Of a DNA stretch of 64,000 bases, positions 1 to 64,000 are shown in pieces. Source of the DNA: an uncultured bacterium. GTDB taxonomy: Bacteria > Eisenbacteria > RBG-16-71-46. Under the pieces are notes generated by a model. The model was not told the origin of the DNA, searched no databases, and was given only the letters and a program-made list of their open reading frames with translations. Positions within the stretch are counted from its first letter, which is position 1. Each line of letters starts with the position of its first letter. Where the stretch lies: positions 13,938 to 77,937 of the forward strand of contig CAYSWZ010000073.1 in NCBI GenBank assembly GCA_964434945.1. Reading direction: 5' to 3'. A program made the position numbers and the translations under genes.

Positions 1-918
1 CACGCGTGTGCCGTCGTCCCGCTTCGCAGGGGCGGAGAACAGCGAATCGGGCAGGCCCGAGTTGACGGTGTAGTCGCTGAGCGCCATCGCGAAGTCGAAC
101 GACTGGCCGAACTTCGGGATCGGGATCGTCAGCTCGATGCGAACGAGCATGCGCGACATGACCCAGAAATCGCCCGCCTGCTCGCGCTCGACCACCATGT
201 GCCGGATGCTCTTGAGGAGGAGCGGCACCGGCGACTGCCGGAACTCCAGCTCCTGGCGCAGGATCACGAAGTCCTTGGTGTCCACCCACACGCGGCCCGA
301 GGGTTCGTACACGGCGAGCGCCGAGCGCGGCTCGAAGCGCAGCGTGTAGAGGAGGTGGTCGCCGAGCAGCTTCCGGTCCTCGATGCTGAAGCGGAAATTG
401 CGCCGATTCTCGGGACGGAACGCGAAGTTCACCATCTCCTCGCCCATGCCCGGCGAGAAGTCGGAGTCCACCGAGTCGTCGTCCGGGTGCTTCTTGTCCG
501 GGTACTTCTCGTAGTTCCGGAGGCGGACCGTGCGCACGCCGTCCGGCTTTCGCTTGTAGACCTTGGTCACGCTCTCGGCAAACAACTCCGGCGTGCCCTT
601 CCCCGCGGTGTTGCGCACGACGCGCAACGTGGCGGTGAACGACTGGTCGTGGAGCAGCGAATCCCGCCTCGCCTCACCGCGCGCCACCCGGTCGAGGATC
701 TCGTCGAGCGTCACCCGGGGCGCGCGCACCAGCACCTCGGAGACATCGGTGTGCATGGTGTCCTCCACCGCCACGGTCGGGCCGGGGGGGCGCGTCCCGG
801 GCTGGGGGGGAGCGGCGAACGCGGCCGGACCGGCGGCGAGGACCGCCGGGAGCAGCGCGCCGAAGGCTGCCACGACATGACGGCGGGCGCGTCGGGGATG
901 CCATTGCGTCAGGGTCAC
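1..918 (-). CDS. secreted protein, possibly LolA-like lipoprotein-sorting fold (3' end runs off the window)
   Basis: Minus-strand frame is open from the window edge up to GTG at 916-918; it is absent from the ORF track because no stop lies inside the window. N-terminus RRARRHVVAAFGALLPAVLAAGPAAFA looks like a signal peptide. The body has normal composition (KVYKRKPDGVRTVRLRNYEKYPDKK, GRVWVDTKDFVILRQE), unlike shadow ORF 199..1185. The fold assignment is a guess. Confidence 0.6.
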   Translation of the reverse strand, partial: MTLTQWHPRRARRHVVAAFGALLPAVLAAGPAAFAAPPQPGTRPPGPTVAVEDTMHTDVSEVLVRAPRVTLDEILDRVARGEARRDSLLHDQSFTATLRVVRNTAGKGTPELFAESVTKVYKRKPDGVRTVRLRNYEKYPDKKHPDDDSVDSDFSPGMGEEMVNFAFRPENRRNFRFSIEDRKLLGDHLLYTLRFEPRSALAVYEPSGRVWVDTKDFVILRQELEFRQSPVPLLLKSIRHMVVEREQAGDFWVMSRMLVRIELTIPIPKFGQSFDFAMALSDYTVNSGLPDSLFSAPAKRDDGTRV

Positions 919-1197
919 TTCGGGATCCCCAGGTCCGGGGCGGGAACGAGGCGGGGGACGCTAGCCGGGGTGAGGCGCACCCGCAACAGTAAGCGTCCGA
1001 ACGGCTACGATGGCCGGCCGGACCCGGGCCGCAAGGACGCCCGCGCTGCGTTTACGCACAGCCACTCTCAAGCGTTTCACGCTTTTGTGGCATTCGGCAC
1101 GTTGTGTGCGAATATTCTCCGTGGGGAGTCACCAGGACCACCCTGCCCGTGTGCCGCGCGGCCCCGCACCAGAACGCATGAATGAAGAGAGACAGCC

Positions 1198-2121
1198 ATG
1201 AAGTCTTCCACGATCCGCCTCGCCCTCGCCGCGCTCGCGATCCTCATGCTGGACGCGGCCGTCGCCTCCGCGGCCGTGAACTCGGACCCGTCGTCACCCG
1301 CCCCGACCGCAACGGGGGCGATGCAGTTGCTCACCGCCGGCCTCCCCGACGCGTTCGGGCTTGCAGCGCCGGAGGCGCCGTTGACGCTGGCGCTGGTCGA
1401 AACACCGGGATCCCTGCTTCGGCCGGGCTCCGCCGTCCCGGTCGAGTTCGCGGGCGTGCGCTATGAGAAGCTGCCCGACAGCTGGATCTACAAGAAGCCC
1501 AAGCCGGCGAGCAAGCCGGATACCTCGTCGTCACAGCGCCGGCAGGGACCGGTGGGCATGAGCCAGATCCACGTCGGCTTCTTCGATCCCGACAATCAGC
1601 TCGGTTCGCGCACCCAGGTCGGCATTCGCGGCGGCCCGATGCTCACGCGGAATCTGCAACTCGGCCTGTCCGTGGACTGGATCCACAAGACCACCCACCT
1701 CTCCAACCTTGATTCGACCGCTGCCGGTCCGGGCGGCGTTCCGGTCAAGATCCGGCAGGATGTCGGGAGCACGTCGATGAACATGTTCCCGATCCTCGGG
1801 TTCCTCCAGGTCTCCGCTCCCGACAACCTCGGCATCGTGCCGTACATCGGCGGCGGTGGAGGCTACCAGGTGATGGTTCTGTCGGCGGACGACTTCGTCA
1901 ACATCCAGCATTCGCAGACCACGCTCGCCGGCTGGGGCTGGCAGGCGTGGGCCGGAGTTGGAATCTCCGTCGGCGGCCATGTTCGACTGATCGGCGAGGC
2001 GTACAAGAGCGATTTCGAGCTGAGCCGCGAGGTGACCGACCAGGCGAGCAGCCTGCCGATCCGGGAATCCGTGAACGCGAACGGCGTGGGCGCGCGCTTC
2101 GGCCTGTCGTGGGGGTTCTAG
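1198..2121 (+). CDS. outer-membrane beta-barrel protein
   Basis: 307-aa ORF. Signal peptide MKSSTIRLALAALAILMLDAAVASA, amphipathic beta-strand pattern, C-terminus GARFGLSWGF ending in Phe. Purine-rich stretch GAAGAGAGA lies just upstream of the ATG. Confidence 0.75.
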   Translation: MKSSTIRLALAALAILMLDAAVASAAVNSDPSSPAPTATGAMQLLTAGLPDAFGLAAPEAPLTLALVETPGSLLRPGSAVPVEFAGVRYEKLPDSWIYKKPKPASKPDTSSSQRRQGPVGMSQIHVGFFDPDNQLGSRTQVGIRGGPMLTRNLQLGLSVDWIHKTTHLSNLDSTAAGPGGVPVKIRQDVGSTSMNMFPILGFLQVSAPDNLGIVPYIGGGGGYQVMVLSADDFVNIQHSQTTLAGWGWQAWAGVGISVGGHVRLIGEAYKSDFELSREVTDQASSLPIRESVNANGVGARFGLSWGF

Positions 2122-2193
2122 CCTCCCGCCGCACCCTGTAGCCGGGGACGGCGGCGCTGGCAGGCACCGGGAGCCTCCGCTACGCTCGGCTCC

Positions 2194-3054
2194 ATGCCCC
2201 GCCGCTCCCCTCGATCGCGCCGGAAGAGCAAGCCCGCGAGCAAGCTCCCGCAGACGCCGCGGGTGCGCTCGGCTCCCGGGAAGTCGCGCCCGGCGGGCCA
2301 GCGCGCCAAACACGCCACGCAGGGAGCGCGCGGCACGGCGGTCGGCCGCGGGAAACCCGTGCGACGGAAGAGCGCGCTCGCCCCGCACGCCACGAAGCGC
2401 AAGCGCTTCCTGACGCCCGACCCGGTCCGCGTGAACGCCCTCCTCGAGCAGCTGCGGGAGCTCTACCCGGACGCCCGCTGCGCACTCGACTTCCGCACTC
2501 CGCTCCAGCTCCTCGTAGCCACCATCCTGAGCGCGCAGTGCACCGACGCGCGCGTCAACAAGGTGACGCCGGCGCTGTTCGCGGCCTACCCGGACGCCGC
2601 CGCCTTCGCGGCCGCCCGGTCCGCCGATCTCGAGGAGGCGATCCATTCGACGGGCTTCTTCCGCAGCAAGGCGAAGGCGATTCGCGAAGCCTGCGCCGAC
2701 ATCGTCTCGAAGCATGGCGGGGAGGTGCCGCGCACGCTCGAAGAGCTGACCGCGCTGCGCGGCGTGGGCCGCAAGACCGCGAACGTCGTCCTCGGGAACG
2801 CCTACGGTATCCCGGGCCTCGTCGTGGACACGCACGTCACGCGACTCGCAAGTCGGCTCGGGCTCACGAACGAGGTGGACGCGGTGAAGATCGAGTTCGC
2901 ACTCATGCCGCTCGTGCCCCGCGAATCGTGGACGCTGTTCTCCCACTGGCTGATCCAGCACGGGCGCGCGGTGTGTCACGCGCGCAAGCCCCTGTGCAGC
3001 GCCTGCCCGCTGGCGCCCCACTGCCCCCGCCTGGGCGTGAGCGTCTCGGCGTGA
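2194..3054 (+). CDS. nth: endonuclease III (DNA glycosylase/AP lyase)
   Basis: HhH-GPD core LVATILSAQCTD...LTALRGVGRKTANVVLGNAYG...VVDTHVTRL and a C-terminal 4Fe-4S cluster motif CHARKPLCSACPLAPHC. The first ~70 aa are a basic low-complexity extension, so the true start may be later. Confidence 0.9.
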   Translation: MPRRSPRSRRKSKPASKLPQTPRVRSAPGKSRPAGQRAKHATQGARGTAVGRGKPVRRKSALAPHATKRKRFLTPDPVRVNALLEQLRELYPDARCALDFRTPLQLLVATILSAQCTDARVNKVTPALFAAYPDAAAFAAARSADLEEAIHSTGFFRSKAKAIREACADIVSKHGGEVPRTLEELTALRGVGRKTANVVLGNAYGIPGLVVDTHVTRLASRLGLTNEVDAVKIEFALMPLVPRESWTLFSHWLIQHGRAVCHARKPLCSACPLAPHCPRLGVSVSA

Positions 3055-5477
3055 ACCTGCGGCGCGCCGCCGCGTGCGCGGCGCTGGTCGTGTTCCTGTG
3101 CAACGGCCGGGCGTACGCCTCCGCGCTCACGCCGGCCCAGCCGCTGGTCCTCTACGGCGACGAGAGCGTCGCGAGCACGGACGATGCACGCGCGTACCTG
3201 GTGAATCCCGCGGCCATCGGCCAGCGCTACCCGGGCGAACTGCTCCTGGCGTGGGCGCGGCGCGACGAGAAGCACGAGTGGAACACCGGCGTGGGCACGT
3301 GGCGGCGGCTGGCGTTCGGGTTCACGCGGCAGCGCGACACGTCCCAGACCTACGGCATCGGCTTTTCCGCCGGCAGCCCGCGCGTCCGCTTCGGCTGGTC
3401 CGGCTACCTGCTGGTTGCGGGCCAGCCGCAGCGCGAACGCGACCTCGACGATCGCGTCGGCATGCTCGTCCGGCCGGCGCCGTGGGGCAGCGCCGGATTC
3501 ACCGTCGCGCACCTGTTCGAGCCGGAGTTCCGCGGGCGGCGGTTGTCGCGCGAGTACACGATCGGGGCGGGGCTGCGGCCCCTCGCCTGGTGGCGCGAGC
3601 AGGCGGGCGATGCCGGCACGCGCTTCACGCTGAGCGCCGACGTGACGATGGTGGACGACGGTGACTGGGGGCAGTCGCGCGTGCGCGTCACCGGCACGCT
3701 CGAGGTGCTCCGCGGCCTCGAGTTGCGGGCGACCGCCGGGGACCACCGTTCGCTCGCATTCGGGGTGACGGTGCGCGGCGTGCGTGCCAGCGCCAGCGCC
3801 GCACAGGCACGAGTCGACGGGGACCGTGCCTACGAGAGCTACGCGATTTCGTCGCACGCGGGCGAGGACCGCGCGCTCGTGGTCCCGAGCTCGAGCCGGC
3901 GCGTCGCGCTCGTGCGCATAGGCGGTGCGCTGGCGGACGAGGCGCTGGGGGGCGGGCTCCTGGGCGGAGGAGGCGCGCGGCCGTCCGCCCCGCTCCAGCA
4001 GCAGCTCGAGCGTGCGCTCCGCGACCCGCTCACGCGCGGCGTCTTCCTGGAGCTCGACGGCGTCACCGGCATGGCACAGCTCGAGGAGTTGCGGCCGCGC
4101 CTCGTCCAGTTGAAGAACGCGGGCAAGCCGGTCGTGGCCTGGATGCAGTACGGCGGCGGTCGTGGCGACCTCTACCTGGCGAGCGCCGCGTCGAAGGCGT
4201 ACGTGTCGCCGGCGGCCGAGTTCCGGGGGCTGGGACTGCGCGCCGAGCGCCGCTATTACAAGCACGCGCTCGCGAATCTCGGCATCAAGGTGGACCGCGT
4301 CAGCGTGGGCGATTTCAAGAGCGCGTACCGGAATCTGAGCGTGGATTCCACCCCGCCGGCCGACACCGCGGTCATCCAGCGCCTGCTCACGCAGCGCCAG
4401 GAGCTGTTCGTGCACGCGGTGGCGAGCGGCCGCAGCGTCGCGCCGGAACGGCTGCTGCCGGTGCTCGACGGACGCGACTACGAGGGCCGGGCGCTGGCGC
4501 GAGCCGGGCTCATCGACTCCGTGGGCTGGCGCGAGGACGCGCTCGCGGAGCTGGGACGGCTCACCGCGCTCGGGCGGAAGCCGCGCACGGTGGACCTGCT
4601 CCGCGCGCCGGAGGCGCGCGTGCGCTGGAACGAGCCGGCGCGGATCGCGGTGGTGTACGCGGGCGGCGCGATCGTGGACGGCAAGAGCGGCAACGACCCG
4701 CTGGACGGCGGCGTGATGGGCGACCAGACGATCACCGCCCAGCTCGAGCGCGCGTTCCACACCCGGGGTGTGAAGGCGATCGTGCTGCGCGTGGAGAGCC
4801 CGGGCGGCTCCGCGGGCGCCTCCTACCTCATGGACCACGCGGTCGAACGACTGCGGCGCGAGACGGGCAAGCCGGTGGTGGTGTCGATGGGCTCGGTCGC
4901 CGCGAGTGGCGGCTACTTCATGGCGGTGCACGCGAACAGGATCTACGCCGACCGGAACACGGTGACGGGCTCGATCGGGGTGTTGTTCCTGAAGCCGTCG
5001 TTCGAGGGCATGTACGCCAAGCTGGGTGTGCACGAGGACGACTTCGACCGCGGCGACTACATGCGCGCGCTGTCCCCCGCCCGGGATTGGCGGCCGCGCG
5101 ACCAGGCGGCGGCGGACAGCGCCATCAAGCGCCTCTACCGCACGTTCGTGGACCGCGTGAGCAGCGGGCGCAATCTCGAGCACATCGAGGTCCAGAGCCG
5201 CGCGCAGGGCATTCCCTGGCTCGGCGACGAGGCGGCCGACTACCGGTTGATCGACGGGATCGGTGGGCTCGACGCGGCGATCTCCGAAGCCCGCCGACTG
5301 GGCGGCATCCCGGCAAACGAGAAGATCTCGCTCCTCGAGTTCCATCACCCGCGCGGGTCACTGTTCGAACGCGTGGTGGGCTCGTGGCTCCAGGGCTACG
5401 CGGCGGACCAGCTCCACGTTCACGACGTGACGCTCGCGCAGGCGAGGGCCGAAGACTGGGTCGACGAGCTGGAGTGA
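3051..5477 (+). CDS. sppA: signal peptide peptidase SppA, 67K type, with an extra N-terminal domain
   Basis: GTG at 3051 overlaps the nth stop (GTGA). Signal-like VNLRRAAACAALVVFLCNGRAYA. Two S49 repeats: GKPVVAWMQYGGGRGDLYLASAA, and IVLRVESPGGSAGAS...VVVSMGSVAASGGYFMA with the catalytic Ser context. The upstream part of track ORF 2538..5477 is a shadow of nth. Confidence 0.85.
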   Translation: MNLRRAAACAALVVFLCNGRAYASALTPAQPLVLYGDESVASTDDARAYLVNPAAIGQRYPGELLLAWARRDEKHEWNTGVGTWRRLAFGFTRQRDTSQTYGIGFSAGSPRVRFGWSGYLLVAGQPQRERDLDDRVGMLVRPAPWGSAGFTVAHLFEPEFRGRRLSREYTIGAGLRPLAWWREQAGDAGTRFTLSADVTMVDDGDWGQSRVRVTGTLEVLRGLELRATAGDHRSLAFGVTVRGVRASASAAQARVDGDRAYESYAISSHAGEDRALVVPSSSRRVALVRIGGALADEALGGGLLGGGGARPSAPLQQQLERALRDPLTRGVFLELDGVTGMAQLEELRPRLVQLKNAGKPVVAWMQYGGGRGDLYLASAASKAYVSPAAEFRGLGLRAERRYYKHALANLGIKVDRVSVGDFKSAYRNLSVDSTPPADTAVIQRLLTQRQELFVHAVASGRSVAPERLLPVLDGRDYEGRALARAGLIDSVGWREDALAELGRLTALGRKPRTVDLLRAPEARVRWNEPARIAVVYAGGAIVDGKSGNDPLDGGVMGDQTITAQLERAFHTRGVKAIVLRVESPGGSAGASYLMDHAVERLRRETGKPVVVSMGSVAASGGYFMAVHANRIYADRNTVTGSIGVLFLKPSFEGMYAKLGVHEDDFDRGDYMRALSPARDWRPRDQAAADSAIKRLYRTFVDRVSSGRNLEHIEVQSRAQGIPWLGDEAADYRLIDGIGGLDAAISEARRLGGIPANEKISLLEFHHPRGSLFERVVGSWLQGYAADQLHVHDVTLAQARAEDWVDELE

Positions 5478-5520
5478 CGACTCGCTCGCTCGTTCGCCAA
5501 CGGGTTCGCAACGTCCGGGT

Positions 5521-5680
5521 CGCGCCGGCGGGGTGCGGGGCATGCTGAATACGGGCAACGCTCGGTCCGGCCATCCATGGCCGGCCCTCCCTGACGCGCG
5601 TTTAACGGCCTCCGCCATTCCATAGCTCCGGCCTACGCGCGACTGCCCGCATTCAGCACGCCCCGCACCCCACCGGCGCG
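5521..5680 (+). repeat. composite palindromic intergenic element, copy A (36-nt inverted arms plus 88-nt conserved core)
   Basis: Arms 5521-5556 and 5645-5680 pair at 33/36 positions. Core 5557-5644 (AACGCTCGGTCCGG...ACGCGCGACT) recurs at 37283-37368 and, reverse-complemented, at 48587-48674. Confidence 0.85.
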
Positions 5681-5712
5681 CCGATAGTTGTCACCCTCGC
5701 CGAACGGCTCGC

Positions 5713-6450
5713 TCAGTGCGCGAGTAGCTCGTTGCGGAGGCGGGTGGACCAGGGGCTTGCGGGGTCGATGGCGAGGTAGCGCTGGGCGAGGGCGAGGGCT
5801 TCGGGGCGGCGGGCGACCTCGGCGAGGAGTTGGGCGCGGTTGTAGAGCGCGGGCAGGTATTCGGGGTCCGTGGCGTCCACGGCGGCGAACTGGGCGATGG
5901 CCCGCAGCATGAGCTCGCGACGCTGCCAGGTGTCGGTCGTGCGCTCGGCATCGAGCGCGAGCGCCACGCCCCAGCCGAGGCGGCCCTCCCCGTAGTGCGG
6001 GGCGCGCTCGCAGGCCTCGCGATAGTGGCTCGCGGCGCTGGCGTAATCGTGGCGGACGAGCGCCAGCGCGCCGAGCGCAGCACGCACGCGCGGCTCACGC
6101 GGGTGGCGGCGCGTCCAGTGGCGAAGCGCCAGCTCGGCGGCCTGGGCGCGCGCGAGCTCGGCATGATCGCTGGTGCGCCCCGCGGGCTCGCCCCCCAGCG
6201 CCGCGGCGCGGAATCGGAGGCCGGCGGTGACCACGCCGAGCGAAGCATCGGGGAGCCCGATCGAGGCGAGCAGCGCGGGATCGTCGGGAAGCCCCGCCGG
6301 ATGCGCGGGCCGGAACCACAGCGAGACGCCGGCGAGCGACAGCAGGAGCGCCAGGATCCCGAGGAACACCATGGCCGGGAGCGCGGGCCAGCGCAGGCGT
6401 CGTTCGAACTCGACCACGTGCGGCGACGGGCTGGGGGACACGGGGAGCAT
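5713..6450 (-). CDS. membrane-anchored TPR-like repeat protein
   Basis: 245-aa ORF with one N-terminal TM helix (PAMVFLGILALLLSLAGVSLWF), followed by helical repeats rich in A/L/R/Y (ASHYREACERAPHYGEGRLGWGVALA, YNRAQLLAEVARRPEALALAQRYLAIDP). Confidence 0.6.
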   Translation of the reverse strand: MLPVSPSPSPHVVEFERRLRWPALPAMVFLGILALLLSLAGVSLWFRPAHPAGLPDDPALLASIGLPDASLGVVTAGLRFRAAALGGEPAGRTSDHAELARAQAAELALRHWTRRHPREPRVRAALGALALVRHDYASAASHYREACERAPHYGEGRLGWGVALALDAERTTDTWQRRELMLRAIAQFAAVDATDPEYLPALYNRAQLLAEVARRPEALALAQRYLAIDPASPWSTRLRNELLAH

Positions 6451-6612
6451 GCGGCCAGAGTAGGGGCCGGGGCCGGGCCCGGCAACGGCCGCTTGACGCG
6501 CCTGCTAGGCTCGCGGGTGGCGCGAGGCAATGGTGCCCGTGCCGTGGTGGCGCCGGAAGGCCCACCGGAACCCCGCCGGGAGCGGATCGCCCCAGGCGAG
6601 AGGAGAAGCATC

Positions 6613-7056
6613 ATGTGCCACGGAACCCGTGAGCATGCGGGTTGCGGCTGCGAGCCGCATGCCCGCCACGAAAACACCCCCCATCACCACTATTGGGCCG
6701 GGGACGATTTCGCCGGCGGTTTCGGAATCCGCCGTCCGCTGCGTTTCCTGGCCTGGAAACTGGGGCTTTCCGAGCCGCAACTCGCCCGGTTCGCGGCCGT
6801 CATCAATGAACTCAAGACCGAGCGGGCGCAAGCCGCGGTGGACGACCGCCGCGCACTCACGCTGCTCGCCGACGCGGTGACGGCCGACGAGTTCGACACG
6901 GCCAGGGCGGGCGAGGCGGCGAAGCTGCGCGTCGACGGCGCGCACCGGCTGCAGCAGCGGGTGGCCGATTCCCTGGCGCAGATGCACGCGGTGCTCGATC
7001 CCGAGCAGCGCGCGCGGCTCGCCTACCTGCTCCGGACGGGGACGCTGGTCATGTGA
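6613..7056 (+). CDS. Spy/CpxP/ZraP-like periplasmic stress protein with Cys/His-rich N-terminus
   Basis: AGGAGA at 6601-6606 sits 6 nt before the ATG. N-terminus MCHGTREHAGCGCEPHARHENTPHHHY. LTXXQ-like motif LGLSEPQLARF and an all-helical remainder. The upstream part of track ORF 5830..7056 is rejected. Confidence 0.6.
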   Translation: MCHGTREHAGCGCEPHARHENTPHHHYWAGDDFAGGFGIRRPLRFLAWKLGLSEPQLARFAAVINELKTERAQAAVDDRRALTLLADAVTADEFDTARAGEAAKLRVDGAHRLQQRVADSLAQMHAVLDPEQRARLAYLLRTGTLVM

Positions 7057-7068
7057 GTTCGACACGGG

Positions 7069-7092
7069 GGCCGGGGCCCGCGGGCCCCGGCC
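7069..7092 (+). terminator. GC-rich hairpin downstream of the Spy-like gene
   Basis: GGCCGGGGCCC-GC-GGGCCCCGGCC palindrome 13 nt after the stop at 7056. It is followed only by TTCGG, so there is no clear U-tract and the terminator role is tentative. Confidence 0.4.
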
Positions 7093-7250
7093 TTCGGCCG
7101 GTCGCGACCTCGCCGCTCGAAGCGCGGCGACATTTCTCCCGCCGGGCATTGCCCGTCCCCGTTCAGCGCTGTAGGTTCCAGCGGATTCACGCGTCCGCAG
7201 CAGTCCGGGAGACCCGGTAGCCCACCATTCGCCGATAGGGACATCTTCGC

Positions 7251-8498
7251 ATGGCGCTCGCCCGCTTCCTGCAGATCTCCGACCTGCACCTGGGCCGCCC
7301 GTTCGCATGGCTGCCCCCGGAGCGGCGTGACCTGCGCCGGCGCGACCAGCACTCCGCGCTCGAGCAGATCGTCAAGCATGCGATCGAGCGCGACGTGCAC
7401 GCCATCCTGGTGCCTGGCGACCTGTTCGACGGCGTGCCGGTGGACACCGGTTCGCTCACGTTCGCCGTGCGCGCGTTCTCCGTTCCGGGTTGCCCGCCGG
7501 TGTTCATCGCGCCCGGCAACCACGACCCCGCGTCCACCGACAACGCGGCGTGGAACACGCGGCTGCAGCAGGCGCGCGGCACGCACTGGCCGTCGCACGT
7601 GCACGTGTTCGACTCCCCGCGCTGGAGCGCGGTCCCGCTCGGCACGCTACCGGGCGTGCGCATCTGGGGGCGCGCATTCCTGACCAGTTCCGGCACCATG
7701 GATCGACCGCTCGCGAAGGCTGCGCTCGAAGGGGTCATCGTGAGCGAGCCCGGGACGCTCGACGTGGCGGTGTTCCACGGATCCCGGGAGGGGCGCTGTC
7801 CCCCGGCCCAGAAGATCACCGCGCCGTTCAGCGACGCGGAAGTCACCGCGTCGCCGTTCGTCTATCACGCCGTCGGCCACTACCACCTGCGCTCCGAGAT
7901 CGAGCAGCGACCGGGGGGAGGCACCCCGTCGCACGGGGTTCGGCTGGCCTACGCGGGCTCGCCGGTCGCGCTCGACTACACCGAACCGGGCGACCACGGC
8001 GCACTCGAGGTGCTCGCGCGTTTCGACGACCACGAATGCGTGGTCGGCGTGGAGTCCATCAAGCTCGATCGCCGCCGCGTGATCTCGGCCCAGGCCGATG
8101 TCACCGGCTGCGCGAGCCCCGAGCAGGTCGACCGCCGCATCCTGCACGCCTACGCTGCGGCGGGCGTCTCGGAGCACGATTTCGTCAAGCTCACGGTCAT
8201 CGGCCGGCTCATGCCGGGTGTGCGCTGGCTGTCGCCGGGTCGCGACGTGTTCGCGCGTTCGTTCAACGTCCGCTGGGATCGGAGCGCAGTGCGTCCCGAT
8301 CACGACCTCGACGTCCTGCGGAAGAGCGAGGGACGCACCACGGAGGAGCGTTTCGCGCTCGAGATGCTGCGGCAGATCGACGCCGAGTCGGACTCCGAGC
8401 AGCGGGTCGCGCTGCAGCGCGCGCTCTACTACGGCCTCGACGCCTTCCGCGTGCGCGAGGTGGTGCCGCAGTGGGAAGAGGTGGAGGTCTCGGAATGA
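7251..8498 (+). CDS. SbcD/YhaO-like metallophosphoesterase (DNA repair exonuclease subunit)
   Basis: Calcineurin-like motifs ISDLHLG, VPGDLFD and IAPGNHD at the N-terminus. The stop overlaps the start of the following ATPase (ATGA at 8495-8498). Confidence 0.85.
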   Translation: MALARFLQISDLHLGRPFAWLPPERRDLRRRDQHSALEQIVKHAIERDVHAILVPGDLFDGVPVDTGSLTFAVRAFSVPGCPPVFIAPGNHDPASTDNAAWNTRLQQARGTHWPSHVHVFDSPRWSAVPLGTLPGVRIWGRAFLTSSGTMDRPLAKAALEGVIVSEPGTLDVAVFHGSREGRCPPAQKITAPFSDAEVTASPFVYHAVGHYHLRSEIEQRPGGGTPSHGVRLAYAGSPVALDYTEPGDHGALEVLARFDDHECVVGVESIKLDRRRVISAQADVTGCASPEQVDRRILHAYAAAGVSEHDFVKLTVIGRLMPGVRWLSPGRDVFARSFNVRWDRSAVRPDHDLDVLRKSEGRTTEERFALEMLRQIDAESDSEQRVALQRALYYGLDAFRVREVVPQWEEVEVSE

Positions 8499-11380
8499 AG
8501 CTGCTGCACCTCAGGGTGGACGGCTTCGGGGCGCTGCAGGGCGAGTGGACGTTCGCGCCCGAGCGCGTCAACGTGATCCTCGACGACAACGAGCGCGGCA
8601 AGTCGTCGCTGTTCGCCGCGGTCGCGGCGGCCCTGTACGGGCTGGACGGGGACCGCCGCTCGCACCGCGTCCTCACGCCGCTCGAACGCTGGCGGCCGTG
8701 GAACGGCGGGCCGTTCCGGGTCGCGCTCGATGTGGAGTGCGTGGACGGCGTCTACACGATCTCGCGCGACTTCGACCGCGGCGTGATCGCCGTGTTCGAT
8801 CGCAGCGGCGGCGAGGTGACCGAGCAGTTCCTCGAGGGGCGCGACGAATACCCGGTGGGGAAGAAGCTGCTCGGGCTGGACCGCGAGGAGTTCGAGAAGG
8901 TCGCGCTCCTCATGCAGGGCGAGCTCGACGAGGTGGTGCCGAGCGACGAGAAGGCGCGCCGCGCCTCGACCCTGAAGAGCCGTCTCGAGAACGCCGCCGA
9001 CACGCACATCGGCGATACGAACGCGTCCGAGGCGCTGCGCGTGCTCGAGGAATCGCTGCGCAAGTTCAACGCCCAGGAGCTGGAGTTCACCGGCACCATC
9101 GACAACGCCATCGACCGGCTGGCCGCCAAGCGCGAGCTGATCGAGGTCGACATCCGCGAGCTGGACGCCACGCTGATCATCGCGCAGGCGCCGTTGAACG
9201 ACCTGCACCGGCTGGCGAAGGAGGAGCGCACGCTCCAGGACTCGCTGCTCCAGCTCGAGAACGAGCGCCGGGCGGGGCTGGCGGTGGACGTGCGCCGCCA
9301 GCTCGAGGACCACGAGAAGGCGCTCGCGGAGGTGTCCCGGCTCGAGGCCGAGGCCGGCGGCCTGGCCGCTTCGGCGAACCTGCCGCCGAACGCCGAGGGC
9401 GAGTTGCGCGAAACCATCGCGCGTCACGAGGAGGCGATCCGCGGCATCGAAGGGCTGGAGGCGCGTCGCCGCGACGAGCTGGCGCGCGAGCGCGAATCGA
9501 TCGCGCGTGAACGCGCCGAGCTGGCCGCCTACGATTCGTTCACGCCCGAGGACGCCGACCGCTGCGTTGCGCAGGCCTCGGAGCTGCGCCACCTGCTGAT
9601 GCAGGACGCGCTGCTGCGACACCAGGTCTTCGAGCTGCGCGACGTGCTCGCGGGCAAGGGGCACGAACCGGAGAAGATCCAGTTCCTGCAGCAGCGCTTC
9701 GGCACCCTGCCGCCGGAGAGCGTGCGCCTGCTGCGGCAGCAGGCCGAGTTGAACCTCCAGTTCCAGAACGAATCGGCCGCGCTCGAGCACGGCCGCGCCG
9801 CCGCCACCGAGACGCTGCGCGAAGTCGATGCCTCGCGCGTCGCCCGGCGCACGCCGGGCTGGGTGCTGGTGGGGCTCGGCGCCGCGGCCGTGCTGGCGAG
9901 CGGCGTGGTGGTTCTGCTCGCCGCCTCGCCGACGCTGAGCCTCGGGCTCCTCGCCGCGGGCGTCGTGGTCGCGGGCACGGGCGGGGTGCTGCTGGTGACC
10001 GGCGCACGTTCGCGGCGCGAGGACCGCGAGGAGGCCATGGCGAGGCTCGCGGACTCGCAGACCCGGATCAACGCGCTCCACCGCCGCCGGGCGGAGAACG
10101 AAGCCGGGCTCAGTGACCTGGCGCGCATGATGGGCTACCGGGACAGCGTGGAGCTGCTGCGGCAATTCGGCGAGTACGCGCGATTGCTGGAGGACTCGGG
10201 GCCGCTGTTGCGCGTGCAGGAGCAGCTCGCGGCCGCAGAGGAGCGACGCGTGACGATGGTGAAGATGCTCGAGCCGATGCTCAAGGTCGCGCGCGGCGGC
10301 ACGATCACGCCCGAGCTGCTCGACAAGGTCGCGTACGAGGCGCGGCGGTCGCTGAACGCGCGCCAGCGGCTCGCCGACCTCGAGCGCGGGTTCGGCTGGG
10401 TCGAGGAGGAGAAGCGCGCGCTCGAGGCCGCCGCGAATTCGATGAAGGAGCGCGCGCTCCGCCTGCTGCAGGCCGCCGGCATCGCCTACGAGCCGGAGCG
10501 CGGCTGGGCGTTCCACGTGAGCGAGTTGAAGCGTCGCATGGAGGGCCGGGTGCGCTACGGCATGGTGGTCGAGGAGCTCATTCCCGCGGCGCGGCGCCGG
10601 CTCCACCCCGACCACGAGGTGGCGCAGCGGCGCCGCCAGCTCGAGATGCTCATGGCCGGCGGCGACCTGCCCGCGAACGCGCGCTCGTCGACCGAGATCG
10701 AGATGGAGGTGAAGCAGACGCGCAGCAAGCTGGAGGAGACCCAGCGCCGCCGCGCGGACGTGCGCGTCGAGGTGGAGGAGGTGTGGCGCCGGCACGCGCA
10801 GCGCCGGCCCGAGCTGGGCCAGCAGCAGGAACGCCTCGGACGCGCCATCGAGCGCGCGAGGAAGTTCAAGCAGTCGGTGGAGATCGCCCGCGACACCATC
10901 CAGCGCGTGGCCATGGATACGCATCGCAAGTGGGCGGACTTCCTGAACGACCGCGTGGCCGGGATCCTCGGCTCGTTCGGCTCGTCCGTGGAGGGCCTGC
11001 GCTTCGGTGAGGACCTCGACTTCTCCGTCCAGTTGGACGGCGGCCCGCTCGTCTCCCGCGGCAAGGCGCACGCCCAGCTCTCGGCCGGGGCGCGCGACCA
11101 GCTGTACCTCGCCGTGCGGCTCGCGATCAGCGAGTTCCTCTCGCGCGGGACGGAGCCGTTGCCGCTGCTGCTCGACGACGTGTTCGCCACGAGCGACGAC
11201 CAACGCCTGCGCGCCGGCATGCGGGCACTGATCGAGAGCTTCGGCGCGGGCCACCAGTTGCTGATGACGACCTGCCACCGGAGCCGCATGCTCGAACTGC
11301 AACGACTCGACCCCGAGCTCTACCGGGACCGCGTCCACTGGGTGGACCTGGGCATCGGCATGGGGGTGGACGGGCGGTAG
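8495..11380 (+). CDS. Rad50/SbcC/YhaN-like AAA ATPase with long coiled coils and a central transmembrane hairpin
   Basis: Walker A NERGKSSL, signature LSAGARDQLYLAVRLA, Walker B LPLLLDDVF. About 800 aa of E/R/L/A-rich coiled coil are interrupted by WVLVGLGAAAVLASGVVVLLAASPTLSLGLLAAGVVVAGTGGVLLVTGA (about 9859-10005). Confidence 0.85.
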   Translation: MKLLHLRVDGFGALQGEWTFAPERVNVILDDNERGKSSLFAAVAAALYGLDGDRRSHRVLTPLERWRPWNGGPFRVALDVECVDGVYTISRDFDRGVIAVFDRSGGEVTEQFLEGRDEYPVGKKLLGLDREEFEKVALLMQGELDEVVPSDEKARRASTLKSRLENAADTHIGDTNASEALRVLEESLRKFNAQELEFTGTIDNAIDRLAAKRELIEVDIRELDATLIIAQAPLNDLHRLAKEERTLQDSLLQLENERRAGLAVDVRRQLEDHEKALAEVSRLEAEAGGLAASANLPPNAEGELRETIARHEEAIRGIEGLEARRRDELARERESIARERAELAAYDSFTPEDADRCVAQASELRHLLMQDALLRHQVFELRDVLAGKGHEPEKIQFLQQRFGTLPPESVRLLRQQAELNLQFQNESAALEHGRAAATETLREVDASRVARRTPGWVLVGLGAAAVLASGVVVLLAASPTLSLGLLAAGVVVAGTGGVLLVTGARSRREDREEAMARLADSQTRINALHRRRAENEAGLSDLARMMGYRDSVELLRQFGEYARLLEDSGPLLRVQEQLAAAEERRVTMVKMLEPMLKVARGGTITPELLDKVAYEARRSLNARQRLADLERGFGWVEEEKRALEAAANSMKERALRLLQAAGIAYEPERGWAFHVSELKRRMEGRVRYGMVVEELIPAARRRLHPDHEVAQRRRQLEMLMAGGDLPANARSSTEIEMEVKQTRSKLEETQRRRADVRVEVEEVWRRHAQRRPELGQQQERLGRAIERARKFKQSVEIARDTIQRVAMDTHRKWADFLNDRVAGILGSFGSSVEGLRFGEDLDFSVQLDGGPLVSRGKAHAQLSAGARDQLYLAVRLAISEFLSRGTEPLPLLLDDVFATSDDQRLRAGMRALIESFGAGHQLLMTTCHRSRMLELQRLDPELYRDRVHWVDLGIGMGVDGR

Positions 11381-11614
11381 GACCGCACGCTCCCGGCGGC
11401 GCGGGCGGACGCGGGGAAATTCGTGTCACACCCGGGCGCGGACTGCGACCTTGCATGCGAGTGACGCCAGCTCACCGGTGTTCACTCACGCCACGCGCCG
11501 GTGTCCGATCCGCGTCCGTTCGGGGGATCGGCCGGGGAGGCGCCGGTCGCGCGGCGGCGTCACTCGCAGGCCACTTGCGTGGCGCCGGGCCGGCGGCCAC
11601 CGTTCGCGGCATGA

Positions 11615-12529
11615 GTGGCCGCGAAGGCATGTGACATGTCCCGCTCGTTCCGCGCCGCCGTGAGCTGGCTGCTCGCCGCCGAGGCGTGCTACGCCGTCAT
11701 GCGCGTGTCGACCCGCATGAGCGCCTCGGTGAGCACGCTCCCGTGGGCGGAGATCGCCGCGGTGCGCTTCCTCGGCGGCTCGCTCGTGCCGCTTGCGTCC
11801 GCGGGCCTGCGCCGCGTTCCGCTGCGGGTGGAGGACACGCGCAACGCCTGGCTGCGATCCGCGTTCGGCACCGGCGGCGCCCTCGCGCTCTTCTACACGC
11901 TCGGCACGCATGCCCTGTCCGTGGGTGACGCCACCACGCTCTATTCCACGGCGCCACTGTGGGTGGCGCTACTGTCGGGCCCGATCCTGGGCGAACAGGT
12001 GGGAGCGGTCGTCTGGCTCGCCGTGCTCGCGGGCTTCGCCGGCGTGGTGACGCTGCTCCACGCGGGCGTGGACAGCGTCGGCCCGACCGGCGCGATCATG
12101 CTGGCCGGGGCGCTCAGCTACGCGCTCGCGGTGATCCGGGTGCGGAGACTCTCGACGCGCGAGTCGAGCGAGGCGATCGGCTTTCACATGTCGCTCACCG
12201 CCGGCGGCGTCATGCTCCTGATCGCGCTCCCGAACCTGCAGCGGATCCCCGCGGCGGCCATGCCGCCGCTCGCGGCGAGCGCGCTCGCCGGCGGCCTCGG
12301 CCAGACCATCGTCGCCCGGGCCTACGCGCGCGAGCCGGCATCGCGGCTGGCCGCGTTCAGCTACGCGGGCGTCGTGTTCACCTATCTCCTCGAGGCGGCG
12401 CTCTTCCGTCGCGTACCGGAGCCGCACCAGGTCGCGGGCGCGCTGATCGTGATCGGCGCCGGCGTGGCGGTGTCGTTGCTGGCCGCGGCCCGGGCGGACG
12501 CGCCCGCACCGCGTTCGCACGCGGAGTAG
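11615..12529 (+). CDS. EamA/DMT family transporter
   Basis: About 10 hydrophobic segments in two EamA-like halves (FLGGSLVPL..., LWVALLSGPILGEQV, AGALIVIGAGVAV). Alternative start at 11636. Confidence 0.85.
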   Translation: MAAKACDMSRSFRAAVSWLLAAEACYAVMRVSTRMSASVSTLPWAEIAAVRFLGGSLVPLASAGLRRVPLRVEDTRNAWLRSAFGTGGALALFYTLGTHALSVGDATTLYSTAPLWVALLSGPILGEQVGAVVWLAVLAGFAGVVTLLHAGVDSVGPTGAIMLAGALSYALAVIRVRRLSTRESSEAIGFHMSLTAGGVMLLIALPNLQRIPAAAMPPLAASALAGGLGQTIVARAYAREPASRLAAFSYAGVVFTYLLEAALFRRVPEPHQVAGALIVIGAGVAVSLLAAARADAPAPRSHAE

Positions 12530-12530
12530 C

Positions 12531-13046
12531 TTACGCCGGCCCGGCGAAGCGATCCGCAAGCCAGGTTCGAGCCGCGGCTTCGCTCCGCGGCGACAGCAGG
12601 AACCGCTCCCAGGCTCTCTGCTCGTGCCACACCGGCACCAGCTCCCACACGCACAGCGTGGGCTTGTGCTCGCCCTCGCGTGGGAAGAGCGCGAACTCCG
12701 CCATGGAGGCGTCCTTGTAGAACACCGTCTGCCACACCTCGTTCGAGTTGCGCCACGTGCACACGATCGGGAAGTAGAAGCTGTCGCCGCAGCGGTGGAG
12801 GATGACGAACCCGAGCCCGTTCGCCGCGAGCGGGCCGGAAGTCAGTCTCGTGCGCGCGAGCCGTGTCACCGCGATGGGTACAGGCGCGTCGTCGCGATGC
12901 AGCTCGTACCACTTGAGCAGCGCGCTCCCGGCCTCGAGCGGCTCACCGGGCGTGACGCGCTTGGGCGCATGACGGTAGCCGGCGTCGACGCCGGAGTCGG
13001 TGGCGAGAAGTCGCGCGAGCGTCGTGGTGGTGGTGGGCATCGTCAT
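12531..13046 (-). CDS. hypothetical protein (conserved-looking, unassigned)
   Basis: 171-aa ORF with normal composition (FYFPIVCTWRNSNEVWQTVFYKDASMAEFALFPREGEHKPTLCVWELVPVWHEQRAWERF). Its start overlaps the stop of the upstream DUF2132 gene by 4 nt. Confidence 0.65.
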   Translation of the reverse strand: MTMPTTTTTLARLLATDSGVDAGYRHAPKRVTPGEPLEAGSALLKWYELHRDDAPVPIAVTRLARTRLTSGPLAANGLGFVILHRCGDSFYFPIVCTWRNSNEVWQTVFYKDASMAEFALFPREGEHKPTLCVWELVPVWHEQRAWERFLLSPRSEAAARTWLADRFAGPA

Positions 13047-13270
13047 TCCCCGTCGTTCATGAACCGTACGTACAGGTCTTCGAGCTTTCGCCGGGCGCGG
13101 TCCGCCTTTCGCAGGTACTTCAACGCGGACGACATGCTCGGGTCCACGAGGAAGCAGGCAAGCGGCAGGTCGCGCGCGAGTCCGTCCCAGCCGTAGCGGT
13201 CCACCATCCGGCGAAGGATGTATTCGAGCGTGAGGCCGTGGAGCGGGTTGTTGGGCTGGCCGGCGGACAA
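13043..13270 (-). CDS. VF530/DUF2132-family small DNA-binding-like protein
   Basis: 75 aa. NPLHGLTLEYILRRMVDRYGWDGLA...CFLVDPSMSSALKYLRKADRARRKLEDLY matches my recollection of the DUF2132 pattern. Confidence 0.7.
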   Translation of the reverse strand: MSAGQPNNPLHGLTLEYILRRMVDRYGWDGLARDLPLACFLVDPSMSSALKYLRKADRARRKLEDLYVRFMNDGE

Positions 13271-13390
13271 GCGGGCTCCGTTCTCGATGCCTCAGGGGTG
13301 TTGCGCGAAGCCGCTATCCTACACGCGCGCGCCTGTCCTATGCTCGCCGACGCGCGTCCCTGCGTCCGCCCCTGGCCCCGGAGATCGCTC

Positions 13391-15628
13391 ATGAAGCGCC
13401 CGCTACGCTCGCTGCTCGTGCTCGCAGGCCTCACGCTGCTCGTGGTTCGGTCGGTCGCGCAGCCGCCCACGGGGACGTCCGCCGGCATCGCCACTCCGGG
13501 CCCCGCCGGCACGCAGCCGCCGGTCGGCCTCACCGGCTTCGATGCCCCGGGCGCCGCCGCGGAGCTCGCACGCGAGGCGGGCATGGCCGCGCTCATGCGC
13601 CCGGACTCGCTCCGCCGCCACCTCCGGATCCTGACCGAGGAGCCGCACGTCGCCGGAACGCCGGCCGACCGCGCCACGGCCGACTACGTTCGCCAGCGGC
13701 TCGCGGCGTACGGCTGGGACGCGCAGATCGTGGAGATCCCGGTGTGGATCAACTATCCCAAGCTGTCGCGGCTCACGCTCGTCGAGCCCGTGGAGCAGAA
13801 GCTGGCGGTGCGCGAGACCGGCGTCGCATGGGACAAGGACGCCACCGCGAGCGGAGTGTTCGACGCGTTCCACGGCTACTCCGCGAGCGGCGACGTCACC
13901 GGCGCGGTCGTGTACGCGAACTACGGCGACGTGGACGACTTCGCCAGGCTCACCACCCTCGGCGTGGACGTGCGCCATCGCATCGTGCTCGTCCGCTACG
14001 GCAGGATCTTCCGCGGGCTCAAGGTCCGGAACGCCGAGCGCGCGGGCGCCGCGGGCGTGTTGATCTACAGCGACCCGGCCGACGACGGCTACGCCAAGGG
14101 CGACCCCTATCCGCGCGGCCAGGCCCGCCCGGCGGATGCCATCCAACGCGGGAGCGTGCAGTTCCTGAGCGAGGGTCCCGGCGACCCCGGCACGCCCGGC
14201 TGGCCGTCCACGGCGAAGGGCAGGCGCTTGAAGCACGAGGAGATGACGACGGTGCCACGCATCCCGTCCATGCCCATCGCCTATGCCGAGGCGCAGAAGA
14301 TCTTCGAGTACCTCGAGGGTCCGCGCGTGCCTTCGGACGCGTGGCAGGGGGCACTACCGCTCACCTACCACGTCGGGCCGGGCCCAGCGGTCCTCCATCT
14401 CGAGAGCGAGCAGGACTGGGCGGTGCGCCCGATCTGGGACGTGATCGCCACGCTCAGAGGTCGCGAGCTGCCCGGGCAGGTGGTCCTCGCCGGCAACCAT
14501 CGCGACGCGTGGGCGCACGGCGCCGAGGATCCCAACAGCGGCACGATCACGCTGCTGGAGATGGCGCGCGTGATCGGCGCCGAAGCACGTGCGGGCTGGC
14601 GGCCGCGCCGCACGCTGATGCTGTGCTCGTGGGACGGCGAGGAGTACGGACTGCTGGGCTCCACCGAGTGGGCCGAGGCGAACGACGCCATGCTGACGCG
14701 CGACGCGGTGGCGTACGTGAACGTGGACGCCGCGGTGTCGGGAGACAGCCTGCGCGTGAACGGCAGCGACGCGATGCGGGCGTTGTTCAGCGAGGTGGCC
14801 CGCGACGTGCGCGACCCGCTCCAGAACCGCTCGGAGTGGAACACGGTGATGGACCGGGCGTGGATCGACGGGAAAGCCGCCTGGTCGCAGGCGAACCGCT
14901 TGCGCCGGCTGCGCGGCGCGGCCGCCGAGCCGTTCGGGTATCCGGTCGCGCCGCTCGGGTCGGGCTCGGACTACACCGTGTTCGTGGATCACCTGGGCGT
15001 GCCGAGTGCGGACCTCCGGTTCGAGGGGCTCTCCGGTGTCTATCACTCCATGTACGACGATTTCGAGTTCATGGACCGCGTGGTGGATCCGGGCTACCAC
15101 CGCCACCTGTGCATGACCGAGCTGTGGACCCGCGCCATCCTGCGCCTGGCGGAGGCTCCGGTGCTGCCGCTCCGCTACAGCGCCACCGCGCGGTTCGCGT
15201 ACGACCAATTGGAATCCCTCGCCGATCGCGCCGAGGACGCGAGCGCGGGCAAGCCCGACTCGCTGCGGCTCCGCGCGCCGGTCAAGCCCGCGCTCGATGC
15301 CGCCCGCCGGCTGCTCGAGACCGCGCTCGCGGCCGAGGGCGTGGCCGACGCGGCACTCGCGCACGGGGCGCCGGCCGGCGATCCCGGCGGCTACAACGCT
15401 GCGGTCATGCGCGCCGAGCGTGCGCTCCTCGGACCCGGCCTGCCCGGCCGCACGTGGTTCCGCCACGAGCTCTACGCGCCCGGGCTCAACACGGGCTACG
15501 CGCCCGTGCCACTGCCGCGGCTCGGGCAGGCGGTGCTGGAGGGCGACGCGAAGGGCTGGGAGAGAGGCGTCCAGCCGCTGGCCGATGCGCTCGATCGTGC
15601 GACCGCGGAGCTCGCGAAGGTGAAATAG
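13391..15628 (+). CDS. M28 metallopeptidase, glutamate carboxypeptidase II / PSMA-like (PA, M28 and TfR-dimer domains)
   Basis: Signal peptide MKRPLRSLLVLAGLTLLVVRSVA. PA-domain stretch VVYANYGDVDDFARLTTLGVDVRHRIVLVRYGRIFRGLKVRNAERAGAAGVLIYSDPADDGY. Zinc-site region GNHRDAWAHGAEDPNSG...SWDGEEYGLLGSTEW. Helical C-terminal domain. Confidence 0.9.
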   Translation: MKRPLRSLLVLAGLTLLVVRSVAQPPTGTSAGIATPGPAGTQPPVGLTGFDAPGAAAELAREAGMAALMRPDSLRRHLRILTEEPHVAGTPADRATADYVRQRLAAYGWDAQIVEIPVWINYPKLSRLTLVEPVEQKLAVRETGVAWDKDATASGVFDAFHGYSASGDVTGAVVYANYGDVDDFARLTTLGVDVRHRIVLVRYGRIFRGLKVRNAERAGAAGVLIYSDPADDGYAKGDPYPRGQARPADAIQRGSVQFLSEGPGDPGTPGWPSTAKGRRLKHEEMTTVPRIPSMPIAYAEAQKIFEYLEGPRVPSDAWQGALPLTYHVGPGPAVLHLESEQDWAVRPIWDVIATLRGRELPGQVVLAGNHRDAWAHGAEDPNSGTITLLEMARVIGAEARAGWRPRRTLMLCSWDGEEYGLLGSTEWAEANDAMLTRDAVAYVNVDAAVSGDSLRVNGSDAMRALFSEVARDVRDPLQNRSEWNTVMDRAWIDGKAAWSQANRLRRLRGAAAEPFGYPVAPLGSGSDYTVFVDHLGVPSADLRFEGLSGVYHSMYDDFEFMDRVVDPGYHRHLCMTELWTRAILRLAEAPVLPLRYSATARFAYDQLESLADRAEDASAGKPDSLRLRAPVKPALDAARRLLETALAAEGVADAALAHGAPAGDPGGYNAAVMRAERALLGPGLPGRTWFRHELYAPGLNTGYAPVPLPRLGQAVLEGDAKGWERGVQPLADALDRATAELAKVK

Positions 15629-15678
15629 CGGCGGCTCGCGACGGGGCGCGGGCCGTGCGGCCCGCGCCGGAAATCCCG

Positions 15679-16170
15679 TCAGGGCATGCCGCTCACGTGG
15701 TGCGAGCGCAATTGCTTCGCCTTCTCGGCCGCCGCTGCGATGTTGTCGACGGCGAGCCGGCGCACCTCGGCCGCATCGTCCGGCTTGATCGTCCCGTCCT
15801 TCAGGAGGCCCTGCTCCACCGACGTGAAGGCGAGCAGCTCGACCAGGTCCTCGCCGCGGTCGACGCGCGAGGCCCGGCCCTTGGGATCGAGCGCGATGAA
15901 CGCCGCCGCCGGCATGGTCGACAGCGCGTTGGCGGCGGAGTCGGAGAACACGGTCTGCGAGCGCAGCACCTCGATGTCGGCCACGACGCGCATCGCCTCG
16001 ACGTCGCCCTGGTCGGCGAGCGCGCCGACCGGCTGCTTGAGCGCGAGCTGGTGCACCTTGAGTGCGCGGGCCTCTCGCGATTCGCAACCCGTCACGAGGG
16101 CCAGCAACAGCAGTCCCAGCGCGACGCCCAGCGGGACGGGAGAGATTCGGGTCGGGCGGTGTCCTTCCAT
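15679..16170 (-). CDS. lipoprotein, unknown function
   Basis: Internal Met at 16170 gives MEGHRPTRISPVPLGVALGLLLLALVTGC with lipobox LVTGC. The longer track ORF to 16257 adds an Arg/Ala-rich extension that I reject. Confidence 0.6.
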   Translation of the reverse strand: MEGHRPTRISPVPLGVALGLLLLALVTGCESREARALKVHQLALKQPVGALADQGDVEAMRVVADIEVLRSQTVFSDSAANALSTMPAAAFIALDPKGRASRVDRGEDLVELLAFTSVEQGLLKDGTIKPDDAAEVRRLAVDNIAAAAEKAKQLRSHHVSGMP

Positions 16171-16346
16171 GGGGGCCGTGCTCCTTTCGGGGCGAGAACC
16201 TAGCACACGGCTCCCGCACGCGGAGGCGCGAGGTGCGGCCGGCGCCCGGGCGGGCACGCGAACGGCCCGCTCGACCGTGAGCGGGCCGTCGCATCAGGAG
16301 CGCACGACGCCGGGACGCATGCCGCCCGGCACGCCCGCGACGCGCG

Positions 16347-16817
16347 CTACCGATCCATGGACTGCGGCGGGGAACCCGACCCCCCGCCCACGGGGCGGAT
16401 CAGGAACGAACTCAGGATCAGCGCCACGCCGACCGCGGCGGGGATCAGGCCGACGGTCCAGACCCTGCCGCCGTCGTTCCCGTCCGCGACCTCGTGCAGG
16501 AAGATCGACAGGGCGACTCCCACGAACAGCGTCACGATGCCGCCGATCAGGATGCCCTGGCGGCGGTGCTCCGCGACCACGACCGGATCGCCGAACATGC
16601 GGTTGTCGTCGAAGATGATCGGGCGCTGCAGGCTCGCGATCTTGTCGGGATCGAGCCCGCGCTCGATGGCCGCGATGCGCTCGCGCTGGATCATCTCGAA
16701 CGCGCGCTGGCGCTGCATCGTGCGCACGATCCCGGCGGTGATCCCGCCGACGATGGCGACGATGGGGATGCTGAGCGCCATCAGCGGGATCAGCGAATCG
16801 GTGTCGAAATCGAACAT
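16347..16817 (-). CDS. small integral membrane protein (3 predicted TM helices)
   Basis: 156 aa. Hydrophobic segments LIPLMALSIPIVAIVGGITAGIV, ILIGGIVTLFVGVALSIFL and VGLIPAAVGVALILSSFLI. Divergent from the ECF sigma gene. Confidence 0.65.
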   Translation of the reverse strand: MFDFDTDSLIPLMALSIPIVAIVGGITAGIVRTMQRQRAFEMIQRERIAAIERGLDPDKIASLQRPIIFDDNRMFGDPVVVAEHRRQGILIGGIVTLFVGVALSIFLHEVADGNDGGRVWTVGLIPAAVGVALILSSFLIRPVGGGSGSPPQSMDR

Positions 16818-17033
16818 GGCGGGCCTCCGCGGCGGCTGGGGTGGTGGACGTTGTCTCGAACGCCCATTGTGACCGGGAGAGGCCCGGATCGGGTTTCAGG
16901 GGTCGTGCTCGGAAGATTGCGGATGAGCCCGTTTTCGAGGGGTTGTACGCCAACAGGTCTATGTACCACAATCACTTATGTGGGCAGTCTCCCCCACCAG
17001 CAATCTTCCGCGCACAACCCTTAGGCTGCCGGG

Positions 17034-17657
17034 ATGCAACCCGAGCCGCCCCTGGACCCGTCCAAGCGAGCGATGGCCCCGACGCCCGCGCTCCATCCCG
17101 AGGCCGCGAGGATGGCGGACGAGCGCCGGCTCATCGCAGGGGCGCAGTCGGGCGACACGGCCGCGTTCCGTGTGCTGGTCGAACGGCATCAGGCGCGCGC
17201 GGTCGCGCTCGCGCTGCGCATCGTCCGCTCGGCGCCGGACGCGGAGGAAGTCGCGCAGGATGCGTTCGTGCGGGTTTGGACGGCGCTCCCCGGCTTTCGT
17301 GGAGAGTCGAGTTTCGCGACGTGGCTGTACCGGATCGTGGCGCGGCGCGCGTTCGACCGGGTGGACGTGCTGAAGCACCGGCGTGCGCGCGAGCGGGCGG
17401 AGGAGAAGCTGCCCGAGCCCGTCGCACCCGCGCCGGCGGACGACGACACGTTACGGGCGGCGCTGCTGCAACGGCTGGTGGCGGACCTCTCACCCGCGCA
17501 ACGGTCGGTGGTGACGATGTTCTACTACGAGGGACGGTCGGTGGAGCAGGTCTCGGCGATCCTCAACATGCCGGAGAACACGGTGAAGACGCACCTGCTG
17601 CGCGCGCGTGCCGCGCTGCGCACGGCGTGGACACACGAGCTGGGAGAAGAAGCGTGA
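17034..17657 (+). CDS. ECF-type RNA polymerase sigma-70 family factor
   Basis: Region 2 FRVLVERHQARAVALALRIVRSAPDAEEVAQDAFVRVW...ATWLYRIVARRAFD and region 4 SPAQRSVVTMFYYEGRSVEQVSAILNMPENTVKTHLLRARAAL. Possible later start at 17112. Confidence 0.9.
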   Translation: MQPEPPLDPSKRAMAPTPALHPEAARMADERRLIAGAQSGDTAAFRVLVERHQARAVALALRIVRSAPDAEEVAQDAFVRVWTALPGFRGESSFATWLYRIVARRAFDRVDVLKHRRARERAEEKLPEPVAPAPADDDTLRAALLQRLVADLSPAQRSVVTMFYYEGRSVEQVSAILNMPENTVKTHLLRARAALRTAWTHELGEEA

Positions 17658-18262
17658 ACTGCCTCGAGTTCGAGCGGTTGCTGGACGAGGGCGAGCCGGC
17701 GCGGCTCCCCGCGGCCGCACGGGCCCACGCGCGCGAGTGCGCGCGCTGCGGGCGTGCGCTGGCGCGCGCGCGATCGCTCGAGGCGGCGCTCGCTCGTCAC
17801 TTCGCAAGCACGCTCGAGCTCGACGAGAGCGTTTCAAGCTCGTTCACGGAGCGCGTCATGCTGCGCGTCGAGCGCGTCGAGGCCCGCGGCGTCCGCTGGC
17901 TCGCGCTGCCCGACGCCCTGCCCTGGTGGGTGCGCGTCCCGGCGGAGCCGACGGTCGCACTGGCGGCGACGGCGATGGCCCTGCTCCTCTGGCGTGGGGA
18001 TCGGCTGCTCGCCATGGTCCGCGCGTGGGCGCCGGACCTGGTGGCGGCCTCCGGCCGCGTCGGCGACTTGGCGAACGCAGCCGGCATCGGCTCCGTGCTT
18101 CACGCTCTCGGGAGCGCGTTCGCGCCGGGGCCGGGTGCGCACTGGACGGTCGTTGGCGCGATGGCGATCGGCGTGGCCCCGCTGCTGGCGCTGGCGGGCT
18201 GCGGCATGTGGTGGCTCGGCGAGCGGCTCGTCGGCCGGCCCGGAGTGGCGCTCCAGCACTAG
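17654..18262 (+). CDS. anti-sigma factor (zf-HC2 type, membrane-spanning)
   Basis: GTG start overlaps the sigma stop (GTGA). N-terminal H-x3-C-x2-C motif HARECARCGRAL. Hydrophobic helices later in the protein (PTVALAATAMALLLW, VVGAMAIGVAPLLALAGCGMWWL). Confidence 0.75.
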   Translation: MNCLEFERLLDEGEPARLPAAARAHARECARCGRALARARSLEAALARHFASTLELDESVSSSFTERVMLRVERVEARGVRWLALPDALPWWVRVPAEPTVALAATAMALLLWRGDRLLAMVRAWAPDLVAASGRVGDLANAAGIGSVLHALGSAFAPGPGAHWTVVGAMAIGVAPLLALAGCGMWWLGERLVGRPGVALQH

Positions 18263-18339
18263 GTTCCTGAGCGAACCCGAACACGCGCGGGACACATCGC
18301 TGACGCCCGGCGGCGCGCGAGCTCTTATACTCGCGCGCC

Positions 18340-20394
18340 ATGCACTCCCCGGCCCCGGCACGGACCAACCGCCTCGCGCGCGAGAAGAGCCCGTACCTCC
18401 TCCAGCACGCCACGAACCCGGTGGATTGGTATCCCTGGGGCGACGAGGCGTTCGCCCGGTCGCGCGCCGAGGACAAGCCGATCTTCCTCTCGATCGGCTA
18501 CTCCACCTGCCACTGGTGCCACGTCATGGAGCGCGAGTCGTTCGAGAACGACGGCGTCGCGGCGGCGTTGAACGCCGACTTCGTGCCGGTGAAGGTGGAC
18601 CGCGAGGAGCGCCCGGACGTCGACCGCATGTACATGTCCGCGATGCAGGCGCTGGGACAGGGCGGCGGCTGGCCGCTCAACGTGTTCCTCACCCCCGACC
18701 TCGAGCCGTTCTGGGGCGGCACGTACTTCCCGCCCTCCACCACGCTCGGCCGGCCGGGGCTGCTGCAGATCCTGCCCCAGCTCGCACGGGCGTGGCGCGA
18801 GCAGCGCGACCAGATCCGGGCGACGGGCGGGCAGGTGCTGGCGCTGCTCGGATCGCTCACCGGCGCCGGAGCCGAGCCGCGCCCGACGGCGGAGCTGGCG
18901 GACGCGTGCGCGGCGTTCCTCGAGCGCGAGCACGATGCCGCGCACGGGGGGTTCGGTGGTGCTCCGAAATTCCCGTCGCCCGCCAACCTGACCTTCCTCC
19001 TCGGGCGCTGGGCGCGCGGGGCGCGGGGCGCAGAGACCGCCCGCCGCATGGTGCTCGCGCAGCTCGAGGCGATGCGCGCGAACGGGTTGAACGACCACCT
19101 CGGCGGCGGGTTCCACCGCTACGCGACCGACCGGCAATGGGGCATCCCGCACTTCGAGAAGATGCTCTACGATCAGGCGCTGCTCGCGGACGCGTATCTC
19201 GACGGCTACCGCTCGACCGGCGACTCCCGCTGGGCCGGCACGGCGCGCGACGTGTTCGAGTACGTCGCGCGCGACTTGACCTCGCCCGACGGCGCGTTCT
19301 TCTCCGCCGAGGATGCCGACAGCGAGGGCGAGGAGGGGCGCTTCTACGCGTGGACCCCGGGCCAGCTCGCCTCCGTGCTGGGCGAGGACGCCGCCCGACT
19401 GTTCGCGCACCACTACGGCGTCACCGAGCAGGGGAACTTCGAGCACGGCAGCAGCGTGCTCCACGAGGCGCACCCCGCGGCCGATGCGGACACCGCGAGC
19501 CGGCTCGCCGACGCGCGTCGGCGGCTCCTCGCCGCACGTGCGCTGCGCGTGCGGCCGCACCGCGACGACAAGATCATCACCGCGTGGAACGGGCTCATGA
19601 TCGCGGCGCTGGCCTATGGCGCGCGGACGCTGGGCGAGCCCGCGTACGCCGAGCGCGCGGAGCGCGCCGCCGAGTTCGTGTGGACGCGACTGCGTGCCGC
19701 GGACGGCTCGCTGCTCCGGCGCTGGCGCGACGGCGAGGCCGCGTTCGCGGGCCAGCTCGACGACCATGCGTACTTCGCGCGCGGCTGTCGCGAGCTGTTC
19801 GCCGCGACGCACGAACCGTTCTGGCTCGAGCGCGCGGAGATGGTGACCGAGACGATGCTGGCGCGCTTCTGGGACGAGGAGGACGGCGGGCTGTTCGAGT
19901 CCCCGGAAGACGCGGACGGAGTCCGCGTCCGACTGAAAGACGGCTTCGACGGCGCCGAGCTCGCGGGCAACTCCGTCGCCGCCGACAACCTGTGGCGGCT
20001 CGGCATGCTGTTCGAGCGCGTGGACTGGTGCGAGCGCGCCCAGCGCTCGTTCACGTTCCACGCCGGCCGGCTCGCCTCGGCCCCCTGGGCCATGCCCCGC
20101 ATGATCGCGGCGATGGAACGCGGGGCGGTCGCACCGCGCCACGTGGTGATCGCGGGGGACCTGGAACGCGACGACACACGCGCGCTCGTTGCGGTGTATG
20201 AATCACGGCTCAGGCCGGACGAGGACCTGGTGCTGGTGGAGGAGGCGAGCCGCGGCCGGCTCGCGAAACTGGTGCCGTTTGCCGCGGAGCTGCCCATGCG
20301 GGACGGCCGCGCGACGGCCTACGTCTGCCTGGACTATGCCTGCCGGCAGCCGGTGCACGAGCCGCAGGAGCTCGCCGCGCTGCTGGACGGTTGA
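18340..20394 (+). CDS. thioredoxin-domain protein YyaL/DUF255 with six-hairpin glycosidase-like C-terminal domain
   Basis: [55 protein letters not shown] is the canonical DUF255 N-terminus. 684 aa. Confidence 0.9.
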
Positions 20395-20404
20395 GGAACC
20401 GTCG

Positions 20405-22297
20405 ATGGGAGAGGGCATGGAGCTGGCGGGGAGGGGGGTGCGCGGGATGTCGGGGTGGGTGAAAGCAGCATGGCTCGCCGGGTCGGTGGTGGCGTGCCTC
20501 GCATGCCGCGTGGACGTTGCGCGTGCGCAGGCGGGCGGTGCGCCGCCGCCACCGGAGAAGCTCGTGCAGGTCACCGCCGCACCGGTCGAGGTCGCCGCCG
20601 GCGGCTCGGCGGGCGTGACCGTCCACCTGGTGCTCCTGCCCGGGTGGCACGTCAACGCGAATCCGCCCGCGCTCGAGTACAACATTCCCACCCGGGTGAA
20701 GCTCGAAGCGGCCGCGGGCTTGAGCGCCGGCGCGCCGCGCTACCCCAAGGGCACCTCGCACAAGTTCGAGTTCGACGAGACGCCGCTCCTCGTCTACGAC
20801 AGCGCCGCCGACGTCCAGGTTCCGCTCACGGCCGCCGGCTCCGCCGCAGTGGGTGTGCACTCGCTCGGCGGAACGGTCGAGTTCCAGGCCTGCAACGACC
20901 AGGTCTGCCTGCCTCCTGCGTCGGTGCCGTTCACGGTGCAGGTCACCGTCCGCGCGGGCGGCGGCGCGATCACCGCGCCCGTGGCGCCGGGGCCGGGGGC
21001 GGGTGCTCCCGCGACGGAGGGCAACACCTCGTTCAGCACCGCGGCGCCGGTCGGCAGCAGCGGTGCGGCGGTCGCGAAGAACAGCCTCGAAGCGGCGCTC
21101 GCGCAGGGCGGGCTCGGCTGGCTGCTGGCGCTGTTCGTGGGCGGCCTGCTCCTCAACCTCACTCCGTGCGTTTTTCCCATGCTCGGCATCACGGTCAGCA
21201 TCTTCGGGGCGCGCCGCAAGGAGCCGCTGCCCAAGGTGCTCAGCACCGCGCTCCTCTACGTGCTCGGGATCTGCGTCACCTACACCGCGCTCGGCGTGGT
21301 GGCGGCACTGACCGGAGGATTGTTCGGCTCCGCGCTCCAGAGCATCTGGGTGAACGTGGTGCTGGGCGGGCTCATGCTCGTCCTCTCGCTCAGCATGTTC
21401 GGGCTCTACGAGATGCAGCCGCCGGCGTGGCTCATGGACCGGCTCGGCGGCGCGCAGGCCACGAACTTCGCGGGCGCGTTCCTGTCCGGGCTCGGCGTCG
21501 GGATCATCGCCGCGCCCTGCGTCGGGCCGTTCGTGGTCGCGGTGCTGGCGTTGATCGCGCAGCGGGGCGACGTGGGCTTCGGCGTGCGCACGATGTTCAC
21601 GCTGTCGTTCGGGCTCGGGTTCCCGTACCTCTTCCTCGCCACGTTCTCGAACCTGCTGCAGGCCCTGCCGCGTTCCGGGGACTGGATGGTGTGGGTGAAG
21701 CACGGCTTCGGCACGCTCATGGCGGCGATCGGGCTCTACTACCTGTGCATCGGATTCGCGCCCGACCTGGCGCCGTGGGTGCTGCCGGTCGGGCTCGCGG
21801 TGGGCGGCTTGTGGCTCGGCTTCCTCGACCGGAGCTCGGGCGCGAAGGGGGCGTTCAAGACGTTCACGCAGGTTGCGGGCGGCGCGGCGCTGTTCGCGGG
21901 CGTGATGCTCGGGGTGCAGATGTTCCAGGCCGCGGCGCGCACGCTCACGTTCAAGCCGTTCGACCCGGCGGCGGTGGCCTCGAGCGTCGCCGCCGGCCGG
22001 CCGGTCATGGTGGAGTTCTCCGCCGACTGGTGCCTGCCGTGCCACGAGCTGGAGTTGAACACGTTCGCGAACGAGCGCGTGGTCGCCGCGGCGCACCGCT
22101 TCGACCGTTACCACGTGGATCTCACCAAGTACGACACGCCCGAATCGGAGGCGACGCGCAAGCGCTTCGACATCCACGGCGTGCCGACCGTGGTGTTCCT
22201 CGGGGCCAACGGGAAGGAGATCCCCGGCACGCGCGTCGAGGGCTTCATGGCGCCCGACGCGTTCCTCGGCCAGCTGCGGAAGGGCGGGGGAAGTTAG
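20405..22297 (+). CDS. dsbD: thiol:disulfide interchange protein DsbD-like (N-terminal domain, CcdA-type membrane core, C-terminal thioredoxin)
   Basis: QACNDQVCLPP in the N-domain. Membrane cysteines LNLTPCVFPMLG and IIAAPCVGPF. C-terminal FSADWCLPCHELE. Alternative start at 20447 (MSGWVKAAWLAGSVVACLA, preceded by GAGGGGGG). Confidence 0.85.
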   Translation: MGEGMELAGRGVRGMSGWVKAAWLAGSVVACLACRVDVARAQAGGAPPPPEKLVQVTAAPVEVAAGGSAGVTVHLVLLPGWHVNANPPALEYNIPTRVKLEAAAGLSAGAPRYPKGTSHKFEFDETPLLVYDSAADVQVPLTAAGSAAVGVHSLGGTVEFQACNDQVCLPPASVPFTVQVTVRAGGGAITAPVAPGPGAGAPATEGNTSFSTAAPVGSSGAAVAKNSLEAALAQGGLGWLLALFVGGLLLNLTPCVFPMLGITVSIFGARRKEPLPKVLSTALLYVLGICVTYTALGVVAALTGGLFGSALQSIWVNVVLGGLMLVLSLSMFGLYEMQPPAWLMDRLGGAQATNFAGAFLSGLGVGIIAAPCVGPFVVAVLALIAQRGDVGFGVRTMFTLSFGLGFPYLFLATFSNLLQALPRSGDWMVWVKHGFGTLMAAIGLYYLCIGFAPDLAPWVLPVGLAVGGLWLGFLDRSSGAKGAFKTFTQVAGGAALFAGVMLGVQMFQAAARTLTFKPFDPAAVASSVAAGRPVMVEFSADWCLPCHELELNTFANERVVAAAHRFDRYHVDLTKYDTPESEATRKRFDIHGVPTVVFLGANGKEIPGTRVEGFMAPDAFLGQLRKGGGS

Positions 22298-22445
22298 ACG
22301 GCGCTCGGGGATTCGGCATCAGCGTCGCAAGACTCGTCGGACCAGGCTCCACTGCGACGTTCAGGATCGACTTGCTCGGCGCGCAAGCGTGGCGGAAGGC
22401 GTTGTAACTCACCCTGTCTCGGTCACATCGCCCCGAGGTGGATAA

Positions 22446-25187
22446 TCACTTGACGATCGCGACGCGTTGCCGCAAGTCGGCTCCCGGGCCCTGCAGGCGG
22501 GCGAAGTAAAGCCCGGCTGCGAGCCCCGTGGCGTCCAGCCGGGCCGTGTGACGCCCGGCCTCGCACACGCCTTCGAACACCGTGCTCACCACGCGCCCCT
22601 GCACGTCGAGCAGCGTGAGCCGCATCGGGGAGCGCTTCGGCACCGCATAGGTCAGCGTCGCGCGGCCGTGCACCGGGTTGGGCGCCATCGGCCCCAGACT
22701 GAACGCGGTGCCGGAACCTGGCGGATCCACCGCCAGCGTGCCGTCCCCGATCGTGAACCCGGCGTCGCTGAGGTCGCTGCCGATGCTGCCCGTGTAGTCC
22801 CGGGCGTCCACGCGGAGGTAGCACGTGCCGGATGAAGCAGGAGCGGAGACGGTCCAGTCGTACACGCCCGTGTTGGGTGCTCCGGCGGCGAGCAACTCCC
22901 AAGGTCCCGTGGCGCCGTTGCGCGAGAGGTAGACGTCAACCGACTGTACTCCTGGTACCGGCGCGCTGCTGCTCCACGACAGGTGGCACGTTGTGCCAAT
23001 GACGATTCCCTCGCCGCCGTTGGGTGAGAGCACGTTGACCGCAGGGGGCGATCCGCCAGCCGGCAGGATGCGGGCGACACCTCGTACGGGTTGTCCGCCG
23101 ATGCTGCTGAAGAACCCGCCGGCGTACACCGTGTCTTCCGACGCAACCAGCGCCCAGCTCCCGTGGTTCGCACCGGGGTTCCATGCGGTCGCCAACCCGT
23201 TCGTCGCATCCAGTGCCGCGATGGCGTTCCGCGCCTGCCCGCCAATGCTCACGAACAATCCGCCCGCGTACACCGTGCCTCCGGACGCCGCCAGCGACCA
23301 GACGTCGGAGGCCGCGTTCGGGTCCCATGCCGTCGCCAAGCCGCTCGTCGTATCCAATGCCGCGATGTGGTTCCGCGTCTGCCCACCGATGCTCGTGAAC
23401 CTCCCGCCCGCGTACACCGTGCCCCGCGACACCGCCAGAGCACTGACATAGTTGTCCGCGTGCGGGTCCCAGGCTGTCGCCAGCCCGCTCGTCGTATCCA
23501 ATGCCGCGATGTGGTTCCGCGCTTGCCCACCGATGCTCGCAAACCCCCCGCCCGCGTACACCGTGCCCCCGCACACCGCCAGCGCAGACACGTTACCGTC
23601 CGCTCCAGGGTTCCATGCGGTCGCCAGCCCGCTCGTCACACCCAGCGCCGCGATGCGGAGCCGCGCTTGCCCACCGATGCTCGTGAACCCCCCGCCCGCG
23701 TATACCGTGCCCCCGGACACCGCCAGCGCCGTGACAGTGTTGCTTGCCCCCGGGTTCCAGATCGTCGCCAGCCCACTTGCCGGGTCCAGTGCCGCGATGT
23801 TGTTGCGCGTTTGCCCGCCGATGCTGACGAACAATCCGCCCGCGTACACCGCGCCTCCGGACGCCGCCAGCGCATAGACGCCTCCGCTGACGCCTCCGTC
23901 CGCGCCCGGGTTCCATGCGGTTGGCTGCCCGGTCGTCACATCCAGTGCGGCGAGGTTCCCCCGCTCCCGCGCGCCCAGGATGTTGAAAGACCCGCCCACA
24001 CAGACGACACCTCCCGAGACCGCCAGCGCGGAAACGTTGTCGTTCGCGCCGGGAGGGTCCCAAGCCGTCGCCAGGCCGCTCGCCGAATCGATAGCCGCGA
24101 AATTGTCTCGCGCCTGTCCGCCGATGCTCGTGAACTGTCCGCCCGCGTACACCGTGCCCCCGGATACCGCCACTGCGTAGACGGCTCCAATCGTCGGGAT
24201 CGGAGGGCCCGGGTTCCAATTCGTCGCCAGCCCGGTCGTCGCATCCAGTGCGGCGATGCAGCTCCGCGGCTGCCCGCCGATGCTGGAGAAGTGTCCACCC
24301 GCATACAGCGTGCCTCCCGAGACCGCGAGAGCCATGACCTGTCCGTCCGCGCCCCAGTTCGATGTGCTCCCCAGCGCCAGCCCGCTCGTCGCGTCCACCG
24401 CCGCGATGTAGAGCCGCGGCTGCCCGCCGATGTCATGGAAGCTCCCACCCACGTACACGGTGCTGCCCGAGACCGCCAACGCCTGGACAAAGTTGCCCGC
24501 GGTCGGAGCGGGGTTCCATGCGGTCACCAGCCCTGTCGTCGCATCCACTGCCGCGAGATTGCTGCGCGCCTGCCCGCCGACAGTCTGGAAGGCCCCGCCC
24601 GCGTACACAGTGCCCCCGGAGACGGCCAGCGCCATGACCCAGCCGTTCACGCCCGGGTTCCACGCCGTCGCCAGCCCGCTCGTCGTATCCAGTGCCGCGA
24701 GGTTCTGTCGCGCCTGCCCACCGATGCTCGAGAAGCTCCCCGCTGCGTAAACCGTCGGGCCGCTCACAACGAGGGCGGACACGAGGTTGTTCACCCCCGG
24801 GTTCCAGCCGTCCAGCGTGCCATCCGCGCGAATGTGCGCCAGGTTGTTGCGCGCCACCCCCGCCACGCTCGTGAACCTTCCCGCGACGTACCAGCCGCCC
24901 GAACCATCCGGGGCCACGGCCGTCACGGTACCGTTGACCCGCGGCCATGCCGGGGCCGGGGCGCCGGTCGCAGCATCGAGCGTGGCGAACCCACCCGTGA
25001 TCGCGCCGACATGGGAGAAAGTGCCCCCGATGTACAGCGTGTTGCCTGCAAGGGCCATGGCGTACACGTCCCCATCCGTGACCCACAGGTTTGGGTCCGC
25101 GACCTGCGCGAATCCGCGGCCCGGTGAGAGTGACGTGACGACGAGCAGCGTTGCGATAAGGGCAGGGCGACGAAGCCAGGGCATCAT
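22446..25187 (-). CDS. secreted ~14-blade beta-propeller repeat protein with Ig-like domain and T9SS/FlgD-like C-terminal sorting domain
   Basis: Start MMPWLRRPALIATLLVVTSLSPGRGFA, preceded by GGGAGG. About 14 repeats of ~47 aa (TVYAGGxFxSIGGQxRNxIAALDxxSGLATAWNPxA). C-terminus PNPVHGRATLTYAVPKRSPMRLTLLDVQGRVV...AGLYFARLQ...VAIVK. The 66 extra N-terminal residues of the track ORF are rejected. Confidence 0.85.
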   Translation of the reverse strand: MMPWLRRPALIATLLVVTSLSPGRGFAQVADPNLWVTDGDVYAMALAGNTLYIGGTFSHVGAITGGFATLDAATGAPAPAWPRVNGTVTAVAPDGSGGWYVAGRFTSVAGVARNNLAHIRADGTLDGWNPGVNNLVSALVVSGPTVYAAGSFSSIGGQARQNLAALDTTSGLATAWNPGVNGWVMALAVSGGTVYAGGAFQTVGGQARSNLAAVDATTGLVTAWNPAPTAGNFVQALAVSGSTVYVGGSFHDIGGQPRLYIAAVDATSGLALGSTSNWGADGQVMALAVSGGTLYAGGHFSSIGGQPRSCIAALDATTGLATNWNPGPPIPTIGAVYAVAVSGGTVYAGGQFTSIGGQARDNFAAIDSASGLATAWDPPGANDNVSALAVSGGVVCVGGSFNILGARERGNLAALDVTTGQPTAWNPGADGGVSGGVYALAASGGAVYAGGLFVSIGGQTRNNIAALDPASGLATIWNPGASNTVTALAVSGGTVYAGGGFTSIGGQARLRIAALGVTSGLATAWNPGADGNVSALAVCGGTVYAGGGFASIGGQARNHIAALDTTSGLATAWDPHADNYVSALAVSRGTVYAGGRFTSIGGQTRNHIAALDTTSGLATAWDPNAASDVWSLAASGGTVYAGGLFVSIGGQARNAIAALDATNGLATAWNPGANHGSWALVASEDTVYAGGFFSSIGGQPVRGVARILPAGGSPPAVNVLSPNGGEGIVIGTTCHLSWSSSAPVPGVQSVDVYLSRNGATGPWELLAAGAPNTGVYDWTVSAPASSGTCYLRVDARDYTGSIGSDLSDAGFTIGDGTLAVDPPGSGTAFSLGPMAPNPVHGRATLTYAVPKRSPMRLTLLDVQGRVVSTVFEGVCEAGRHTARLDATGLAAGLYFARLQGPGADLRQRVAIVK
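23043..25100 (-). repeat. tandem 141-bp coding repeats (beta-propeller blades)
   Basis: GTCGTATCCAATGCCGCGATGTGGTTCCGCG recurs at 23347 and 23488 (141-bp period). Similar units run through the whole interval and create open frames in all six phases of the track. Confidence 0.8.
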
Positions 25188-25573
25188 GAGCGACCTCCCA
25201 TGGTCATGGGGCGGGGGTGCAGATGGCCTGGGGGGCGGGGATCTTGAGGCATCCCTTCTGCTCGGCGTGGAGTACGTGCGATGAAGCGGCTGAGCCGTGC
25301 TTTGACGTGGTACCCCTTGCGGGGTCCACCAAGCGCTGCACGCGGTCCATGCCGCACGCAGGTCAGCCATCGAGCATGTTGGCATTGACGTTCAGCGTGC
25401 GGAAGTCAAATCTGCCTGTTCACCGACTTCAAGCACAGATCGCAGGTCGGCCAGCGATGCCCAAGTAGCACTCAGTGGCATTGCACTAGCGGCGCAAGGT
25501 CGGACGCTGCGGGCTTCCACAGGGGACTCTGCGCCGCAGCCCGACGGACCAGGTCCGAACCGCCGAAACCCAT

Positions 25574-26344
25574 CTACTCCTCGTCCTCCACGTTCGCCGC
25601 GGACCGCAGCGTGTCTCGGTCCGGGATCAGGAAGCGTCCGCTCCCGGTCAGGAGCACGCCCTGGCGATTCCAGCGCGACATCACGCGGATCGCCGATTCG
25701 ACCGTGGTCCCCACCAGTTCGGCGATCTCCTGGCGGGAGAGCGCCAGCGGGATCTCGGTGCCCTCCGCGGTCTGCCGGCCGAGCCGGTCGGCGAGCGAGA
25801 GGAAGAGCGTCGCCACGCGCGCGCCGACGCGCTTCCCGTGCATGGCCGCCAGCTTGCGCGTGAGCGCCATGTTGAGCCGCGTCATCTGGAGGATCATGCC
25901 GCGGGCGAAGCCGGGGTCCTTGTCGATCAACTCGAACCAGTCGCGGCGGGGAAGCCGCAGGAGCAGCGTGGGCTCCATCGCGATGGCGGTGGCGGGATAG
26001 GGGATCTGGTTGTACACCGCCACGAGCCCCGCCGTTTCCGTGGGGCCGAACATCTCGAGAATGATGTCGCCGCTGTCGGCGTGTCGCACGATCTTGACGC
26101 GCCCGGTGACCACCACGCAGAGATTCTCCGCGGGGTCGCCGGCGTGCCAGAGCGCATCGCCCTTCTCGAGCTGCTGAAGGGTCGCGAGCGCCGCCACCCG
26201 CGCCCGAAGCGGCGCCGGGAGACCGGCGAACATGGGCAGCGTGGCCAGTGCCTGGCGCAATTGATCGGAGTGCGTGCTCGTCACGGGGCTCCCAAGGTCG
26301 GTCGTGGGCCGCGGAGCATGCCCGAGGGCCCGGGCCGGCGGCAA
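25574..26344 (-). CDS. Crp/Fnr family transcriptional regulator
   Basis: cNMP-binding-like beta-roll ([40 protein letters not shown]) and a C-terminal HTH ([30 protein letters not shown]). No N-terminal Cys cluster. Alternative GTG start at 26284. Confidence 0.85.
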
Positions 26345-26382
26345 TCCCGGCCAATCCGGGCGACGGACGAAATGCGCCCCGG

Positions 26383-26396
26383 ATGACGGCCGTCAT
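26383..26396. promoter_or_regulatory. candidate Crp/Fnr-type box ATGAC-GGCC-GTCAT
   Basis: Perfect 5+5 palindrome with a 4-nt spacer in the divergent crp/hemerythrin intergenic region, centred 41 nt upstream of the hemerythrin ATG. Confidence 0.45.
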
Positions 26397-26430
26397 GTCG
26401 CGCGGCCCCGGCGCGGACGAAGCTCCGGAC

Positions 26431-26949
26431 ATGACGCAACGCCCCATCCTCCGCCCGACCCGGTCGCCCTTCTCGCGATTGCGCGCCGAACACCGGCGCG
26501 CGCTGAATCTGCTTCGGAAGTTCGAGCGTGCGCTGGGCGAGGACTCACCCGACGAGCGCTCTTTCCCCGCCATCGCCAGCTATCTCGCGGGCCCGTTTCG
26601 CACCCACCTCGAGGTCGAGGAGCGCGTCGTCTTCCCGGTCCTCGGCGAGAACCTGCCGGAACTGGCGCTCGCGCTCGAGCCCCTGCGCGAGGATCACGCG
26701 TCGATCCGGGACATGAGCGAGAGCCTGCGGGTGCTGCTGTCCCGGCCAGGCGCCCCGCGCCGTGCCGAGCAGCTGCTCGTCCTCGGCCGCGACCTCACGG
26801 ACCTGATCCGGCTCCACGTCCGGAAGGAAGAGCGTACGGTGCTGGACTGGAGCGAGCGGGTGCTGCCGGCCACCGTCCTCATCGAGCTCGCGCACCGGAT
26901 CGCCCACGCACTGGCCCCGGGCGAAGCTCGCAACCCGGAGCATTCATGA
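26431..26949 (+). CDS. hemerythrin-like domain protein
   Basis: Helical protein with His/Glu spacing typical of the hemerythrin cation-binding domain ([51 protein letters not shown]). Located directly upstream of nirK. Earlier Met codons (26383, 26395) lie inside the palindromic box. Confidence 0.7.
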
Positions 26950-26985
26950 GAGATGCGCGCACGCCCCAGCGCCCACGGCGCGGGC

Positions 26986-26999
26986 ATGACCCACGTCAT
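26986..26999. promoter_or_regulatory. candidate Crp/Fnr-type box ATGAC-CCAC-GTCAT upstream of nirK
   Basis: Same half-sites as 26383-26396, centred 85 nt upstream of the nirK ATG. This is compatible with a -41.5 class II activator site plus a ~45-nt leader. Confidence 0.45.
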
Positions 27000-27077
27000 A
27001 CGGCGGAGATGCGCGGACGACTAGGTTTTCCTCCAACACCGACTCGCGACAGCTCACCTCCAACCTCGGAGATCGCC

Positions 27078-28559
27078 ATGGCCGTGAACCGTTCGGTCAT
27101 CCTCGAACGCCTCCTGCCGCCGTTCCTGCTCGTGTCCTGCCTTGCCGTCGCCGCCGCGACCACCGGGTGTTCCGGCCGAGCCGGCGACGACGGCCCCTCG
27201 TCGCTCGCGGCCCGGCAGGCCGCGGTGAGCGACAGCGAGATCGCCACGCTCACCGATGCGCCCAACGTGCCGCCGCCCATCACGCGCAACCACGCGACCC
27301 GGGTGATCGTGCGGCTCGAGGTGCGCGAGGTGGTCAAGCGCATCGCCGACGGGGTGGACTACACGTTCTGGACGTTCGGGGGCTCGGTGCCCGGCAAGTT
27401 CATCCGCGTGCGCGAGGGCGACGAGGTGGAGTTCCACCTCCGCAATCACCCCGACAACAAGATGCCGCACAACATCGATCTGCACGCCGTCACCGGACCG
27501 GGCGGCGGCGCCGCGTCGTCGTTCACCGCACCCGGGCACGAGTCGGTGTTCTCGTTCAAGGCGCTCAATCGCGGGCTGTTCATGTACCACTGCGCCACGG
27601 CGCCCGTCGGCATGCACATCGCGAACGGCATGTACGGCATGATCCTGGTGGAGCCCAAGGGCGGCCTGCCCAAGGTGGACCGCGAGTACTACGTCTGCCA
27701 GGGCGACTTCTACACCAAGGGCCGGAACGGCGAACCGGGCCTGCAGCCGTTCGACATGGAAAAGGCGATCCGCGAGCAGCCCGAGTACGTGCTGTTCAAC
27801 GGCGCGGTCGGCTCGTTGACCGGTGACAACGCGCTCAAGGCGAAGGTCGGGGAGACCGTGCGCCTGTTCGTCGGCAACGGCGGTCCGAACCTGGTGTCGT
27901 CGTTCCACGTCATCGGCGAGATCTTCGATGCCGTGTACGCGGAGGGCGGCGGAACGAAGAACACGAACGTGCAGACGACGCTCATCCCGGCCGGGGGCTC
28001 GACCATCGTCGAGTTCAAGACCGAGGTGCCGGGCACGTTCATCCTCGTGGACCACTCGATCTTCCGCACGTTCAACAAGGGCTCGCTCGGCATGCTCAAG
28101 GTGGAGGGCGCGGACGACAAGGTGGTGTACTCGGGCAAGCAGTTCGACGAGGTCTACCAGCCCGAAGGCTCCGCGATCCAGTCGATCGGCGAGGCGCCAC
28201 GCGCCCCGGTGGCGGCCACGAAGGCGGAGCGCATGGAACAGGGCAAGCGCGTGTTCAACTCCATCTGCATCGCATGTCACCAGCAGAGCGGCCAGGGCAT
28301 CCCGGGGGCGTTCCCGCCGCTCGCAGGCTCCGACTTCCTGAACGCCGACAAGGGCCGCGCGATCGGCATCGCGGCGGGCGGCCTGTCGGGTCCGGTGCAG
28401 GTGAATGGCAAGCTGTTCAACAGCCAGATGCCGGCGCTGAATCTCTCCGACGAGGACGTGGCGAATGTGCTCACCTACGTGTACAACACGTGGGGGAACG
28501 CGGGCTACGAGATCAAACCCGCCGAGGTCGCCGCGGTGCGCGCAGCGAAGAAGAAGTAA
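27078..28559 (+). CDS. nirK: copper-containing nitrite reductase NirK with fused C-terminal cytochrome c domain
   Basis: Lipoprotein-like signal [15 protein letters not shown]. Cu ligand motifs HNIDLHAV and [25 protein letters not shown], plus VDHSIFR. C-terminal [11 protein letters not shown] heme site with a downstream Met (NSQMPAL). Confidence 0.92.
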
Positions 28560-28578
28560 CCGGGGGGAGGGCGAGAGG

Positions 28579-29427
28579 ATGCGAGCGGTGCGAGGCTTGG
28601 TGGCGGGGGCGCTCGGGATGGCCCTCGCGCTGGGCTTCGCCACGACTGCGTTCGGCGCGATTGCCCCGGACCGCGTCCCGATCAGCGGGGGCAAGTATCA
28701 CCCGCTCTATCGCCAGCCCGTGCGCGGGACCGATCGCGACACGCTGCTGCGCCAGGTCGTGGCCGTGGACGTGCCGCCGTTCCTCCTCGGCCGCACGCCG
28801 GTGACGAACGGCGACTACCTCGAGTTCGTGCGCGCGCATCCGGAGTGGCGGCGCTCGCGCGTGTCCCGCCTGTTCGCGGACGAATCGTACCTGCACCACT
28901 GGCGCGGCGAGCTGGATCCCGGGCCCGGGGCTCCGGCCTCGAGCCCGGTGGTCTACGTGTCGTGGTTCGCCGCGCGCGCGTACGCTGCGGCGCACGGCGG
29001 GCGGCTGCCCAGCGTGGCCGAGTGGGAGCTGGTCGCCGCGGCGGACGAGAAGCGCCGCGACGCCTCGCGCGACCCGCGTTTCCTCGAACGCGTGCGGGAC
29101 TGGTACGCACGCCCGTCGCCCGCGGTCCTGCCCGAGGTTGGGCACGTGTTCCGAAACGTCTGGGGGGTGGACGACATGCACGGCCTCGTGTGGGAGTGGA
29201 CGCTCGACTTCAACTCGGCGCTGGTGTCGGGGGAGTCGCGTGGGGACGCCTCGCTGGAGCGGTCGCTCTTCTGCGGCGCGGGCGCCACCAATGCGGCGGA
29301 CTTTGCGGACTACGCCGCGTTCATGCGCTTCGCCTACCGGGCCAGCCTCCAGGCGCGCTACACCACCGCGCAGCTCGGCTTCCGAGTCGCCTACGACGTC
29401 CCCCCGGCGAAGACGGGGGCACGCTGA
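28579..29427 (+). CDS. nirV: NirV-like formylglycine-generating-enzyme (SUMF1) family protein
   Basis: Signal peptide MRAVRGLVAGALGMALALGFATTAFG. FGE-sulfatase motifs TPVTNGDYLEFV, PVVYVSWFAARAYAAAHGGRLPSVAEWE, GLVWEWTLD and LGFRVAYD. Position immediately after nirK matches known nirK-nirV pairs. Confidence 0.8.
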   Translation: MRAVRGLVAGALGMALALGFATTAFGAIAPDRVPISGGKYHPLYRQPVRGTDRDTLLRQVVAVDVPPFLLGRTPVTNGDYLEFVRAHPEWRRSRVSRLFADESYLHHWRGELDPGPGAPASSPVVYVSWFAARAYAAAHGGRLPSVAEWELVAAADEKRRDASRDPRFLERVRDWYARPSPAVLPEVGHVFRNVWGVDDMHGLVWEWTLDFNSALVSGESRGDASLERSLFCGAGATNAADFADYAAFMRFAYRASLQARYTTAQLGFRVAYDVPPAKTGAR

Positions 29428-30068
29428 TGTCGCCGGCCCGCCTGCGCCCGCGCTGCGTCGCTTCGACACGGGGGGTCGCGCTCGCCCTCGCCGCGTGCGT
29501 GGGGCTGGGTGGTTGTGACGGCCATCGCGGGGCTGCCCCGGGCGCCGGCGCCGCCCGCGAACCCGCGGCGACGCGTGCCGCCGAGCCGTCGCTCCACGAG
29601 CTGACGTTCGCGCTCACCGACGCGAACGGCCACGTGCGGCACATGACGGACTTCCGCGGCCGGCCGTTCGTCGCGAGCATGATCTACACGCACTGCACCT
29701 CCGTGTGCCCGCGCATCACCGCCGACCTCCAGGCGCTCGACCGGGCCTTGCCACCCGACGTGCGCGAGCACACGCGCTTCGTCCTTTTCTCGCTCGACCC
29801 CGCGCGCGACACGCCCGCGGCGCTGACCGGATTCGCGCGCGACCATCACCTCGATCCGGCCCGCTGGACGCTGCTCGCCGCCGGGCCGGACGACATGCGC
29901 ACGCTGGCCGCGGTGCTCGACGTACGGTTCCGGCCCGACGCGGGCGGCGAGATCGCGCACTCGGCGGTGATCGTGGTGGTGGACAGTGCCGGCGTGATCC
30001 GCCATCGCCAGGTCGGGCTCACCGGCGATCCCGCCCCGCTCGTGGCGGCGGTGCGCGCGGTGGAGTGA
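29427..30068 (+). CDS. SCO1/SenC family copper chaperone
   Basis: ATG overlaps the nirV stop (TGATG). Lipoprotein-like LALAACVGLGGC. Thioredoxin-fold motif YTHCTSVCP (CxxxCP) and conserved His in GGEIAHSAVIVVVD. Confidence 0.85.
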   Translation: MSPARLRPRCVASTRGVALALAACVGLGGCDGHRGAAPGAGAAREPAATRAAEPSLHELTFALTDANGHVRHMTDFRGRPFVASMIYTHCTSVCPRITADLQALDRALPPDVREHTRFVLFSLDPARDTPAALTGFARDHHLDPARWTLLAAGPDDMRTLAAVLDVRFRPDAGGEIAHSAVIVVVDSAGVIRHRQVGLTGDPAPLVAAVRAVE

Positions 30069-30111
30069 CCGGCGTGGGAGCGGGCGCGGGCCGCGCGCCC
30101 GCTCCCACCGC

Positions 30112-31128
30112 TCACTTGTAGAGGTAGTAGAGCGTGATCCGCACCGCGACGTCCGCCTTCCGGTCGGCGAGCGCCGAGGACTTGGCCAGGTAATTGCGCA
30201 CCAGCACGTTGGGCATGAGGTGCACGTTCGGGCGGGGGGACGCGTCGAGCGCCGCGATCCAGTACATCTCGCGGTAGCCGGTGCTCGCCTGCCGGGTGTC
30301 GGGGTCGAACCAGTCCACGCGGCCGACCGCGCTCCAATGATCGGTCAGCCGGCCGTGTCCGAACAGGCTCGTGCCCGCGGGGACCATGTCCGCTCCGGCG
30401 GGGCCGGCAGCCGCGTTCACGCGGCGGAACGCCTGCAGGCCGGCCGCGTCGGGACCCTTCTGCCAGCCGAGGAACGCCTGCGTGGTCCACTTGTCGTGCG
30501 GACCCGTCTCGCCCTCGAAGTCGCCCATGCCCTCGAACACGAAGTTCCCGAACTGGATCGGCACCGAGAGCATGAGCTTCTTGGACGCGTTGTTCTCCGG
30601 CTTCTGGCCGCTGCCATTCGCGAACATGAGGTGCCAGCCGAGGGGGCGCCCGGGAGCGGGGGCCCGCTGCAGCGCCACGCCGAGATCGGTCGCGGTGCCG
30701 AAGCCCTCGAAGTCGAGCAGCGTCTTCTCGAGCGAGCGATATCCCCAGTAGCTCTCGACCAGCGCCCACGTAGGCGTGAGGGACATCCCCATGGTGAGGT
30801 TGCCGAGGGGGCCGAACCGGCTCCAGCGCAGCCACACCTGCTTCAGGAACGCCGCGGACTTGCCCTTCGAGGTCAACTCGTTGTCGTCGGCCTCGAACTG
30901 GACCCGCACCGCGAACACCGTGTCGAGGTCCTGGTCGAGCGTGAACTGCACACGGCGGAACCGGAACGACGACGTGTCGGCGGGCACCGAGTAACCATGG
31001 ATCGCATCCTGGAAATCGGCGTACACCATTCCCGAGAGTCTTGCCTGGCCATGCGCGGGCGCGGCGAGTGCTGCCGCGAGCAGCACGGCGCACGCCACCA
31101 CCCGGGACGATCTGGCGCTGCGGAACAT
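30112..31128 (-). CDS. outer-membrane porin (phosphate-selective porin O/P-like)
   Basis: Signal peptide MFRSARSSRVVACAVLLAAALAAPAHG and a beta-strand-rich body ending RITLYYLYK. Family assignment is from overall pattern only. Confidence 0.7.
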   Translation of the reverse strand: MFRSARSSRVVACAVLLAAALAAPAHGQARLSGMVYADFQDAIHGYSVPADTSSFRFRRVQFTLDQDLDTVFAVRVQFEADDNELTSKGKSAAFLKQVWLRWSRFGPLGNLTMGMSLTPTWALVESYWGYRSLEKTLLDFEGFGTATDLGVALQRAPAPGRPLGWHLMFANGSGQKPENNASKKLMLSVPIQFGNFVFEGMGDFEGETGPHDKWTTQAFLGWQKGPDAAGLQAFRRVNAAAGPAGADMVPAGTSLFGHGRLTDHWSAVGRVDWFDPDTRQASTGYREMYWIAALDASPRPNVHLMPNVLVRNYLAKSSALADRKADVAVRITLYYLYK

Positions 31129-31265
31129 CGCGGACCTCCTCCATCAACGAGTCGCGGACGTCCTGCCACGGCGTCGCGCGAGCCGGTTCGCTTCGCGTAC
31201 CTCCGGCACCCGACACCATCGTGTGCCGCTGTCCGCGAGCATCGGCGAGCCGGCGCGCGGTCCCT

Positions 31266-31279
31266 ATGACGGCGGTCAT
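31266..31279. promoter_or_regulatory. candidate Crp/Fnr-type box ATGAC-GGCG-GTCAT
   Basis: Third copy of the same palindrome, in the divergent intergenic region between the porin (start 31128, minus strand) and the small OMP (start 31457, plus strand). Confidence 0.4.
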
Positions 31280-31456
31280 GCCGGGTGTCGAACACGCCTC
31301 GCCCCATCGACCCTCCGATGCGCAGGGGGATTCCGCTGCGCGACGCTCGCGGCGTGGCGGCGCGACGGCTCCCGGGATTGCGTCGTCCCCCGCCGCGTGT
31401 TACTGGTGGCGCAGGCCCCGAAAGGGCTCCCCGCGCAACCAACGAAAGGACTCGCC

Positions 31457-31939
31457 ATGCTGCGTCGCATACTCTTCGCACTCGCGCTGCTCGCGTCGCT
31501 CCCCGCGGCCGCATCCGCAGGGCCGTTCTCGGCGTGGGGCCCGCAGATCGGCTTCAGCTCCGGTCCGGACCAGATCGTGGTCGGCGGACACCTGCTGGTC
31601 CGGGATGTCGCCCCGCAGCTGGATCTCGTGCCGAGCCTCGATCTCGGCTTCGGCGACAGCCAGACGCTGGTGTCGATCAACGGCGATTTCCGCTATCGAA
31701 TCCAGGTCAAGTCCCAGTGGGTGCCCTACGTGGGTGCCGGACTCGCCGTTCACTTCTTCTCGTTCGACAACCCGGGTCCCGGCGTGGACAACAGCGAGAC
31801 GAAGGCGGGCGGGCAGATCATCGCCGGCGCGCAGGTCCCGACGAAGAGCAAGAACCTGTTCTTCGCGGAGTTGAAGCTCGGCCTCGGTGACTCGCCGGAT
31901 TTCAAGGCCATGGCGGGTTGGAGCTTCGGGCTCAAGTAG
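31457..31939 (+). CDS. small outer-membrane beta-barrel protein, paralog 1
   Basis: MLRRILFALALLASLPAAASA signal. 160 aa. ~50% identical by eye to the next gene. Ends FKAMAGWSFGLK. Confidence 0.7.
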   Translation: MLRRILFALALLASLPAAASAGPFSAWGPQIGFSSGPDQIVVGGHLLVRDVAPQLDLVPSLDLGFGDSQTLVSINGDFRYRIQVKSQWVPYVGAGLAVHFFSFDNPGPGVDNSETKAGGQIIAGAQVPTKSKNLFFAELKLGLGDSPDFKAMAGWSFGLK

Positions 31940-32251
31940 GGGCGTCACTCTCCATCTGCACTCGCCCGTGCACGATCGGGTGATGTGCGCGCACACCCGC
32001 GTCAGGCTTCGGCAAAAAGATGCGCGTGGTTGCGCAAGTGTTGTGGTGATGGCACTTCGAAAAGTGCACGCCACTTGCTCCAGAGGCCCGAAAATCTTGA
32101 AGGGGCTCGCGGGGCGCGCCGATACTCGGCCTGACGGCTGGTGTTCCGGGAGAGGCCAGCCGGCGGTGCCGCAGGCGCCGAGGGTCCGGGCCTTGCTCCA
32201 CCGACCCCGTCCCAGATCACTCCCCCGCGCAACACACGAGAGGACTCCGTC

Positions 32252-32734
32252 ATGCTGCGTCGCTCGCTCATCGCACTCGCGATTCTCGTGATGCTGCCCG
32301 CGGCCGCGTCCGCCGGCTCGTTCAGCTACTTCGGCCCCCAGCTGGGATTCAGCCAGGGGCCCGATCAGTTCGTCGTCGGAGGGCATCTGAAGTGGAATAC
32401 CGTCGCCCCGTCGCTGGACTTCGTGCCCGGCGTCGAGGCCGGGTTCGGTAGCAACTTCTCGCTGGTGTCGCTCAACGGCGACTTCCACTACAAGATCTCG
32501 TCCGGCACCCGCTGGCAGCCTTACGTCGGTGCCGGTGTCGGCATGCACTTCTCCTCGACCGACAACAGCTTCGGCAATACCAGCACCGGCGCCACCGCCA
32601 CCGGCGGGCACTTCATCATCGGCGCCGGGGTTCCCACGCGCGGAAGCGCCCGGTTCTTCACCGAGCTGAAGCTGGGCTTCGGCGATTCGCCGGACATGAA
32701 GATCATGGCGGGCTGGAACTACCGGGCCCGCTGA
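32252..32734 (+). CDS. small outer-membrane beta-barrel protein, paralog 2
   Basis: MLRRSLIALAILVMLPAAASA signal. Shares GPQxGFSxGPDQxVVGGHL, SLxSxNGDFxYxI, WxPYVGAGxxxHF and FxELKLGxGDSPDxKxMAGW with paralog 1. The 5' leader is also conserved. Confidence 0.7.
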   Translation: MLRRSLIALAILVMLPAAASAGSFSYFGPQLGFSQGPDQFVVGGHLKWNTVAPSLDFVPGVEAGFGSNFSLVSLNGDFHYKISSGTRWQPYVGAGVGMHFSSTDNSFGNTSTGATATGGHFIIGAGVPTRGSARFFTELKLGFGDSPDMKIMAGWNYRAR

Positions 32735-32922
32735 CGTCCACGTTACTCGTGCCGCGCCGGCCCGGGCCCGTCCCGCGACCGGCGCGGCGTTTCTACGGCA
32801 CCCGCTTCGCCGCGCGGTCCGGCCCGGAGGCCGCCCGCGGGTGCCCGTGCCGCGACTACGCCTCTCCGGCACGCTGACCTATGCTCCCCTGCGTCGTGCC
32901 CGTGCCCTCCGGAGGAACCCCG

Positions 32923-34836
32923 ATGCGCCGCCTGTCCGCATTCGAACTCGCGCTCCCGTGGCTCGCGTCCCTGTCGATGTTCGCGCCCGCACCGGCGCGC
33001 GCCGACATCACGCGCGAGGCGGAAGCCGTCGTGCGCCGCTACCTCGATGCCACGGGCGGCGCGGCGGCGTTCGCGGCCGAGAGCACCGGTTACACGCACG
33101 CGCGCGTCGAGGGGTTCGGGTTCACGGGCTGGTTCGCGGCGTGGAGCGCTCGACCGGCGCGCCGCTATTCACGGACCGAACTCGGCCCGTTCAAGCTGGC
33201 GGAGGGCGTGGACGGCGCCACCGCGTGGCGCACCGATCCCACGACCGGGCTCGTGCGCCCGCTCGCGGACAACGATCTCGACCAGGCGCTCGCCAGCGCG
33301 TGGTTCGAGTTCGAGCGCTGGGCCGAGCCCGACCAGGGCGGCGGCCAGGTGACGTTCGCCGGCCACGACCGCGATTCGCTCGGCACGGTGAGCGTGCTCG
33401 AGGTGACGCCGCCCGACCTGGCGAAGGGCGGGCGCCCGCTCCACCCGCGGCGGCTGTGGTTCAACGACGCGAACGGCCTGCTCGTTCGCGAGGTCTCGCG
33501 CGACGATCAGCGCGAGGTGGTCAGCAGGCTGTTCGACTACCGCCGCGCCGGCGCCCGCCTCCACCCGTATACGAACGAGACCGGGGTGACCAGCATGCCC
33601 GCGAACACGCTGCGCGCGATCTCGGACACGGTGCTCGTGAACGTCAGTGTCGCCGGCCTGCCGTTCTCGCCGCCGAGCCAGGCCGCGAGCACCGTGCACT
33701 GGCTCGTGAAGGACGGCGTCGCCCGCCTGCCGTTCGAGTACCGGGCCCGCCACGTCTGGCTCAAGGCCAGCGTCAACGGCGGTGCGGCCGAGAACTTCCT
33801 GTTCGACACCGGCGCGAGCGTCACGGTGATCGACAGCAGCTGGGCGACCGAGCACGGGATAAAGACCGAGGGGCACATGCAGGCCTCGGGCGCGGGCGCC
33901 TCGGGCGGAGCGTCTTTCGCCAAGCTCGGCTCGCTGCGCGTGGCGTCGGCCGCGGGGGACGGCATCGAGTTGCAGGACGTCCAGGTCGCGGTGCTCGACG
34001 TGAACCCGCAGTTCGAGCCGCTGTTCTGGCGCCGCATGGCCGGCGTGATCGGGTACGACGTCATCAGCCGCTTCGTCGTGACGGTGGACTACGACGACAG
34101 CACGCTGGTGCTGCACGACCCGGCCGACTGGCGGTACACGGGCAGCGAGCGGCCGCTCCCCATGGTCATGAACGGCACGGTGCCCGCGATCCGCGGCACG
34201 TTCGACGGGAGCGACGAGGGCCTGTTCCGACTCGACGTTGGCAGCAGCAGCACCGTGGATGTGCACGCGCCGTTCGCGAACGCGAAGGGATTGAAGGGCC
34301 GCATGGGCCGGACGCAGACGGTGGACGGCGTGGGCTTCGGCGGCGCGTTCTCGTCCGAGATCGGCCGGCTGCGGAGCATGAGCCTCGGCCCCTACGAGTG
34401 GGACGACCCGATCGTGGTGGTCTCGAGCGCGACACAGGGTGCGTTCGCGAGCGAGGAGTTCGCGGGCAACATCGGCAACCGCGTGCTCGAACGCTTCCGG
34501 GTCACGTTCGACTACCAGCGGCGCGAGGTCTTCCTCGAGCCGGGCAAACGCTATTCGGACCGCGACCGGCTGACGCGCTGCGGGATGTTGCTGACCCGGC
34601 GGGACGGCACGGTGACCGTGGCGAGCGTCCTCGCCAACTCGCCCGCGGACCATGCGGGACTGCGAGAGGGGGATCAGTTGCTGGCGCTGGATGGACGCCC
34701 CATCTCGCAGTGGGACCTGCCCGAGGTGAGCGCGCTCCTCGACGACGGAGAGGTCGGCCGCAAGGTGCCGGTGCGCATGCGCCGGCATGATGTCGAGAAG
34801 TCGGTCAAGATCAAGCTCGCGGAAGTCATCCGGTAG
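32923..34836 (+). CDS. secreted tandem retropepsin-like aspartyl protease with C-terminal PDZ domain
   Basis: Signal MRRLSAFELALPWLASLSMFAPAPARA. Two clan-AA-like modules with FLFDTGASVTVID (about 33803) and FRLDVGSSSTVDV (about 34231). C-terminal PDZ (GMLLTRRDGTVTVASVLANSPADHAGLREGDQLLALDG). Confidence 0.75.
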   Translation: MRRLSAFELALPWLASLSMFAPAPARADITREAEAVVRRYLDATGGAAAFAAESTGYTHARVEGFGFTGWFAAWSARPARRYSRTELGPFKLAEGVDGATAWRTDPTTGLVRPLADNDLDQALASAWFEFERWAEPDQGGGQVTFAGHDRDSLGTVSVLEVTPPDLAKGGRPLHPRRLWFNDANGLLVREVSRDDQREVVSRLFDYRRAGARLHPYTNETGVTSMPANTLRAISDTVLVNVSVAGLPFSPPSQAASTVHWLVKDGVARLPFEYRARHVWLKASVNGGAAENFLFDTGASVTVIDSSWATEHGIKTEGHMQASGAGASGGASFAKLGSLRVASAAGDGIELQDVQVAVLDVNPQFEPLFWRRMAGVIGYDVISRFVVTVDYDDSTLVLHDPADWRYTGSERPLPMVMNGTVPAIRGTFDGSDEGLFRLDVGSSSTVDVHAPFANAKGLKGRMGRTQTVDGVGFGGAFSSEIGRLRSMSLGPYEWDDPIVVVSSATQGAFASEEFAGNIGNRVLERFRVTFDYQRREVFLEPGKRYSDRDRLTRCGMLLTRRDGTVTVASVLANSPADHAGLREGDQLLALDGRPISQWDLPEVSALLDDGEVGRKVPVRMRRHDVEKSVKIKLAEVIR

Positions 34837-34947
34837 CGGGCAGGGAATCGCCGCCGGGTCCGGGCCCGCCGCGAATCCCGATTCCCCGGGGGACGGCCGC
34901 TACCGTATCCTTGATGCTCGTCCCTTGATCCGGCCCCCGGAGGCTCC

Positions 34948-37197
34948 ATGTCCCAGTCCGGCGCCCGCCGCGCGGCCCGCGCCGCCGCGGCCCTCGCCCT
35001 GGTGTCCGCTGCGATCTGGCCCGCGGCATGCTCCAAGTCGCCGCCATTCGACCCGGGACCGAATCAGCGCCCGACGATCGAGGTCACGCAGGCGCCGGTG
35101 AACGCGACGCAGCCGTTCTTCTACGCGTACGAGCTGCGCTGGGCCGGCTACGACGTGGACGGCCGGATCGACCACTTCCGCTATGCCATCGATCCGCCGA
35201 CCCAGACGGTCGCCGAGACGGTGTGGGTGAACACGACGGAGAACCGGAAGTCGTTCCTGTTCCATTCCGACAGCCTCTCCACGTCCGCCGACCAGACCGC
35301 GGAAGGCTTCCACACCATCGTGCTCGAGGCGGTCGACGACCGCGGCGCACCCTCGGCGCCGGTCTCGCGCTCGTTCACCTCGTTCACGATCGCCCCCACG
35401 GTGCAGATCGTGCAGCCGGTGCTGAACCACCTGTTCTCGCCGACGTTCGGGCCGTCGTTTCACATGACGTGGAAGGGCAACGATCCCGACGGGCGCACCT
35501 CGAACCAGCCCGTCCAGTACAAGTTCAAGATGTTCAGCGACGCCGGCAGCGACTTCGACTTCCTGCGGGTGCTGACGGACCCGGACTCGGTGCGCCGCCG
35601 GTACGCGCCGCACTTCAGCGAGTGGGACTCGGTCGGCGGCGACACCACCTCCTTTGATTTTCGCGACCTCATCCCCGGGCATCACTACGTGGTGGTGGTC
35701 GTCGCCATCGACGAGGTGGGAGCGTATTCGCCAGTCATGAACTTCGACGTGAACATGCTGTACTTCAACGTCAGCTACGCCGGGCTGCTCGGGCCCAAGC
35801 TGACGATCTACAACGACAGCTTCTACTACACCGCGTCCACCGGGGGCGGCTTCCCGCTCGACCCGGCCGCCTACATCCATGCCGAGGCGCCCGCGGGGTT
35901 CCCGATCCACTTCAATTGGTCGGCGACCACGGAGAACGGCTCGTTCGTGACCGGATTCCGCTGGATGGTCGACGGCAACGTCGGGGACGAGACACCGCGT
36001 ACGGACGAGGCGACCGATCTCGTTCACTGGAGCCAGTATTCGCCCCTGTCCCAGTCCGTGAGCCTGCCCGCGATCACTCCGTCCGGTGCGAGCGAGACGC
36101 ACTTCTTCTACCTCGAGGCCCAGGACAACAACCAGCAGATCAGCATCGTGGTCGTGCAGTACGTCGTGGTCCGGGCGCTGTTCGACCGGGAGCTTCTCAT
36201 CGTCGACGACACCCGCCTGCTCCCGGACCACAAGGTGGGAACCTGCGTCGACCGGCCGCGGGGCGTGTGGCCCACCGCGGCGGAGCTCGACACGTTCTTC
36301 TTCGCCCGCGGTGGCAAACCGTGGAAGTGCTATCCGACCGGCACGCTGTCTCCCGTCGGCATCTTCTCGGGCTACGCCTACGACACGCTCGGCACACGCT
36401 TCCTGCCGCAGGGCACGCTGACCCTGCAGCAGCTGGCGCACTACCGGCACCTGATCTGGTACACGGACAACAAGGCGTCGCTCAACATCAACGAACCGAA
36501 CGTCACGCTCGACCCGATGAGCGAGCTGCGCTGGCTGTCGAGCCCGGGCCGCAGCAACCCGATCGGGACCTGGGTCACGCAGGGGGGCCAGGTGTGGATG
36601 TTCGGCGGCGGCATCGCCAGCTCTCTGCAGCGGAACTGGGAAAAGTCCGGCACCGCGGCCGACGTGTACTCGAACGCGGACGGCGAGCTGGTGCCGGGTC
36701 GCTTCATGTACGACGTCTTCGGCTGGCGCAGCGAGATCACGGCCCGGTCGTTCGCCCAGGCCACGAAGCCGGACCACCCGATCGGCCGCGGCAGCGATTC
36801 CCCCGATTACTCGACGCTGCCCGACTACCTGTTCGAGAAGTCGGTGGACACGGACGACATCAACGTCTACGGCCCGAACCGCATCGGGACGAGCGACTTC
36901 TACCAGTCATCACAGGTGGGCGAGGGCCTCACCAAGCCGAACGATGTGCTCGAGGACCAGGATCCGGACCCTTACGTGGTGCACATGGAAGCGGTGCTCG
37001 ACACGATCTACGAATCGGTCGGGGGCCAACTGGGTTCGACTCGCCCGGTCATGACGCTCATGCACAGCGCGAGCGGGAAGCCGCAGGTCTTCACCGGTTT
37101 CCAGCTCTGGTACTGGCAACGCGGCGAGCAGATCCCGATCGTCGACTGGGTGCTCCAGACCCTGTGGGGCATCCCGCGGAGCAACGTTCCGCGCTAG
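34948..37197 (+). CDS. large lipoprotein of unknown function
   Basis: 749 aa. Signal plus lipobox ALALVSAAIWPAAC. Normal composition throughout with repeated beta-sandwich-like modules (YELRWAGYDVDGRIDHFRYAIDPP, FHMTWKGNDPDGRTSNQPVQYKFKMF, FNWSATTENGSFVTGFRWMVDG). No motif I can assign. Confidence 0.75.
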   Translation: MSQSGARRAARAAAALALVSAAIWPAACSKSPPFDPGPNQRPTIEVTQAPVNATQPFFYAYELRWAGYDVDGRIDHFRYAIDPPTQTVAETVWVNTTENRKSFLFHSDSLSTSADQTAEGFHTIVLEAVDDRGAPSAPVSRSFTSFTIAPTVQIVQPVLNHLFSPTFGPSFHMTWKGNDPDGRTSNQPVQYKFKMFSDAGSDFDFLRVLTDPDSVRRRYAPHFSEWDSVGGDTTSFDFRDLIPGHHYVVVVVAIDEVGAYSPVMNFDVNMLYFNVSYAGLLGPKLTIYNDSFYYTASTGGGFPLDPAAYIHAEAPAGFPIHFNWSATTENGSFVTGFRWMVDGNVGDETPRTDEATDLVHWSQYSPLSQSVSLPAITPSGASETHFFYLEAQDNNQQISIVVVQYVVVRALFDRELLIVDDTRLLPDHKVGTCVDRPRGVWPTAAELDTFFFARGGKPWKCYPTGTLSPVGIFSGYAYDTLGTRFLPQGTLTLQQLAHYRHLIWYTDNKASLNINEPNVTLDPMSELRWLSSPGRSNPIGTWVTQGGQVWMFGGGIASSLQRNWEKSGTAADVYSNADGELVPGRFMYDVFGWRSEITARSFAQATKPDHPIGRGSDSPDYSTLPDYLFEKSVDTDDINVYGPNRIGTSDFYQSSQVGEGLTKPNDVLEDQDPDPYVVHMEAVLDTIYESVGGQLGSTRPVMTLMHSASGKPQVFTGFQLWYWQRGEQIPIVDWVLQTLWGIPRSNVPR

Positions 37198-37251
37198 GTG
37201 ACGCCCGGTTGCCCATTGCGAGTCGTCTTGCGACATCTCGTTGATAGGCGC

Positions 37252-37399
37252 GGCGGGGGTGCGGGGGGTCTCGCTCGAGGCGAACGCTCGGTCCGGACCT
37301 CCTGTCCGGACCTTCGCTGACGCTCGCGACGGCCTCCGCCATTCCATGGCTGCGGCCTGCTCGCGACTCGCCTCGAGCGAGACCCCCCGCACCCCCGCC
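37252..37399 (+). repeat. composite palindromic intergenic element, copy C (31-nt perfect inverted arms plus 86-nt core)
   Basis: Arms 37252-37282 (GGCGGGGGTGCGGGGGGTCTCGCTCGAGGCG) and 37369-37399 are perfect reverse complements. Core 37283-37368 is homologous to 5557-5644. Confidence 0.85.
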
Positions 37400-37476
37400 T
37401 CACACTGTCGAAGCCCGGAGGCCGCAGCACCTGCGAGGCCCGGCCCACCCCCCCGGCGACGACTCACCACGATTGC

Positions 37477-38880
37477 CTACGTCACGGGCGGAGGTTTGCG
37501 GTGGTGGTCGGTTCGGGACTGGTAGAGGTCTCCGAGGTCGAGGAGCGTCGCTTCCTCGAATGGCGAGCCCACGATCTGGAAGCTCGCGGGCATTCCCGCC
37601 TTGCCGAAACCCGCGGGCAGTGCGAGCCCCGGGAGCCCGCAGGCCGCCGCCAGGCCGCCCACCGGGTCGCCGTACGGGAGCGCCACGTTCAGGTCCTGAT
37701 CGACCGGCGGCGCCACGCTCATGAAGTTCGGGGTGACGATGACGTCGTAACGGTCGAGGAAGTCGCGCATCGTGCGCTGCACGGATTCGCGGATGCGCAT
37801 GGCCTTGATCGTGTCCGCGCCCGTGATCGGCTCGGCCAGCTCGCGCTGGCGCGGCGCCATGTCGTCCACCAGCTGCTTCACGCGCCCATCGTTCAGGAAC
37901 GGCTCGAATGCCGCCAGCGCCTCGACGGAGATGAGCAGCCCCGACACCTCGCTCGCCGGCACCTTCGGCAGCTCCGCGGTCTCCATCTGCAGCCCGGCGG
38001 ATCGCAGCTCCGCCACGGCAGCCTCGAACGCGGCACGCACCTCGGGCTCGCCGACCTTGGACCAGTCGAGGGGCACGAGCGCGGCCTTGAGCTTGTGCAC
38101 GGCGCGGCCACGACCCGCGTCGAGCCGAGTGCGTTCGGTGGCGCACGAGGGATCGCGCGGGTCCGCGCCGGCCATGGTGGTGAGCACGATCCGGCAATCG
38201 CCCACCGAGTGCGCGAGCGGGCCGACCTTGTCGAACGTGTACGCTCCCACCATGCCGCCGGCGCGCGACACCAGCCCGTAGGTGGGCCGGATGCCGGTCA
38301 GTCCGCAGAACGCGCTCGGGCACAGGATCGAGCCCCAGGTCTCGGTCCCGATCGCGAACGTCGCGAGGCCGGCGGCCACCGCGGCGCCGGATCCGGACGA
38401 CGAACCCCCGGTCCACCGTGACGGGTCCCACGGGTTGCGGCCGGGCCCGCTCGCGGAAGCGTTCGCGAAGCGGTAGCCGAGGCAGCCCGCGAACTCGACC
38501 ATGGCGGTCTTGCCGAGCAGCACGGCCCCGGCCTGCTCGAGGCGGTCGACGACGGTGGCGTTCTCGGCCGGGATGCGATCGCGCAGGAAGCGCGTGCCCC
38601 ACGCGGTCGGGATGCCCTTCGTGTCGAACAGGTCCTTCGCCGCATAGGGTACGCCGTGCAGCGGGCCGCGATACTTGTTGCCCTTCAGCTCGCTCTCGGC
38701 GCGCTGCGCCTGGTCGAGCGCGAGTTCGGGCGTGGGCTTCTCGAACGCGTTGAAGCGCCCGTTCAGGCGCTCGATGCGGTCGAGAAAGCCGCGCGTGAGT
38801 TCCACCGGCGACAGGCGGCGCGCGCGGATCTCCGGAGCGAGTTCCTCGATGGTCGCGAACCACACATCCTGCTTGAGCAT
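37477..38880 (-). CDS. amidase (amidase-signature family)
   Basis: AS signature GGSSSGSGAAVAAGLATFAIGTETWGSILCPSAFCGLTGIRPTYGLVSRAG. 467 aa. No signal peptide. Confidence 0.9.
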   Translation of the reverse strand: MLKQDVWFATIEELAPEIRARRLSPVELTRGFLDRIERLNGRFNAFEKPTPELALDQAQRAESELKGNKYRGPLHGVPYAAKDLFDTKGIPTAWGTRFLRDRIPAENATVVDRLEQAGAVLLGKTAMVEFAGCLGYRFANASASGPGRNPWDPSRWTGGSSSGSGAAVAAGLATFAIGTETWGSILCPSAFCGLTGIRPTYGLVSRAGGMVGAYTFDKVGPLAHSVGDCRIVLTTMAGADPRDPSCATERTRLDAGRGRAVHKLKAALVPLDWSKVGEPEVRAAFEAAVAELRSAGLQMETAELPKVPASEVSGLLISVEALAAFEPFLNDGRVKQLVDDMAPRQRELAEPITGADTIKAMRIRESVQRTMRDFLDRYDVIVTPNFMSVAPPVDQDLNVALPYGDPVGGLAAACGLPGLALPAGFGKAGMPASFQIVGSPFEEATLLDLGDLYQSRTDHHRKPPPVT

Positions 38881-38881
38881 G

Positions 38882-39232
38882 TCAGTGCCCCCGCTTGCGT
38901 GCGCGCTGCGGATGGAAGACGAGCGGCAGGTCGCCGCCGGGGGGGAGCGGGACCTCGCGCAGCGTCTTCAACGTCGCGAGCGTGCTGGCGCGCTGACGAT
39001 CGAACTCCTTCTGCGAGGCGCTCGGCGGAGGCGCCGGGGGCGGCGCCTTCGCGGCCGGCGCGCTCGCGCCCTTGTGTTTCGCCGGCACGGCCTCGCCGGC
39101 GAGGCCGGGGCGCGCCAGCAGCGCGGCCGAACCCGCCGCCACCATGGTCACGAAGCCGCGGCGCGACAGCGCCCGCGGCGAGTCCCCGTTCGAGGGCGTC
39201 GGGTCCGCACCGGCCTTTCGGCGTGCCGTCAT
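38882..39232 (-). CDS. small twin-arginine (Tat) signal protein
   Basis: Internal Met at 39232 gives MTARRKAG...SRRGFVTMVAAGSAALLARPGLAGEA (SRRxF Tat motif). 116 aa, Ala/Pro-rich linker then a short conserved-looking tail. Ends 1 nt before the amidase start and overlaps the thioesterase stop (ATGA). Confidence 0.55.
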   Translation of the reverse strand: MTARRKAGADPTPSNGDSPRALSRRGFVTMVAAGSAALLARPGLAGEAVPAKHKGASAPAAKAPPPAPPPSASQKEFDRQRASTLATLKTLREVPLPPGGDLPLVFHPQRARKRGH

Positions 39233-39672
39233 GATCGTACCTCCCGGGTGAGCGAACGGCCCTCGAACGACTCGAGACGCTGCCGCATGTCGTCGGGGCA
39301 GGGGATGCTCTGCTTGGTCGCGTAATCGTAGAACACCTGGACGGACTTCGCGGTCACGACCAGCCGCTGGCCGGTGATCTCGCGGATGACGTATTCGAAT
39401 CCGAACGACTTCAGGCCCACGTACGCGCAGCGGATGCACAACTCCAGCGTTTCGTGCATGAGCGCCTCGGAGCGGAAGTCGACCTCGACGCGCGCGAGAA
39501 TGAACGGCACCACCCGGTAGTTGTCGTCCTGCTTGAACGCCCGCCAGTACTCCTGCCGCGCGACCTCGAGGTAGGTGACGTAGACGGCATTGTTGATGTG
39601 CCCCATCGCGTCGGTGTCGCGAAAGCGCGGCTTGAGCGGTGCGACGATGGTCCAGCGTTCGGGGATCGGCAA
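39229..39672 (-). CDS. acyl-CoA thioesterase, YbgC/4HBT hotdog family
   Basis: PRFRDTDAMGHINNAVYVTYLEVARQEYW is the typical 4HBT N-terminal catalytic region. 147 aa. Confidence 0.85.
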   Translation of the reverse strand: MPIPERWTIVAPLKPRFRDTDAMGHINNAVYVTYLEVARQEYWRAFKQDDNYRVVPFILARVEVDFRSEALMHETLELCIRCAYVGLKSFGFEYVIREITGQRLVVTAKSVQVFYDYATKQSIPCPDDMRQRLESFEGRSLTREVRS

Positions 39673-39727
39673 GCGAAATCCCTCCCGGGTGACGCGTTCG
39701 CGGCCGCGCGTCCGCGCGGCCCGTGGG

Positions 39728-41008
39728 TCAGAAGGCGTTCATGGGCATGAGGAACACGGGCCGGGCGCGGAACCAGGGATCCACGAGCGCGGCCGCGCCG
39801 CGCAGGTCCTCGATCATCCCGCGCTCGGCCGCCACCACGGGCCGGACCGCTCCCGCCGCCAGGATCGCGAGCGCCTCGGCGCTCGCGGCGAGCCGCGGCA
39901 ACTTGTCGCGGCTCGCCGCCTCCCGCGCCGTCTCCGCGCGCACGCTCAACCGGCCGTCGCGCGCGTGCACGCGCCAGGCGCGTTCGTTCGAGGGGATCAC
40001 CTCGTCGCGGACGTCGAGGATCAGCTCGCCGCGCGCGTGCGGATCCACCGGCAGCGATTCGAGCGCGCCCTTCACGTCCACGAGCCGGAGCATCGCACCG
40101 TAGCCGGCGTGACCGCTGCTGCGGATGACCCCCATCTTCATCTCGCCCCGCAGGTTCGCCGCGTCACCGAACTCCGCGGCCCAGGGCGCGTCGGGCGGCG
40201 TGGACATGACCAGCTCCACCGCCTGGTCGCGCAGCCCGTGCAGGTAGCCGGTGAGCCCGCGGTGCGCGTCGGGCGTGATCGCGACGAACTCGTTCACGGT
40301 CAGCACCAGCTTCCACGGCCCGTCTCCCGCATCCACCTGCACGTGGAGGTAGCCCTCGATCTGGCCGCGCCGGCGCTCGTACACGATCCACTCGCCTTCG
40401 TAGCCCCACAGCCGGCGCTCCCACCACTCGGGACGCCGTGCCAGCGCGAAGTGCCCGCGCTCGCGCGCGTGGCGGTCGTAGAGCTGCTGCACCAGCGGCC
40501 GGTCCGGCAGGCGGAGCCGGTGGACGCGACGCGATTCCTCCGATGAGGGCAGCAGCGCCGGCGGCACCGACAGCAGGATCGGGGTCTCGACGAGGCCCCA
40601 ACCGAAGCGCCGGTAGAAGTCCCCGCGAAATGCGTACAACATGCTGAGCGCGTCACCGCGCTGCCGCATCTCGCGCAGGGACGCCCGCACGAGCGCCTCA
40701 CCCACGCCCCGGCGGCGGTGCTCGGGGGACACGGCCACCGAGCCGATGCCGGTGACCGGCAGCTTCCCGCCGCGCACGTAGGCGTGCAGCGGGTAGAGCA
40801 CCAGTGCGGCTGCGATCTCCCCGTCGAGCTCGCCCACGCGCACGTCCCGGAGGCCGAAGCGCGGATGGTCGCCGAAGAAGTCGCGGCGCGCCTCGGCGCT
40901 CGACACGCGATAGGCGCGCAACGACAGGTCCACGAGCGTCTCGATGTCGGTGCGGCGCGCCGGGCGGTAGCGGAGTGCCGGCGGGCGCTGCGTCCGGGCG
41001 CCGCTCAC
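39728..41008 (-). CDS. Eis-like GNAT N-acetyltransferase (GNAT, central and SCP2-like domains)
   Basis: GTG start overlaps the upstream lipoprotein stop (GTGA). Acetyl-CoA motif VAVSPEHRRRGVGEALV...MLYAFRGDFYRRFGWG. 426-aa length and architecture typical of Eis. Confidence 0.8.
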   Translation of the reverse strand: MSGARTQRPPALRYRPARRTDIETLVDLSLRAYRVSSAEARRDFFGDHPRFGLRDVRVGELDGEIAAALVLYPLHAYVRGGKLPVTGIGSVAVSPEHRRRGVGEALVRASLREMRQRGDALSMLYAFRGDFYRRFGWGLVETPILLSVPPALLPSSEESRRVHRLRLPDRPLVQQLYDRHARERGHFALARRPEWWERRLWGYEGEWIVYERRRGQIEGYLHVQVDAGDGPWKLVLTVNEFVAITPDAHRGLTGYLHGLRDQAVELVMSTPPDAPWAAEFGDAANLRGEMKMGVIRSSGHAGYGAMLRLVDVKGALESLPVDPHARGELILDVRDEVIPSNERAWRVHARDGRLSVRAETAREAASRDKLPRLAASAEALAILAAGAVRPVVAAERGMIEDLRGAAALVDPWFRARPVFLMPMNAF

Positions 41009-41523
41009 AGCCGTGCCTCCCGGGTGAGGAAGAGCGCCGCGTCACCGTTGCGAGCGCGCGTGATGCCTGGTCCGCGCAGGCCGCCACCGCCGCCGATCTC
41101 GCGCAGGACGCGCGCCGGTTGCCAGTCGGCGTTGAAGTGCGCCAGCACCTCGAATCGGTAGTCGCCGGCCGGCAGGGGGCCGACGTCGCCGAGCAGCGGG
41201 GGCGATTCGAACCGTCCCCCGAGAACGACCACCTGCGCCATCGCCAGCGACACCGAACCGCCCGGGGCGCGGATCGCGATCTGCAGCTTCGTGCTGTCGG
41301 GGAGCCGGGCTTCGCCGCTCACGCGCACCGCGCCGTTCGACATGCGATACGGCGCGAAACGCTCGAGGATCGCAGCGCCCTGCGACAGGCCGGTGGTGTC
41401 CGGCAGGCGCTCGAGCGTCACCGGCTGCTGCGCCTTCTCCCGGCTGCAGCCGGCGAGCGGGAGCACGCAGATCGCGAGGAGCGGCAGCAACGATCGGACC
41501 GCAGTGGCGTTGGCACGTCGCAT
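41005..41523 (-). CDS. lipoprotein, unknown function
   Basis: MRRANATAVRSLLPLLAICVLPLAGC lipobox. 172 aa. The rest of track ORF 41005..42222 is Arg/Pro-rich and is rejected. Confidence 0.65.
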   Translation of the reverse strand: MRRANATAVRSLLPLLAICVLPLAGCSREKAQQPVTLERLPDTTGLSQGAAILERFAPYRMSNGAVRVSGEARLPDSTKLQIAIRAPGGSVSLAMAQVVVLGGRFESPPLLGDVGPLPAGDYRFEVLAHFNADWQPARVLREIGGGGGLRGPGITRARNGDAALFLTREARL

Positions 41524-41585
41524 GACGCCACGGTAACAACACGCGCCGCCGAGGGAAACCCGGGGTCGGCGGGCGGTGCGGCGGG

Positions 41586-42152
41586 CTACATCCCGACCGC
41601 GCGACGCGTGCGCTCGGCCTGCGCGAGGTGGCGGTGGCTGTGCACGACGAGGATCCGGAACGCGTCGCCGAGGTTCATCCGGAAGAGCGGCGAGAGCGGC
41701 GAGGTGAGGCCGACACGAAGATCGTGGCCATCCACCTCGCGCATCAGCGCGCGGAGCCGGCCGATGCCGGCGAGGAACGAGTCCACGACCTGGTCGCGGG
41801 GCTTCGAACCGACGCGCCAGCGTTTCGGCGACGGCTGGGGCTTGCCGCCCTCCACGAGCACCCCCGTGAGCCAGCGGCCGACGAAGCTCGGGCGCCACGG
41901 CCGATCGGACGGGCCCAGCGCCCGCGCCTTCGCGACCGCCGGCCCGAGCGGGCCGTCGAGGTACGATTCGTTCGCCACGCACAGGTGCTCGAACACCTGC
42001 GCGACGCTCCAGCCACCGTCGGGCGGCACTTCGAGGAACTTCGCCTCGGGCAGGCCCGTCACCGCCACGCGGGTGCGCGGCTCGATGCGATCGAGCTCGC
42101 CGAGCAACTGCGCCAGCATGGGCGTGCGCAGCGGGGTTGCGGCCGTGGTCAT
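41586..42152 (-). CDS. DinB-family protein
   Basis: CAGGAGA lies 5 nt upstream of the ATG. GGWSVAQVFEHLCVANESYL and LVVHSHRHLAQAE provide the His triad pattern of the DinB/YfiT fold. Confidence 0.8.
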   Translation of the reverse strand: MTTAATPLRTPMLAQLLGELDRIEPRTRVAVTGLPEAKFLEVPPDGGWSVAQVFEHLCVANESYLDGPLGPAVAKARALGPSDRPWRPSFVGRWLTGVLVEGGKPQPSPKRWRVGSKPRDQVVDSFLAGIGRLRALMREVDGHDLRVGLTSPLSPLFRMNLGDAFRILVVHSHRHLAQAERTRRAVGM

Positions 42153-42430
42153 CGCGGTCTCCTGAAGGGGATGGTGCGGCACAGGACTCGCCACCGGTCC
42201 GACGGCCGCCAGCATACGCCAACTCGCGCGCTGCGATGGGGTTTGGGTGATGGGCCGAGGCCCGCCGTTCTCCCGCGGCAGCGTTGCGGCCCGGCGCGCC
42301 GCTCTGTTAGGTTGCCCTGCCTGTCTGCCGGATCCGGGCCAGGCGGCGGCCCTCGAGCCGCGAATCGCGATCGATCCCGGGGCCACCGGGCGCCCCGACC
42401 GGGCGTACGTCGAGTCGAAAGGAGTCTCGG

Positions 42431-43186
42431 GTGAACGAGTTCGTCGCGATTCAGCGGCGTGTCTCCGCGGCCAGGGCGATCGTGGCGACCGTGGCGACGG
42501 TCGCGTTGCTGTCCGGCCTGACGCCGGCGCCCGCGCGCGCCCAGGCGGACGCCAAGCCGGCCGCGCCTGCGCCCGCCACGACCGCCAAGCCCGCCGAAGC
42601 GGCCAAGGCGGCGGAACCGGCCGCCAGGCCCGCCCCGCCCAAGTCACCCGAGCCGTCTCCGGCGGCGCAGCAGAAGGTCGACGGCGTCTACACGAAGCAC
42701 TCGAACTGGCTGTCGTTCCGGTTCGGCTACGCCAAGCGCACCGGGGACCTCAACGGCGACGGGTACGTGGGCTACGGCATCGGTTACACGCGCATGATCA
42801 GTTCGAAGTACGCATTCGCCGCCGGCGTCGGCCACGATATCGTGGGCCACTTCGGCCCACAGATCGATATCGCGGTGCCGTTCGTGGCGGAGTTCCAGCG
42901 TCACTACAAGTGGAACTCGTCCGTCCGGCCGTTCGTCGGCCTCGGCGGTGGCTATTACTTTCGCAAGTACTACCGCACCGGCACGGAGTACAACACCACC
43001 ACGACGGGCGGCCCGCACCTTTCGTTCGGGTTCACCTCGGCGCTGGACGCCAAGCACGTGATCGGCCTCGAGACGCGCGTCGCCCGCATCGGAGGCCGGC
43101 CCGGGATCACGAACCCGACGTTCGGCCCCGAGAAGGACCACGAGACGATCTGGACGATCAAGGTGAGCTGGGCGCTGGTGTACTGA
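42431..43186 (+). CDS. outer-membrane beta-barrel protein with Ala/Pro-rich linker
   Basis: GTG start. Signal AIVATVATVALLSGLTPAPARA, a PAAPAPATTAKPAEAAKAAEPAARPAPPKSPEP linker, then a beta-barrel-like domain ending TIKVSWALVY. Confidence 0.7.
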   Translation: MNEFVAIQRRVSAARAIVATVATVALLSGLTPAPARAQADAKPAAPAPATTAKPAEAAKAAEPAARPAPPKSPEPSPAAQQKVDGVYTKHSNWLSFRFGYAKRTGDLNGDGYVGYGIGYTRMISSKYAFAAGVGHDIVGHFGPQIDIAVPFVAEFQRHYKWNSSVRPFVGLGGGYYFRKYYRTGTEYNTTTTGGPHLSFGFTSALDAKHVIGLETRVARIGGRPGITNPTFGPEKDHETIWTIKVSWALVY

Positions 43187-43368
43187 TCCGCGCGCGGAGC
43201 ACTCCCGCGCGGACGTGAACGGCGTTGACGGAGCGGCACCCGGGTTCCCGGGCACGCGCGCGCGAACTGCCGTGAGACATGCCCCCGGCTGCGGGCATGG
43301 TTTCTGCAGTCCACCGGCGGTCGTTCCGTGCGATGCGCTCCCGGTGCGACCCAGCCCGGCCTGAACCG

Positions 43369-43470
43369 CCCCCGTCGTGATTCGCCCCCGCGCGATATGC
43401 CCCCGTGCGATGCGCCCCCCACCATTCCCACCCCCCAGCATTTCCACGCCCCCCACCATCCCCGCCCCCC
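43369..43470 (+). repeat. cluster of eight C4-C6 tracts (G-tracts on the minus strand) in a 5' leader
   Basis: C runs at 43369-73, 43385-89, 43400-04, 43415-20, 43431-36, 43449-54, 43460-63 and 43465-70. They end immediately before the AGGAGCAGG Shine-Dalgarno of the 43483 gene. Confidence 0.7.
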
Positions 43471-43482
43471 AGGAGCAGGACC

Positions 43483-44205
43483 ATGCGTGTGTCGAAGGCG
43501 ATGCGGGACCTGCCGGCGTGGACGCTCGTGTTCACGCTGGCCGCGGCGGGCAGCGCGTCCGCCCAATGCCAGAGCTGTGATCCGTTCCTCCACTGCGCCG
43601 TCTCGTCCCTGGGAGGGGCGATGGTGTGCGTCGAGGGCCCGGGCAGTTGCGCGCTGGTCCTTCCCTGCCCGCACGGCCGCGGTCGCATGCCGGACCTCAT
43701 GGGCGATGCGGACCTGACCACGTGGACGTTGTTCGACGCCGGGGCGGTCCCCCGCACCGGCCGCACCTCACTGCGGACCACCGCCGGGAGCCTCGCGCTC
43801 GGCGACGGCGCGCGCGTGAGCCTGTCCGCGCCGTTCATGGGCGGTGCGATCGCCGATGCGGCGCTGGTGCACGGGCGCGAATACGCGATCGTGCTGGCGG
43901 ACGCCGCCGGTGACGGCTTCGCGCTCAAGCGCGCGGTGGAGGGCTCGCGGGTGCGGATCGAGGTGCGTGAGGTGCGCGGGGATGTCCCGGGGGCGTTGCT
44001 CGCGAGCGAGGCGCTCGGCGAACACGACCAACTGCGTGTCCCGGTGCGCGTCGACGGACGCGAGCGGGTGATGGTGTTGCAGGCTGCGGGCGTGAATGGC
44101 GGGAGCGCAGCGATGGAGCTGGCGCGACTCCGCCAGGCGCTGCAGGCCGCCGGCCTTCGCCTGCCGCGGCGGCAGGAGCCGCTCCTGCGCCTCCGCGCGC
44201 TGTGA
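43483..44205 (+). CDS. secreted hypothetical protein with Cys-rich N-terminal segment
   Basis: AGGAGCAGG RBS. Signal MRVSKAMRDLPAWTLVFTLAAAGSASA. Mature N-terminus QCQSCDPFLHCAVSSLGGAMVCVEGPGSCALVLPCPHG has 7 Cys. The remainder is Ala/Arg/Gly-rich, so confidence is moderate. Confidence 0.55.
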   Translation: MRVSKAMRDLPAWTLVFTLAAAGSASAQCQSCDPFLHCAVSSLGGAMVCVEGPGSCALVLPCPHGRGRMPDLMGDADLTTWTLFDAGAVPRTGRTSLRTTAGSLALGDGARVSLSAPFMGGAIADAALVHGREYAIVLADAAGDGFALKRAVEGSRVRIEVREVRGDVPGALLASEALGEHDQLRVPVRVDGRERVMVLQAAGVNGGSAAMELARLRQALQAAGLRLPRRQEPLLRLRAL

Positions 44206-44235
44206 CCGGGCGCCGGCGGGACCGGGGCGCGCGCC

Positions 44236-45279
44236 TCAGTCCCGCCGGCGACGGGCTCCGACGCGCGCGGCGAACACGACCGCGAACAACACCAGCGCGA
44301 GGATCCCGACCACCACCGGCGTCCAGCGGTGCGGCAGGCGCTCGAGCAGGATGGCCGCGCCGCCGAACAAGGCCGAGAGCGTCCACAGCACGGCGAGGAC
44401 GGCGCGCGGCGACAGCCCCGTGTCGAGCAGGCGATGGTGGATGTGCCCGGCGTCCCCCTGGAACACGTGCCGGCCGCGCGCGAGCCGGCGCACGAACGCC
44501 AGCACGCCATCCGCGATCGGCAGTCCGAGCGCCACCAGCGGCAGCAGCAGCGTGAGTGCCGCGGTGCCCTTGCGGTTCTCGAGCAGCGACAGCGCGGACA
44601 ACGTGAGGCCGAGGAACTGGCTGCCGGTGTCGCCCATGAACACGCGGGCGGGCGGGCGGTTCCACCACAGGAACCCGCCGCACGCGCCGAGGAGCAGCGC
44701 GGCCACGAACATGACGTAGAAGTCGCCGTGTCCGCGCGCGGTCACCCACAGTGCGCCGCACGCGATCGCCACCAGGCCCGCGGCCAGTCCGTCCAGGCCA
44801 TCGATCAGGTTGATGGCGTTGGTGAGCATGATCACCCACAGCACAGTGAGCGGCACGCTCCACGCGCCGGTCACGATCGCCTGGCCGAACGGGTTCGTGA
44901 GCAGCGGTACGCCGTAACCGAACATCACGAGCACGAGCGCGGCACACGCCTGCACGGCGAGCTTGCCCCACGGTCCCGCACCGCGCACGTCGTCGAACAC
45001 CCCCAGCGCGAGGATCGGCAGCGCGGCGAACGTGAGACCGAGGAGCGGGCGCGCCTCCAGCTCGCGCGCCGGTCCGGGCAGCAGGCGTGCGACCCATGCC
45101 ACCGACAGCACCGCGGCGGCGATCGCGAGCCCGCCGAAGCGGGGCGTGGGATCACGGTGGATGCGCCGCGGTCCGGGGTGGTCCACCGCCCCCACCCGCA
45201 CCGCCAGCGACCGGGCGACCGGCGTCAGCGCCAGGGCCACCGCGCCGGAGGTGAGTGCGAGCGTCAGCGAATAGGGCAT
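44236..45279 (-). CDS. polyprenyl-phosphate N-acetylhexosamine-1-phosphate transferase (GT4 / WecA-MraY family)
   Basis: About 10-11 TM segments. Motifs GVFDDVRG, NAINLIDGLDGLAAG and VFMGDTGSQFLG. Start ATG overlaps the GT2 stop. Confidence 0.9.
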   Translation of the reverse strand: MPYSLTLALTSGAVALALTPVARSLAVRVGAVDHPGPRRIHRDPTPRFGGLAIAAAVLSVAWVARLLPGPARELEARPLLGLTFAALPILALGVFDDVRGAGPWGKLAVQACAALVLVMFGYGVPLLTNPFGQAIVTGAWSVPLTVLWVIMLTNAINLIDGLDGLAAGLVAIACGALWVTARGHGDFYVMFVAALLLGACGGFLWWNRPPARVFMGDTGSQFLGLTLSALSLLENRKGTAALTLLLPLVALGLPIADGVLAFVRRLARGRHVFQGDAGHIHHRLLDTGLSPRAVLAVLWTLSALFGGAAILLERLPHRWTPVVVGILALVLFAVVFAARVGARRRRD

Positions 45280-46154
45280 CAGCGCCCGCGTCCGTTCCGC
45301 AGCATCAGCAGCCGGGCGCGGGTCATGACCACGAACGCGGCCATGGCGTCGAACGGCTGCGGCACCGGGTGGTGCTTCCGGTAGTAGTGAATCATCCCGC
45401 GGTGGCGCTCGAGGATGACGCGATTCGAGACCGCGCCATGGCTCGCGCCGATGTGATGCACGACCTCGGCGCCCGGCACGTAGTCCACGCTCCAGCCGGA
45501 GAGATTCATCCGGCGGCACCAGTCGACGTCCTCGTTGAACATGAAGTAGGCCTCGTCCATGCCGCCGACCGCGGCCACCGCCGCGCGCCGCACGAGCAAC
45601 GCGGCGCCGGAAGCCCAGTCCACGCTCCGCGGGGTGCGGTGATCCCAGTCGGACAGCAGGTAGCGCCGTGTCCACGGATTGCCGGGCCACAACCGCGTGA
45701 GCAGCGAGTAACGGTTGAACAGGAATGCCGCGGGGCTCGGATACGCGCGCACGCTGTACTCGAGCGACCCGTCCGGATTCACGATGCGCGGCGCGGCGAT
45801 GCCGCAGCGCGGGTGCTCGCGGAGCCACGAGACCAGCTCGAGGATGCCGCCTTCGCGCCAGACGCAGTCGGGGTTGAGGACCAGCACGAGCGCGCCGCTC
45901 GTCTCGGCGAACCCGCGGTTGACGGCCTTTGCGTAACCGAGATTCGCTCCCGTCCGCACGAGACGCGCCCACGGCGCCCCGCGCTCGATCAACTCCGGGG
46001 TGCCGTCGTGCGAATCATTATCCAGCACCACGCACTCCCAATCGAGTGCGACCGCATCGCGCGAACGTGGACGCACGCCGGCCGCGAGTGAATCCAGGCA
46101 GGCGAGGACGTGATCCTTCGAGCGGTAGGTGACGACGACGACGCTCAGGTCCAT
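45279..46154 (-). CDS. family 2 glycosyltransferase
   Basis: LSVVVVTYRSKDHVLACLDSL, VVLDNDSHDGT, NLGYAKAVNRG and FMFNEDVDWCRR are classic GT2 (rhamnosyltransferase-like) motifs. Confidence 0.9.
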   Translation of the reverse strand: MDLSVVVVTYRSKDHVLACLDSLAAGVRPRSRDAVALDWECVVLDNDSHDGTPELIERGAPWARLVRTGANLGYAKAVNRGFAETSGALVLVLNPDCVWREGGILELVSWLREHPRCGIAAPRIVNPDGSLEYSVRAYPSPAAFLFNRYSLLTRLWPGNPWTRRYLLSDWDHRTPRSVDWASGAALLVRRAAVAAVGGMDEAYFMFNEDVDWCRRMNLSGWSVDYVPGAEVVHHIGASHGAVSNRVILERHRGMIHYYRKHHPVPQPFDAMAAFVVMTRARLLMLRNGRGR

Positions 46155-46667
46155 GCGAGGGTGCGGATGGGAGGGATCAGGCGGGAGGGCGATCCACGGC
46201 GACTCTACCCGACACGAAGACGCCGGGCGGAGCGGACAGCGAGTCCACTCACACCCGGCGTGTCAGCAAAAAAATGACGAACGGCGCGACTTTGATCGAG
46301 CCTCTCCCCACGTCTCTCTCCGGGCCCGACTTCGAGTCTGCACTCGTTCGTCCCGACGATTGTCGATGAAGGCTACGGTTTGTGCAACCGCAGATTGCGA
46401 GTTTGAACGGTTTTTCGCGGGCGTGGTTGCTGATTCCAAACGCGCTCACCGATGGGGGTTACGCCATCGCCGGCAGCTCCCGGCAGTATGCTGATGACAA
46501 ACTGACCGGCCAAAACATTGCCATTTCATCACTTCGGAATTCTCCGGCGACGCAAGGTGTCGTCCGGTCCGACACCCTGCCGTTTCCCGTCCCGCCCGGG
46601 CGGGAGACCCGCGAGGCCTCGCCCTCCTGTGCCGCGTCGATCCCGCCCGGGAGGGGGAGCACCGGGC

Positions 46668-47168
46668 TCACTTGTCCACATCGCCCCCCGGCTCCGGCCC
46701 CGCGAGCGGGCGCCCGAGCGCCGCTTCGAGCCACGCGGTCATCCGCGCGACGTGACTGCCGGGCCAGTACCAGCGCGCGCACGACGGACACCACTTGAAC
46801 GGCACTCCGAGGCGCGTGACGCGTCCCGGCACCTGTCCGCGCGCCTCGAACGCCGAGCGCGAGTGGAGCGCCACGTTGCACTCGGGGCAGCGGCTCCACG
46901 GCTCTCCCGCGGGGGTGTGCGCGTCCGCGACCGCGCGGATCGCGGCCGCAACGTCGTTCCTCGGCACGCGCACCACCGGCACGCCCGCGTGCCGGCGCGG
47001 GATTCGCGTGGACAGCGTCAACACGGTGCGCTCCTCGGCGGCGGCGGCGGCGAACAGCTCCTCGAGTCGCGCGCCGCGGTGCGTGACCACGTCGTAGCCC
47101 AGGAAACGCAGCCTCCGGGCGAGCAGTTCGAGCGAGGAATCCGTGGCGAATCGCGTGCGGGCCCGCAT
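46668..47168 (-). CDS. Mut7-C RNase-domain (PIN-like plus zinc-ribbon) protein
   Basis: FATDSSLELLARRLRFLGYDV at the N-terminus and zinc-ribbon cysteines RCPECN...KWCPSCARWYWPGSH. 166 aa from the internal Met at 47168. Confidence 0.7.
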   Translation of the reverse strand: MRARTRFATDSSLELLARRLRFLGYDVVTHRGARLEELFAAAAAEERTVLTLSTRIPRRHAGVPVVRVPRNDVAAAIRAVADAHTPAGEPWSRCPECNVALHSRSAFEARGQVPGRVTRLGVPFKWCPSCARWYWPGSHVARMTAWLEAALGRPLAGPEPGGDVDK

Positions 47169-47298
47169 GGCGCGGCACGCTAATGGCCGCTTCCGGCTCC
47201 GGCAAGCACCCTCGACGACGGCTGCAACCGCCTCGCCCGCACCGTGTTCCAAGCCCGACGTTGACGCGCCCTGTGCGCACGCGCACGCTCCGGCCCCT

Positions 47299-48513
47299 AT
47301 GGGAAGCCCCTCCGGGCGACCCGGGCCCGCCGACCTCGGGCCCGAGTTCGCCTCCGTCACGCTCGATCGGAGGCGGTTCCTGGTCGTGCTCGGTGGCGCC
47401 GCCGCCCTCCACGCCCTGGCGCCGTCGCTGGCCTGGGCACGCCATGCCAGCGGCACGTTGCCCTCGCTCCAGCCCTGGACGCTGCCCGCGGCGCTTCCCA
47501 CGAACCCGATCGAGGCCGGCCGCGCACTCGTCGGGGCCGCGGTGCTCGCGCCGAGTCACTGGAACGCGCAACCGTGGCGGTTCGAGGTGGACGCGGACGA
47601 ATTGCGCGTGCTCCTCGACCCGCAGCGCGTGCTGCCCCTGGACGATCCGGACCAGCGCTTCGCCCAGATGTCACTCGGTGCCGCGCTCGAGAACCTGCTC
47701 GTCGCCGCGCGCGCCTGGGGGCAGCAGCCGAGCGTCCGCTACCTGCCGTGGGGCACGGCGCCGCGCCCGGGAACGTCGCTCGTCGCCGCCGCGGTGTCGT
47801 GGACGCCCGCCGACCGCGCGCACGATCGGCTGCTGTTCTCGGCCCTCACCGAGCGACGCACGAATTCCCACCCCTACGACGGCCGTGCGATCACCATCCC
47901 GAGCCGTGGCCAGCTGCTGGCGCAGGTGGGCGAGGAGGTCCGCGTGCACTGGCTCGAGGACCGCGGCGACATCCGGGCGATCGGCGACCTGGCGCACGAT
48001 GCCGTGGAGCAGGTGATGTCCGACCGCCAGGCGCAGGCGGAGCGCGTGCTGTGGCTCCGCGATTCCGAAGGCGACGCGCGCTCGCACGGCGACGGCCTCA
48101 CCGCGGAACGGCTCGGGCTGGGCGGTCCGGCGCGCTGGTTCGCGGGACACTCGCTGAATCCCGAGAGTCACTTCTACGGCTGGGGCACTGGCAGCATGGC
48201 CAAGGACACGCGCGACCTGGTGCACAACTCGGGCGCGCTGGCGCTGCTCACGCTGCCGGCGCGCAGCGACGCGGGCTGGATCCTGGGCGGCCAGGCTTAC
48301 GAGCGCTTCGCGCTCCGCGCCTCGGCGCTGGGCATCGCCCAGCAACCGCTCGCGGCCCCGGTCGGCTCCGAACGTCACCGCCCGCTCCTCGCGCGGCGAT
48401 TCCACGCCGAGGGCGAGGAGCCGCTGCTGCTCGTCCGTCTCGGACACGCCAGGCAGCCGTCCCCCACCCCCCGCCGCGGCGTCGCCCTGGTGAGCACCTA
48501 CCGCACGTCGTAG
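47299..48513 (+). CDS. Acg-family FMN-binding nitroreductase-like protein with Tat signal
   Basis: DRRRFLVVLGGAAALHALAPSLAWA twin-arginine signal. LAPSHWNAQPWRF motif typical of tandem-nitroreductase Acg proteins. Start chosen at Met 47299. Confidence 0.75.
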   Translation: MGSPSGRPGPADLGPEFASVTLDRRRFLVVLGGAAALHALAPSLAWARHASGTLPSLQPWTLPAALPTNPIEAGRALVGAAVLAPSHWNAQPWRFEVDADELRVLLDPQRVLPLDDPDQRFAQMSLGAALENLLVAARAWGQQPSVRYLPWGTAPRPGTSLVAAAVSWTPADRAHDRLLFSALTERRTNSHPYDGRAITIPSRGQLLAQVGEEVRVHWLEDRGDIRAIGDLAHDAVEQVMSDRQAQAERVLWLRDSEGDARSHGDGLTAERLGLGGPARWFAGHSLNPESHFYGWGTGSMAKDTRDLVHNSGALALLTLPARSDAGWILGGQAYERFALRASALGIAQQPLAAPVGSERHRPLLARRFHAEGEEPLLLVRLGHARQPSPTPRRGVALVSTYRTS

Positions 48514-48555
48514 GGGGCGGCGGTGCGGACGTTGATCTCGCCACGTACTCCCCCA

Positions 48556-48705
48556 GGGTGGTCGCCGAGGGGTTCAAATCCTGGCGAGTCGCGCGCAGGC
48601 CGGAGGCAGGGACTGCCGGAGGCCGTCAAGCGCGCGTCAGGGAGGTCCGGGCAGGGATGCCCGGACCGAGCGTTCGCCATGATTTGAACCCCTCGGCGAC
48701 CACCC
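48556..48705 (-). repeat. composite palindromic intergenic element, copy B (31-nt inverted arms plus 88-nt core, inverted orientation)
   Basis: Perfect 25-bp inverted repeat 48556-48580 / 48681-48705, extending to 31 nt with one mismatch. Core 48587-48674, read on the minus strand, is 76/88 identical to 5557-5644. Confidence 0.85.
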
Positions 48706-48726
48706 GGCCTGGAATGCACGACGTGG

Positions 48727-50100
48727 TTACGACCCGCTCACCGTCATCTCTGCGATCAGCAGCGTCGGACATGCCACCGAGGAGCGCCATTCGAGATCGC
48801 TGCCGACAGCGGTGATGGAGTTCAGCATCTCGAGCGAGTTTCCCGCCACGGTCACGCCTTCGACCGGGAACGCCTTCTCGCCGTGCTCGATCCAGTAGCC
48901 CTGCGCCTGGAACGAGTAATCGCCGGTCACGCCGTTGAAGCCGTACGAGCCCTGGTCGTCGAAGTAGAAGCCGTTGTCCACCCGTTTCAGGATCGCCTCG
49001 GGCGAGTCCGCCCCCGGCTCCACGTACAGGTTGTGGAAGCCGATCCCGGGCGTGTTCGACCAGCCGCGCAGCCCGTTCGCCGTGGTCGCGCGCTGCGCGC
49101 GCCGGGCGTGGTAGCGGTCGTAGATGAACATCGCCAGCCGGCCGCGATCGAGCAGCACGTTGCGGCGCGTGCGCGCGCCCTCGCCGTCGTACGGCGAGCT
49201 GCCGATGCGCCGCGCGAGCGTGCCGTCGTCGACCAGCGTCACGAGCGGCGAGGCGATCGCCTCGCCCAGCTTGCCGGTGAGCCAGCTCGATTGCTTGAGC
49301 AGCGACTCGCCACTCCAGGCGTCCGCCATCTCCGACACCCAGCCGGCCGCGATGTCCGGGTGCATCACCACCGGCACGCGCGCGCTCGGCACGGTGCGCG
49401 CGCCGATCCTGTTCACCGCACGCTGCGCGGCGCGGCGCGCCATGGTCTCCGGCGACATGAGATCCGCCAGGTGACGCACGCTCATCCCTTCGGCGCCGGT
49501 CTGCTGGCGCCCGTCGCGGTCGTCGGCCAGCACCACCACCCACGCCGAAACACTGGTGCCCTCCCACGCGCGCGAAACGCCGAGCGTGTTCGCGACCGCG
49601 TAGGCGCCGCCCGCACTCGACACGCTGGCGCCGTCGCTGCGGGTCACGCGCGGGTCCGCCGCGAGCGCGAGGCGCTCGAGCTCGAGCGCCATCTCGATCT
49701 TCCGCTCCACCGGAAGCTCGAGCGCCGCGGGGTCGAAGAGCTGCTGGTCGCCGGCGAAGTCGCCGCCGGTCTCCTCCGGCCGCAGCGCACCGTTCGCCTC
49801 GTCGGGGGTGGCGAAGCGCGCCAGGGCCACGGCGCGGCGCGCGAGGTCGTCGAGCCCGGCGGGGGTGAGATCGGTGCCGGAGGCGAACCCGACCGCGCCT
49901 CCCACGATCGCGCGCACGCCCACGCCCATCGTGCCGCTCTGCTTGAGCGTTTCCACCGCGCCGCCGTGCACGCGGACGGTGAACGAGCGCGAGCTCTCCG
50001 CGCACGCATCGGCCACCTGTGCGCCGTGCGCGCGCGCGCGTTCCAGCACCTGCGCGCACAGCATTTCCACCTCCCCGGGGGGCGCGTGGCGTGCGTTCAT
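48727..50100 (-). CDS. pmbA: metalloprotease PmbA/TldE
   Basis: 457 aa from Met 50100, overlapping the tldD stop (ATGA). Typical PmbA_TldD stretches SGTMGVGVRAIVGGAVGFASG and FYFDDQGSYGFNGVTGDYSFQAQGYWIEHGE. The long track ORF 48727..51882 is a read-through artefact. Confidence 0.9.
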   Translation of the reverse strand: MNARHAPPGEVEMLCAQVLERARAHGAQVADACAESSRSFTVRVHGGAVETLKQSGTMGVGVRAIVGGAVGFASGTDLTPAGLDDLARRAVALARFATPDEANGALRPEETGGDFAGDQQLFDPAALELPVERKIEMALELERLALAADPRVTRSDGASVSSAGGAYAVANTLGVSRAWEGTSVSAWVVVLADDRDGRQQTGAEGMSVRHLADLMSPETMARRAAQRAVNRIGARTVPSARVPVVMHPDIAAGWVSEMADAWSGESLLKQSSWLTGKLGEAIASPLVTLVDDGTLARRIGSSPYDGEGARTRRNVLLDRGRLAMFIYDRYHARRAQRATTANGLRGWSNTPGIGFHNLYVEPGADSPEAILKRVDNGFYFDDQGSYGFNGVTGDYSFQAQGYWIEHGEKAFPVEGVTVAGNSLEMLNSITAVGSDLEWRSSVACPTLLIAEMTVSGS

Positions 50101-51548
50101 ACCGCGGTGCCTCCCACGGTGATGCCGCTGAAGCGCACGGTCGGCTGGCCGACGCCGACCGGCTTCCACTGCCCGTCCTTGCCGCACGAGCCGGTGGTCC
50201 CGTCGATGGCCAGGTCCGTCGCCACCCCATCGATCTTGAGCATCGCGTCGTTGCCGTTGCCGGCGAGCGTCGCGTTGCGCACCGGGTGCGTGAGGCTGCC
50301 GTTCTCGATCTGCCAGCCTTCGGTGACCTGGAACGAGAAGTTGCCGTCCGCCGGGTTGACCGAGCCGCCGCCCAGCTTCTTGCAGTAGAGCCCGCGCTTC
50401 ACGTCGGCGACGAGCGCGTCGGGTGCGTGCGGCCCGGGCTCGATGTAGGTGTTGGTCATGCGGCACAGCGGGTAGTCGCGATACGAGGTGCGGCGGCCGT
50501 TGCCGGTCGGGCGATTTCCGGTGAGCGTCGCGTTCAGCCGGTCCCACAGGTAGCCCACGAGCACGCCGTCCTGCACCAGCAGCGTGCGCTGCGCGGGGGT
50601 GCCCTCGTCGTCGACGCGGAACGAACCGCGGCTGTAGGGAATGAGCCCCGAGTCGACGATCGTCACGCCGGGCGCCGCCACCTTCTGGCCCATCTGCGTG
50701 GCGCGGATCGAGGTCTTCCGGCGGATGGTGTCGCCTTCCATGCTGTGCCCGAAGCACTCGTGCACCATGACGCCGCCCCAGCCGTTGCACACGACGACCG
50801 GGTAGGTGCCGCCCTCGGGCTCGCGCGCGCCCAGCAGCAGCACGGCGCCCGATGCGGCTTCGAGCGCGACCGCCTCGGGAGTGCGCTCGCCGGCGTAGTA
50901 GCCGGCCTCGACGCAGCCACCCGCCGCGGCGAATCCCTCCTGGCGTTGCGTGCCCTCGAGGGCCAGTGCCGAGACCACGAGCCGGGACAGGTGGGTGCGG
51001 TCCTCGGCCCATACGCCGTCGCTGTTCGCCACCAGGAACGACTTGGCCGAGCTCGCGAACGACGCGGACACCTCGCGTACGCGTGCGTCGTGTCCGCGCG
51101 CGGCGGCGTTCGCGCGGCGGAGCAACTCCACCTTGCCGGCCTCGTCGAGCGCGAGCGTGGCGGGGTCGCGCAGCGTGAACGGCTCCGCCGCGTCCACGAC
51201 GCGGAACGCCAGCGGCGCGCCGCCGGCTCCGGTGGCCGCGGGCGGCGCCTCGCGCGCGATGCGGCCGGCGTCGCGCGCGGCCTCGCGCAGCGCGTCGGGG
51301 GAGAAGCCGTCGGCGTACGCGTATCCGGTCTGCTCGCCACGGATCGCGCGCACGCCGACACCCTGGAGCACAGAATAGGAGGCGCTCTTCAGCCGGTCCT
51401 CGTCGAGCGAGAACCCGGTCACGATGGCGTGCTCGGCATAGAGGTCGGCGAATGCCGCGCCCGAGGCACGGGCGAGCCCGAGCAGCTCCGCCGCGAGCTC
51501 GCGCGGCAGGAGCGTGGACAGGGCGGGCAGTGAGGGATCGGAAGTCAT
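50097..51548 (-). CDS. tldD: metalloprotease TldD
   Basis: HECFGHSMEGD (HExxxH) zinc motif, GVGVRAIRGEQTGYAY, and GGSVNPADGNFSFQVTEGWQIENG near the C-terminus. Confidence 0.92.
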   Translation of the reverse strand: MTSDPSLPALSTLLPRELAAELLGLARASGAAFADLYAEHAIVTGFSLDEDRLKSASYSVLQGVGVRAIRGEQTGYAYADGFSPDALREAARDAGRIAREAPPAATGAGGAPLAFRVVDAAEPFTLRDPATLALDEAGKVELLRRANAAARGHDARVREVSASFASSAKSFLVANSDGVWAEDRTHLSRLVVSALALEGTQRQEGFAAAGGCVEAGYYAGERTPEAVALEAASGAVLLLGAREPEGGTYPVVVCNGWGGVMVHECFGHSMEGDTIRRKTSIRATQMGQKVAAPGVTIVDSGLIPYSRGSFRVDDEGTPAQRTLLVQDGVLVGYLWDRLNATLTGNRPTGNGRRTSYRDYPLCRMTNTYIEPGPHAPDALVADVKRGLYCKKLGGGSVNPADGNFSFQVTEGWQIENGSLTHPVRNATLAGNGNDAMLKIDGVATDLAIDGTTGSCGKDGQWKPVGVGQPTVRFSGITVGGTAV

Positions 51549-51618
51549 GGGCCGGCGGGGACTGTAGCAGGGGGGCCGCGCCGCATGGGCCCGGGCGGAT
51601 TGTGCTAGGACTCACGCC

Positions 51619-51783
51619 GTGGACACGAAGAAGCTCATCTGGTTCGGGGCGATCGCGGGTTCTGTCCTGGGCGGCTGCGTGCCGGGCCTCTGGCACGCGT
51701 CGGCGTTGTCGCTGTCCGGTCTCCTGTTCTCCACGATCGGCGGGCTGGCGGGCATCTGGCTCGCGTGGCGGTATACGCGCTGA
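51619..51783 (+). CDS. possible 54-aa two-TM membrane peptide
   Basis: GTG start 9 nt after AGGACTC. VDTKKLIWFGAIAGSVLGGCVPGLWHASALSLSGLLFSTIGGLAGIWLAWRYTR. Below the track length cutoff. GC3-rich codons are consistent with coding. Confidence 0.4.
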   Translation: MDTKKLIWFGAIAGSVLGGCVPGLWHASALSLSGLLFSTIGGLAGIWLAWRYTR

Positions 51784-51946
51784 CCGACTCCCAGACGCGA
51801 CGTCCCCAAGTCTCGCGGCCCGGATCCGCTTCCGGTGCCCCGGCCGGCTCGATCCCGGAGCGGCTCGGAGGCCGGACCGCATGGATAAAGCGCTTTCCTG
51901 TAGTGTCTTACGAAATACTGCGAATCCCGGGCGCGCCGGCGCGCTC

Positions 51947-51979
51947 TAACTTCAGGTAAGTTAACTGACTCTCGGTCAG
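51947..51979. promoter_or_regulatory. candidate TetR operator: two adjacent AT-rich palindromes
   Basis: TAACTT-caggt-AAGTTA (51947-51963) followed by CTGAC-tctcg-GTCAG (51965-51979), 45-75 nt upstream of the TetR ATG at 52023, in a locally low-GC patch. Confidence 0.4.
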
Positions 51980-52022
51980 GTGGCCCGCGCGCCGGAGGTG
52001 ACACATCCATTCTGGAGGGCTG

Positions 52023-52691
52023 ATGGAAAAAGGAGCCAGCGACCCCCGCACTGCTCCCCGTTGGCGTCGGCGAAAGGAATCACGGCCCGGAGAGATCCTG
52101 GCCGCGGCGCTCGACACGTTCGTCGAGCGAGGCTACGAATCGGCGCGTCTCGAGGACATCGCCCGGCGGGCCGGCTGTACGAAGGGCACCATCTTCCTCT
52201 ATTACGAGAGCAAAGCGGAGCTGTTCAAGGCCGTCATCCGCAATGTCATGGTGCCGTTGATCCAGGATACCGAGCAGACCATCGAAACGCACCAAGGCAC
52301 GTGCCGGGAACTGCTCGAGAAATTGTTGCGGATCCGCTGGGAACGCGCGACCGCGTCGCGGTTGTCGGGCCTCGCCAAGCTGCTGTTCGCCGAGACCGAG
52401 CGCTACCCGGATCTCGCAAAGTTCTACTACGAGGAGATTCATTCCCAGAGTCAGGCCTTGATCCAGCGCGCGTTCGACATGGGTGTCGCGCGCGGCGAGT
52501 TCCGGCCCCTCGATGGCGCGAACTTCGCGCGCGTCGCCATCGCCCCCATCGTATTCGCCAGCATCTGGAGACATTCCTTTGGCCCCGTCGTGGATCGAGC
52601 GCTCGATTCGGATGCGTATTTCAAGACCACTCTCGACATCCTGTTCAGTGGCATCGCGGCCACTTCGGTCCCCGAAGTCGCCGGAGGCTGA
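52023..52691 (+). CDS. TetR/AcrR family transcriptional regulator
   Basis: N-terminal HTH ILAAALDTFVERGYESARLEDIARRAGCTKGTIFLYYESKAELF. 222 aa. Confidence 0.9.
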   Translation: MEKGASDPRTAPRWRRRKESRPGEILAAALDTFVERGYESARLEDIARRAGCTKGTIFLYYESKAELFKAVIRNVMVPLIQDTEQTIETHQGTCRELLEKLLRIRWERATASRLSGLAKLLFAETERYPDLAKFYYEEIHSQSQALIQRAFDMGVARGEFRPLDGANFARVAIAPIVFASIWRHSFGPVVDRALDSDAYFKTTLDILFSGIAATSVPEVAGG

Positions 52692-54117
52692 TCGCCGCGC
52701 GCCGCGAAACGGTGCCGTCCTCGCGCTGGTCGCGGTCCTCGCCCTGACCGGGGCGGCGCGGGCGGACCGGGCATCGTCGCGGGATTCGGCGGCCCCGAAG
52801 GCCGGCGCGCCGCGTGCGACGGCGGCTCCCGCGACCCCCGCCCCGTCTCCGTCCGCGCTGCGGCTCACGCTCGCGGACGCGGTGCGGATCGCCGCCGCGG
52901 AATCGCCCTCGGCGCGCGAGGCCGCGCTGCGTGCCGTCCAGGCGGAGCGGAAGGTGGGCGAGTCGTTCGGCGCGCTGCTGCCTTCGCTCACCGGCGTGAC
53001 CACGTTCTCGAACCACACCTTCAACCTGACGGCGCAGGGCATCCCCTTCCCGGCGATTCCCGGGCTTCCGCCGGTCCCCGAGATCATCGGTCCCATCGAC
53101 AACGCGGACGCGCGCGTGTACGTGAAGCAGACGCTGCTGAGCATGACCGACATGAAGAAGGTGCAGGCCTCCCAGTTCGGGGCGCACGCGGGACGCGCGG
53201 ACCAGCAGGCCGCCGCCGAGGCCGCGGCGCAGGCGGGGGCGCTGGCATGGTTGCGCGCGGCGCGGACCGAGGCGCTGGTGAGCGCGCGAACGCAGGAGCT
53301 GGCACTCGCCGTCGAGCTGCTGCGGCTGGCGCGGGAGCAGCAGGCCGCGGGCGTTTCGCCCGCCATCGACACGACGCGCGCGAGCACGCAGGTGGCCGCC
53401 TCCCAGGGCGCCCTGCTCGTGGCCGAGAACCAGCGCGATCGGGCGCGGCTCGACCTCGGGAGGTCGCTCGGGCTGCAGCCGTCCGCCGATCCGGTGCCGG
53501 CCGATTCGCTCGGCGACGCGTCTGCCGCCACCGACGTACCCACCGATCCCGGGGACGCGCTGGCGCTCGCGCTCACGCAGCGCCCGGACCTTGCGGGCGA
53601 GCACGCGCGCGTCGAGAAGGCCCAGGCGGAGAAGCGCGCCACGTCGCTCGAACGCGTGCCGCGGCTGGAGGCCACCGCCGACTGGGGCATGTCGGGACTG
53701 CACACGAGCGACTGGCAGGGCACGCGGGCGTATGCGGTCGGCCTCACGCTGCCGCTGCTCGACGGCGGCTATCGCGAGGCGCGCATCGGCGAGCAGGAGG
53801 CGCTGATCGGCGAGGCCGCGGTGCACGAGCGCGACCTGCGCGACCAGGTCGCCGTGGACGTGCAGGGGGCTCTGCTCGACCTGTCGTCCGGGGTCGATCA
53901 GCTCCGGGTGGCCAGCGAGCAGCTGCGGCTCGCGGAAGAAGAGGTGGCGCAGGCGAGCGAGCGCTTCACGAACGGAGTGGCCGGCAACATCGAAGTGATC
54001 AACGCGCAGTCCTCACTGCTGCGCGCGCACGATACCGAGATCGACGCGCGCTACGCGCTCGCCGCGGCCCGTGTGGCGCTGGCACGCGCCGCGGGTGTCG
54101 CGCGCCAACTGCACTGA
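52612..54117 (+). CDS. TolC-like outer-membrane efflux protein
   Basis: Signal-like AVLALVAVLALTGAARA. Two OEP repeats (LTLADAVRIAAAESP..., LDLGRSLGL..., YALAAARVALARAAG). The start is uncertain: the first in-frame ATG (52612) overlaps the TetR 3' end by 80 nt, and no ATG/GTG/TTG lies nearer the signal peptide. Confidence 0.75.
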   Translation: MRISRPLSTSCSVASRPLRSPKSPEADRRAPRNGAVLALVAVLALTGAARADRASSRDSAAPKAGAPRATAAPATPAPSPSALRLTLADAVRIAAAESPSAREAALRAVQAERKVGESFGALLPSLTGVTTFSNHTFNLTAQGIPFPAIPGLPPVPEIIGPIDNADARVYVKQTLLSMTDMKKVQASQFGAHAGRADQQAAAEAAAQAGALAWLRAARTEALVSARTQELALAVELLRLAREQQAAGVSPAIDTTRASTQVAASQGALLVAENQRDRARLDLGRSLGLQPSADPVPADSLGDASAATDVPTDPGDALALALTQRPDLAGEHARVEKAQAEKRATSLERVPRLEATADWGMSGLHTSDWQGTRAYAVGLTLPLLDGGYREARIGEQEALIGEAAVHERDLRDQVAVDVQGALLDLSSGVDQLRVASEQLRLAEEEVAQASERFTNGVAGNIEVINAQSSLLRAHDTEIDARYALAAARVALARAAGVARQLH

Positions 54118-54129
54118 ACGAGGAGACCC

Positions 54130-55242
54130 ATGAGCGCCACTGTCGAACGTCCGTCCGAAGTCGCCCGCCCGCGGCCGACCGCACCCCCCGAACCGGTTCC
54201 GGCGGCCGCCGCGCCGCCGGGCCCGGAGCGTCCTCAGCCCGCCACGCGGCCGAACCGCATCCCCGTGATCGTGCTCGGAACGCTGGCGCTGATCGCGCTG
54301 GCATTCGGGTTCAACCGCTGGCGCTGGGGACTCACGCACGTGAGCACCGATGACGCGCAGGTCGAAGGGCACATCGTGCCGACGCTGGCACGCGTGAACG
54401 GTTTCGTCGCGGAAGTGGCGGTGCGCGAGAACGACAACGTCAGCCTGGGACAGCTGCTGGTCCGGCTCGACGACCGCGAATTCGCCGCGCGTCTCGCGCA
54501 GGCGGAGGCCGACGTGCAGTCGGCGCTCTCGGCGCAAGGCGTGCGCGGGCACGTCGGCCAGGCCGAGGCGCAGCTCGCGGCGGCGCGCGCCGCCGTGGTG
54601 CAGGCCGAGGCCAACGCGACGCAAGCACACCAGGACCTCGAACGCGCGCAGCGGCTCGCCGCGCGGGGGATCGTGAGCAGCGCCCAGCTCGATGCCGAAG
54701 TCACCGGCTCGGCGGGGGCGGACGCCGCGCTCGATGCCGCCCGCAAGCAGGTGCAGGCCGCAGAAGCCGGGCTGAGCGGCGCCTCGGCGCGGGTCAACTC
54801 GGTGCAGGCCGCGCGCGATCGCGCCGCGCTCGACCTGTCGTACACGCGCATCGTCGCCCCGTGCAGCGGCGTCGTGAGCCGCAAGACGGTCGAGGTCGGG
54901 CAGTACGTACAGGCCGGGCAGCCGCTCATGAGCGTCGTGCCGCTCGACGACATCTGGGTGGTGGCGAACCTCAAGGAGACCGAGATCCGCGACGTGACCC
55001 CGGGCGACAAGGCCGAGATCGAGGTGGATGCCTACCCGGGCCGTAAGTTCACCGGTCACGTCGAGAGCCTGAGCCCCGCGACCGGCGCGCGCTTCTCCCT
55101 GCTCCCGCCCGACAACGCGACCGGGAACTTCACCAAGGTCGTGCAGCGCATCCCGGTGCGCATCCGGGTGGACGGCCCGGTGGACCCGGTGCATCCGCTG
55201 CGGCCGGGGATGAGCGTCAACGCCACGGTCGTGACGAAGTAG
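54130..55242 (+). CDS. HlyD/EmrA-type membrane fusion protein
   Basis: N-terminal TM (IPVIVLGTLALIALAFGF), TDDAQVEGHIVPTLARVNGFV, a coiled-coil segment, YTRIVAPCSGVVSRKTVEVGQYVQAGQPLMSVVP and FTKVVQRIPVRI. Confidence 0.9.
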   Translation: MSATVERPSEVARPRPTAPPEPVPAAAAPPGPERPQPATRPNRIPVIVLGTLALIALAFGFNRWRWGLTHVSTDDAQVEGHIVPTLARVNGFVAEVAVRENDNVSLGQLLVRLDDREFAARLAQAEADVQSALSAQGVRGHVGQAEAQLAAARAAVVQAEANATQAHQDLERAQRLAARGIVSSAQLDAEVTGSAGADAALDAARKQVQAAEAGLSGASARVNSVQAARDRAALDLSYTRIVAPCSGVVSRKTVEVGQYVQAGQPLMSVVPLDDIWVVANLKETEIRDVTPGDKAEIEVDAYPGRKFTGHVESLSPATGARFSLLPPDNATGNFTKVVQRIPVRIRVDGPVDPVHPLRPGMSVNATVVTK

Positions 55243-55245
55243 CGC

Positions 55246-56832
55246 ATGTCGTCCGCGACCGCCGTGATGGATCCCGCCCGCGCGCTGGATCCCTCCTATC
55301 CGTTTCGCTGGATCATCGCCGTCACCGTCACGCTGGCGTCGATCCTCGAGATCCTCGACACCAGCATCGTGAACGTGGCCATCCCGCACATGATGGGATC
55401 GCTCGGCGCGACGCTCGACCAGATCACGTGGGTCTCCACGGGCTACATCGTCGCCAACGTCATCGTGCTGCCGGTCACGGGCTGGATGTCGGCCTATTTC
55501 GGACGGCGCCGGTATTTCGCCGGTTCGATCGCTCTGTTCACGATCTCCAGCATCCTGTGCGGCAACTCCCACACGCTGGTCGAGCTGGTGGTGTTCCGCA
55601 TCATCCAGGGCCTGGGCGGCGGCGCGCTGTTGTCGACCGCGCAGGCCACGCTGTACGAGGTGTTCCCGCCCGAGGAGTACGGCGGCGCCATGGCGATCTT
55701 CGGACTCGGCGTCATGGTCGGGCCCACGCTCGGGCCGACGCTCGGCGGCTGGATCACCGACACCTGGTCGTGGCCGTGGATCTTCTACATCAACGTGCCG
55801 TTTGGAGCGTTGGCGTTCGTGCTGTCGCTGGCGTACGTGCGCAATTCGCAGTTCGCGCGCCGTGTCGCGTCCGTGGACTGGACCGGGCTGGCGCTGCTCG
55901 CGATCGGCATCGGTTCCCTGCAGACGCTGCTCGAGCGCGGCGAGCGGCTGGACTGGTTCGGATCGGGCGAGATCGTCACCTATGCGGTGGTGAGCACGGT
56001 CTCGCTGGCGGCATTCGTATGGCACGAGCTGCGCACGGCGCACCCGGTCATCGACCTCCGCATCCTCACGAACCGGCAATTCGGCACCGGCTGCATCGTG
56101 GGCGGGATTCTCGGGCTGTGCCTGTACGCCACCGTGTTCGTGCTGCCGGTCTACCTGCAGCGCTCGCTCGGATTCACCGCGAATCAGACCGGCATGGTGA
56201 TCCTGCCCGGCGCGCTCGCCAGCGCGTTCACCATGGCGATCATGGCGCGCACGCTCGGCCGCGTGGACGGCCGGCGCATCGCGGCGGTCGGAGCGGTGAT
56301 GTTCTCGTTCGCGATGTGGCAGTGGTCGCAGTTCACGCTGCTGAGCGGCATCGGCGACTTCTTCTGGCCGCTCATCGTGCGGGGCGTGTCGCTGGGCCTG
56401 GTGTTCATCCCCCTCAACAATCTCGCGGTGTCCGAGCTGCCCATGACCCAGATCGGCGCGGCGACCGGGCTCTACAACCTGATGCGCCAGCTCGGGGGGA
56501 GCATCGGCATCGCGCTGTCCGCGAATGCCATCGCGCGCTTCACCGCCGAGAGCCGCGCGGCGCTGGCGGCGCACCTGTCCATGAACGACCCGAACGTCCA
56601 GATGCGGCTCGACGGCATCGCCCGCAGCCTCGTGGCCCGCGGCGCTCCCGCAGCGGTGGCGCGTACCGACGCGCTCGCCGCGCTGTCGGGCGAGGTCCTG
56701 CGCCAGGCGTCGATGCTGGCGTTCGAGAAGGTGTTCCTGCTGTTCGGACTGTCGTTCCTGCTCGCCGTCCCGCTCATCCTGTCGCTGCGCTGGCAGCGCG
56801 GCGGGCGCGGCGGCGCCGTGGAGGCGCATTGA
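55246..56832 (+). CDS. MFS transporter, DHA2 (EmrB/QacA) 14-TM drug-efflux family
   Basis: LEILDTSIVNVAIPHM, GWMSAYFGRRRYF and WPWIFYINVPFG are hallmark DHA2 motifs. 528 aa. Confidence 0.9.
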   Translation: MSSATAVMDPARALDPSYPFRWIIAVTVTLASILEILDTSIVNVAIPHMMGSLGATLDQITWVSTGYIVANVIVLPVTGWMSAYFGRRRYFAGSIALFTISSILCGNSHTLVELVVFRIIQGLGGGALLSTAQATLYEVFPPEEYGGAMAIFGLGVMVGPTLGPTLGGWITDTWSWPWIFYINVPFGALAFVLSLAYVRNSQFARRVASVDWTGLALLAIGIGSLQTLLERGERLDWFGSGEIVTYAVVSTVSLAAFVWHELRTAHPVIDLRILTNRQFGTGCIVGGILGLCLYATVFVLPVYLQRSLGFTANQTGMVILPGALASAFTMAIMARTLGRVDGRRIAAVGAVMFSFAMWQWSQFTLLSGIGDFFWPLIVRGVSLGLVFIPLNNLAVSELPMTQIGAATGLYNLMRQLGGSIGIALSANAIARFTAESRAALAAHLSMNDPNVQMRLDGIARSLVARGAPAAVARTDALAALSGEVLRQASMLAFEKVFLLFGLSFLLAVPLILSLRWQRGGRGGAVEAH

Positions 56833-56917
56833 TCCTGCGCCCGGCACCCGGGCGTCACGGGCGCGGTCGTCCGCCGCGCGCGGGCATCGGCATCGCGTCC
56901 GGCGCTCCGAGACGCGC

Positions 56918-57280
56918 GTGAGCCGCGATGCCACGAACATCGCGCTCGCGGTCCTCACCGTGCTGCTGCTCGCGGTCGGCGGCCCCTATCTCGCGGACCA
57001 CCTGCGCCGGCCCGCCGGGTTGCCGGTGACCCGCGCCCTGCCCGCGGTCCAGGCAGGGCAGAGGCGGGTCACGCTCGACGTGTCGGGGATGTATTGTGCG
57101 AATTGCGCCTCGCGTGTCACCCGAGAACTCGAGTCGATCCCGGGGGTCGTGGCGTGTGACGTGGACGTGCGTGCCCACCGGGCCACGGTCGTGTGCGAGC
57201 ACCAGTTGGCCGATACCGCACTGGTGGCGGCGGTGGCCCGTGCCGGCAGCGTGTACCGGGCGCAGGTGTCGGGTCACTAG
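56918..57280 (+). CDS. membrane-anchored heavy-metal-associated (HMA) domain protein
   Basis: GTG start. One TM helix (IALAVLTVLLLAVGGPYL), then HMA fold with VTLDVSGMYCANCASRVTRELESIPGVVACDVD (CxxC metal site). Confidence 0.75.
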   Translation: MSRDATNIALAVLTVLLLAVGGPYLADHLRRPAGLPVTRALPAVQAGQRRVTLDVSGMYCANCASRVTRELESIPGVVACDVDVRAHRATVVCEHQLADTALVAAVARAGSVYRAQVSGH

Positions 57281-57384
57281 ACGTCACCGATCGGGCCGAC
57301 TCACGTTCGCCGCCTGCCCGGAGCTCCGGCCCGGAATCAGCCGGGACTGCGGTCCGCCCGCGTCCGCGTAGTATCCTGTGCAGG

Positions 57385-59769
57385 ATGACCATGACGCGTG
57401 CGTTCCATCATCACGGCTCGGGCGGCGGCGCTCCCATGCGCGCCGAGCCCGCGGGCCCCGATCACCTGCCGGTGGTCGGGGATGATCCCGGTTGCCTCGA
57501 AATCCTCGCCGACCGGCTGCGCGAGCGCCCGGGCATCGTCGCAATCGAGGCGGACTTCAAGGACAACACGCTCACGGTCCGCTACCTGCCGGCGCTCGTC
57601 ACACCCGACGAGCTGAATGCGCTCGCGGACGACGTGGGCGCGATGTTCTCGCAGCGGGTGACCGCGTGCGAGCGTCGCGAGACGCTCGACGCGTGCGAAG
57701 CCTGCGCGCTGCGGCTCGGACACCTGGATTCGGGGGCCGCCGCCGAGTTCCATGCCGCCGCGACGCGCGGTCGCGTCTCGTTCTCGCGCCTGCTGCAGCC
57801 GGATGAGAGCGTCGAGGTGGTGCGCCCGCTCACGAACAAGCCGTGGGGCGCGCGCCTCACGCACAGCGAGCAGGAGGAGCGCTCCGAGGGTCGCGCCATG
57901 GCCGTGCTCACCGGCATGTGCCTCGTGCTGCTCGTGGCCGGCAGCATCTGCGATCGGCTGCACACCCCCCCGCCGCTCGCGACCGGGCTGCTGCTGGCGT
58001 CCGCGCTCACGGGGGGCTGGTTCACCGCGCGCAGCACGTTCGCCGCGCTCCGGAGGTTCGAGTTCGACGTCAACCTGCTCATGCTGCTCGCCGCAGCGGG
58101 CGCCGCTTCGATCGGCTACGTGGCCGAGGCCGCGGTGCTGATGTTCCTGTTCTCGCTCAGCAACACGCTCGAGGTGTACACCATGGGCCGCACCCGGCAC
58201 GCGCTGCGCGCGCTGCTCGAGTTGCGGCCGGCGCGCGCGCTGGTGCGGCGCGACGGGCGCGAGATCGAGGTCGAGGCCGACGCGGTGCGGGTGGGGGAGA
58301 CGGTCATCGTCAAGCCGGGCGAGGCGATCGCCGTGGATGGAACGGTCACGTCCGGGGAGTCGCTCGTGGATCAGTCGAGCCTCACCGGGGAGTCGGTTCC
58401 GGTCACGAAGCAGGCGGGTGACAAGCTGTTCGCGGGCACGCTGAACCAGCAGGGCGCGCTCGAACTCATCGCGACGCGGGTCGCCGCGAACAGCGCACTC
58501 GCGCGCATCGTCGCGCTGGTGCAGGAGGCACAGGAGAAGAAGTCGCGCGCCGAGGAGCTGGCCGAGGTGGCCGGCCGCAGCTACACGGTCGTGGTCATGG
58601 TCGCGGCCGGCCTCATGCTCGTGCTGCCGCCGCTCGTGTTCGGGCACGACTGGAAGACGTCGCTGTACCGCGCCATGACGCTGCTCGTGGTCGCCTCGCC
58701 GTGCGCGCTGGTGATCGCCACCCCCGCCACGGTGCTGTCGGCGATCGCGAACGCCGCGCGCAACGGCATCCTGTTCAAGGGCGGCGCGTTCATCGAGGCG
58801 CTCGGCCGCGTGCGCATCGTGGCGTTCGACAAGACCGGGACGCTCACGCACGGCCGCTTCGAGGTGACCAACGTGATCGCCGTGACCGGCGCCGGATCGG
58901 ACGACCTGCTGGGCTGGGCCGCGACCGCGGAGAAGCGCTCGCCGCATCCGCTGGCGCAGGCCGTGGTGCGGGCGGCCGAGGGGCGCGGCCTCACGGTGAA
59001 CGCCGCGGAGTCGCTCACCAATCACCTCGGCAAGGGCCTGGTCGCGATGTCCTGCGGCACGAGCATCGAGGTGGGCACGCCGGGCTTGTTCGCGGCGCTG
59101 GGCGTGCGGCCGCCGGAGGCCGTTCAGGAGCGGGTGCGGCAGCTCGCCGGCGAGGGCAAGACCGCCATGATCGTGCACCGCGGCGCCGCGTGGGGAGTCA
59201 TCGCCGCGGCCGACCGCGTACGGCCCGCCGCGGCCGCCACGGTGCGCGCGCTGCGAGCCGCCGGCATCCAGCGGATGGCGCTGCTGTCCGGCGACAGCGA
59301 GGCGACGGTGCGCGCGATCGGCGGACAGACCGGGGTCGAGGAACTGCACGGCAAGCTGCTGCCCGAGGACAAGGTGCGGGTCATCGGCGAACTCGAGCAG
59401 CGGTTCGGGCCGTCCGCGATGATCGGCGATGGCGTCAACGATGCGCCGGCCCTGGCGCGCGCGTCGGTCGGGATCGCGATGGGCGGCATCGGCAGCGACG
59501 CGGCCATGGAGAGCGCCGACGTCGTGCTCATGGGCGACGACCTCGCGGCGCTGCCGTACGCCATCGATCTCGCCCAGCGCGCGCGCCGCGTGGTGGTGCA
59601 GAACCTGTTGATCGCCACCGGGGTGATGGCGGTGCTGGTGAGCTGGGTGTTCGCGGGCCAGTTCACGCCGCTCGGGGCGCTGAAGCTTCCGGTGGCGGTG
59701 TCCGGACACGAAGGCAGCACCGTCGTGGTCATCCTGAACGGCCTGCGCCTGCTGCGTGGCCGGCGCTGA
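57385..59769 (+). CDS. heavy-metal P1B-type ATPase with SPC membrane motif (P1B-4-like)
   Basis: TGES (SLTGESVPV), VVASPCALVIATP (SPC rather than CPC), DKTGTLT, MIGDGVNDAPAL. The N-terminal ~150 aa has a ferredoxin-like region without CxxC (IVAIEADFKDNTLTVRYLP) and a CExxxxxxCExC stretch. Confidence 0.9.
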   Translation: MTMTRAFHHHGSGGGAPMRAEPAGPDHLPVVGDDPGCLEILADRLRERPGIVAIEADFKDNTLTVRYLPALVTPDELNALADDVGAMFSQRVTACERRETLDACEACALRLGHLDSGAAAEFHAAATRGRVSFSRLLQPDESVEVVRPLTNKPWGARLTHSEQEERSEGRAMAVLTGMCLVLLVAGSICDRLHTPPPLATGLLLASALTGGWFTARSTFAALRRFEFDVNLLMLLAAAGAASIGYVAEAAVLMFLFSLSNTLEVYTMGRTRHALRALLELRPARALVRRDGREIEVEADAVRVGETVIVKPGEAIAVDGTVTSGESLVDQSSLTGESVPVTKQAGDKLFAGTLNQQGALELIATRVAANSALARIVALVQEAQEKKSRAEELAEVAGRSYTVVVMVAAGLMLVLPPLVFGHDWKTSLYRAMTLLVVASPCALVIATPATVLSAIANAARNGILFKGGAFIEALGRVRIVAFDKTGTLTHGRFEVTNVIAVTGAGSDDLLGWAATAEKRSPHPLAQAVVRAAEGRGLTVNAAESLTNHLGKGLVAMSCGTSIEVGTPGLFAALGVRPPEAVQERVRQLAGEGKTAMIVHRGAAWGVIAAADRVRPAAAATVRALRAAGIQRMALLSGDSEATVRAIGGQTGVEELHGKLLPEDKVRVIGELEQRFGPSAMIGDGVNDAPALARASVGIAMGGIGSDAAMESADVVLMGDDLAALPYAIDLAQRARRVVVQNLLIATGVMAVLVSWVFAGQFTPLGALKLPVAVSGHEGSTVVVILNGLRLLRGRR

Positions 59770-59788
59770 CGCGCGCGCCGGCAACCGC

Positions 59789-60457
59789 TCAGTCGAGCTT
59801 CGTCACCACGACGTTGTCGTAGTACACGGTGCACTGCCCGACGCCACCGGTGTACGCGGGCAGCGCGATGCGCCCCGACCGCCGCGCGTTGCGCGCGTCC
59901 GGCCGGTCGAGCTTGAGCTCGCCGTTCACGAACACGCGGAAGCGGTTCCCGCTCGCGACGACGCGCAGGTGGTTCCACGCCCCGTTCGCGTTCGTCGCGC
60001 TCGCCCGTCCCATCGGCCAGTCGCGAAGGTACATGAGCACGTCCTGGTAGCTGCCGCCGCGCAGGTCCACGCCGATGCCCGATGCGCCCGCCACGCGCAC
60101 GATCACGCCCTTGTCCACGCCGCGCATCATGCACATGTCGAGATCCACGGCGATGTTGGTCCACGACGTGTCGCCGGCATAGAGCAGCGAGCGCAACTGC
60201 TTCTGGTCGGGCAGGTCGGCGCGCAGCATGCCGTGCGACACCGACCACACGTCGAGCCGGTCCGGTGTCCAGCCCTTGAGCGTGCCGGAGGAGAAATCAT
60301 CGGCGAACAGCACCCCGTGCCCCGGCGTCTTCAAGGGTGGGGCGGGAGACGGCCTCGCGAAACGCGTCCCGTCGGTCGCGGTGCCCACGACCAGCAGCGT
60401 CGCGCCGGTGAGCAACGTAGAGCGAAACAGGTTCGCAATCATTCCGACCGAAAACAT
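59789..60457 (-). CDS. DUF1080 / 3-keto-disaccharide hydrolase-like (concanavalin-type) domain protein
   Basis: N-terminal hydrophobic anchor MFSVGMIANLFRSTLLTGATLLVVG. LFADDFSSGTLKGWTP...WSVSHGMLRAD...WNHLRVVASGNRFRVFVNGELK...GRIALPAYTGGVGQCTVYYDNVVV fits the DUF1080 pattern. Confidence 0.7.
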   Translation of the reverse strand: MFSVGMIANLFRSTLLTGATLLVVGTATDGTRFARPSPAPPLKTPGHGVLFADDFSSGTLKGWTPDRLDVWSVSHGMLRADLPDQKQLRSLLYAGDTSWTNIAVDLDMCMMRGVDKGVIVRVAGASGIGVDLRGGSYQDVLMYLRDWPMGRASATNANGAWNHLRVVASGNRFRVFVNGELKLDRPDARNARRSGRIALPAYTGGVGQCTVYYDNVVVTKLD

Positions 60458-60623
60458 GGCACTCCGCGGTTCCGGCGTCCAACCCGGCGCCGGTCCCCCG
60501 CGGTATCGGCGGCCGTCCGGGGGAGCCTGAGGTCGTGCCCCCGGCGGGCCGGGCTTGCGGGGCCGCAAGTGCGGCCGTGACTTGCCGGGCTCGCGCGGCG
60601 GGTGGATCGCCGGCCAGGCCCCG

Positions 60624-62288
60624 CTACAGTCGGACGCTGATGCCGGCCTGCACCTGCCGGGTGGTCGCGGCGAGGCCGCGATCGAGCTCGTAGCCGCCGT
60701 TCACGTACCAGCGACCGCCGAGCGACAGGTCCAGGTCCACTTCCTGCCAGCGTTCGCTGTCGTCGATGCCGGACAGCACATCGCGGGTGCCTCGCGTACC
60801 GAAGTTGAACTCGAAGTGTGACAGGGGCCATGGATCGAATCCCGCCCCCAGCGACAGCAGGTGGCTGTCCACGCCGGGGCTCGTGAATGCCGAATACCGC
60901 GCGTGGGTCGAGGTCTGCCAGCGCGTGATCCGGTAGAACTCGCCACTCACGGTCCACGTGTCGGAGAGATCGCCGCCGGAGCCGCTGCGATATTCACCGC
61001 TGCCGCGGACGTGCTGCGCCAGCTCGAGCACGCCGCCAAGCCACGCGCCCTGGCGGTAGCGGTCGTCGAACTGCGTCTCCGGCGTCTCGCGATCGAGCCA
61101 CAGGCGCACGTTTCGCCGATTGTCGTAGCCGGACTGGAGCGCGAACTGCTGCGTGACCGGCACGCGCACGGTGGCGAACGTGCTGGTCCACGATAGCGGG
61201 GGCTCGCCCATGGCGCGCTTCCACCCGCTGTTCACGTCCACTTCCTGCGCGAGCGAGGCGCTGCCGCCCCGCGAGAACCACCAGCCCTGCGCGAACAGGA
61301 AGTCCCGATTCAGCTCGTGGCCGGCCCGCGAGGTGACGCCGCCGGTGGACAGCGACCAGCGCCGCGCCGAGAGCGGCGCCTGGTGCCATTCCGCGAACAC
61401 GCCGCCCTCGACCAGGTCCCCCGACAGGCGCATCCGCACCGGATCCGGCTGGGTGCCGGTGAACGCGCCGAGCGTGCGATGATCGTTCCCCCATTCGAGC
61501 AGCGCGCCGTCGAACAGGCTGATCGAGGCGAGCGTCGGCGAAGTCTGGCGCCCGAGCGTGAGGCGGCGATGGTCGTCGCGGTCGCGGAACGTGGTCGTTG
61601 CCCGGTAGACGCGGGAGAACTGGTCCGTCTCCGTGCCGCTCGAGCTGGTGCTGACCGTGCGCCGGCCGCGGATGTCGAGCGCCACGTCGGCGTGGCCGTC
61701 CAGCGCGTCCCGGCCATCCATCCGCAGCTCGAGCCCGGGCTGCTGGTACGCGTTGCTGCCCTCGGTCCGGACGCCGAGCCAGCTGCCTCCGACGCGGCCG
61801 CGCCAGCGGGGGCTCCGGATCGCGGCCCGGGACCGCGGCGGGGGCAGCACGGCCGACGTGCGGATGGAGTCACCGTTCACGGTCGCGGCTCGCAGGCTGT
61901 CCTGCGCGGCGGCTCCTCGTGCGGGATTGCTGCGAAACGACACGGGATCGCCGAGCGCGAGCGGCTGGCGGGTCCACAGCGTGTCGCACGAGGCGCGGCG
62001 CGAGGACACGAACGTGACGCGCAGCCGCGCGATGGTGGCGTCGCCACGGGTCACGTCCAGGCTGTCGCCCACGCCGAGCCCGTCGGCCTGCCCCGCATCC
62101 ACGTAGACGCTCCCGCCCGCCAGGTAGCTGATGCGGGTGCTGTGGAGGGCCCCCGCGGGCGCCGGGGCGTCGGCGGGGACGAGCCGTGCGGGCGCGTTCG
62201 TCGACGCGCCGGCCGGACCCGCGCCGGCGGCCACCACGAACGCGATCAATGCGAATCGAGCGGCGAGCGTGCGCAGGTCGGGCCTCAT
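60624..62288 (-). CDS. putative large outer-membrane beta-barrel protein coupled to multiheme cytochromes
   Basis: ATG at 62288 overlaps the cytochrome stop (ATGA). Signal MRPDLRTLAARFALIAFVVAAGAGPAGA. 554 aa with a long run of alternating-polarity strands rich in G/S/T/R/W/Y and no Cys-rich or enzymatic motif. The track fuses it to an out-of-frame shadow (60624..63431). Confidence 0.65.
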   Translation of the reverse strand: MRPDLRTLAARFALIAFVVAAGAGPAGASTNAPARLVPADAPAPAGALHSTRISYLAGGSVYVDAGQADGLGVGDSLDVTRGDATIARLRVTFVSSRRASCDTLWTRQPLALGDPVSFRSNPARGAAAQDSLRAATVNGDSIRTSAVLPPPRSRAAIRSPRWRGRVGGSWLGVRTEGSNAYQQPGLELRMDGRDALDGHADVALDIRGRRTVSTSSSGTETDQFSRVYRATTTFRDRDDHRRLTLGRQTSPTLASISLFDGALLEWGNDHRTLGAFTGTQPDPVRMRLSGDLVEGGVFAEWHQAPLSARRWSLSTGGVTSRAGHELNRDFLFAQGWWFSRGGSASLAQEVDVNSGWKRAMGEPPLSWTSTFATVRVPVTQQFALQSGYDNRRNVRLWLDRETPETQFDDRYRQGAWLGGVLELAQHVRGSGEYRSGSGGDLSDTWTVSGEFYRITRWQTSTHARYSAFTSPGVDSHLLSLGAGFDPWPLSHFEFNFGTRGTRDVLSGIDDSERWQEVDLDLSLGGRWYVNGGYELDRGLAATTRQVQAGISVRL

Positions 62289-63571
62289 CGCGTGTGGCAC
62301 GAGTAGCAGGCGGCGCTGTCGTACCGGTAGCCACTCCTGCCGGAGTGTTCCGAGTCTGTGGAAGCCTGGTTGTCGTGAGGGTGGCAGCCGAGGCAGTTGA
62401 ACGCCGCGAAGTTCGTGGGCGAGTTGTGACAATCGCTGCACGCGTTCCAGCGCCCGGCATGACCCCCCGAGTAGATGCGGAAGTACTGCTGGTCGTGATT
62501 GAACGTGGCGCCGGTCCATGCGGTCGTGGTGTGGCAGCTGGCGCACGCCGACGCGGCAAACCCGGCGGCGGGGTGATTCGGGACCGCCGCGTTGTAGTCG
62601 GCGATGTGGCACGACTGGCACGCGGTGGGCTTCCCCTGGTAGACGCCGTCCGAGTGACAGCTCTGGCAGGTGGCGGTGACGTGCGCGCCGGTGAGCGGGA
62701 ACGCCGTCGCGTTGTGGTCGAAAGCCGCGCCGGTCCACGCGGTGGTGTTGTGGCAGCTGGCGCAGGCACTCGCGGCGAACCCGGACGAGGCGTGCGGCGG
62801 CTGGGCGGAGTTGTATTCGTTCATGTGGCACGACGCGCAGTCCGAGGGCGTGCCCTGGAAGCGACCACCCGGGTGGCAGCTCTCGCAGGTCGCCGTGCGG
62901 TGCGCGCCGGTCAGCGGGAACCCGGTCCGGGAGTGGTCGAAGCGGGCGGAGTTCCACGTGTTGGGGTTGTGGCAGGACTGGCACTCGGTGGGGAACCCGC
63001 CCGCGAGGTGGTCGGGCGCCTTCGCCGAGCGGTAGGCGTCCATGTGGCACGCGCTGCATTCCGCCTGCGTGCTCACGAACTGCAACTGGCCCTGCGCCGC
63101 GGGCGGGTGACAGCTCTCGCAGTCGAGCGCCGCGTGGCCCCCGGTGAGTGGGAACCGGGTGAGCTGGTGGGCGCGGAACATGGGCCCGCGGTCGACGAAG
63201 CTGCGCGCGGAGTGACAGCGTGAGCAGTCCGTTCCCATCTCGCCGCGGTGCGGATCCTGGTGGCACGATGCGCACAGCGTCTGCGATGCGGAGAAGTCGA
63301 GCGACTGGTGACAGCCGAGGCACGCCGCCGCGGCGTGCGCGCCGTCGAGCTTGAAGCCGTACTTCGCGTGATCGAACTTTCGGCTCACCTGGGCGGGCTT
63401 CCAGCCGGCCGCCCCGTGGCACAGGCTGCATTCCTCATGGAACCGGCCGTGCGGGTTCTCCACGCGCGGACGCGTCGCGGCCCGGGCGGCCCCGAGCACC
63501 AGCAGCGGCAGCACCACCAGCGCCGCGACGACGAGCCGCCGAAATCGATGGAGAGGGGTCGCGTGGGTCAC
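62285..63571 (-). CDS. multiheme c-type cytochrome (16 CXXCH motifs)
   Basis: 16 CXXCH sites counted (CSLCH, CLGCH, CASCH, CSRCH, CESCH, CSACH, CQSCH, CESCH, CASCH, CASCH, CQSCH, CQSCH, CASCH, CSDCH, CLGCH, CYSCH). Repeated ~73-aa three-heme modules (FDHxxTxFPLTGAHxTATCxSCH). Signal LVVAALVVLPLLVLGAARA. GTG 63571 is preceded by GAGGTGA; alternative ATG at 63613. Confidence 0.85.
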   Translation of the reverse strand: MTHATPLHRFRRLVVAALVVLPLLVLGAARAATRPRVENPHGRFHEECSLCHGAAGWKPAQVSRKFDHAKYGFKLDGAHAAAACLGCHQSLDFSASQTLCASCHQDPHRGEMGTDCSRCHSARSFVDRGPMFRAHQLTRFPLTGGHAALDCESCHPPAAQGQLQFVSTQAECSACHMDAYRSAKAPDHLAGGFPTECQSCHNPNTWNSARFDHSRTGFPLTGAHRTATCESCHPGGRFQGTPSDCASCHMNEYNSAQPPHASSGFAASACASCHNTTAWTGAAFDHNATAFPLTGAHVTATCQSCHSDGVYQGKPTACQSCHIADYNAAVPNHPAAGFAASACASCHTTTAWTGATFNHDQQYFRIYSGGHAGRWNACSDCHNSPTNFAAFNCLGCHPHDNQASTDSEHSGRSGYRYDSAACYSCHTR

Positions 63572-63575
63572 GGGA

Positions 63576-64000
63576 TCACCTCGGGGTTGGGATTTGCGCG
63601 CGGGAACGCCCATGGCGCTCCCGCTCGGGCGCGGGCGCGCCGGACGAATCCGGCGAGGCGGGCGCGTGACAGCTCTCGCACCGGCTGGGGGTCGGCCGGT
63701 AGGTCACCAGCGTCGCTCCGCCCGCGGAGCGCGTCTCTCGGTGGCAGCCGGCGCACGGCGTGTGCACGTGCGCGCCCTGGAGCCGGAACGCCGAGTCGCG
63801 ATCGTGATCGAACCTGCTCGCGGGCACGAACGAGCGGAAGTCGTGGCAGCTCTCGCACGCGCCCTTGTCCTTCCGCACCGCGAACTGGCCGCGGTGGACG
63901 TCCTCGTGGCAGTCCCTGCACGCGCGCGACTTGCTGTCGAAGCGGAGCGATCGGAGGTCCGTCGCGCCCTTGAGCGTGGACCCGCCCGGGGGCTTCTCCA
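63576..64000 (-). CDS. multiheme c-type cytochrome (5' end outside window)
   Basis: Frame is open to the window edge. Visible part has 4 CXXCH (CRDCH, CESCH, CAGCH, CESCH), including the paired pattern CRDCHEDVHRGQF. The stop lies 4 nt before the next cytochrome gene. Confidence 0.7.
   Translation of the reverse strand, partial: EKPPGGSTLKGATDLRSLRFDSKSRACRDCHEDVHRGQFAVRKDKGACESCHDFRSFVPASRFDHDRDSAFRLQGAHVHTPCAGCHRETRSAGGATLVTYRPTPSRCESCHAPASPDSSGAPAPERERHGRSRAQIPTPR

Follow-up and report, generated by a model that had tools for sequence, protein, structure and literature searches.

The element at positions 5521-5680 of the window, the 64,000-nt stretch of DNA that was analyzed here, is one member of a family of palindromic repeats, non-coding and dispersed, that has not been described before. 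Covariation and predicted folding show that one defined strand would adopt a Y-shaped three-way junction, in which a long stem (P1) is tipped by two conserved hairpins (P2 and P3). The pattern of conservation is inside-out: the interior is kept, and the arms are free to vary but stay paired. Dispersed palindromic repeats such as REP, ERIC, and MITEs shape bacterial genomes. To our knowledge, the mechanism by which most of them spread is unsettled, and almost nothing is known for uncultured phyla. The present family amounts to a natural experiment, with ~70 independent copies of free stem sequence and retained pairing, a conserved two-hairpin junction, and a 7-10:1 strand signature showing the folding strand. 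It makes testable the existence of a cognate enzyme resembling HUH proteins or RAYT (REP-associated tyrosine transposase), the recognition of a three-way junction, and selection versus template switching in the upkeep of the arms.

Copies in the window and in related genomes

The window contains three copies and no more (5521-5680, 37252-37399, and 48556-48705), which the covariance model R1 scored at 148-151 bits as compared to 18.5 bits for the next match. The same three copies are the highest-ranking inverted repeats of the whole window, where reverse-complementary 14-mer pairs lying 60-220 nt apart number 31 (0-2 in shuffled sequences). Their parts are as follows.

5521-5680, minus strand (folded strand is window minus): copy A, whole element, 148.3 bits with R1
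5521-5556, strand not applicable: copy A left arm, one strand of P1, pairing with 5645-5680 at 33/36 positions
5645-5680, strand not applicable: right arm of copy A, second strand of P1, pairing with the left arm
5557-5644, minus strand: copy A conserved core of 88 nt, two hairpins and junction strands (nhmmer E=1e-21; alignment)
5564-5587, minus strand: copy A hairpin P3, GGnCCGGCC / GGCCGGnCC, with loop (A/U)GGA(U) on the folded strand
5595-5641, minus strand: copy A composite hairpin P2 (fold and covariation)
37252-37399, minus strand: second copy, arms 37252-37282 and 37369-37399 pairing at 31/31 positions
37283-37368, minus strand: core of the second copy, with P3 at 37290-37312 and P2 at 37321-37365
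48556-48705, plus strand (folded strand is window plus): third copy, arms 48556-48586 and 48675-48705 pairing at 30/31 positions
48587-48674, plus strand: core of the third copy, with P2 at 48590-48636 and P3 at 48644-48667

Copy A lies between two convergent genes, one encoding SppA/peptidase S49 (plus strand, ends 5477) and the other a TPR protein (minus strand, ends 5713). This siting had been given in a preliminary description of the locus, along with the 33/36 pairing of the arms, the recurrence of the core at 37283-37368 (+) and 48587-48674 (-), and a core identity of 76/88 between copy A and the copy at 48587; all of these agree with our recomputed coordinates and counts. The arm and hairpin sequences quoted there are likewise correct, its copy B being the one at 48587 and its copy C the one at 37283. 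The three arm mismatches of copy A (5529/5672, 5542/5659, and 5551/5650) are A-C in every case when read on the plus strand, as had been claimed, and the part of the left arm that matches the family-typical 31-bp arm is 5526-5556. P2 of copy A is built from a CGCGCG helix, a GGCC/GGCC helix, a GNA/GGA internal loop, and an apical GCCAU/AUGGC helix, and is preceded on the folded strand by GTAG (plus-strand CTAC, 5633-5636).

The preliminary description had proposed counting copies by homology search, and this recovered ~80 further copies from Candidatus Eisenbacteria-type MAGs and soil metagenomes. Across the 0.6 Mb of recovered loci the family counts 81-83 members, each with arms of ~31-33 bp, and it was seen only in Candidatus Eisenbacteria-type soil bacteria. 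Copies are ~150-160 nt long, non-coding, and scattered between genes. The whole of copy A had no match among plasmids and phages, the core pattern had none among viral contigs, and a search of the literature on repeats of Eisenbacteria found nothing. In the Rfam check that the preliminary description had suggested, the window gave no match at gathering thresholds. With permissive settings, the best Rfam match was the plant family MIR1437 (44 bits against a threshold of 168) and RsmW matched a single hairpin at E=8.4, both of which are noise.

Variable arms, conserved core, and the strand that folds

Covariation, folding, and flank counts were carried out on 67 copies. The core measures 85-89 nt in every copy with a median identity of 83%, and the ~31-bp arms have a median identity of 64% between copies yet are paired within each copy. 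The 16-nt arm segments, which had been called unrelated between copies, are better described as a fast-diverging but recognizably homologous G-rich stem, GGnGGGGTGnGGGG..TCGCGAnnGnGGSS, with stem bases that read GGnGGGG/CCCCnCC; the earlier wording was thus overstated. The target search proposed for these variable segments, which tests them as guides or spacers, yielded only chance-level 11-13-mers in the rest of the window. Two-sided changes were found in 40 of the 48 pairs across the 67 copies, including 30 of the 31 arm pairs. Paired cells amount to 90.8%, falling to 38-46% when the partners are slid, and compensatory cells number 628 as compared to 204 in shuffles (0/500). The helices of P2 and P3 covary too. 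The proposal of conserved loops and junctions joined by co-varying stems, made from three copies, is borne out by 67 independent ones.

Relative to the core as written in the preliminary description, the strand that folds is the reverse complement. On this strand, P1 would be a ~31-bp stem of variable sequence and retained pairing, and the conserved junction strands read 5'-AGU, CAGGGAGG, and GAGCGUU. G(C/T)AG stands 5' of P2, which carries the GNA/GGA internal loop, and the loop of P3 contains GGA. The tetranucleotide in front of the GGCC hairpin is GCAG in 48/67 copies and GTAG in 19/67, with G, A, and G invariant; the sequence of the GTAG sub-type is GTAGGCCGGA..... The inner part of P2 spans ~29-31 nt with an internal loop and P3 spans 22-26 nt, and the duplicating unit is the whole ~155-nt structure. 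Unpaired regions are all purine-rich, consisting of the GNA/GGA internal loop, the GGA/GGGA/AGGAA loops, and the CAGGGAGG junction, and tandem G·A is present within P2.

The preliminary description had noted that the three arm mismatches of copy A would be wobble pairs in a minus-strand transcript. This hint holds in the larger sample, where 75 arm mismatches could form G·U on the reverse strand and 11 on the forward strand (n=86, p=7e-13). Well-aligned rows give 63 versus 6 for the same type of wobble, and the inner helices give 19 versus 2. The reverse strand is predicted to be the more stable in 67/67 copies with RNA parameters, by a mean of 8.8 kcal/mol, and in 65/67 with DNA parameters; for copy A, the minimum free energy is -132.7 kcal/mol on the minus strand and -113.6 kcal/mol on the plus strand. 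Polarizing mismatches by nearest relatives gave 18 versus 9 only, a count to which MAFFT indels add noise. The polarity follows the element and not its neighboring genes, since the folded strand has the same orientation as the gene whose 3' end faces it in 24 cases and the opposite orientation in 24 (by script). A manual tally of one-sided contexts gave 10 versus 11. Orientation relative to replication, judged by GC skew, was 3 versus 6 on contigs too short for statistical power. Strand-specific folding of this kind could be that of a DNA or an RNA strand.

Genomic setting and dispersal

The element favors the 3' ends of genes, above all convergent junctions (11/16). In the window it occupies 3 of the 8 convergent junctions and 0 of the others, lying 33-75 nt downstream of stop codons. 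Genes that recur near copies are presumably housekeeping orthologues, which we read from their sequences as TrxB-like, NusA/IF-2, AccC-like, and LptF/G-like. The element is found at orthologous junctions in three species, and identity in one orthologous pair is ~98% for the element and ~70% for the intergenic DNA beside it. Downstream of a nitroreductase-like gene the window has one copy and loci L013 and L004 have two, with intergenic DNA too diverged to define an insertion site.

The flanks of the 67 copies contain no direct repeat that would indicate a target-site duplication and show only a preference for C on the left and T on the right (A|element|G on the folded strand). A CT cleavage dinucleotide is not conserved next to the element on the folded strand of these copies, and a conserved CA occurs solely within the core junction (UCAGGGA). 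The flanks hold no conserved promoter at a fixed distance, no sigma-70-like site, and no conserved upstream motif; T enrichment downstream was absent on either strand of the 67 copies, and no terminator-like site was found in 5300-5900. An intrinsic (Rho-independent) terminator was accordingly rejected, there being no U-tract after the element. An independent small RNA gene, such as a CsrB/Rsm-type sponge, was considered for the GGA in all loops and set aside, given the missing upstream motif and terminator and the unmatched Rsm families. More generally, an independent RNA gene is not supported, because there is no conserved promoter or terminator and orientation relative to the neighbors is random.

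The element is a dispersed, proliferating repeat. Arms and core together recur at loci with unrelated flanks at 84-92% identity, full copies are adjoined in places by partial copies and local duplications, and neighboring copies are arranged as inverted pairs in 10/10 cases. Metagenome contigs terminate inside the element; assemblies of these organisms from metagenomes are interrupted by the repeat, which could also serve as a lineage marker. Arms and core at unrelated loci, contig breaks, and partial and paired copies make a dedicated RNA gene no more likely than a REP/BIME-like mobile or mobilized element. The case for mobility comes solely from paralogous copies, since no empty insertion site was recovered among the loci compared. 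Five loci (L065, L068, L051, L073, and L038) that had been considered an orthologous sub-family were rejected as such, being non-orthologous loci with conserved outer flanks in common.

The preliminary description had seen no transposase, reverse transcriptase, or Cas gene nearby, and none of these, nor a recombinase or an HUH/Y1 protein, is present among the 36 ORFs of the window. No HUH/Y1 transposase or recombinase was matched in the 0.6 Mb of loci by weak tests (phmmer with approximate IS200/IS608 TnpA queries, and a RAYT motif regular expression), and no autonomous partner element was found within the same loci.

Relation to known repeats and possible modes of action

The closest likeness is to REP and BIME sequences, which are also high-copy, extragenic, located at gene 3' ends, and often arranged in inverted pairs or clusters. 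REPs are recognized as ssDNA, strand-specifically, through GTAG and an often irregular palindrome (PMC8266576). In both, G-N-A-G stands directly 5' of a GC-rich irregular hairpin, the element having GCAG/GTAG followed by GGCC..GGA.., and neither REP/RAYT systems nor the element show a target-site duplication. E. coli REPs read GTAGGCCTGATAAG and GTAGGCAGGATAAGG, as compared with the GTAG sub-type of the element (PMC8266576). There are also differences. The element is ~155 nt long, with an outer stem of 31 variable base pairs and a three-way junction bearing two directly oriented hairpins; such an outer stem and junction are not known from any described REP. REP palindromes, perfect or bulged, span about 16-42 nt; the hairpins P2 and P3 lie in this range, and the unit that duplicates is the whole structure. 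GTAG is found in only 19/67 copies and most carry GCAG, there is no adjoining CT or CA of the kind cleaved in REP/RAYT systems, and no RAYT gene, which in a REPtron would be flanked by the repeats, is present in the window, nor in the 0.6 Mb of loci by weak tests. REPINs have conserved REP ends, whereas the element is conserved inside.

Other repeats share fewer features. ERIC/IRU sequences are ~127-bp imperfect palindromes of transcribed intergenic regions in enterobacteria and vibrio, present in both orientations with a conserved central part, and changes in their stems have been reported as compensated and read as function at the single-strand (RNA) level. The element, which we liken to ERIC by description, differs in its unrelated host group, a far more variable stem, and a core that is a two-hairpin junction. 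Hairpin MITEs (Correia/NEMIS, RUP, BOX, YPAL, Chunjie, and Nezha) are co-transcribed with their neighbors, and their hairpins can be targets of RNase III/E. They are likewise 100-200 nt long, non-coding, and dispersed, but have conserved terminal inverted repeats and duplications (TA for Correia), neither of which the element has. IS200/IS605-derived mini-elements (PATEs) resemble it in lacking terminal inverted repeats and duplications and in having sub-terminal hairpins and, if the element does act as ssDNA, a strand-specific ssDNA mechanism. PATEs, however, lack a long outer stem and need a fixed 4-5-nt target next to their left end, whereas the element's flanks show a single-base preference only, and TnpA was not seen in the 0.6 Mb of loci by a weak search. 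Parvovirus ITRs and the ssDNA origins of rolling-circle plasmids and filamentous phages are similar in architecture only, a long stem with two small hairpins, and are functional as ssDNA in an orientation-specific manner; they are single replicon structures, in contrast to an element dispersed in chromosomes, and have no sequence relation to it.

Two further candidates were discarded. Integron attC sites occur once in each cassette, in a single orientation, with an R''/R' core (RYYYAAC / GTTRRRY) at the base of the stem; the element has stem bases of GGnGGGG/CCCCnCC, housekeeping neighbors, and both orientations. A tRNA-derived (SINE-like) origin was considered for the T-arm-like GGTTCAAATCC in the arms of the 48587 copy; no tRNA was found in the window (ARAGORN) and the other copies lack the motif.

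Our leading explanation, which is tentative, is a new dispersed element of the REP/BIME-like kind, whose action or spread would rely on a single-stranded hairpin of Y shape, probably ssDNA, that a putative structure-specific enzyme handles. Propagation, and possibly use by the host, would take place on a single strand, most likely of ssDNA, and the conserved core would be the module recognized by a putative enzyme of the HUH/RAYT or IS200/IS605 type, specific for both structure and strand. All that the long stem would have to do is zip up, joining both ends of the element at the stem base. Complementarity of the arms may be kept by selection for folding and probably also by intrastrand template-switch ("quasipalindrome") correction, and copies would land and persist downstream of genes, as do REP/BIME and ERIC. 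Among close relatives, double changes in the arms are of the transversion type in 45 cases and of the transition type in 27, and one-sided arm differences comprise 35 G·U, 1 A·C, and 27 others; the arms thus evolve in concert. Features typical of RNA include purine-rich loops (GGA and GNRA-like) and tandem G·A pairs, and G·U in RNA pairs better than G·T in DNA; the RNA-typical loops and the G·U preference therefore count against the ssDNA reading. Positional conservation, with retention at orthologous junctions, would fit a host function, which might just as well be exerted by RNA.

A structured RNA element, in which the folded strand acts as RNA and copies spread by some unrelated DNA-level process, is the main rival, possible though somewhat unlikely. 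It could be a cis element of 3' UTRs or read-through transcripts (3'-end protection, an RNase III site, or a terminator without a U-tract) or an RNA that binds protein, titrating a factor of the CsrA- or SD-binding type through its GGA-rich loops. The 7-10:1 excess of G·U over A·C, the greater stability of the folded strand in 67/67 copies with RNA parameters, the purine-rich unpaired regions, and the tandem G·A in P2 are consistent with it, as are the sites just past stop codons (3/8 convergent window junctions) and an element that orthologous junctions keep and that is more conserved than nearby intergenic DNA. However, orientation relative to the facing gene is random (24 versus 24 and 10 versus 11), so the folded strand would be antisense to local transcription in about half of tandem contexts. 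There is also no conserved promoter, T-tract, sigma-70-like or terminator-like site and no Rfam match, and dispersal would still require a mobile-DNA explanation.

The remaining proposals fare worse. An ordinary cut-and-paste MITE, in which a transposase from another genomic locus would bind the arms as terminal inverted repeats, is highly improbable. The size, non-coding nature, copy number, intergenic location, ~31-bp inverted arms, and paralogous copies would all suit it, but the arms are the least conserved part (median 64% versus 83% for the core) with each pair co-varying, and only the C...T (folded strand A...G) preference stands where a target-site duplication would be. Strand-asymmetric mismatches are unexpected for a double-stranded substrate, and 0.6 Mb yielded no autonomous partner; the earlier view that this is no ordinary MITE stands, with neither conserved termini nor target-site duplication. 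It had instead favored a structured RNA or a cruciform DNA site, of which the conserved loops and co-varying stems stand; a double-stranded cruciform and an independent RNA gene are not supported. We give very little probability to a site in double-stranded DNA where a cruciform forms and a host protein (nucleoid, gyrase, IHF-like) binds, without passing through a single-stranded stage. It would fit a near-perfect long palindrome, and REP/BIMEs bind such proteins. A cruciform would use both strands equally, so the one-strand bias argues against it; the 75:11 wobble bias, the 67/67 folding bias, and the conserved asymmetric junction strands are left unexplained. Mobility of the 88-nt core alone, inserted into the tip of a palindrome or terminator already present in the host, whose sequence would then supply the arms, is strongly disfavored. 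The copy-specific arms, sites where terminator hairpins are expected, and hairpins near both core ends, as in IS200/IS605, suit it, but the 0.6 Mb of recovered loci contain no "empty" palindrome made of arms alone, the arms share a family pattern and a constant length of ~31-33 bp, the pre-insertion palindromes would be loopless, and sub-families of arms are found at unrelated loci together with the core.

A bolder reading, which we consider unlikely, is that the family represents either a new class of single-strand-acting element with three-way-junction recognition or an abundant, hitherto unseen class of structured RNA of Eisenbacteria with GGA-loop protein binding. In the former case, a putative enzyme (a new HUH/RAYT group or a reverse transcriptase) would recognize the three-way junction instead of the termini, and intrastrand templating would rebuild or proof-read the 31-bp stem in each round, which would explain arms that diverge freely yet are perfectly paired.

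Three copies of a palindromic repeat family

The element at 5521-5680 of the window (copy A) is no artefact, and it represents a new, lineage-restricted family of dispersed noncoding palindromic repeats, which combines a conserved two-hairpin junction with a hypervariable, strictly paired stem of ~31 bp, folds on one defined strand and lies preferentially downstream of genes. Convergent gene pairs enclose all three copies in the window, and the pairing, the convergent neighbors of copy A and the recurrence of its core agree with the preliminary description.

5521-5680 (copy A): 88-nt core 5557-5644; arms 5521-5556 and 5645-5680, paired at 33/36 positions; between the genes for an SppA/S49 peptidase (ends 5477, +) and a TPR protein (ends 5713, -)
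37252-37399: core 37283-37368 (+); arms 37252-37282 and 37369-37399, paired at 31/31; between the genes for an unassigned 749-aa protein (+) and an amidase (ends 37477, -)
48556-48705: core 48587-48674 (-); arms 48556-48586 and 48675-48705, paired at 30/31; between the genes for a nitroreductase-like protein (ends 48513, +) and PmbA/TldD (ends 48727, -)

Also as described, the cores of copy A and the 48587 copy are identical at 76/88 positions, and the arm mismatches of copy A (5529/5672, 5542/5659, and 5551/5650) are each A-C on the plus strand; its core shares 73 identical positions with the 86-nt 37283 core. An inverted-repeat search returned the copies as the strongest inverted repeats of the window (71% G+C), where 31 reverse-complementary 14-mer pairs are spaced 60 to 220 nt apart versus 0 to 2 in shuffles. 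A covariance model scored the three copies at 148 to 151 bits and everything else at ≤18.5 bits. The 18.5-bit match at 12282-12330 (-; E=0.047), which covers model positions 38 to 83 around core hairpin P2, lies within a coding region and is probably due to chance. By the ORF list, the element occupies three of the eight convergent junctions of the window and none of the remaining junctions. Another convergent junction, between genes ending at 44205 (+) and 45279 (-), carries an overlapping GC-rich palindrome at 44194-44267 (41 nt, 78% complementary), which is unrelated in sequence and may be a terminator-like hairpin of its own junction. A different inverted repeat at 16900-17020, with 26-nt arms (85% complementary) around a distinctly AT-richer 69-nt center, has no relation to the family; it sits where a DUF6249 gene (16347-16895, -) and an ECF sigma-factor gene (17025-17657, +) diverge and may represent a small RNA or a regulatory site.

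Of the 29 loci returned by a pattern scan of a species-representative genome collection, nine were true matches, on contigs of Candidatus Eisenbacteria bacterium SMAG_U211 (five), the uncultured bacterium bin binchicken_co165_69 (three), and 'bacterium VAR_34_metabat_33' (one); the others were chance matches in other phyla. A metagenome scan yielded 59 contigs from soil and rhizosphere, and the element was absent from the viral contigs, phage records, and plasmids searched. The 0.6 Mb of recovered loci (handles beginning with L) contain 81 core matches by nhmmer and 83 by covariance model, of which 67 are unique copies with complete flanks. Over several kb of collinear genes, the window is 83 to 86% identical to the SMAG_U211 contig L013, 72 to 79% to L004, and 73 to 84% to L008, which makes its source a related organism of the Eisenbacteria type. 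Many contigs start or end with the element; a JGI contig with the exact window amidase gene ends ~160 nt beyond that gene, within the 37252-37399 copy, as assemblers behave at repeats.

Consensus fold and folded strand

The arms have a modal length of 31 to 33 bp in every copy and a sharp outer boundary. Only one base is preferred per side, C before and T after in the orientation in which the core was originally read (A and G, respectively, on the other strand), and the flanks of the 67 copies contain no direct repeat and thus no target-site duplication. Median pairwise identity is 0.64 for the arms, close to background, and 0.83 for the core; the arms are the fast-evolving part and the core is the conserved part. 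Since a loose G-rich pattern is still common to the arms, the segments originally called unrelated are diverged homologues rather than unrelated inserts. RNAalifold, applied to an unfitted MAFFT alignment of the 67 copies, predicted a three-way junction.

Parts of the predicted consensus fold
P1: the two arms
P2: composite hairpin with a CGCGCG or CGCGAGC helix, a GGCC/GGCC helix, and a GNA/GGA internal loop
P2 apex: 4-5-bp helix, loop GGA/GGGA
P3: GGnCCGGCC/GGCCGGnCC, loop (A)GGA(N)
Junction strands: AGU (66/67), (U/A)CAGGGAGG, and GAGCGUU

The co-varying stems reported earlier hold across the alignment, with two-sided changes in 40 of 48 pairs and many compensated variants for the P2 apical helix and likewise for P3. 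Paired cells amount to 90.8%, as compared to 69.9% after shuffling and 38 to 46% with partners slid by 1 to 3 columns, and there are 628 double-change cells versus 204 ± 12 in shuffles, 0/500 of which reach 628. Support from covariation is overwhelming.

The earlier hint of minus-strand wobble, which was based on three mismatches, generalizes. When the two arms of each copy were aligned with each other (2048 Watson-Crick pairs), 75 mismatches were A·C in the original reading orientation, which are G·U on the reverse strand, versus 11 of the opposite kind (binomial p 7e-13), with 65 other mismatches. Thirty-seven copies lean to reverse-strand wobble and two the other way; the count on well-aligned rows of the family alignment is 63 versus 6, and that for the inner helices is 19 versus 2, with 14 copies contributing a U·G at a single P2 pair. 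The reverse strand is also lower in predicted free energy in 67/67 copies with RNA parameters (mean -8.8 kcal/mol) and is favored in 65/67 with DNA parameters. Taken together, the wobble and free-energy biases place the folded strand on minus for copy A and the 37283 copy and on plus for the 48587 copy. Every unpaired region on the folded strand is purine-rich with GGA motifs.

The genomic context is non-random: the gene ends that face a copy comprise 48 3' ends and 22 5' ends, and 11/16 fully resolved contexts are convergent. Relative to genes with a facing 3' end, the element is oriented the same way in 24 cases and oppositely in 24 (10 versus 11 in a manual tally of one-sided contexts only). 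The flanks of the 67 copies have no fixed-distance conserved motif, AT-rich box, or T-run on either side, and consensus scans around copy A found no promoter-like or terminator-like sites. Random orientation and featureless flanks indicate that strandedness is intrinsic to the element.

Candidate mechanism and known relatives

We infer that the element acts or spreads single-stranded. Our tentative preference, held at somewhat below an even chance, is that it would be ssDNA handled by a REP/RAYT- or IS200/IS605-like enzyme. The main rival is a role as a structured RNA, which we rate a little lower. Intrinsic strandedness disfavors a cis-RNA whose sense is dictated by the upstream gene, and likewise the simple double-stranded cruciform site proposed earlier.

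Mechanistically, the closest counterpart is the REP/BIME-RAYT system. REPs are recognized strand-specifically as folded ssDNA; a GTAG tetranucleotide immediately 5' of a palindrome of about 16 to 42 nt, either perfect or internally irregular, mediates recognition, and cutting occurs at a nearby CT (PMC8266576). On the folded strand of the present family, the tetranucleotide before the P2 GGCC hairpin, which contains the internal loop, is GCAG in 48 copies and GTAG in 19; P3 is preceded by GGAG. The GTAG sub-type reads GTAGGCCGGA..., and two E. coli REPs beside yaaX read GTAGGCCTGATAAG and GTAGGCAGGATAAGG; this likeness is a resemblance, short of demonstrated homology. The differences are substantial: unlike a REP, the element has a variable 31-bp outer stem, forms a three-way junction with two hairpins in direct orientation, mostly carries GCAG instead of GTAG, has no flanking CT, and has no RAYT among the window ORFs or by a weak motif search of the 0.6 Mb.

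Consistent with the preliminary description, the 36 window ORFs include no transposase, reverse transcriptase, or Cas protein, nor an HUH protein. Six-frame ORFs of the 0.6 Mb gave no phmmer match to a Y1 transposase, a weak test with IS200/IS608 TnpA queries, and no match to a RAYT-motif regex, also a weak test. Genes recurring near copies in the recovered loci appear to be housekeeping orthologues, which from their sequences are presumably TrxB-like, NusA/IF-2, AccC-like, and LptF/G-like. The suggested search of the variable arm segments for targets found none within the window. The element has no Rfam match and is not an already named family. In line with the preliminary description, it does not qualify as a classical MITE, for it lacks conserved termini and target duplication. 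It nonetheless belongs to a known kind of element and is not categorically new. The nearest phenomenological parallel is ERIC/IRU, a long palindrome that occurs in either orientation and whose stem changes are reported to be compensated. With parvoviral ITRs and ssDNA origins, the present element has only a T/Y-hairpin architecture in common.

Copying and turnover

Paralogous copies in unrelated flanks (e.g., L067/L071, L077/L088, L083/L048, and L001/L064) have arms 84 to 92% identical and cores about 90% identical, which indicates that arms and core are copied together. Landing of the core in pre-existing hairpins was rejected, as the 0.6 Mb of recovered loci contains no arm-only palindromes. 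The 48587 core shares 96.6% identity with a SMAG_U211 copy that is not orthologous (L024) and only 85% with the copy at its orthologous junction (L013 3664-3751), and the arms at the orthologous 48587/L013/L004 junction are almost completely different among the three. About 10 arm positions distinguish copy A from the copy at the matching location in L008, each mirrored on the opposite arm. This clash between positional and sequence orthology would reflect either site re-occupation or sequence exchange by conversion. For one pair of clear orthology, L069/L054, identity is about 98% within the element and about 70% in adjacent intergenic DNA, which points to in-situ constraint or homogenization.

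Among close relatives, completed double changes (45 transversion-type, 27 transition-type) are as frequent as intermediates (35 G·U, 1 A·C, 27 other). By analogy with quasipalindromes, for which template-switch correction is known, this suggests that the two arms may be corrected against each other. Partial copies (an arm and the first ~16 nt of core) and 25-58-nt arm/flank duplications adjoin full copies (L013 3385-3428; upstream of L068 4431-4583; L036/L056; L054 9400-9480), the pattern expected of slippage or template switching at a hairpin. Decayed copies exist as well: L063 968-1087 spans the whole model in 120 nt, with the first half of the core deleted internally.

Two-copy loci (L007, L013, L011, L004, L071, L087, L069, L057, L054, and L058; also L081 at a contig start) show the same inverted arrangement in 10/10 cases, some of them mutually orthologous and hence fewer independently, with copies 12 to 161 nt apart, cores that converge, and folded strands that diverge. 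None of these loci has a tandem or oppositely inverted pair, and paired copies often differ in core and arm sub-type. One sub-family (L065 335-489, L051 6024-6178, L073 10158-10313, L068 4431-4583, and L038 1010-1162) carries additional conserved outer flanks, with CGCGCCCTCGTCTGCGTC on one side and TCGACTCCCCGATGGCGCTGGGATGAA on the other, and about 60 to 70 nt beyond the right arm its left flank recurs in inverted orientation, which makes a larger nested, BIME-like mosaic. On four contigs (L024 1007-1162, L051 6024-6178, L065 335-489, and L077 4675-4827), the element lies immediately upstream of a gene that we take, from its CATCDG motif, to be thioredoxin-reductase-like; these copies have different arms and occur in both orientations to the gene, a position that persists while the element itself turns over or inverts.

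Two genes downstream of copy A, 7490-11380 gives a weak SbcC/Rad50-like match, made up of Pfam SbcC_Walker_B (E=4.4e-05, 24.1 bits) plus two AAA domains, none of which reaches the curated cut-offs. SbcCD is a nuclease that attacks DNA hairpins and palindromes. The proximity is probably coincidental; the match bears on how the genome tolerates many perfect 31-bp palindromes.

Follow-up and report, generated by a model that had tools for sequence, protein, structure and literature searches.

The palindromic element at 37252–37399 of the window, the 64 000 nt stretch of DNA analysed here, belongs to an undescribed family of structured intergenic repeats of ~150–165 nt in Candidatus Eisenbacteria, an uncultured soil phylum in which we know of no described non-coding RNAs or repeat families. 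This element, copy C, and its relatives consist of a long stem, P1, that encloses a core with the predicted fold of a three-way junction. The conservation usual for bacterial palindromic repeats is inverted in them, as the ends vary and the structured centre is conserved. On balance, we favour the reading that the element is a structured repeat, comparable to REP and TRIT sequences, that acts as a single-stranded transcript and serves as a 3'-UTR module at convergent gene ends, and we infer a biochemical role for it.

Three related palindromes in the window

A window-wide search ranked copy C and two relatives, copies A and B, as the three longest short-range inverted repeats in the window (Table 1), which has a GC content of 71%. 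The arms of copy C, delimited in an inverted-repeat search, are 32 nt long, 100% complementary and 84 nt apart; an earlier note on this DNA had described perfect arms of 31 bp, to which one further A-T pair can be added. The arms of copy A are 37 nt and 92% complementary and those of copy B 32 nt and 97% complementary, 86 nt apart in both cases. Copy B is inverted relative to A and C, and with B reverse-complemented the three cores align well and the arms differ. Core alignment and arm pairing both agree with the earlier proposal that C and A have a common core within arms that differ yet are self-complementary. The folding energy of copy C was −125.6 kcal/mol for the plus strand (z-score −13.1) and −131.6 kcal/mol for the minus strand (z-score −12.3), and 0/200 shuffles were equally stable. 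Given these values and its rank among the inverted repeats, copy C is not a chance feature.

The convergent neighbours reported for copy C were confirmed: an ORF on the plus strand ends at 37197 and a gene with a Pfam Amidase domain, on the minus strand, ends at 37477. Copy A lies between an S49 peptidase gene (plus strand, ending at 5477) and a TPR gene (minus strand, ending at 5713), and copy B between a nitroreductase-like gene (plus strand, ending at 48513) and a TldD/PmbA gene (minus strand, ending at 48727). The gene upstream of copy C (34948–37197, plus strand) encodes a 749 aa protein with no Pfam domain. It had been called an orphan lipoprotein, a label contradicted by 392 homologues at E ≤ 1e-20, some of them labelled Candidatus Eisenbacteria. 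Homologues of ~750 aa occur in Eisenbacteria-type assemblies, and the protein represents a conserved, lineage-specific family to which Pfam assigns no function.

Two other inverted repeats in the window are unrelated to the family. One is an imperfect 37 nt palindrome (76% complementary) at 44194–44267, at the end of a gene that ends at ~44205, and the other, at 9764–9916, has 40 nt arms that are 78% complementary and lies within a coding region. One arm of copy B (48566–48582) contains the T-arm-like sequence GGGGTTCAAATCC, probably by chance. A relationship to tRNA, prompted by GGTTCAAATCC in a copy B arm, was rejected when ARAGORN found no tRNA anywhere in the window.

Table 1. Copies of the element in the window and structural parts of copy C
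Feature	Position	Strand	Details
Copy A (arms 5521–5557 and 5644–5680, core 5558–5643)	5521–5680	−	Three G.U pairs in minus-strand P1
Copy B (arms 48556–48587 and 48674–48705, core 48588–48673)	48556–48705	+ (sense strand)	
Copy C, P1 5' arm, GGCGGGGGUGCGGGGGGUCUCGCUCGAGGCGA (sense = minus strand)	37368–37399	−	Perfect 32 nt inverted repeat
Copy C, P1 3' arm, C-rich	37252–37283	−	Fully complementary to 37368–37399
Copy C, core, three-way junction: J1/2, P2, J2/3 (UCAGCGAA), P3, J3/1 (GAGCG)	37284–37367	−	Homology to the cores of A, B and >30 external copies
Copy C, P2 arm (P2a, P2b, GNA/GNA internal loop, P2c, apical loop)	37321–37365	−	
Copy C, P2a, CGCGAGC/GCGAGCG	37359–37365 with 37321–37327	−	Tandem G.A
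Copy C, P2b, GGCC/GGCC	37354–37357 with 37331–37334	−	
Copy C, P2c, GCCAU/AUGGC	37346–37350 with 37338–37342	−	Apical loop GGA, 37343–37345
Copy C, P3 hairpin, GGUCCGGAC-AGGAG-GUCCGGACC	37290–37312	−	Loop 37299–37303

Distribution of the family

Copies outside the window were sought by pattern scans of GTDB representative genomes and JGI metagenomes, which also returned chance matches. Among 13 genome matches, five were in the Candidatus Eisenbacteria MAG SMAG_U211, three in two MAGs labelled 'uncultured bacterium' and one in a MAG labelled 'bacterium'; the last four were chance matches. Two of these three further MAGs are syntenic with the window (loci L003, L004 and L006), as is L010, from the Eisenbacteria MAG, at 83–86% identity. 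This synteny, with the Eisenbacteria labels on homologues of the 749 aa protein, places the window in that phylum. The metagenome matches were mostly on contigs taken to come from soil or rhizosphere. Overall there are at least 36 copies (36 by nhmmer and ~38 by covariance model R1); the window contains exactly three of them, and control loci gave none.

Since AACGCTCGGTCCGG and CTGACG were fixed in both patterns used to scan the collections, the apparent lack of variation in these junction strands is partly a product of ascertainment. Only the copies in L083 and L087 were retrieved independently of a sequence pattern (L087 via a protein); they keep the architecture and the GGA loops, and their junction strands are more diverged.

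When the whole window was compared with Rfam 15, no match reached the gathering score, and at E ≤ 10 the region 37150–37500 returned only unrelated families (best E ~4). The element had no match in plasmids and phages (blastn) or in viral contigs (pattern scan), and a literature search turned up no paper on such repeats in Eisenbacteria. In metagenomes, many contigs stop within the element (L081 at 7459–7550, L082 at 1699–1771, and L021, L076, L064, L037 and L067), as expected of a repeat. The repeat systematically fragments assemblies of its host organisms, and a covariance model of it could be used for annotation in this phylum, whose metagenome assemblies break at the element.

The arms of P1 are paired and drifting

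A MAFFT alignment of 24 full copies, made without fitting to any structure, showed P1 to be 95.7% paired, with changes on both sides in 29 of its 31 pairs. None of 500 shuffles paired as well, and slid controls were 38–48% paired. Identical arms were never found at two different loci among >30 copies, which exhibit many forms rather than a few allelic types, in keeping with the variability claimed for the arms at the outset. Similar arm types nevertheless turn up more than once, as with the GGGGTCTCGCTCG.GGC type seen in copy C.

The arms had also been described as a composite in which a fixed outer box and a free 16 nt segment adjoin the core. The GGGGTGCGGGG box does lie 16 nt from the core in copies A and C, but it is a trait of one subfamily only, and the composite make-up is not general: the whole 30–35 bp stem covaries. 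The 16 nt inner segments of A and C, thought to be entirely different, are diverged homologues of one family template. All arms share a register and a loose template that consists of a G-rich 5' strand, ...UCGCGA-like... and GAGGSSA.

In 29 copies, the base immediately 5' of P1 on the sense strand is usually A, often within GA or CA (e.g. 37400–37401 in the window), and the base immediately 3' is usually G (23/29 copies; e.g. 37250–37251). The boundary of the element therefore reaches slightly past the helix, and the GA...GA flanks could be a 2 nt duplication.

The core is a three-way junction with conserved loops

Across 31 copies in a model-fitted alignment, which leans towards the model structure, the full structure was 93.7% paired and 42 of 58 pairs had changed on both sides. 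In the same alignment such changes were found at four of the five pairs of P2c, five of the nine of P3 and three of the seven of P2a. The last helix accounts for what had been read as a short direct repeat in the core. As noted earlier, both units change together, from ACGCGCG in copy A to GCTCGCGA in copy C; the units are better seen as the two strands of P2a, which read alike because the helix is nearly self-symmetric. Some copies have a Watson–Crick P2a, CGCGCGY/RCGCGCG, and others a P2a with tandem G.A, CGCGAGC/GCGAGCG, the two central positions alternating between Watson–Crick and G.A pairs, and A-U, U-A and G.U variants occur at the predicted partner positions.

The stem of P2c takes the forms GGCCA/UGGCC, GCCAU/AUGGC, GCCAG/CUGGC, GGGCA/UGCCC, GGCAG/CUGCC, GGACA/UGUCC and others, while its loop is GGA or GGGA in nearly all copies. 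The loops of P3 are mostly A(N)GGA(N), namely AUGGAU, AGGAG or AGGGAU, and a few copies have ACGAG, AGCAG or AUGAU, without GGA. An A(N)GGA motif is also presented by the J2/3 linker, CAGGGAGG. The GNA/GNA internal loop of P2 is probably structural, formed by tandem sheared G.A pairs.

Sites bound by CsrA and RsmE have the consensus CANGGANG, which the loops of P2c and P3 resemble, and these loops hold their sequence as the stems below them covary. The element could thus be chiefly a binding site or sponge for a protein of the CsrA/Rsm type, with P1 presenting or excising the A(N)GGA module, and RNAs of the CsrB, RsmY and RsmZ type similarly combine several hairpin loops and a linker with A(N)GGA motifs. 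However, each of those RNAs comes from a single-copy sRNA gene that has a promoter and terminator of its own, whereas the element is repeated many times per genome and sits within a 32 bp stem. The CsrB/Rsm models of Rfam gave no match, and no promoter consensus of its own was found at the element. Hundreds of genomic copies would be unusual for a sponge, the few P3 loops without GGA do not fit, and the GGA triplets of the internal loop behave as GNA/GNA and are likely to be structural. A tblastn search found no CsrA gene in 212 kb, a sample far too small to be informative. We consider a role that is chiefly that of a binding site or sponge for such a protein rather improbable.

A self-cleaving ribozyme, hammerhead or other, was considered on account of CUGACGC, on the opposite strand, and rejected, as no Rfam ribozyme model matched and the strand was wrong.

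One strand is under selection

The orientation of the core defines what we call the core-minus strand: in copies A and C this is the minus strand of the window, and in copy B it is the plus strand. On this strand, the non-Watson–Crick positions of P1 comprise 43 G.U and 7 A.C, together with 29 other mismatches. Most A.C cases are in visibly decayed copies. The excess of G.U has a binomial p of ~2e-7, a value to be read with the lower number of independent observations that orthologous copies entail. The members of inverted pairs lie on opposite DNA strands, and each has its G.U on its own core-minus strand. As both members show the excess, a mutation bias linked to the direction of replication or transcription was rejected as its source. 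The core-minus strand also folded more stably in 24/24 copies, with means of −118 and −108 kcal/mol for the two strands. In the two clean tandem-gene contexts, both verified with Pfam, the core-minus strand runs in the direction of the genes; one is in L012 (MacB/FtsX permease, element, Pyr_redox_2) and the other in L009 (Carb_kinase, element, ... M24 peptidase).

From the G.U bias and its presence in both members of inverted pairs, we conclude that a single strand is under selection; in copy C, this is the minus strand of the window, which is also the strand of the amidase mRNA. RNA would be the simplest candidate for this single strand, and a strand-specific ssDNA intermediate would also fit the tolerance of G.T. 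This clear strand-specific selection makes the family well suited to the question of whether repeats of this kind are selfish DNA, act as RNA regulators or do both.

The earlier note had suggested a strong dsRNA or cruciform former. The long stem is as described, but the count of 43 G.U against 7 A.C speaks against a purely double-stranded or cruciform role. The same evidence bears on a function in double-stranded DNA, either as a cruciform or as a site where a protein (a topoisomerase or a nucleoid protein, for instance) binds in regions of convergent transcription. A long perfect inverted repeat could extrude as a cruciform, and the element sits where supercoiling from convergent transcription builds up. 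A role of this kind is nevertheless strand-symmetric, and predicts neither a G.U excess that follows the orientation of the element nor the greater fold stability of one strand; covariation in the small core hairpins P2c and P3 would likewise be unexpected. We therefore regard it as very improbable.

Genomic position and turnover

With our own gene caller, 3 of the 8 convergent junctions in the window carry a copy and 0/19 tandem or divergent junctions do. External copies are also mostly between convergent 3' ends, 20–130 nt past stop codons; gene calls at these loci are crude (GC1>GC2 rule), and key ORFs were checked with Pfam.

Loci syntenic with site A (L006), site B (L003, L010, L021 and L054) and site C (L004, L067, L083 and L087) allowed orthologous copies to be compared. 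Their orientation is kept. The arms are 56–72% identical, the core 73–85% and the flanking genes 74–85%, and the arm differences include many G.C to C.G transversions that are mirrored on both arms. The near-perfect pairing of arms that evolve faster than the adjacent genes may reflect compensatory changes in very large populations; another possible cause is that quasi-palindromes have one arm corrected against the other at the level of DNA. Orthologous copies may bear different core subfamilies, and one inner-arm type recurs at non-orthologous loci with different cores; these swaps and recurrences suggest gene conversion or replacement among copies. Copies that share a genome do not resemble one another more than they resemble copies from other genomes.

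The number of copies at a site also differs. Site B holds one copy in the window and L021, two in L003, and two with a truncated inverted fragment in L010 and L054. At site C, a single copy is present in the window and in L004 and L087, and L067 and L083 have two each; the site is empty in L084, which has a 96 nt gap with an unrelated 14 bp hairpin, and in L085, which has an 11 nt gap. As the empty sites contain neither arms nor core, the two are gained and lost together. Arms always abut a core, and so are not remnants of a larger inverted duplication, and the original view that they belong with the core is upheld. The fragment in L010 (3391–3457) and L054 (~6065–6130), orthologous to ~48514–48555 of the window, consists of one arm and the first 16 nt of the core (...GGGGGGCCTCGCTCGCGGCGAACGCTCGGTCCGGAC). 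It is an inverted partial duplicate of the 3' end of the right-hand copy at that junction, which suggests a palindrome-mediated rearrangement.

Perfect 15–16 bp G-rich hairpins without a core were found at gene 3' ends at 30074–30108 of the window and 5912–5947 of L086, with the sequences GTGGGAGCGGGCGCG-GGCCG-... and GGCGGGAAGGGGCGCG-GCCG-..., respectively. They resemble the outer part of P1 and could be remnants left after loss of the inner part, or members of a simpler, related class of 3' end structure.

That resemblance, and the differences among the arms of different copies, would be expected if the 84–88 nt core alone were mobile and inserted into the loops of pre-existing long terminator palindromes, the arms then being target DNA. 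Against this, the empty junctions in L084 and L085 have no 30 bp palindrome, and ~300 kb offered no pool of long core-less palindromes (stems of at least 12 bp with loops of up to 12 nt reached at most 18 bp, and the two hairpins above were the only ones among them to resemble the outer arm). Moreover, one template and register is common to the arms of all copies, and in the truncated fragments arm and core are contiguous. Mobility of the core by itself is largely refuted, and we give it hardly any weight.

Inverted pairs are frequent, and in 9/9 the core-minus strand of the left copy is on the minus strand and that of the right copy on the plus strand. The first copy that any read-through transcript encounters is thus antisense, and the last is sense. 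Flipping of the core between inverted arms was considered and rejected, as alignments and the covariance model show that the loci in question carry pairs, and true orthologues keep their orientation.

A broader alternative is that the whole unit is a selfish, non-autonomous mobile element, like REPINs, PATEs or MITEs, that spreads through a strand-specific ssDNA hairpin with the help of a trans-acting transposase, any effect as RNA being incidental. It would account for the many copies and the assemblies that they break, for orthologous junctions that are empty, single or double, for the truncated and inverted partial duplicates in L010 and L054, for frequent inverted doublets like those of REP and for the recurrence of one arm type at non-orthologous loci, and strand-specific tolerance of G.T is what a top-strand ssDNA hairpin substrate would lead one to expect. 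However, the arms, which would be the recognized ends, are the least conserved part and the spacer is conserved, the reverse of REPINs and MITEs. Target-site duplication is absent: of 29 copies, 20 had no flanking direct repeat of at least 3 nt and the others had repeats of 3–4 nt only. Neither a transposase nor a RAYT was among the Pfam-annotated genes called in the five protein-retrieved loci with flanking sequence or among 14 ORFs beside other copies. The lack of closer relationship within genomes and the retention of sites across ~75–85% flank identity also count against it, and covariation and GGA-loop conservation in the core suggest a functional fold. We regard this alternative, which is partly compatible with a function as RNA, as possible but doubtful.

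Comparison with known repeats and RNAs

REP, BIME and REPIN sequences of Proteobacteria (E. coli, Pseudomonas) are likewise multi-copy extragenic palindromes that lie past stop codons, often between convergent genes, with frequent inverted doublets, predicted hairpins in mRNA or ssDNA and sites that vary among related genomes. The element shares with them its extragenic location, its repetition (three copies in 64 kb and at least 36 overall) and its nine inverted pairs. However, REPs are 20–40 nt units with a conserved stem, and REPINs, for which conserved REP arms, a spacer and a RAYT are diagnostic, vary more in the spacer, whereas the element has a drifting stem and a conserved, structured 84–88 nt 'spacer'. 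Its arms vary among loci, even orthologous copies being only 56–72% identical there, and it has no sequence similarity to REP. The closest functional analogy is E. coli REP325, a partly Rho-dependent 3'-UTR terminator that also stabilizes mRNA.

TRIT (Tuberculosis Rho-independent terminator) sequences resemble the element in being palindromic, largely bidirectional and multi-copy at gene termini in high-GC DNA, with no canonical U-tract, and have been proposed to need an additional RNA-binding factor. They are lineage-specific, simple hairpins with a conserved stem that overlaps the stop codon (centred ~8 nt before it) and are found only in Mycobacterium. The element is from another phylum, has a variable stem that lies 20–130 nt past the stop codon and contains a core with a three-way junction.

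CREE (Correia repeat enclosed elements) carries a TA duplication and an IHF site. Together with ERIC/IRU of enterobacteria, CREE of Neisseria resembles the element in size (~100–150 bp) and in having inverted-repeat ends around a core, and transcription of these repeats takes place together with that of genes. The terminal inverted repeats of CREE are conserved, whereas the element has no conserved termini, no duplication and a core with covarying RNA helices; conserved terminal inverted repeats of the MITE type are also absent from it, as 29/31 P1 positions vary on both sides. One report (PMC2649163) describes RNA hairpins of CREE as ligands of RNase III, which cleaves or protects them.

A scan for sigma-70-type promoter and terminator consensus sequences found none at the element. 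No U-tract follows P1 in either sense: the next 10 nt contain on average 1.2 T on the sense side and 2.5 T on the antisense side, and the longest run of T on the sense side is 3. Hairpins without a U-tract fail to terminate purified mycobacterial RNA polymerase, even with NusA and NusG, and plain intrinsic termination by P1 is consequently unlikely.

The integron attC site, a strand-selective hairpin in which structure is conserved and sequence varies, has the consensus GTTRRRY. It was considered as a relative of the element and rejected, since on inspection the junctions were not GTTRRRY and the genes are mostly convergent rather than in cassette arrays.

A possible role at convergent gene ends

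Under the reading we favour, a structured repeat that acts in the transcript at convergent gene ends, read-through transcripts of the junction would fold the 30–35 bp G/C-rich P1 co-transcriptionally. P1 would be constrained in its pairing only, not in its sequence, and would enclose the conserved three-way junction. It could act as a barrier to read-through and to 3'-exonucleases, or be a target of an RNase specific for double strands. A protein may bind to a platform made up of the conserved junction, the internal GNA/GNA loop and both A(N)GGA loops. The whole unit is gained, lost, duplicated and partly overwritten by other copies in the course of evolution, in the manner of REP and BIME. 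The layout of the nine inverted pairs counts against this reading, as it is the opposite of that expected for two unidirectional terminators. If the reading is true, the family illustrates how very GC-rich bacteria that have no U-tract terminators could tag or shield the 3' ends of mRNAs where genes converge, and its core would be a new protein-binding RNA fold.

A more specific and speculative version, which we think unlikely, is that the element is a processing cassette and represents an RNA class specific to Candidatus Eisenbacteria. A double-strand-specific RNase would cut the sequence-free 32 bp stem and so free a three-way-junction RNA of ~85 nt from scores of loci. A global regulator would be bound or titrated by this RNA, with its GGA loops and highly conserved junction strands, or the RNA would have a fold that is catalytic or binds a ligand. 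That the arms evolve rapidly yet always in mirror image would then be due to correction between arms at the level of quasi-palindromic DNA, filtered by selection on the RNA.

Two local arrangements were also recorded. In L008 (4532–5001), an inverted pair of elements lies between imuB-like (IMS family) and dnaE2-like (DNA polymerase III alpha) genes on the same strand, which places the pair in a putative mutagenesis cassette and not between convergent genes. In L087, an ~11 nt tandem repeat, GGAGTCATCGC, with at least three units at 10400–10455, adjoins the element at the orthologous site C.

Follow-up and report, generated by a model that had tools for sequence, protein, structure and literature searches.

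The 150-base palindromic element that separates a nitroreductase-like gene from pmbA (positions 48556 to 48705 of the 64-kb stretch of DNA analyzed here, which we refer to as the window) is an ordinary member of an old family of structured palindromic intergenic repeats of about 150 nt. This family is undescribed, absent from Rfam and lineage-specific to soil bacteria resembling Candidatus Eisenbacteria. The sequence comparisons reported below favor, with a probability that we put at roughly 55%, the view that its members represent an old structured module of gene 3' ends that would act through the fold of its GGA-rich strand, most simply as RNA, and that recombination between its arms would maintain and now and then flip.

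The element, designated copy B, is bounded by two arms of 32 nt each (48556 to 48587 and 48674 to 48705) that are 97% complementary and lie 86 nt apart. The inverted repeat is perfect over 25 bp, as the first-pass annotation had already noticed, and its extension to 32 nt is interrupted solely by the C/T mismatch between C48581 and T48680, a mismatch that is retained in the ortholog present at locus L058 of our collection. All parts of copy B are described here on the plus strand, which is the GGA-rich one in this copy. The 5' arm provides one half of the 32-bp closing stem P1 and is composed of a G-rich outer part (GGGTGGTCGCCGAGGGG), a variable middle (TTCAAATCC) and the inner sequence TGGCGA. 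It is followed by an asymmetric conserved core of 86 nt (48588 to 48673) that forms a three-way junction with the hairpins P2 and P3. P2 (48590 to 48636) is a long irregular hairpin that was recovered by inverted-repeat search, by folding and through compensatory changes; its layout in copy B is CGCGCGC / GGCC / GGA / GGCAG, a GGA loop, and CUGCC / GGA / GGCC / GUCAA / GCGCGCG. The nearly invariant junction strand UCAGGGA (48637 to 48643; family form GUCAG(G/C)GA(G/A)GG) leads into P3 (48644 to 48667), which consists of GGUCCGGGCA, the loop GGGA and UGCCCGGACC and displays compensatory changes as well. A second nearly invariant junction strand, GAGCGU (48668 to 48673), then connects to the 3' arm, where T48680 stands opposite C48581.

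The predicted fold of copy B has an energy of -117 kcal/mol (z = -11.8 in comparison with 200 shuffles), fold z-scores relative to shuffles lie between -9 and -14 whichever strand is considered, and the covariance model described below scores copy B with 148 bits (E about 1e-27). A chance origin of the structure is ruled out by these folding z-scores and covariance-model scores. On its left side, copy B is flanked by the nitroreductase-like gene (47143 to 48513, plus strand; a weak Pfam match), whose stop codon is located 42 nt before the element, and on its right side by pmbA (48727 to 50100, minus strand; TldD/PmbA family, Pfam E 4e-67), whose stop codon is 21 nt away. Close homologs of the PmbA protein and of an amidase encoded in the window are named Candidatus Eisenbacteria, and the window therefore very likely belongs to this group.

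Two further copies are present in the window. Copy A (5521 to 5680, minus strand) has arms at 5521 to 5557 and 5644 to 5680 around a core at 5558 to 5643, and each of its three arm mismatches is a G.U pair on the GGA-rich, here the minus, strand. Copy C (37252 to 37399, minus strand) possesses perfect 32-nt arms (37252 to 37283 and 37368 to 37399) around a core at 37284 to 37367. The core of copy B (48587 to 48674) is 86% complementary, in inverted sense, to positions 5557 to 5644 of copy A over 88 nt, and it is inverted relative to copy C as well, at 71-75%. The GGA-rich strand is consequently the plus strand in copy B and the minus strand in copies A and C. The earlier proposal that a composite element of the same family, made of an inverted repeat and a homologous core, is present at the pmbA locus with its core on the opposite strand was thereby upheld. 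It was equally correct in placing all three copies into gaps between convergent genes. By our measurement, the arms begin 42 and 21 nt from the stop codons in copy B, 43 and 32 nt in copy A, which separates a gene for an S49 peptidase from one for a TPR protein, and 54 and 77 nt in copy C, whose neighbors are an unknown gene and the amidase gene. The full sequence box reported to be missing from the arms of copy B, GGGGTGCGGGG, indeed occurs in its exact form only in the arms of copies A and C.

A filter-free covariance-model search of the 64-kb window revealed no copies besides A, B and C; the other matches were plain hairpins. Plain GC-rich hairpins with stems of 11-16 bp, loops of 4-5 nt and no U tract are found at 30074 to 30108, 15645 to 15667, 7064 to 7097, 44211 to 44250 and 39885 to 39919; the first of these immediately precedes the 3' end of a minus-strand ORF (30112 to 31143). 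Hairpins of this kind may be what this genome usually has at its 3' ends. A long imperfect hairpin of 125 nt and unusually low G+C content (0.56) occupies positions 16898 to 17022, between the divergent ORFs 16347 to 16895 (minus strand) and 17025 to 17657 (plus strand); it yields a weak covariance-model match only because of its long stem. Other repeats were noticed in the window as well. About eleven tandem units of 144-156 nt with 61-82% identity extend from 23032 to 24900 and have the look of a gene for a repeat-domain protein. Repeated units of about 200-230 nt are present at 62492 to 63789, and their reverse complement contains TGC CAG AGC TGT CAC, which translates to C-Q-S-C-H; judged by this CXXCH heme-binding motif, a multiheme cytochrome c is probably encoded here on the minus strand. 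A tandem gene duplication is evident from two neighboring paralogous gene starts (31453 to 31695 and 32248 to 32490) that are spaced by 795 nt and 75-80% identical.

About 35 copies of the repeat were gathered from Candidatus Eisenbacteria metagenome-assembled genomes (MAGs) and from soil metagenomes. When one genome per species was scanned with a core pattern, true matches were obtained in the Candidatus Eisenbacteria MAG DATDEX01 (five loci) and otherwise only in two unclassified MAGs, CAZADU01 and JANNWR01; the first genome pattern was too loose, and 23 of its 31 matches had to be discarded as chance hits within coding regions of Streptomyces and various other taxa. A scan of metagenomes yielded real copies at 14 additional loci from soil and rhizosphere. 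Real copies were encountered only in Candidatus Eisenbacteria or unclassified MAGs and in soil metagenomes. A covariance model built from 23 copies detected 31 copies with scores of at least 75 bits in the first set of loci and more at orthologous loci. Across the family, the unit measures 138-171 nt and the core 80-107 nt. Viral contigs and the records of phages and plasmids contained no match to the family, and a phage or plasmid origin was rejected on this ground. None of the 4227 Rfam models reached its gathering threshold anywhere in the window, the best sub-threshold match over positions 48450 to 48800 had an E-value of 0.49, and a Rfam search at E-values up to 10 was negative; nor did our literature search find a paper on such a repeat in Eisenbacteria.

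All copies follow a common plan. A P1 stem of 29-37 bp (usually 32) closes a three-way junction in which P2, the junction strand GUCAG(G/C)GA(G/A)GG, a P3 hairpin of 9-10 bp and the junction strand GAGCGU(U) succeed each other. P1 pairing is kept across 28 copies with compensatory changes, and in the alignment of these copies (alignment A3), which was fitted to the structure, 97.8% of the cells are paired, with changes on both sides in 42 of 53 pairs. None of 500 shuffles and no slid register came close to these values. In P2, eight copies have G-C/C-G as the two central pairs of the basal stem and 18 have tandem G.A/A.G, and a 3x3 internal loop of the form GNA/GGA is replaced by CUC/GAG in one copy; this replacement, together with the alternation between G.A and G-C, indicates that the purine blocks of P2 are helical. 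P3 accommodates a hairpin insertion of 21 nt in the L058 copy. Coding of a peptide from the ATG in the P3 loop was considered and dismissed, as this ATG is not conserved among the copies.

The abundance of GGA in loops and junctions invites the idea that the copies are small RNAs that serve as sponges for a CsrA/Rsm-type protein with affinity for GGA or base-pair with the anti-Shine-Dalgarno sequence. Of 28 copies, 27 indeed have GGA in the apical loop of P2 and 24 have it in the loop of P3; CGGAGGCC is nearly invariant as well, and CAGGGAGG is the sequence of the junction. Nevertheless, we consider this idea very improbable: the GGA triplets of the internal loops are non-canonical pairs of a helix, with the CUC/GAG exchange in one copy, no promoter or terminator of the element's own was found, and the spacing of copies about 20-50 nt from stop codons fits 3' regions of the flanking genes and not separate genes. 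A csrA gene was not seen in the 0.43 Mb of collected DNA, a negative result that is not informative.

While the structure is held in common, the sequences of the arms differ strongly from locus to locus. Their mean pairwise identity is 0.54 +/- 0.09, in comparison with 0.84 for the core, a value that is partly built in as the copies were fished with a pattern requiring the core. The arms are nevertheless well above the roughly 0.33 expected from their composition, and their conserved positions are scattered along the P1 stem; they are thus homologous along their whole length. This bears directly on the most conspicuous feature of copy B, the tRNA T-loop-like string GGTTCAAATCC in its 5' arm (48571 to 48581, plus strand). 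The string is present in the arm without a closing T-stem, as had been described: a T arm at this position would read AGGGG-TTCAAAT-CCTGG, in which just 3 of 5 T-stem pairs are possible. ARAGORN, run as the tRNA-finder check that had been recommended, predicted no tRNA or tmRNA gene in the window, as anticipated, and none at the orthologous loci. With ARAGORN and Rfam negative and no T-stem, copy B was rejected as a tRNA or tmRNA. The T-loop pattern GGTTCRANTCC has a chance expectation of 0.13 per window and was present in 13 of 100 shuffles.

An exact search with the PmbA sequence of the window matched no contig, and its locus was therefore compared with those of close relatives. At the position of GGTTCAAATCC, the pmbA orthologs carry GGCTTCGGATCC (L048 and L049; PmbA 92% identical to that of the window), GTATTCAGCTC (L054; 88%) or GGTTCAAATC (L058, L059 and L060; at least 90%), and it is GGTTCAAATC that the closest ortholog of the locus, L058, retains. 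Paralogous copies have related middles: the CCGAGGGG variant in the arm of copy B is common to L003 and L011, and the arm middle is similar to those of L007 (GGGGTTCTTCGAAAG) and L035 (GGGGGACTTCGAATGA). This spectrum of differing and related arm middles in orthologs and paralogs indicates that GGTTCAAATCC arose by ordinary drift of the arm; the string is a chance product of drift within a homologous arm.

These data weigh heavily on the view that a core was inserted into a pre-existing terminator hairpin and that the variable arm position captured foreign, tRNA-derived sequence, the latter having been the suggestion of the first-pass annotation. The presence of GGTTCAAATCC prompted it, and plain GC-rich hairpins are usual at 3' ends in the window. 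However, the homology of the arms over their full length in all copies contradicts capture of unrelated sequence, and the string changes among orthologs by point substitutions. Arms without a core, the configuration predicted for a pre-existing terminator, were not encountered at the pmbA locus: in the syntenic locus L053, where a PmbA gene (protein 83% identical) is convergent with a nitroreductase gene, the 105-nt spacer contains neither arms nor core. In lineages at 84-86% identity, a different gene lies downstream and no element is present. The orthologs thus largely refute this explanation, to which we assign a very small residual probability.

Outer arms without a core do occur at a site adjoining copy C. 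In L062 to L064, the ortholog of copy C is accompanied by a second, degenerate copy, and where L062 has the whole copy, L061 has a plain 13-bp hairpin of outer-arm sequence, CCGGGGGGTGAGC-CGG-GCTCACCCCCCGG, at about positions 2955 to 2985, some 50-80 nt past the amidase stop codon; this arrangement would agree with insertion of a core into a hairpin. We read the state of L061 and of the window as the outcome of a central deletion and decay of the partner copy, and positions 37400 to 37476 of the window, which separate copy C from the stop codon of the amidase gene, probably represent what decay has left of a second copy with the opposite orientation. Conceivably, the L061 hairpin is an empty hairpin target instead. 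Partial copies, in which an arm is joined to the initial or terminal bases of a core, also accompany full ones in L003 (within 45 nt upstream of position 4162) and L011 (within 45 nt downstream of position 2768), which suggests local rearrangement around the elements.

At the pmbA locus, the window and L058 share 31 of 32 positions in each arm (97%). The sole change is compensated, from GGGTGG/CCACCC in the window to GGGCGG/CCGCCC in L058. By comparison, the spacers outside the arms are 57% and 72% identical and the adjacent coding DNA 86-90%. As the arms are more conserved than both, they are under constraint at this locus. The core of L058 belongs to another P2 subtype, like that of copy A, and this difference at an orthologous locus implies that cores have been exchanged between copies. 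One-base indels that affect both arms together, along with compensated substitutions, are found between L037 and L040 and between copy C and L061. Such paired indels argue that, beyond selection on pairing, the arms are homogenized by a templated process. Overall, the arms can be described as locus-specific yet homologous across copies, and as evolving in concert.

The orientation of the unit has changed as well. The window, L058 and L054 have the element one way relative to pmbA, and L048 and L049 have the whole unit inverted; segments between inverted repeats can be mis-oriented during metagenome assembly, but the orientation in L048 and L049 comes from two separate samples. Likewise, in L033 and L038, whose flanks are 89% identical, the segment that carries the element is inverted. 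There, a nested duplicate of the outer distal arm (L038, 3107 to 3371; L033, 13 to 238) creates arms of 90 nt with 81% complementarity, and the inversion covers this larger unit, beyond the element's own arms. Several contigs with pmbA or amidase genes end inside the repeat, those of L048, L049, L054, L060, L063 and L064 at 70-116 nt into the element; the repeat hence breaks metagenome contigs, and its inverted repeats can confuse assemblers.

Inversion at two loci, along with near-perfect arms that evolve in concert, would suit a DNA inversion switch in which the 32-bp inverted repeats flip the asymmetric core, thereby choosing which of the two convergent genes bears the functional strand or activating a signal in the core. 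We give this little credence, since flips were seen only between lineages that are about 10% diverged and the orientation is kept in the other orthologous comparisons. The core contains no promoter-like signal, no recombinase was found among the neighboring genes tested, and free flipping would randomize the fixed polarity of doublets described below.

Not all paired positions of the structure are of the Watson-Crick type. On the GGA-rich strand, 47 of the exceptions are G.U pairs and 3 are A.C pairs (the latter corresponding to G.U on the other strand; p = 4e-11), and among mismatches, purine-purine combinations outnumber pyrimidine-pyrimidine ones by 22 to 4. The same strand trend was present in gapless arm comparisons that preceded model building, and again in five copies outside the seed alignment. 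Such a G.U asymmetry cannot arise from a process that treats duplex DNA symmetrically; only the GGA-rich strand is constrained to fold, and this points to a folded strand of either RNA or single-stranded DNA. Since G.T tolerance and tandem G.A pairs stabilize hairpins of single-stranded DNA too, the strand bias cannot separate RNA from single-stranded DNA.

Among the contexts resolved on both sides, 8 of 10 are convergent gaps, with gene calls in the collected loci made from codon-position GC only. Stop codons are found within about 20-50 nt of many copies. With respect to the nearest gene, both orientations of the repeat occur. At nine loci (eight of them independent), two copies form a doublet with 18-167 nt between them, and in all nine the GGA-rich strands point outward, in a (-)(+) arrangement that has a chance probability of about (1/4)^8. 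In three doublets, the arms of the mates rank first or second in mutual similarity (0.78, 0.75 and 0.66, in comparison with 0.54 +/- 0.09), which suggests a local inverted duplication.

An element that is, or formerly was, mobile and handled as single-stranded DNA could present such a picture. Its folded GGA-rich strand would be recognized by an HUH (Y1) enzyme, in the manner of REP/REPIN-RAYT systems or of IS200/IS605 ends, and the doublet would be the mobilizable unit. The strand-specific tolerance of G.T and G.A pairs, doublets of single polarity at eight independent loci, the extragenic position in convergent gaps, the presence or absence of copies at orthologous sites and the partial copies beside full ones all speak in its favor. 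Against it, no direct repeat indicative of a target-site duplication was found at the arm boundaries of 29 copies, their outer ends are ragged, and neither the ends nor the flanks hold a conserved motif. No two copies in one genome have arms in common, hence there is no sign of recent spread; the arms are more constrained than neighboring coding DNA; the gaps beside the copies contain no conspicuous transposase-like ORF; and viral, phage and plasmid sequences gave no match. We therefore regard such a mobile element as unlikely, although by no means negligible.

The reading that we prefer, a 3'-end module working through the fold of the GGA-rich strand, lends itself to the following model. The element would be transcribed within the 3' ends of the neighboring genes, a transcription that we infer, and its GGA-rich strand would adopt a hairpin fold of very high stability that includes a junction. 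As RNA, this fold could serve as a terminator that lacks a U tract or as a block to exonucleases. Its perfect duplex of three helical turns would be a likely substrate for RNase III or for a double-strand-RNA-binding protein, and its purine-rich core a likely platform for protein binding. Recombination or template switching between the arms would keep them complementary, leaving compensated substitutions and indels, and would now and then flip the unit as a whole, thereby passing the functional strand on to the other convergent gene. Ectopic conversion would swap cores between copies. Several observations count against this model. The orientation with respect to the nearest gene is mixed, and copy B has no U tract and no sigma-70-like promoter that we could find; in the intrinsic-terminator test, its hairpin was present with no T run after it. 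In doublets, moreover, the proximal copy always shows its CCUCC strand to incoming transcripts, unlike what a simple terminator on the GGA strand predicts. In its favor, the other 3'-end hairpins of the window are GC-rich and without U tracts too.

A bolder proposal is that of a strand-specific flip-flop module with a three-way junction, whose one-strand fold is read by an enzyme that nicks, copies or inverts the unit. It would account jointly for the one-strand tolerance of G.U and G.A pairs, for arms that evolve in concert down to indels on both sides, for units inverted between orthologs and for the fixed polarity of doublets. The family would then be a bacterial chromosomal counterpart of DNA transactions of the hairpin-telomere or ITR type; alternatively, it would be an invertible RNA module that switches between two convergent genes as its carrier. 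The probability of this proposal is low in our estimation.

Among known repeats, the REP/BIME/REPIN sequences of Proteobacteria come close in several respects. They too are extragenic GC-rich hairpins past stop codons, often between convergent genes, and they form inverted doublets with one constant polarity. REPs are likewise old, have been conserved at orthologous positions and have been proposed as stabilizers or terminators of mRNA 3' ends. Their strand-specific hairpins are bound as single-stranded DNA by RAYT, and the Eisenbacteria family shows a one-strand fold. However, REPs are simple imperfect palindromes of 20-40 nt with a conserved GTAG head, whereas the Eisenbacteria unit has 150 nt, a 32-bp stem and an asymmetric three-way-junction core of 86 nt, and it is the stem, not the core, that varies between loci. 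The extragenic post-stop location and the fixed-polarity doublets are thus found in our family, and the short palindrome with its conserved head is not. ERIC/IRU, YPAL, Correia (NEMIS) and MITE-like sequences are likewise intergenic palindromes, of 100-170 nt, that occur in both orientations and are transcribed together with neighboring genes into long RNA hairpins, possible RNase III substrates. These families possess conserved terminal inverted repeats, similarity over their full length and usually target-site duplications (TA for Correia), whereas in the Eisenbacteria family the arms are 54% and the core 84% identical and no duplication was seen. Neither of the MITE hallmarks, conserved terminal inverted repeats and target-site duplication, was accordingly recovered.

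Invertons of the fimS type also have an asymmetric segment between inverted repeats with both orientations at one locus, a property that the family displays between lineages only (at pmbA and in L033 vs. L038). Known invertons contain a promoter or a coding region, rely on a dedicated recombinase and occur in both orientations within a population. Integron attC sites are comparable in that structure is conserved over sequence, folding is strand-specific and gene 3' ends are occupied; they have conserved outer R boxes (RYYYAAC / GTTRRRY) and a variable center, whereas the Eisenbacteria family has a conserved center and lacks R boxes, the ends reading GGGTGG.../...CCACCC. An analogy of shape only is offered by the inverted terminal repeat of AAV, a GC-rich palindrome of 125-145 nt with a one-strand fold in which a long stem carries two small hairpins at a three-way junction and the inner part exists as flip and flop. 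This repeat, however, is the telomere of a eukaryotic virus that replicates by a rolling-hairpin mechanism with the Rep nickase, whereas the Eisenbacteria copies are chromosomal and dispersed. The family resembles REP/BIME and long palindromic repeats in location, doublets and presumed role. It is without their defining short size, conserved ends, target duplications and known transposase, and it joins a stem that differs from locus to locus to an asymmetric junction core that is conserved.

If our reading is correct, an uncultivated soil phylum harbors many copies of a 150-nt element missing from Rfam, with covariation support on par with that of accepted RNA motifs and, in addition, a clear strand signal. 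The family would then be a candidate 3'-end RNA module, or a protein-binding RNA, for high-GC bacteria without classical U-tract terminators. It also constitutes a natural data set on the upkeep of long perfect stems, in which compensated indels, homogenization of arms, inversion, central deletion and conversion of cores can all be followed.
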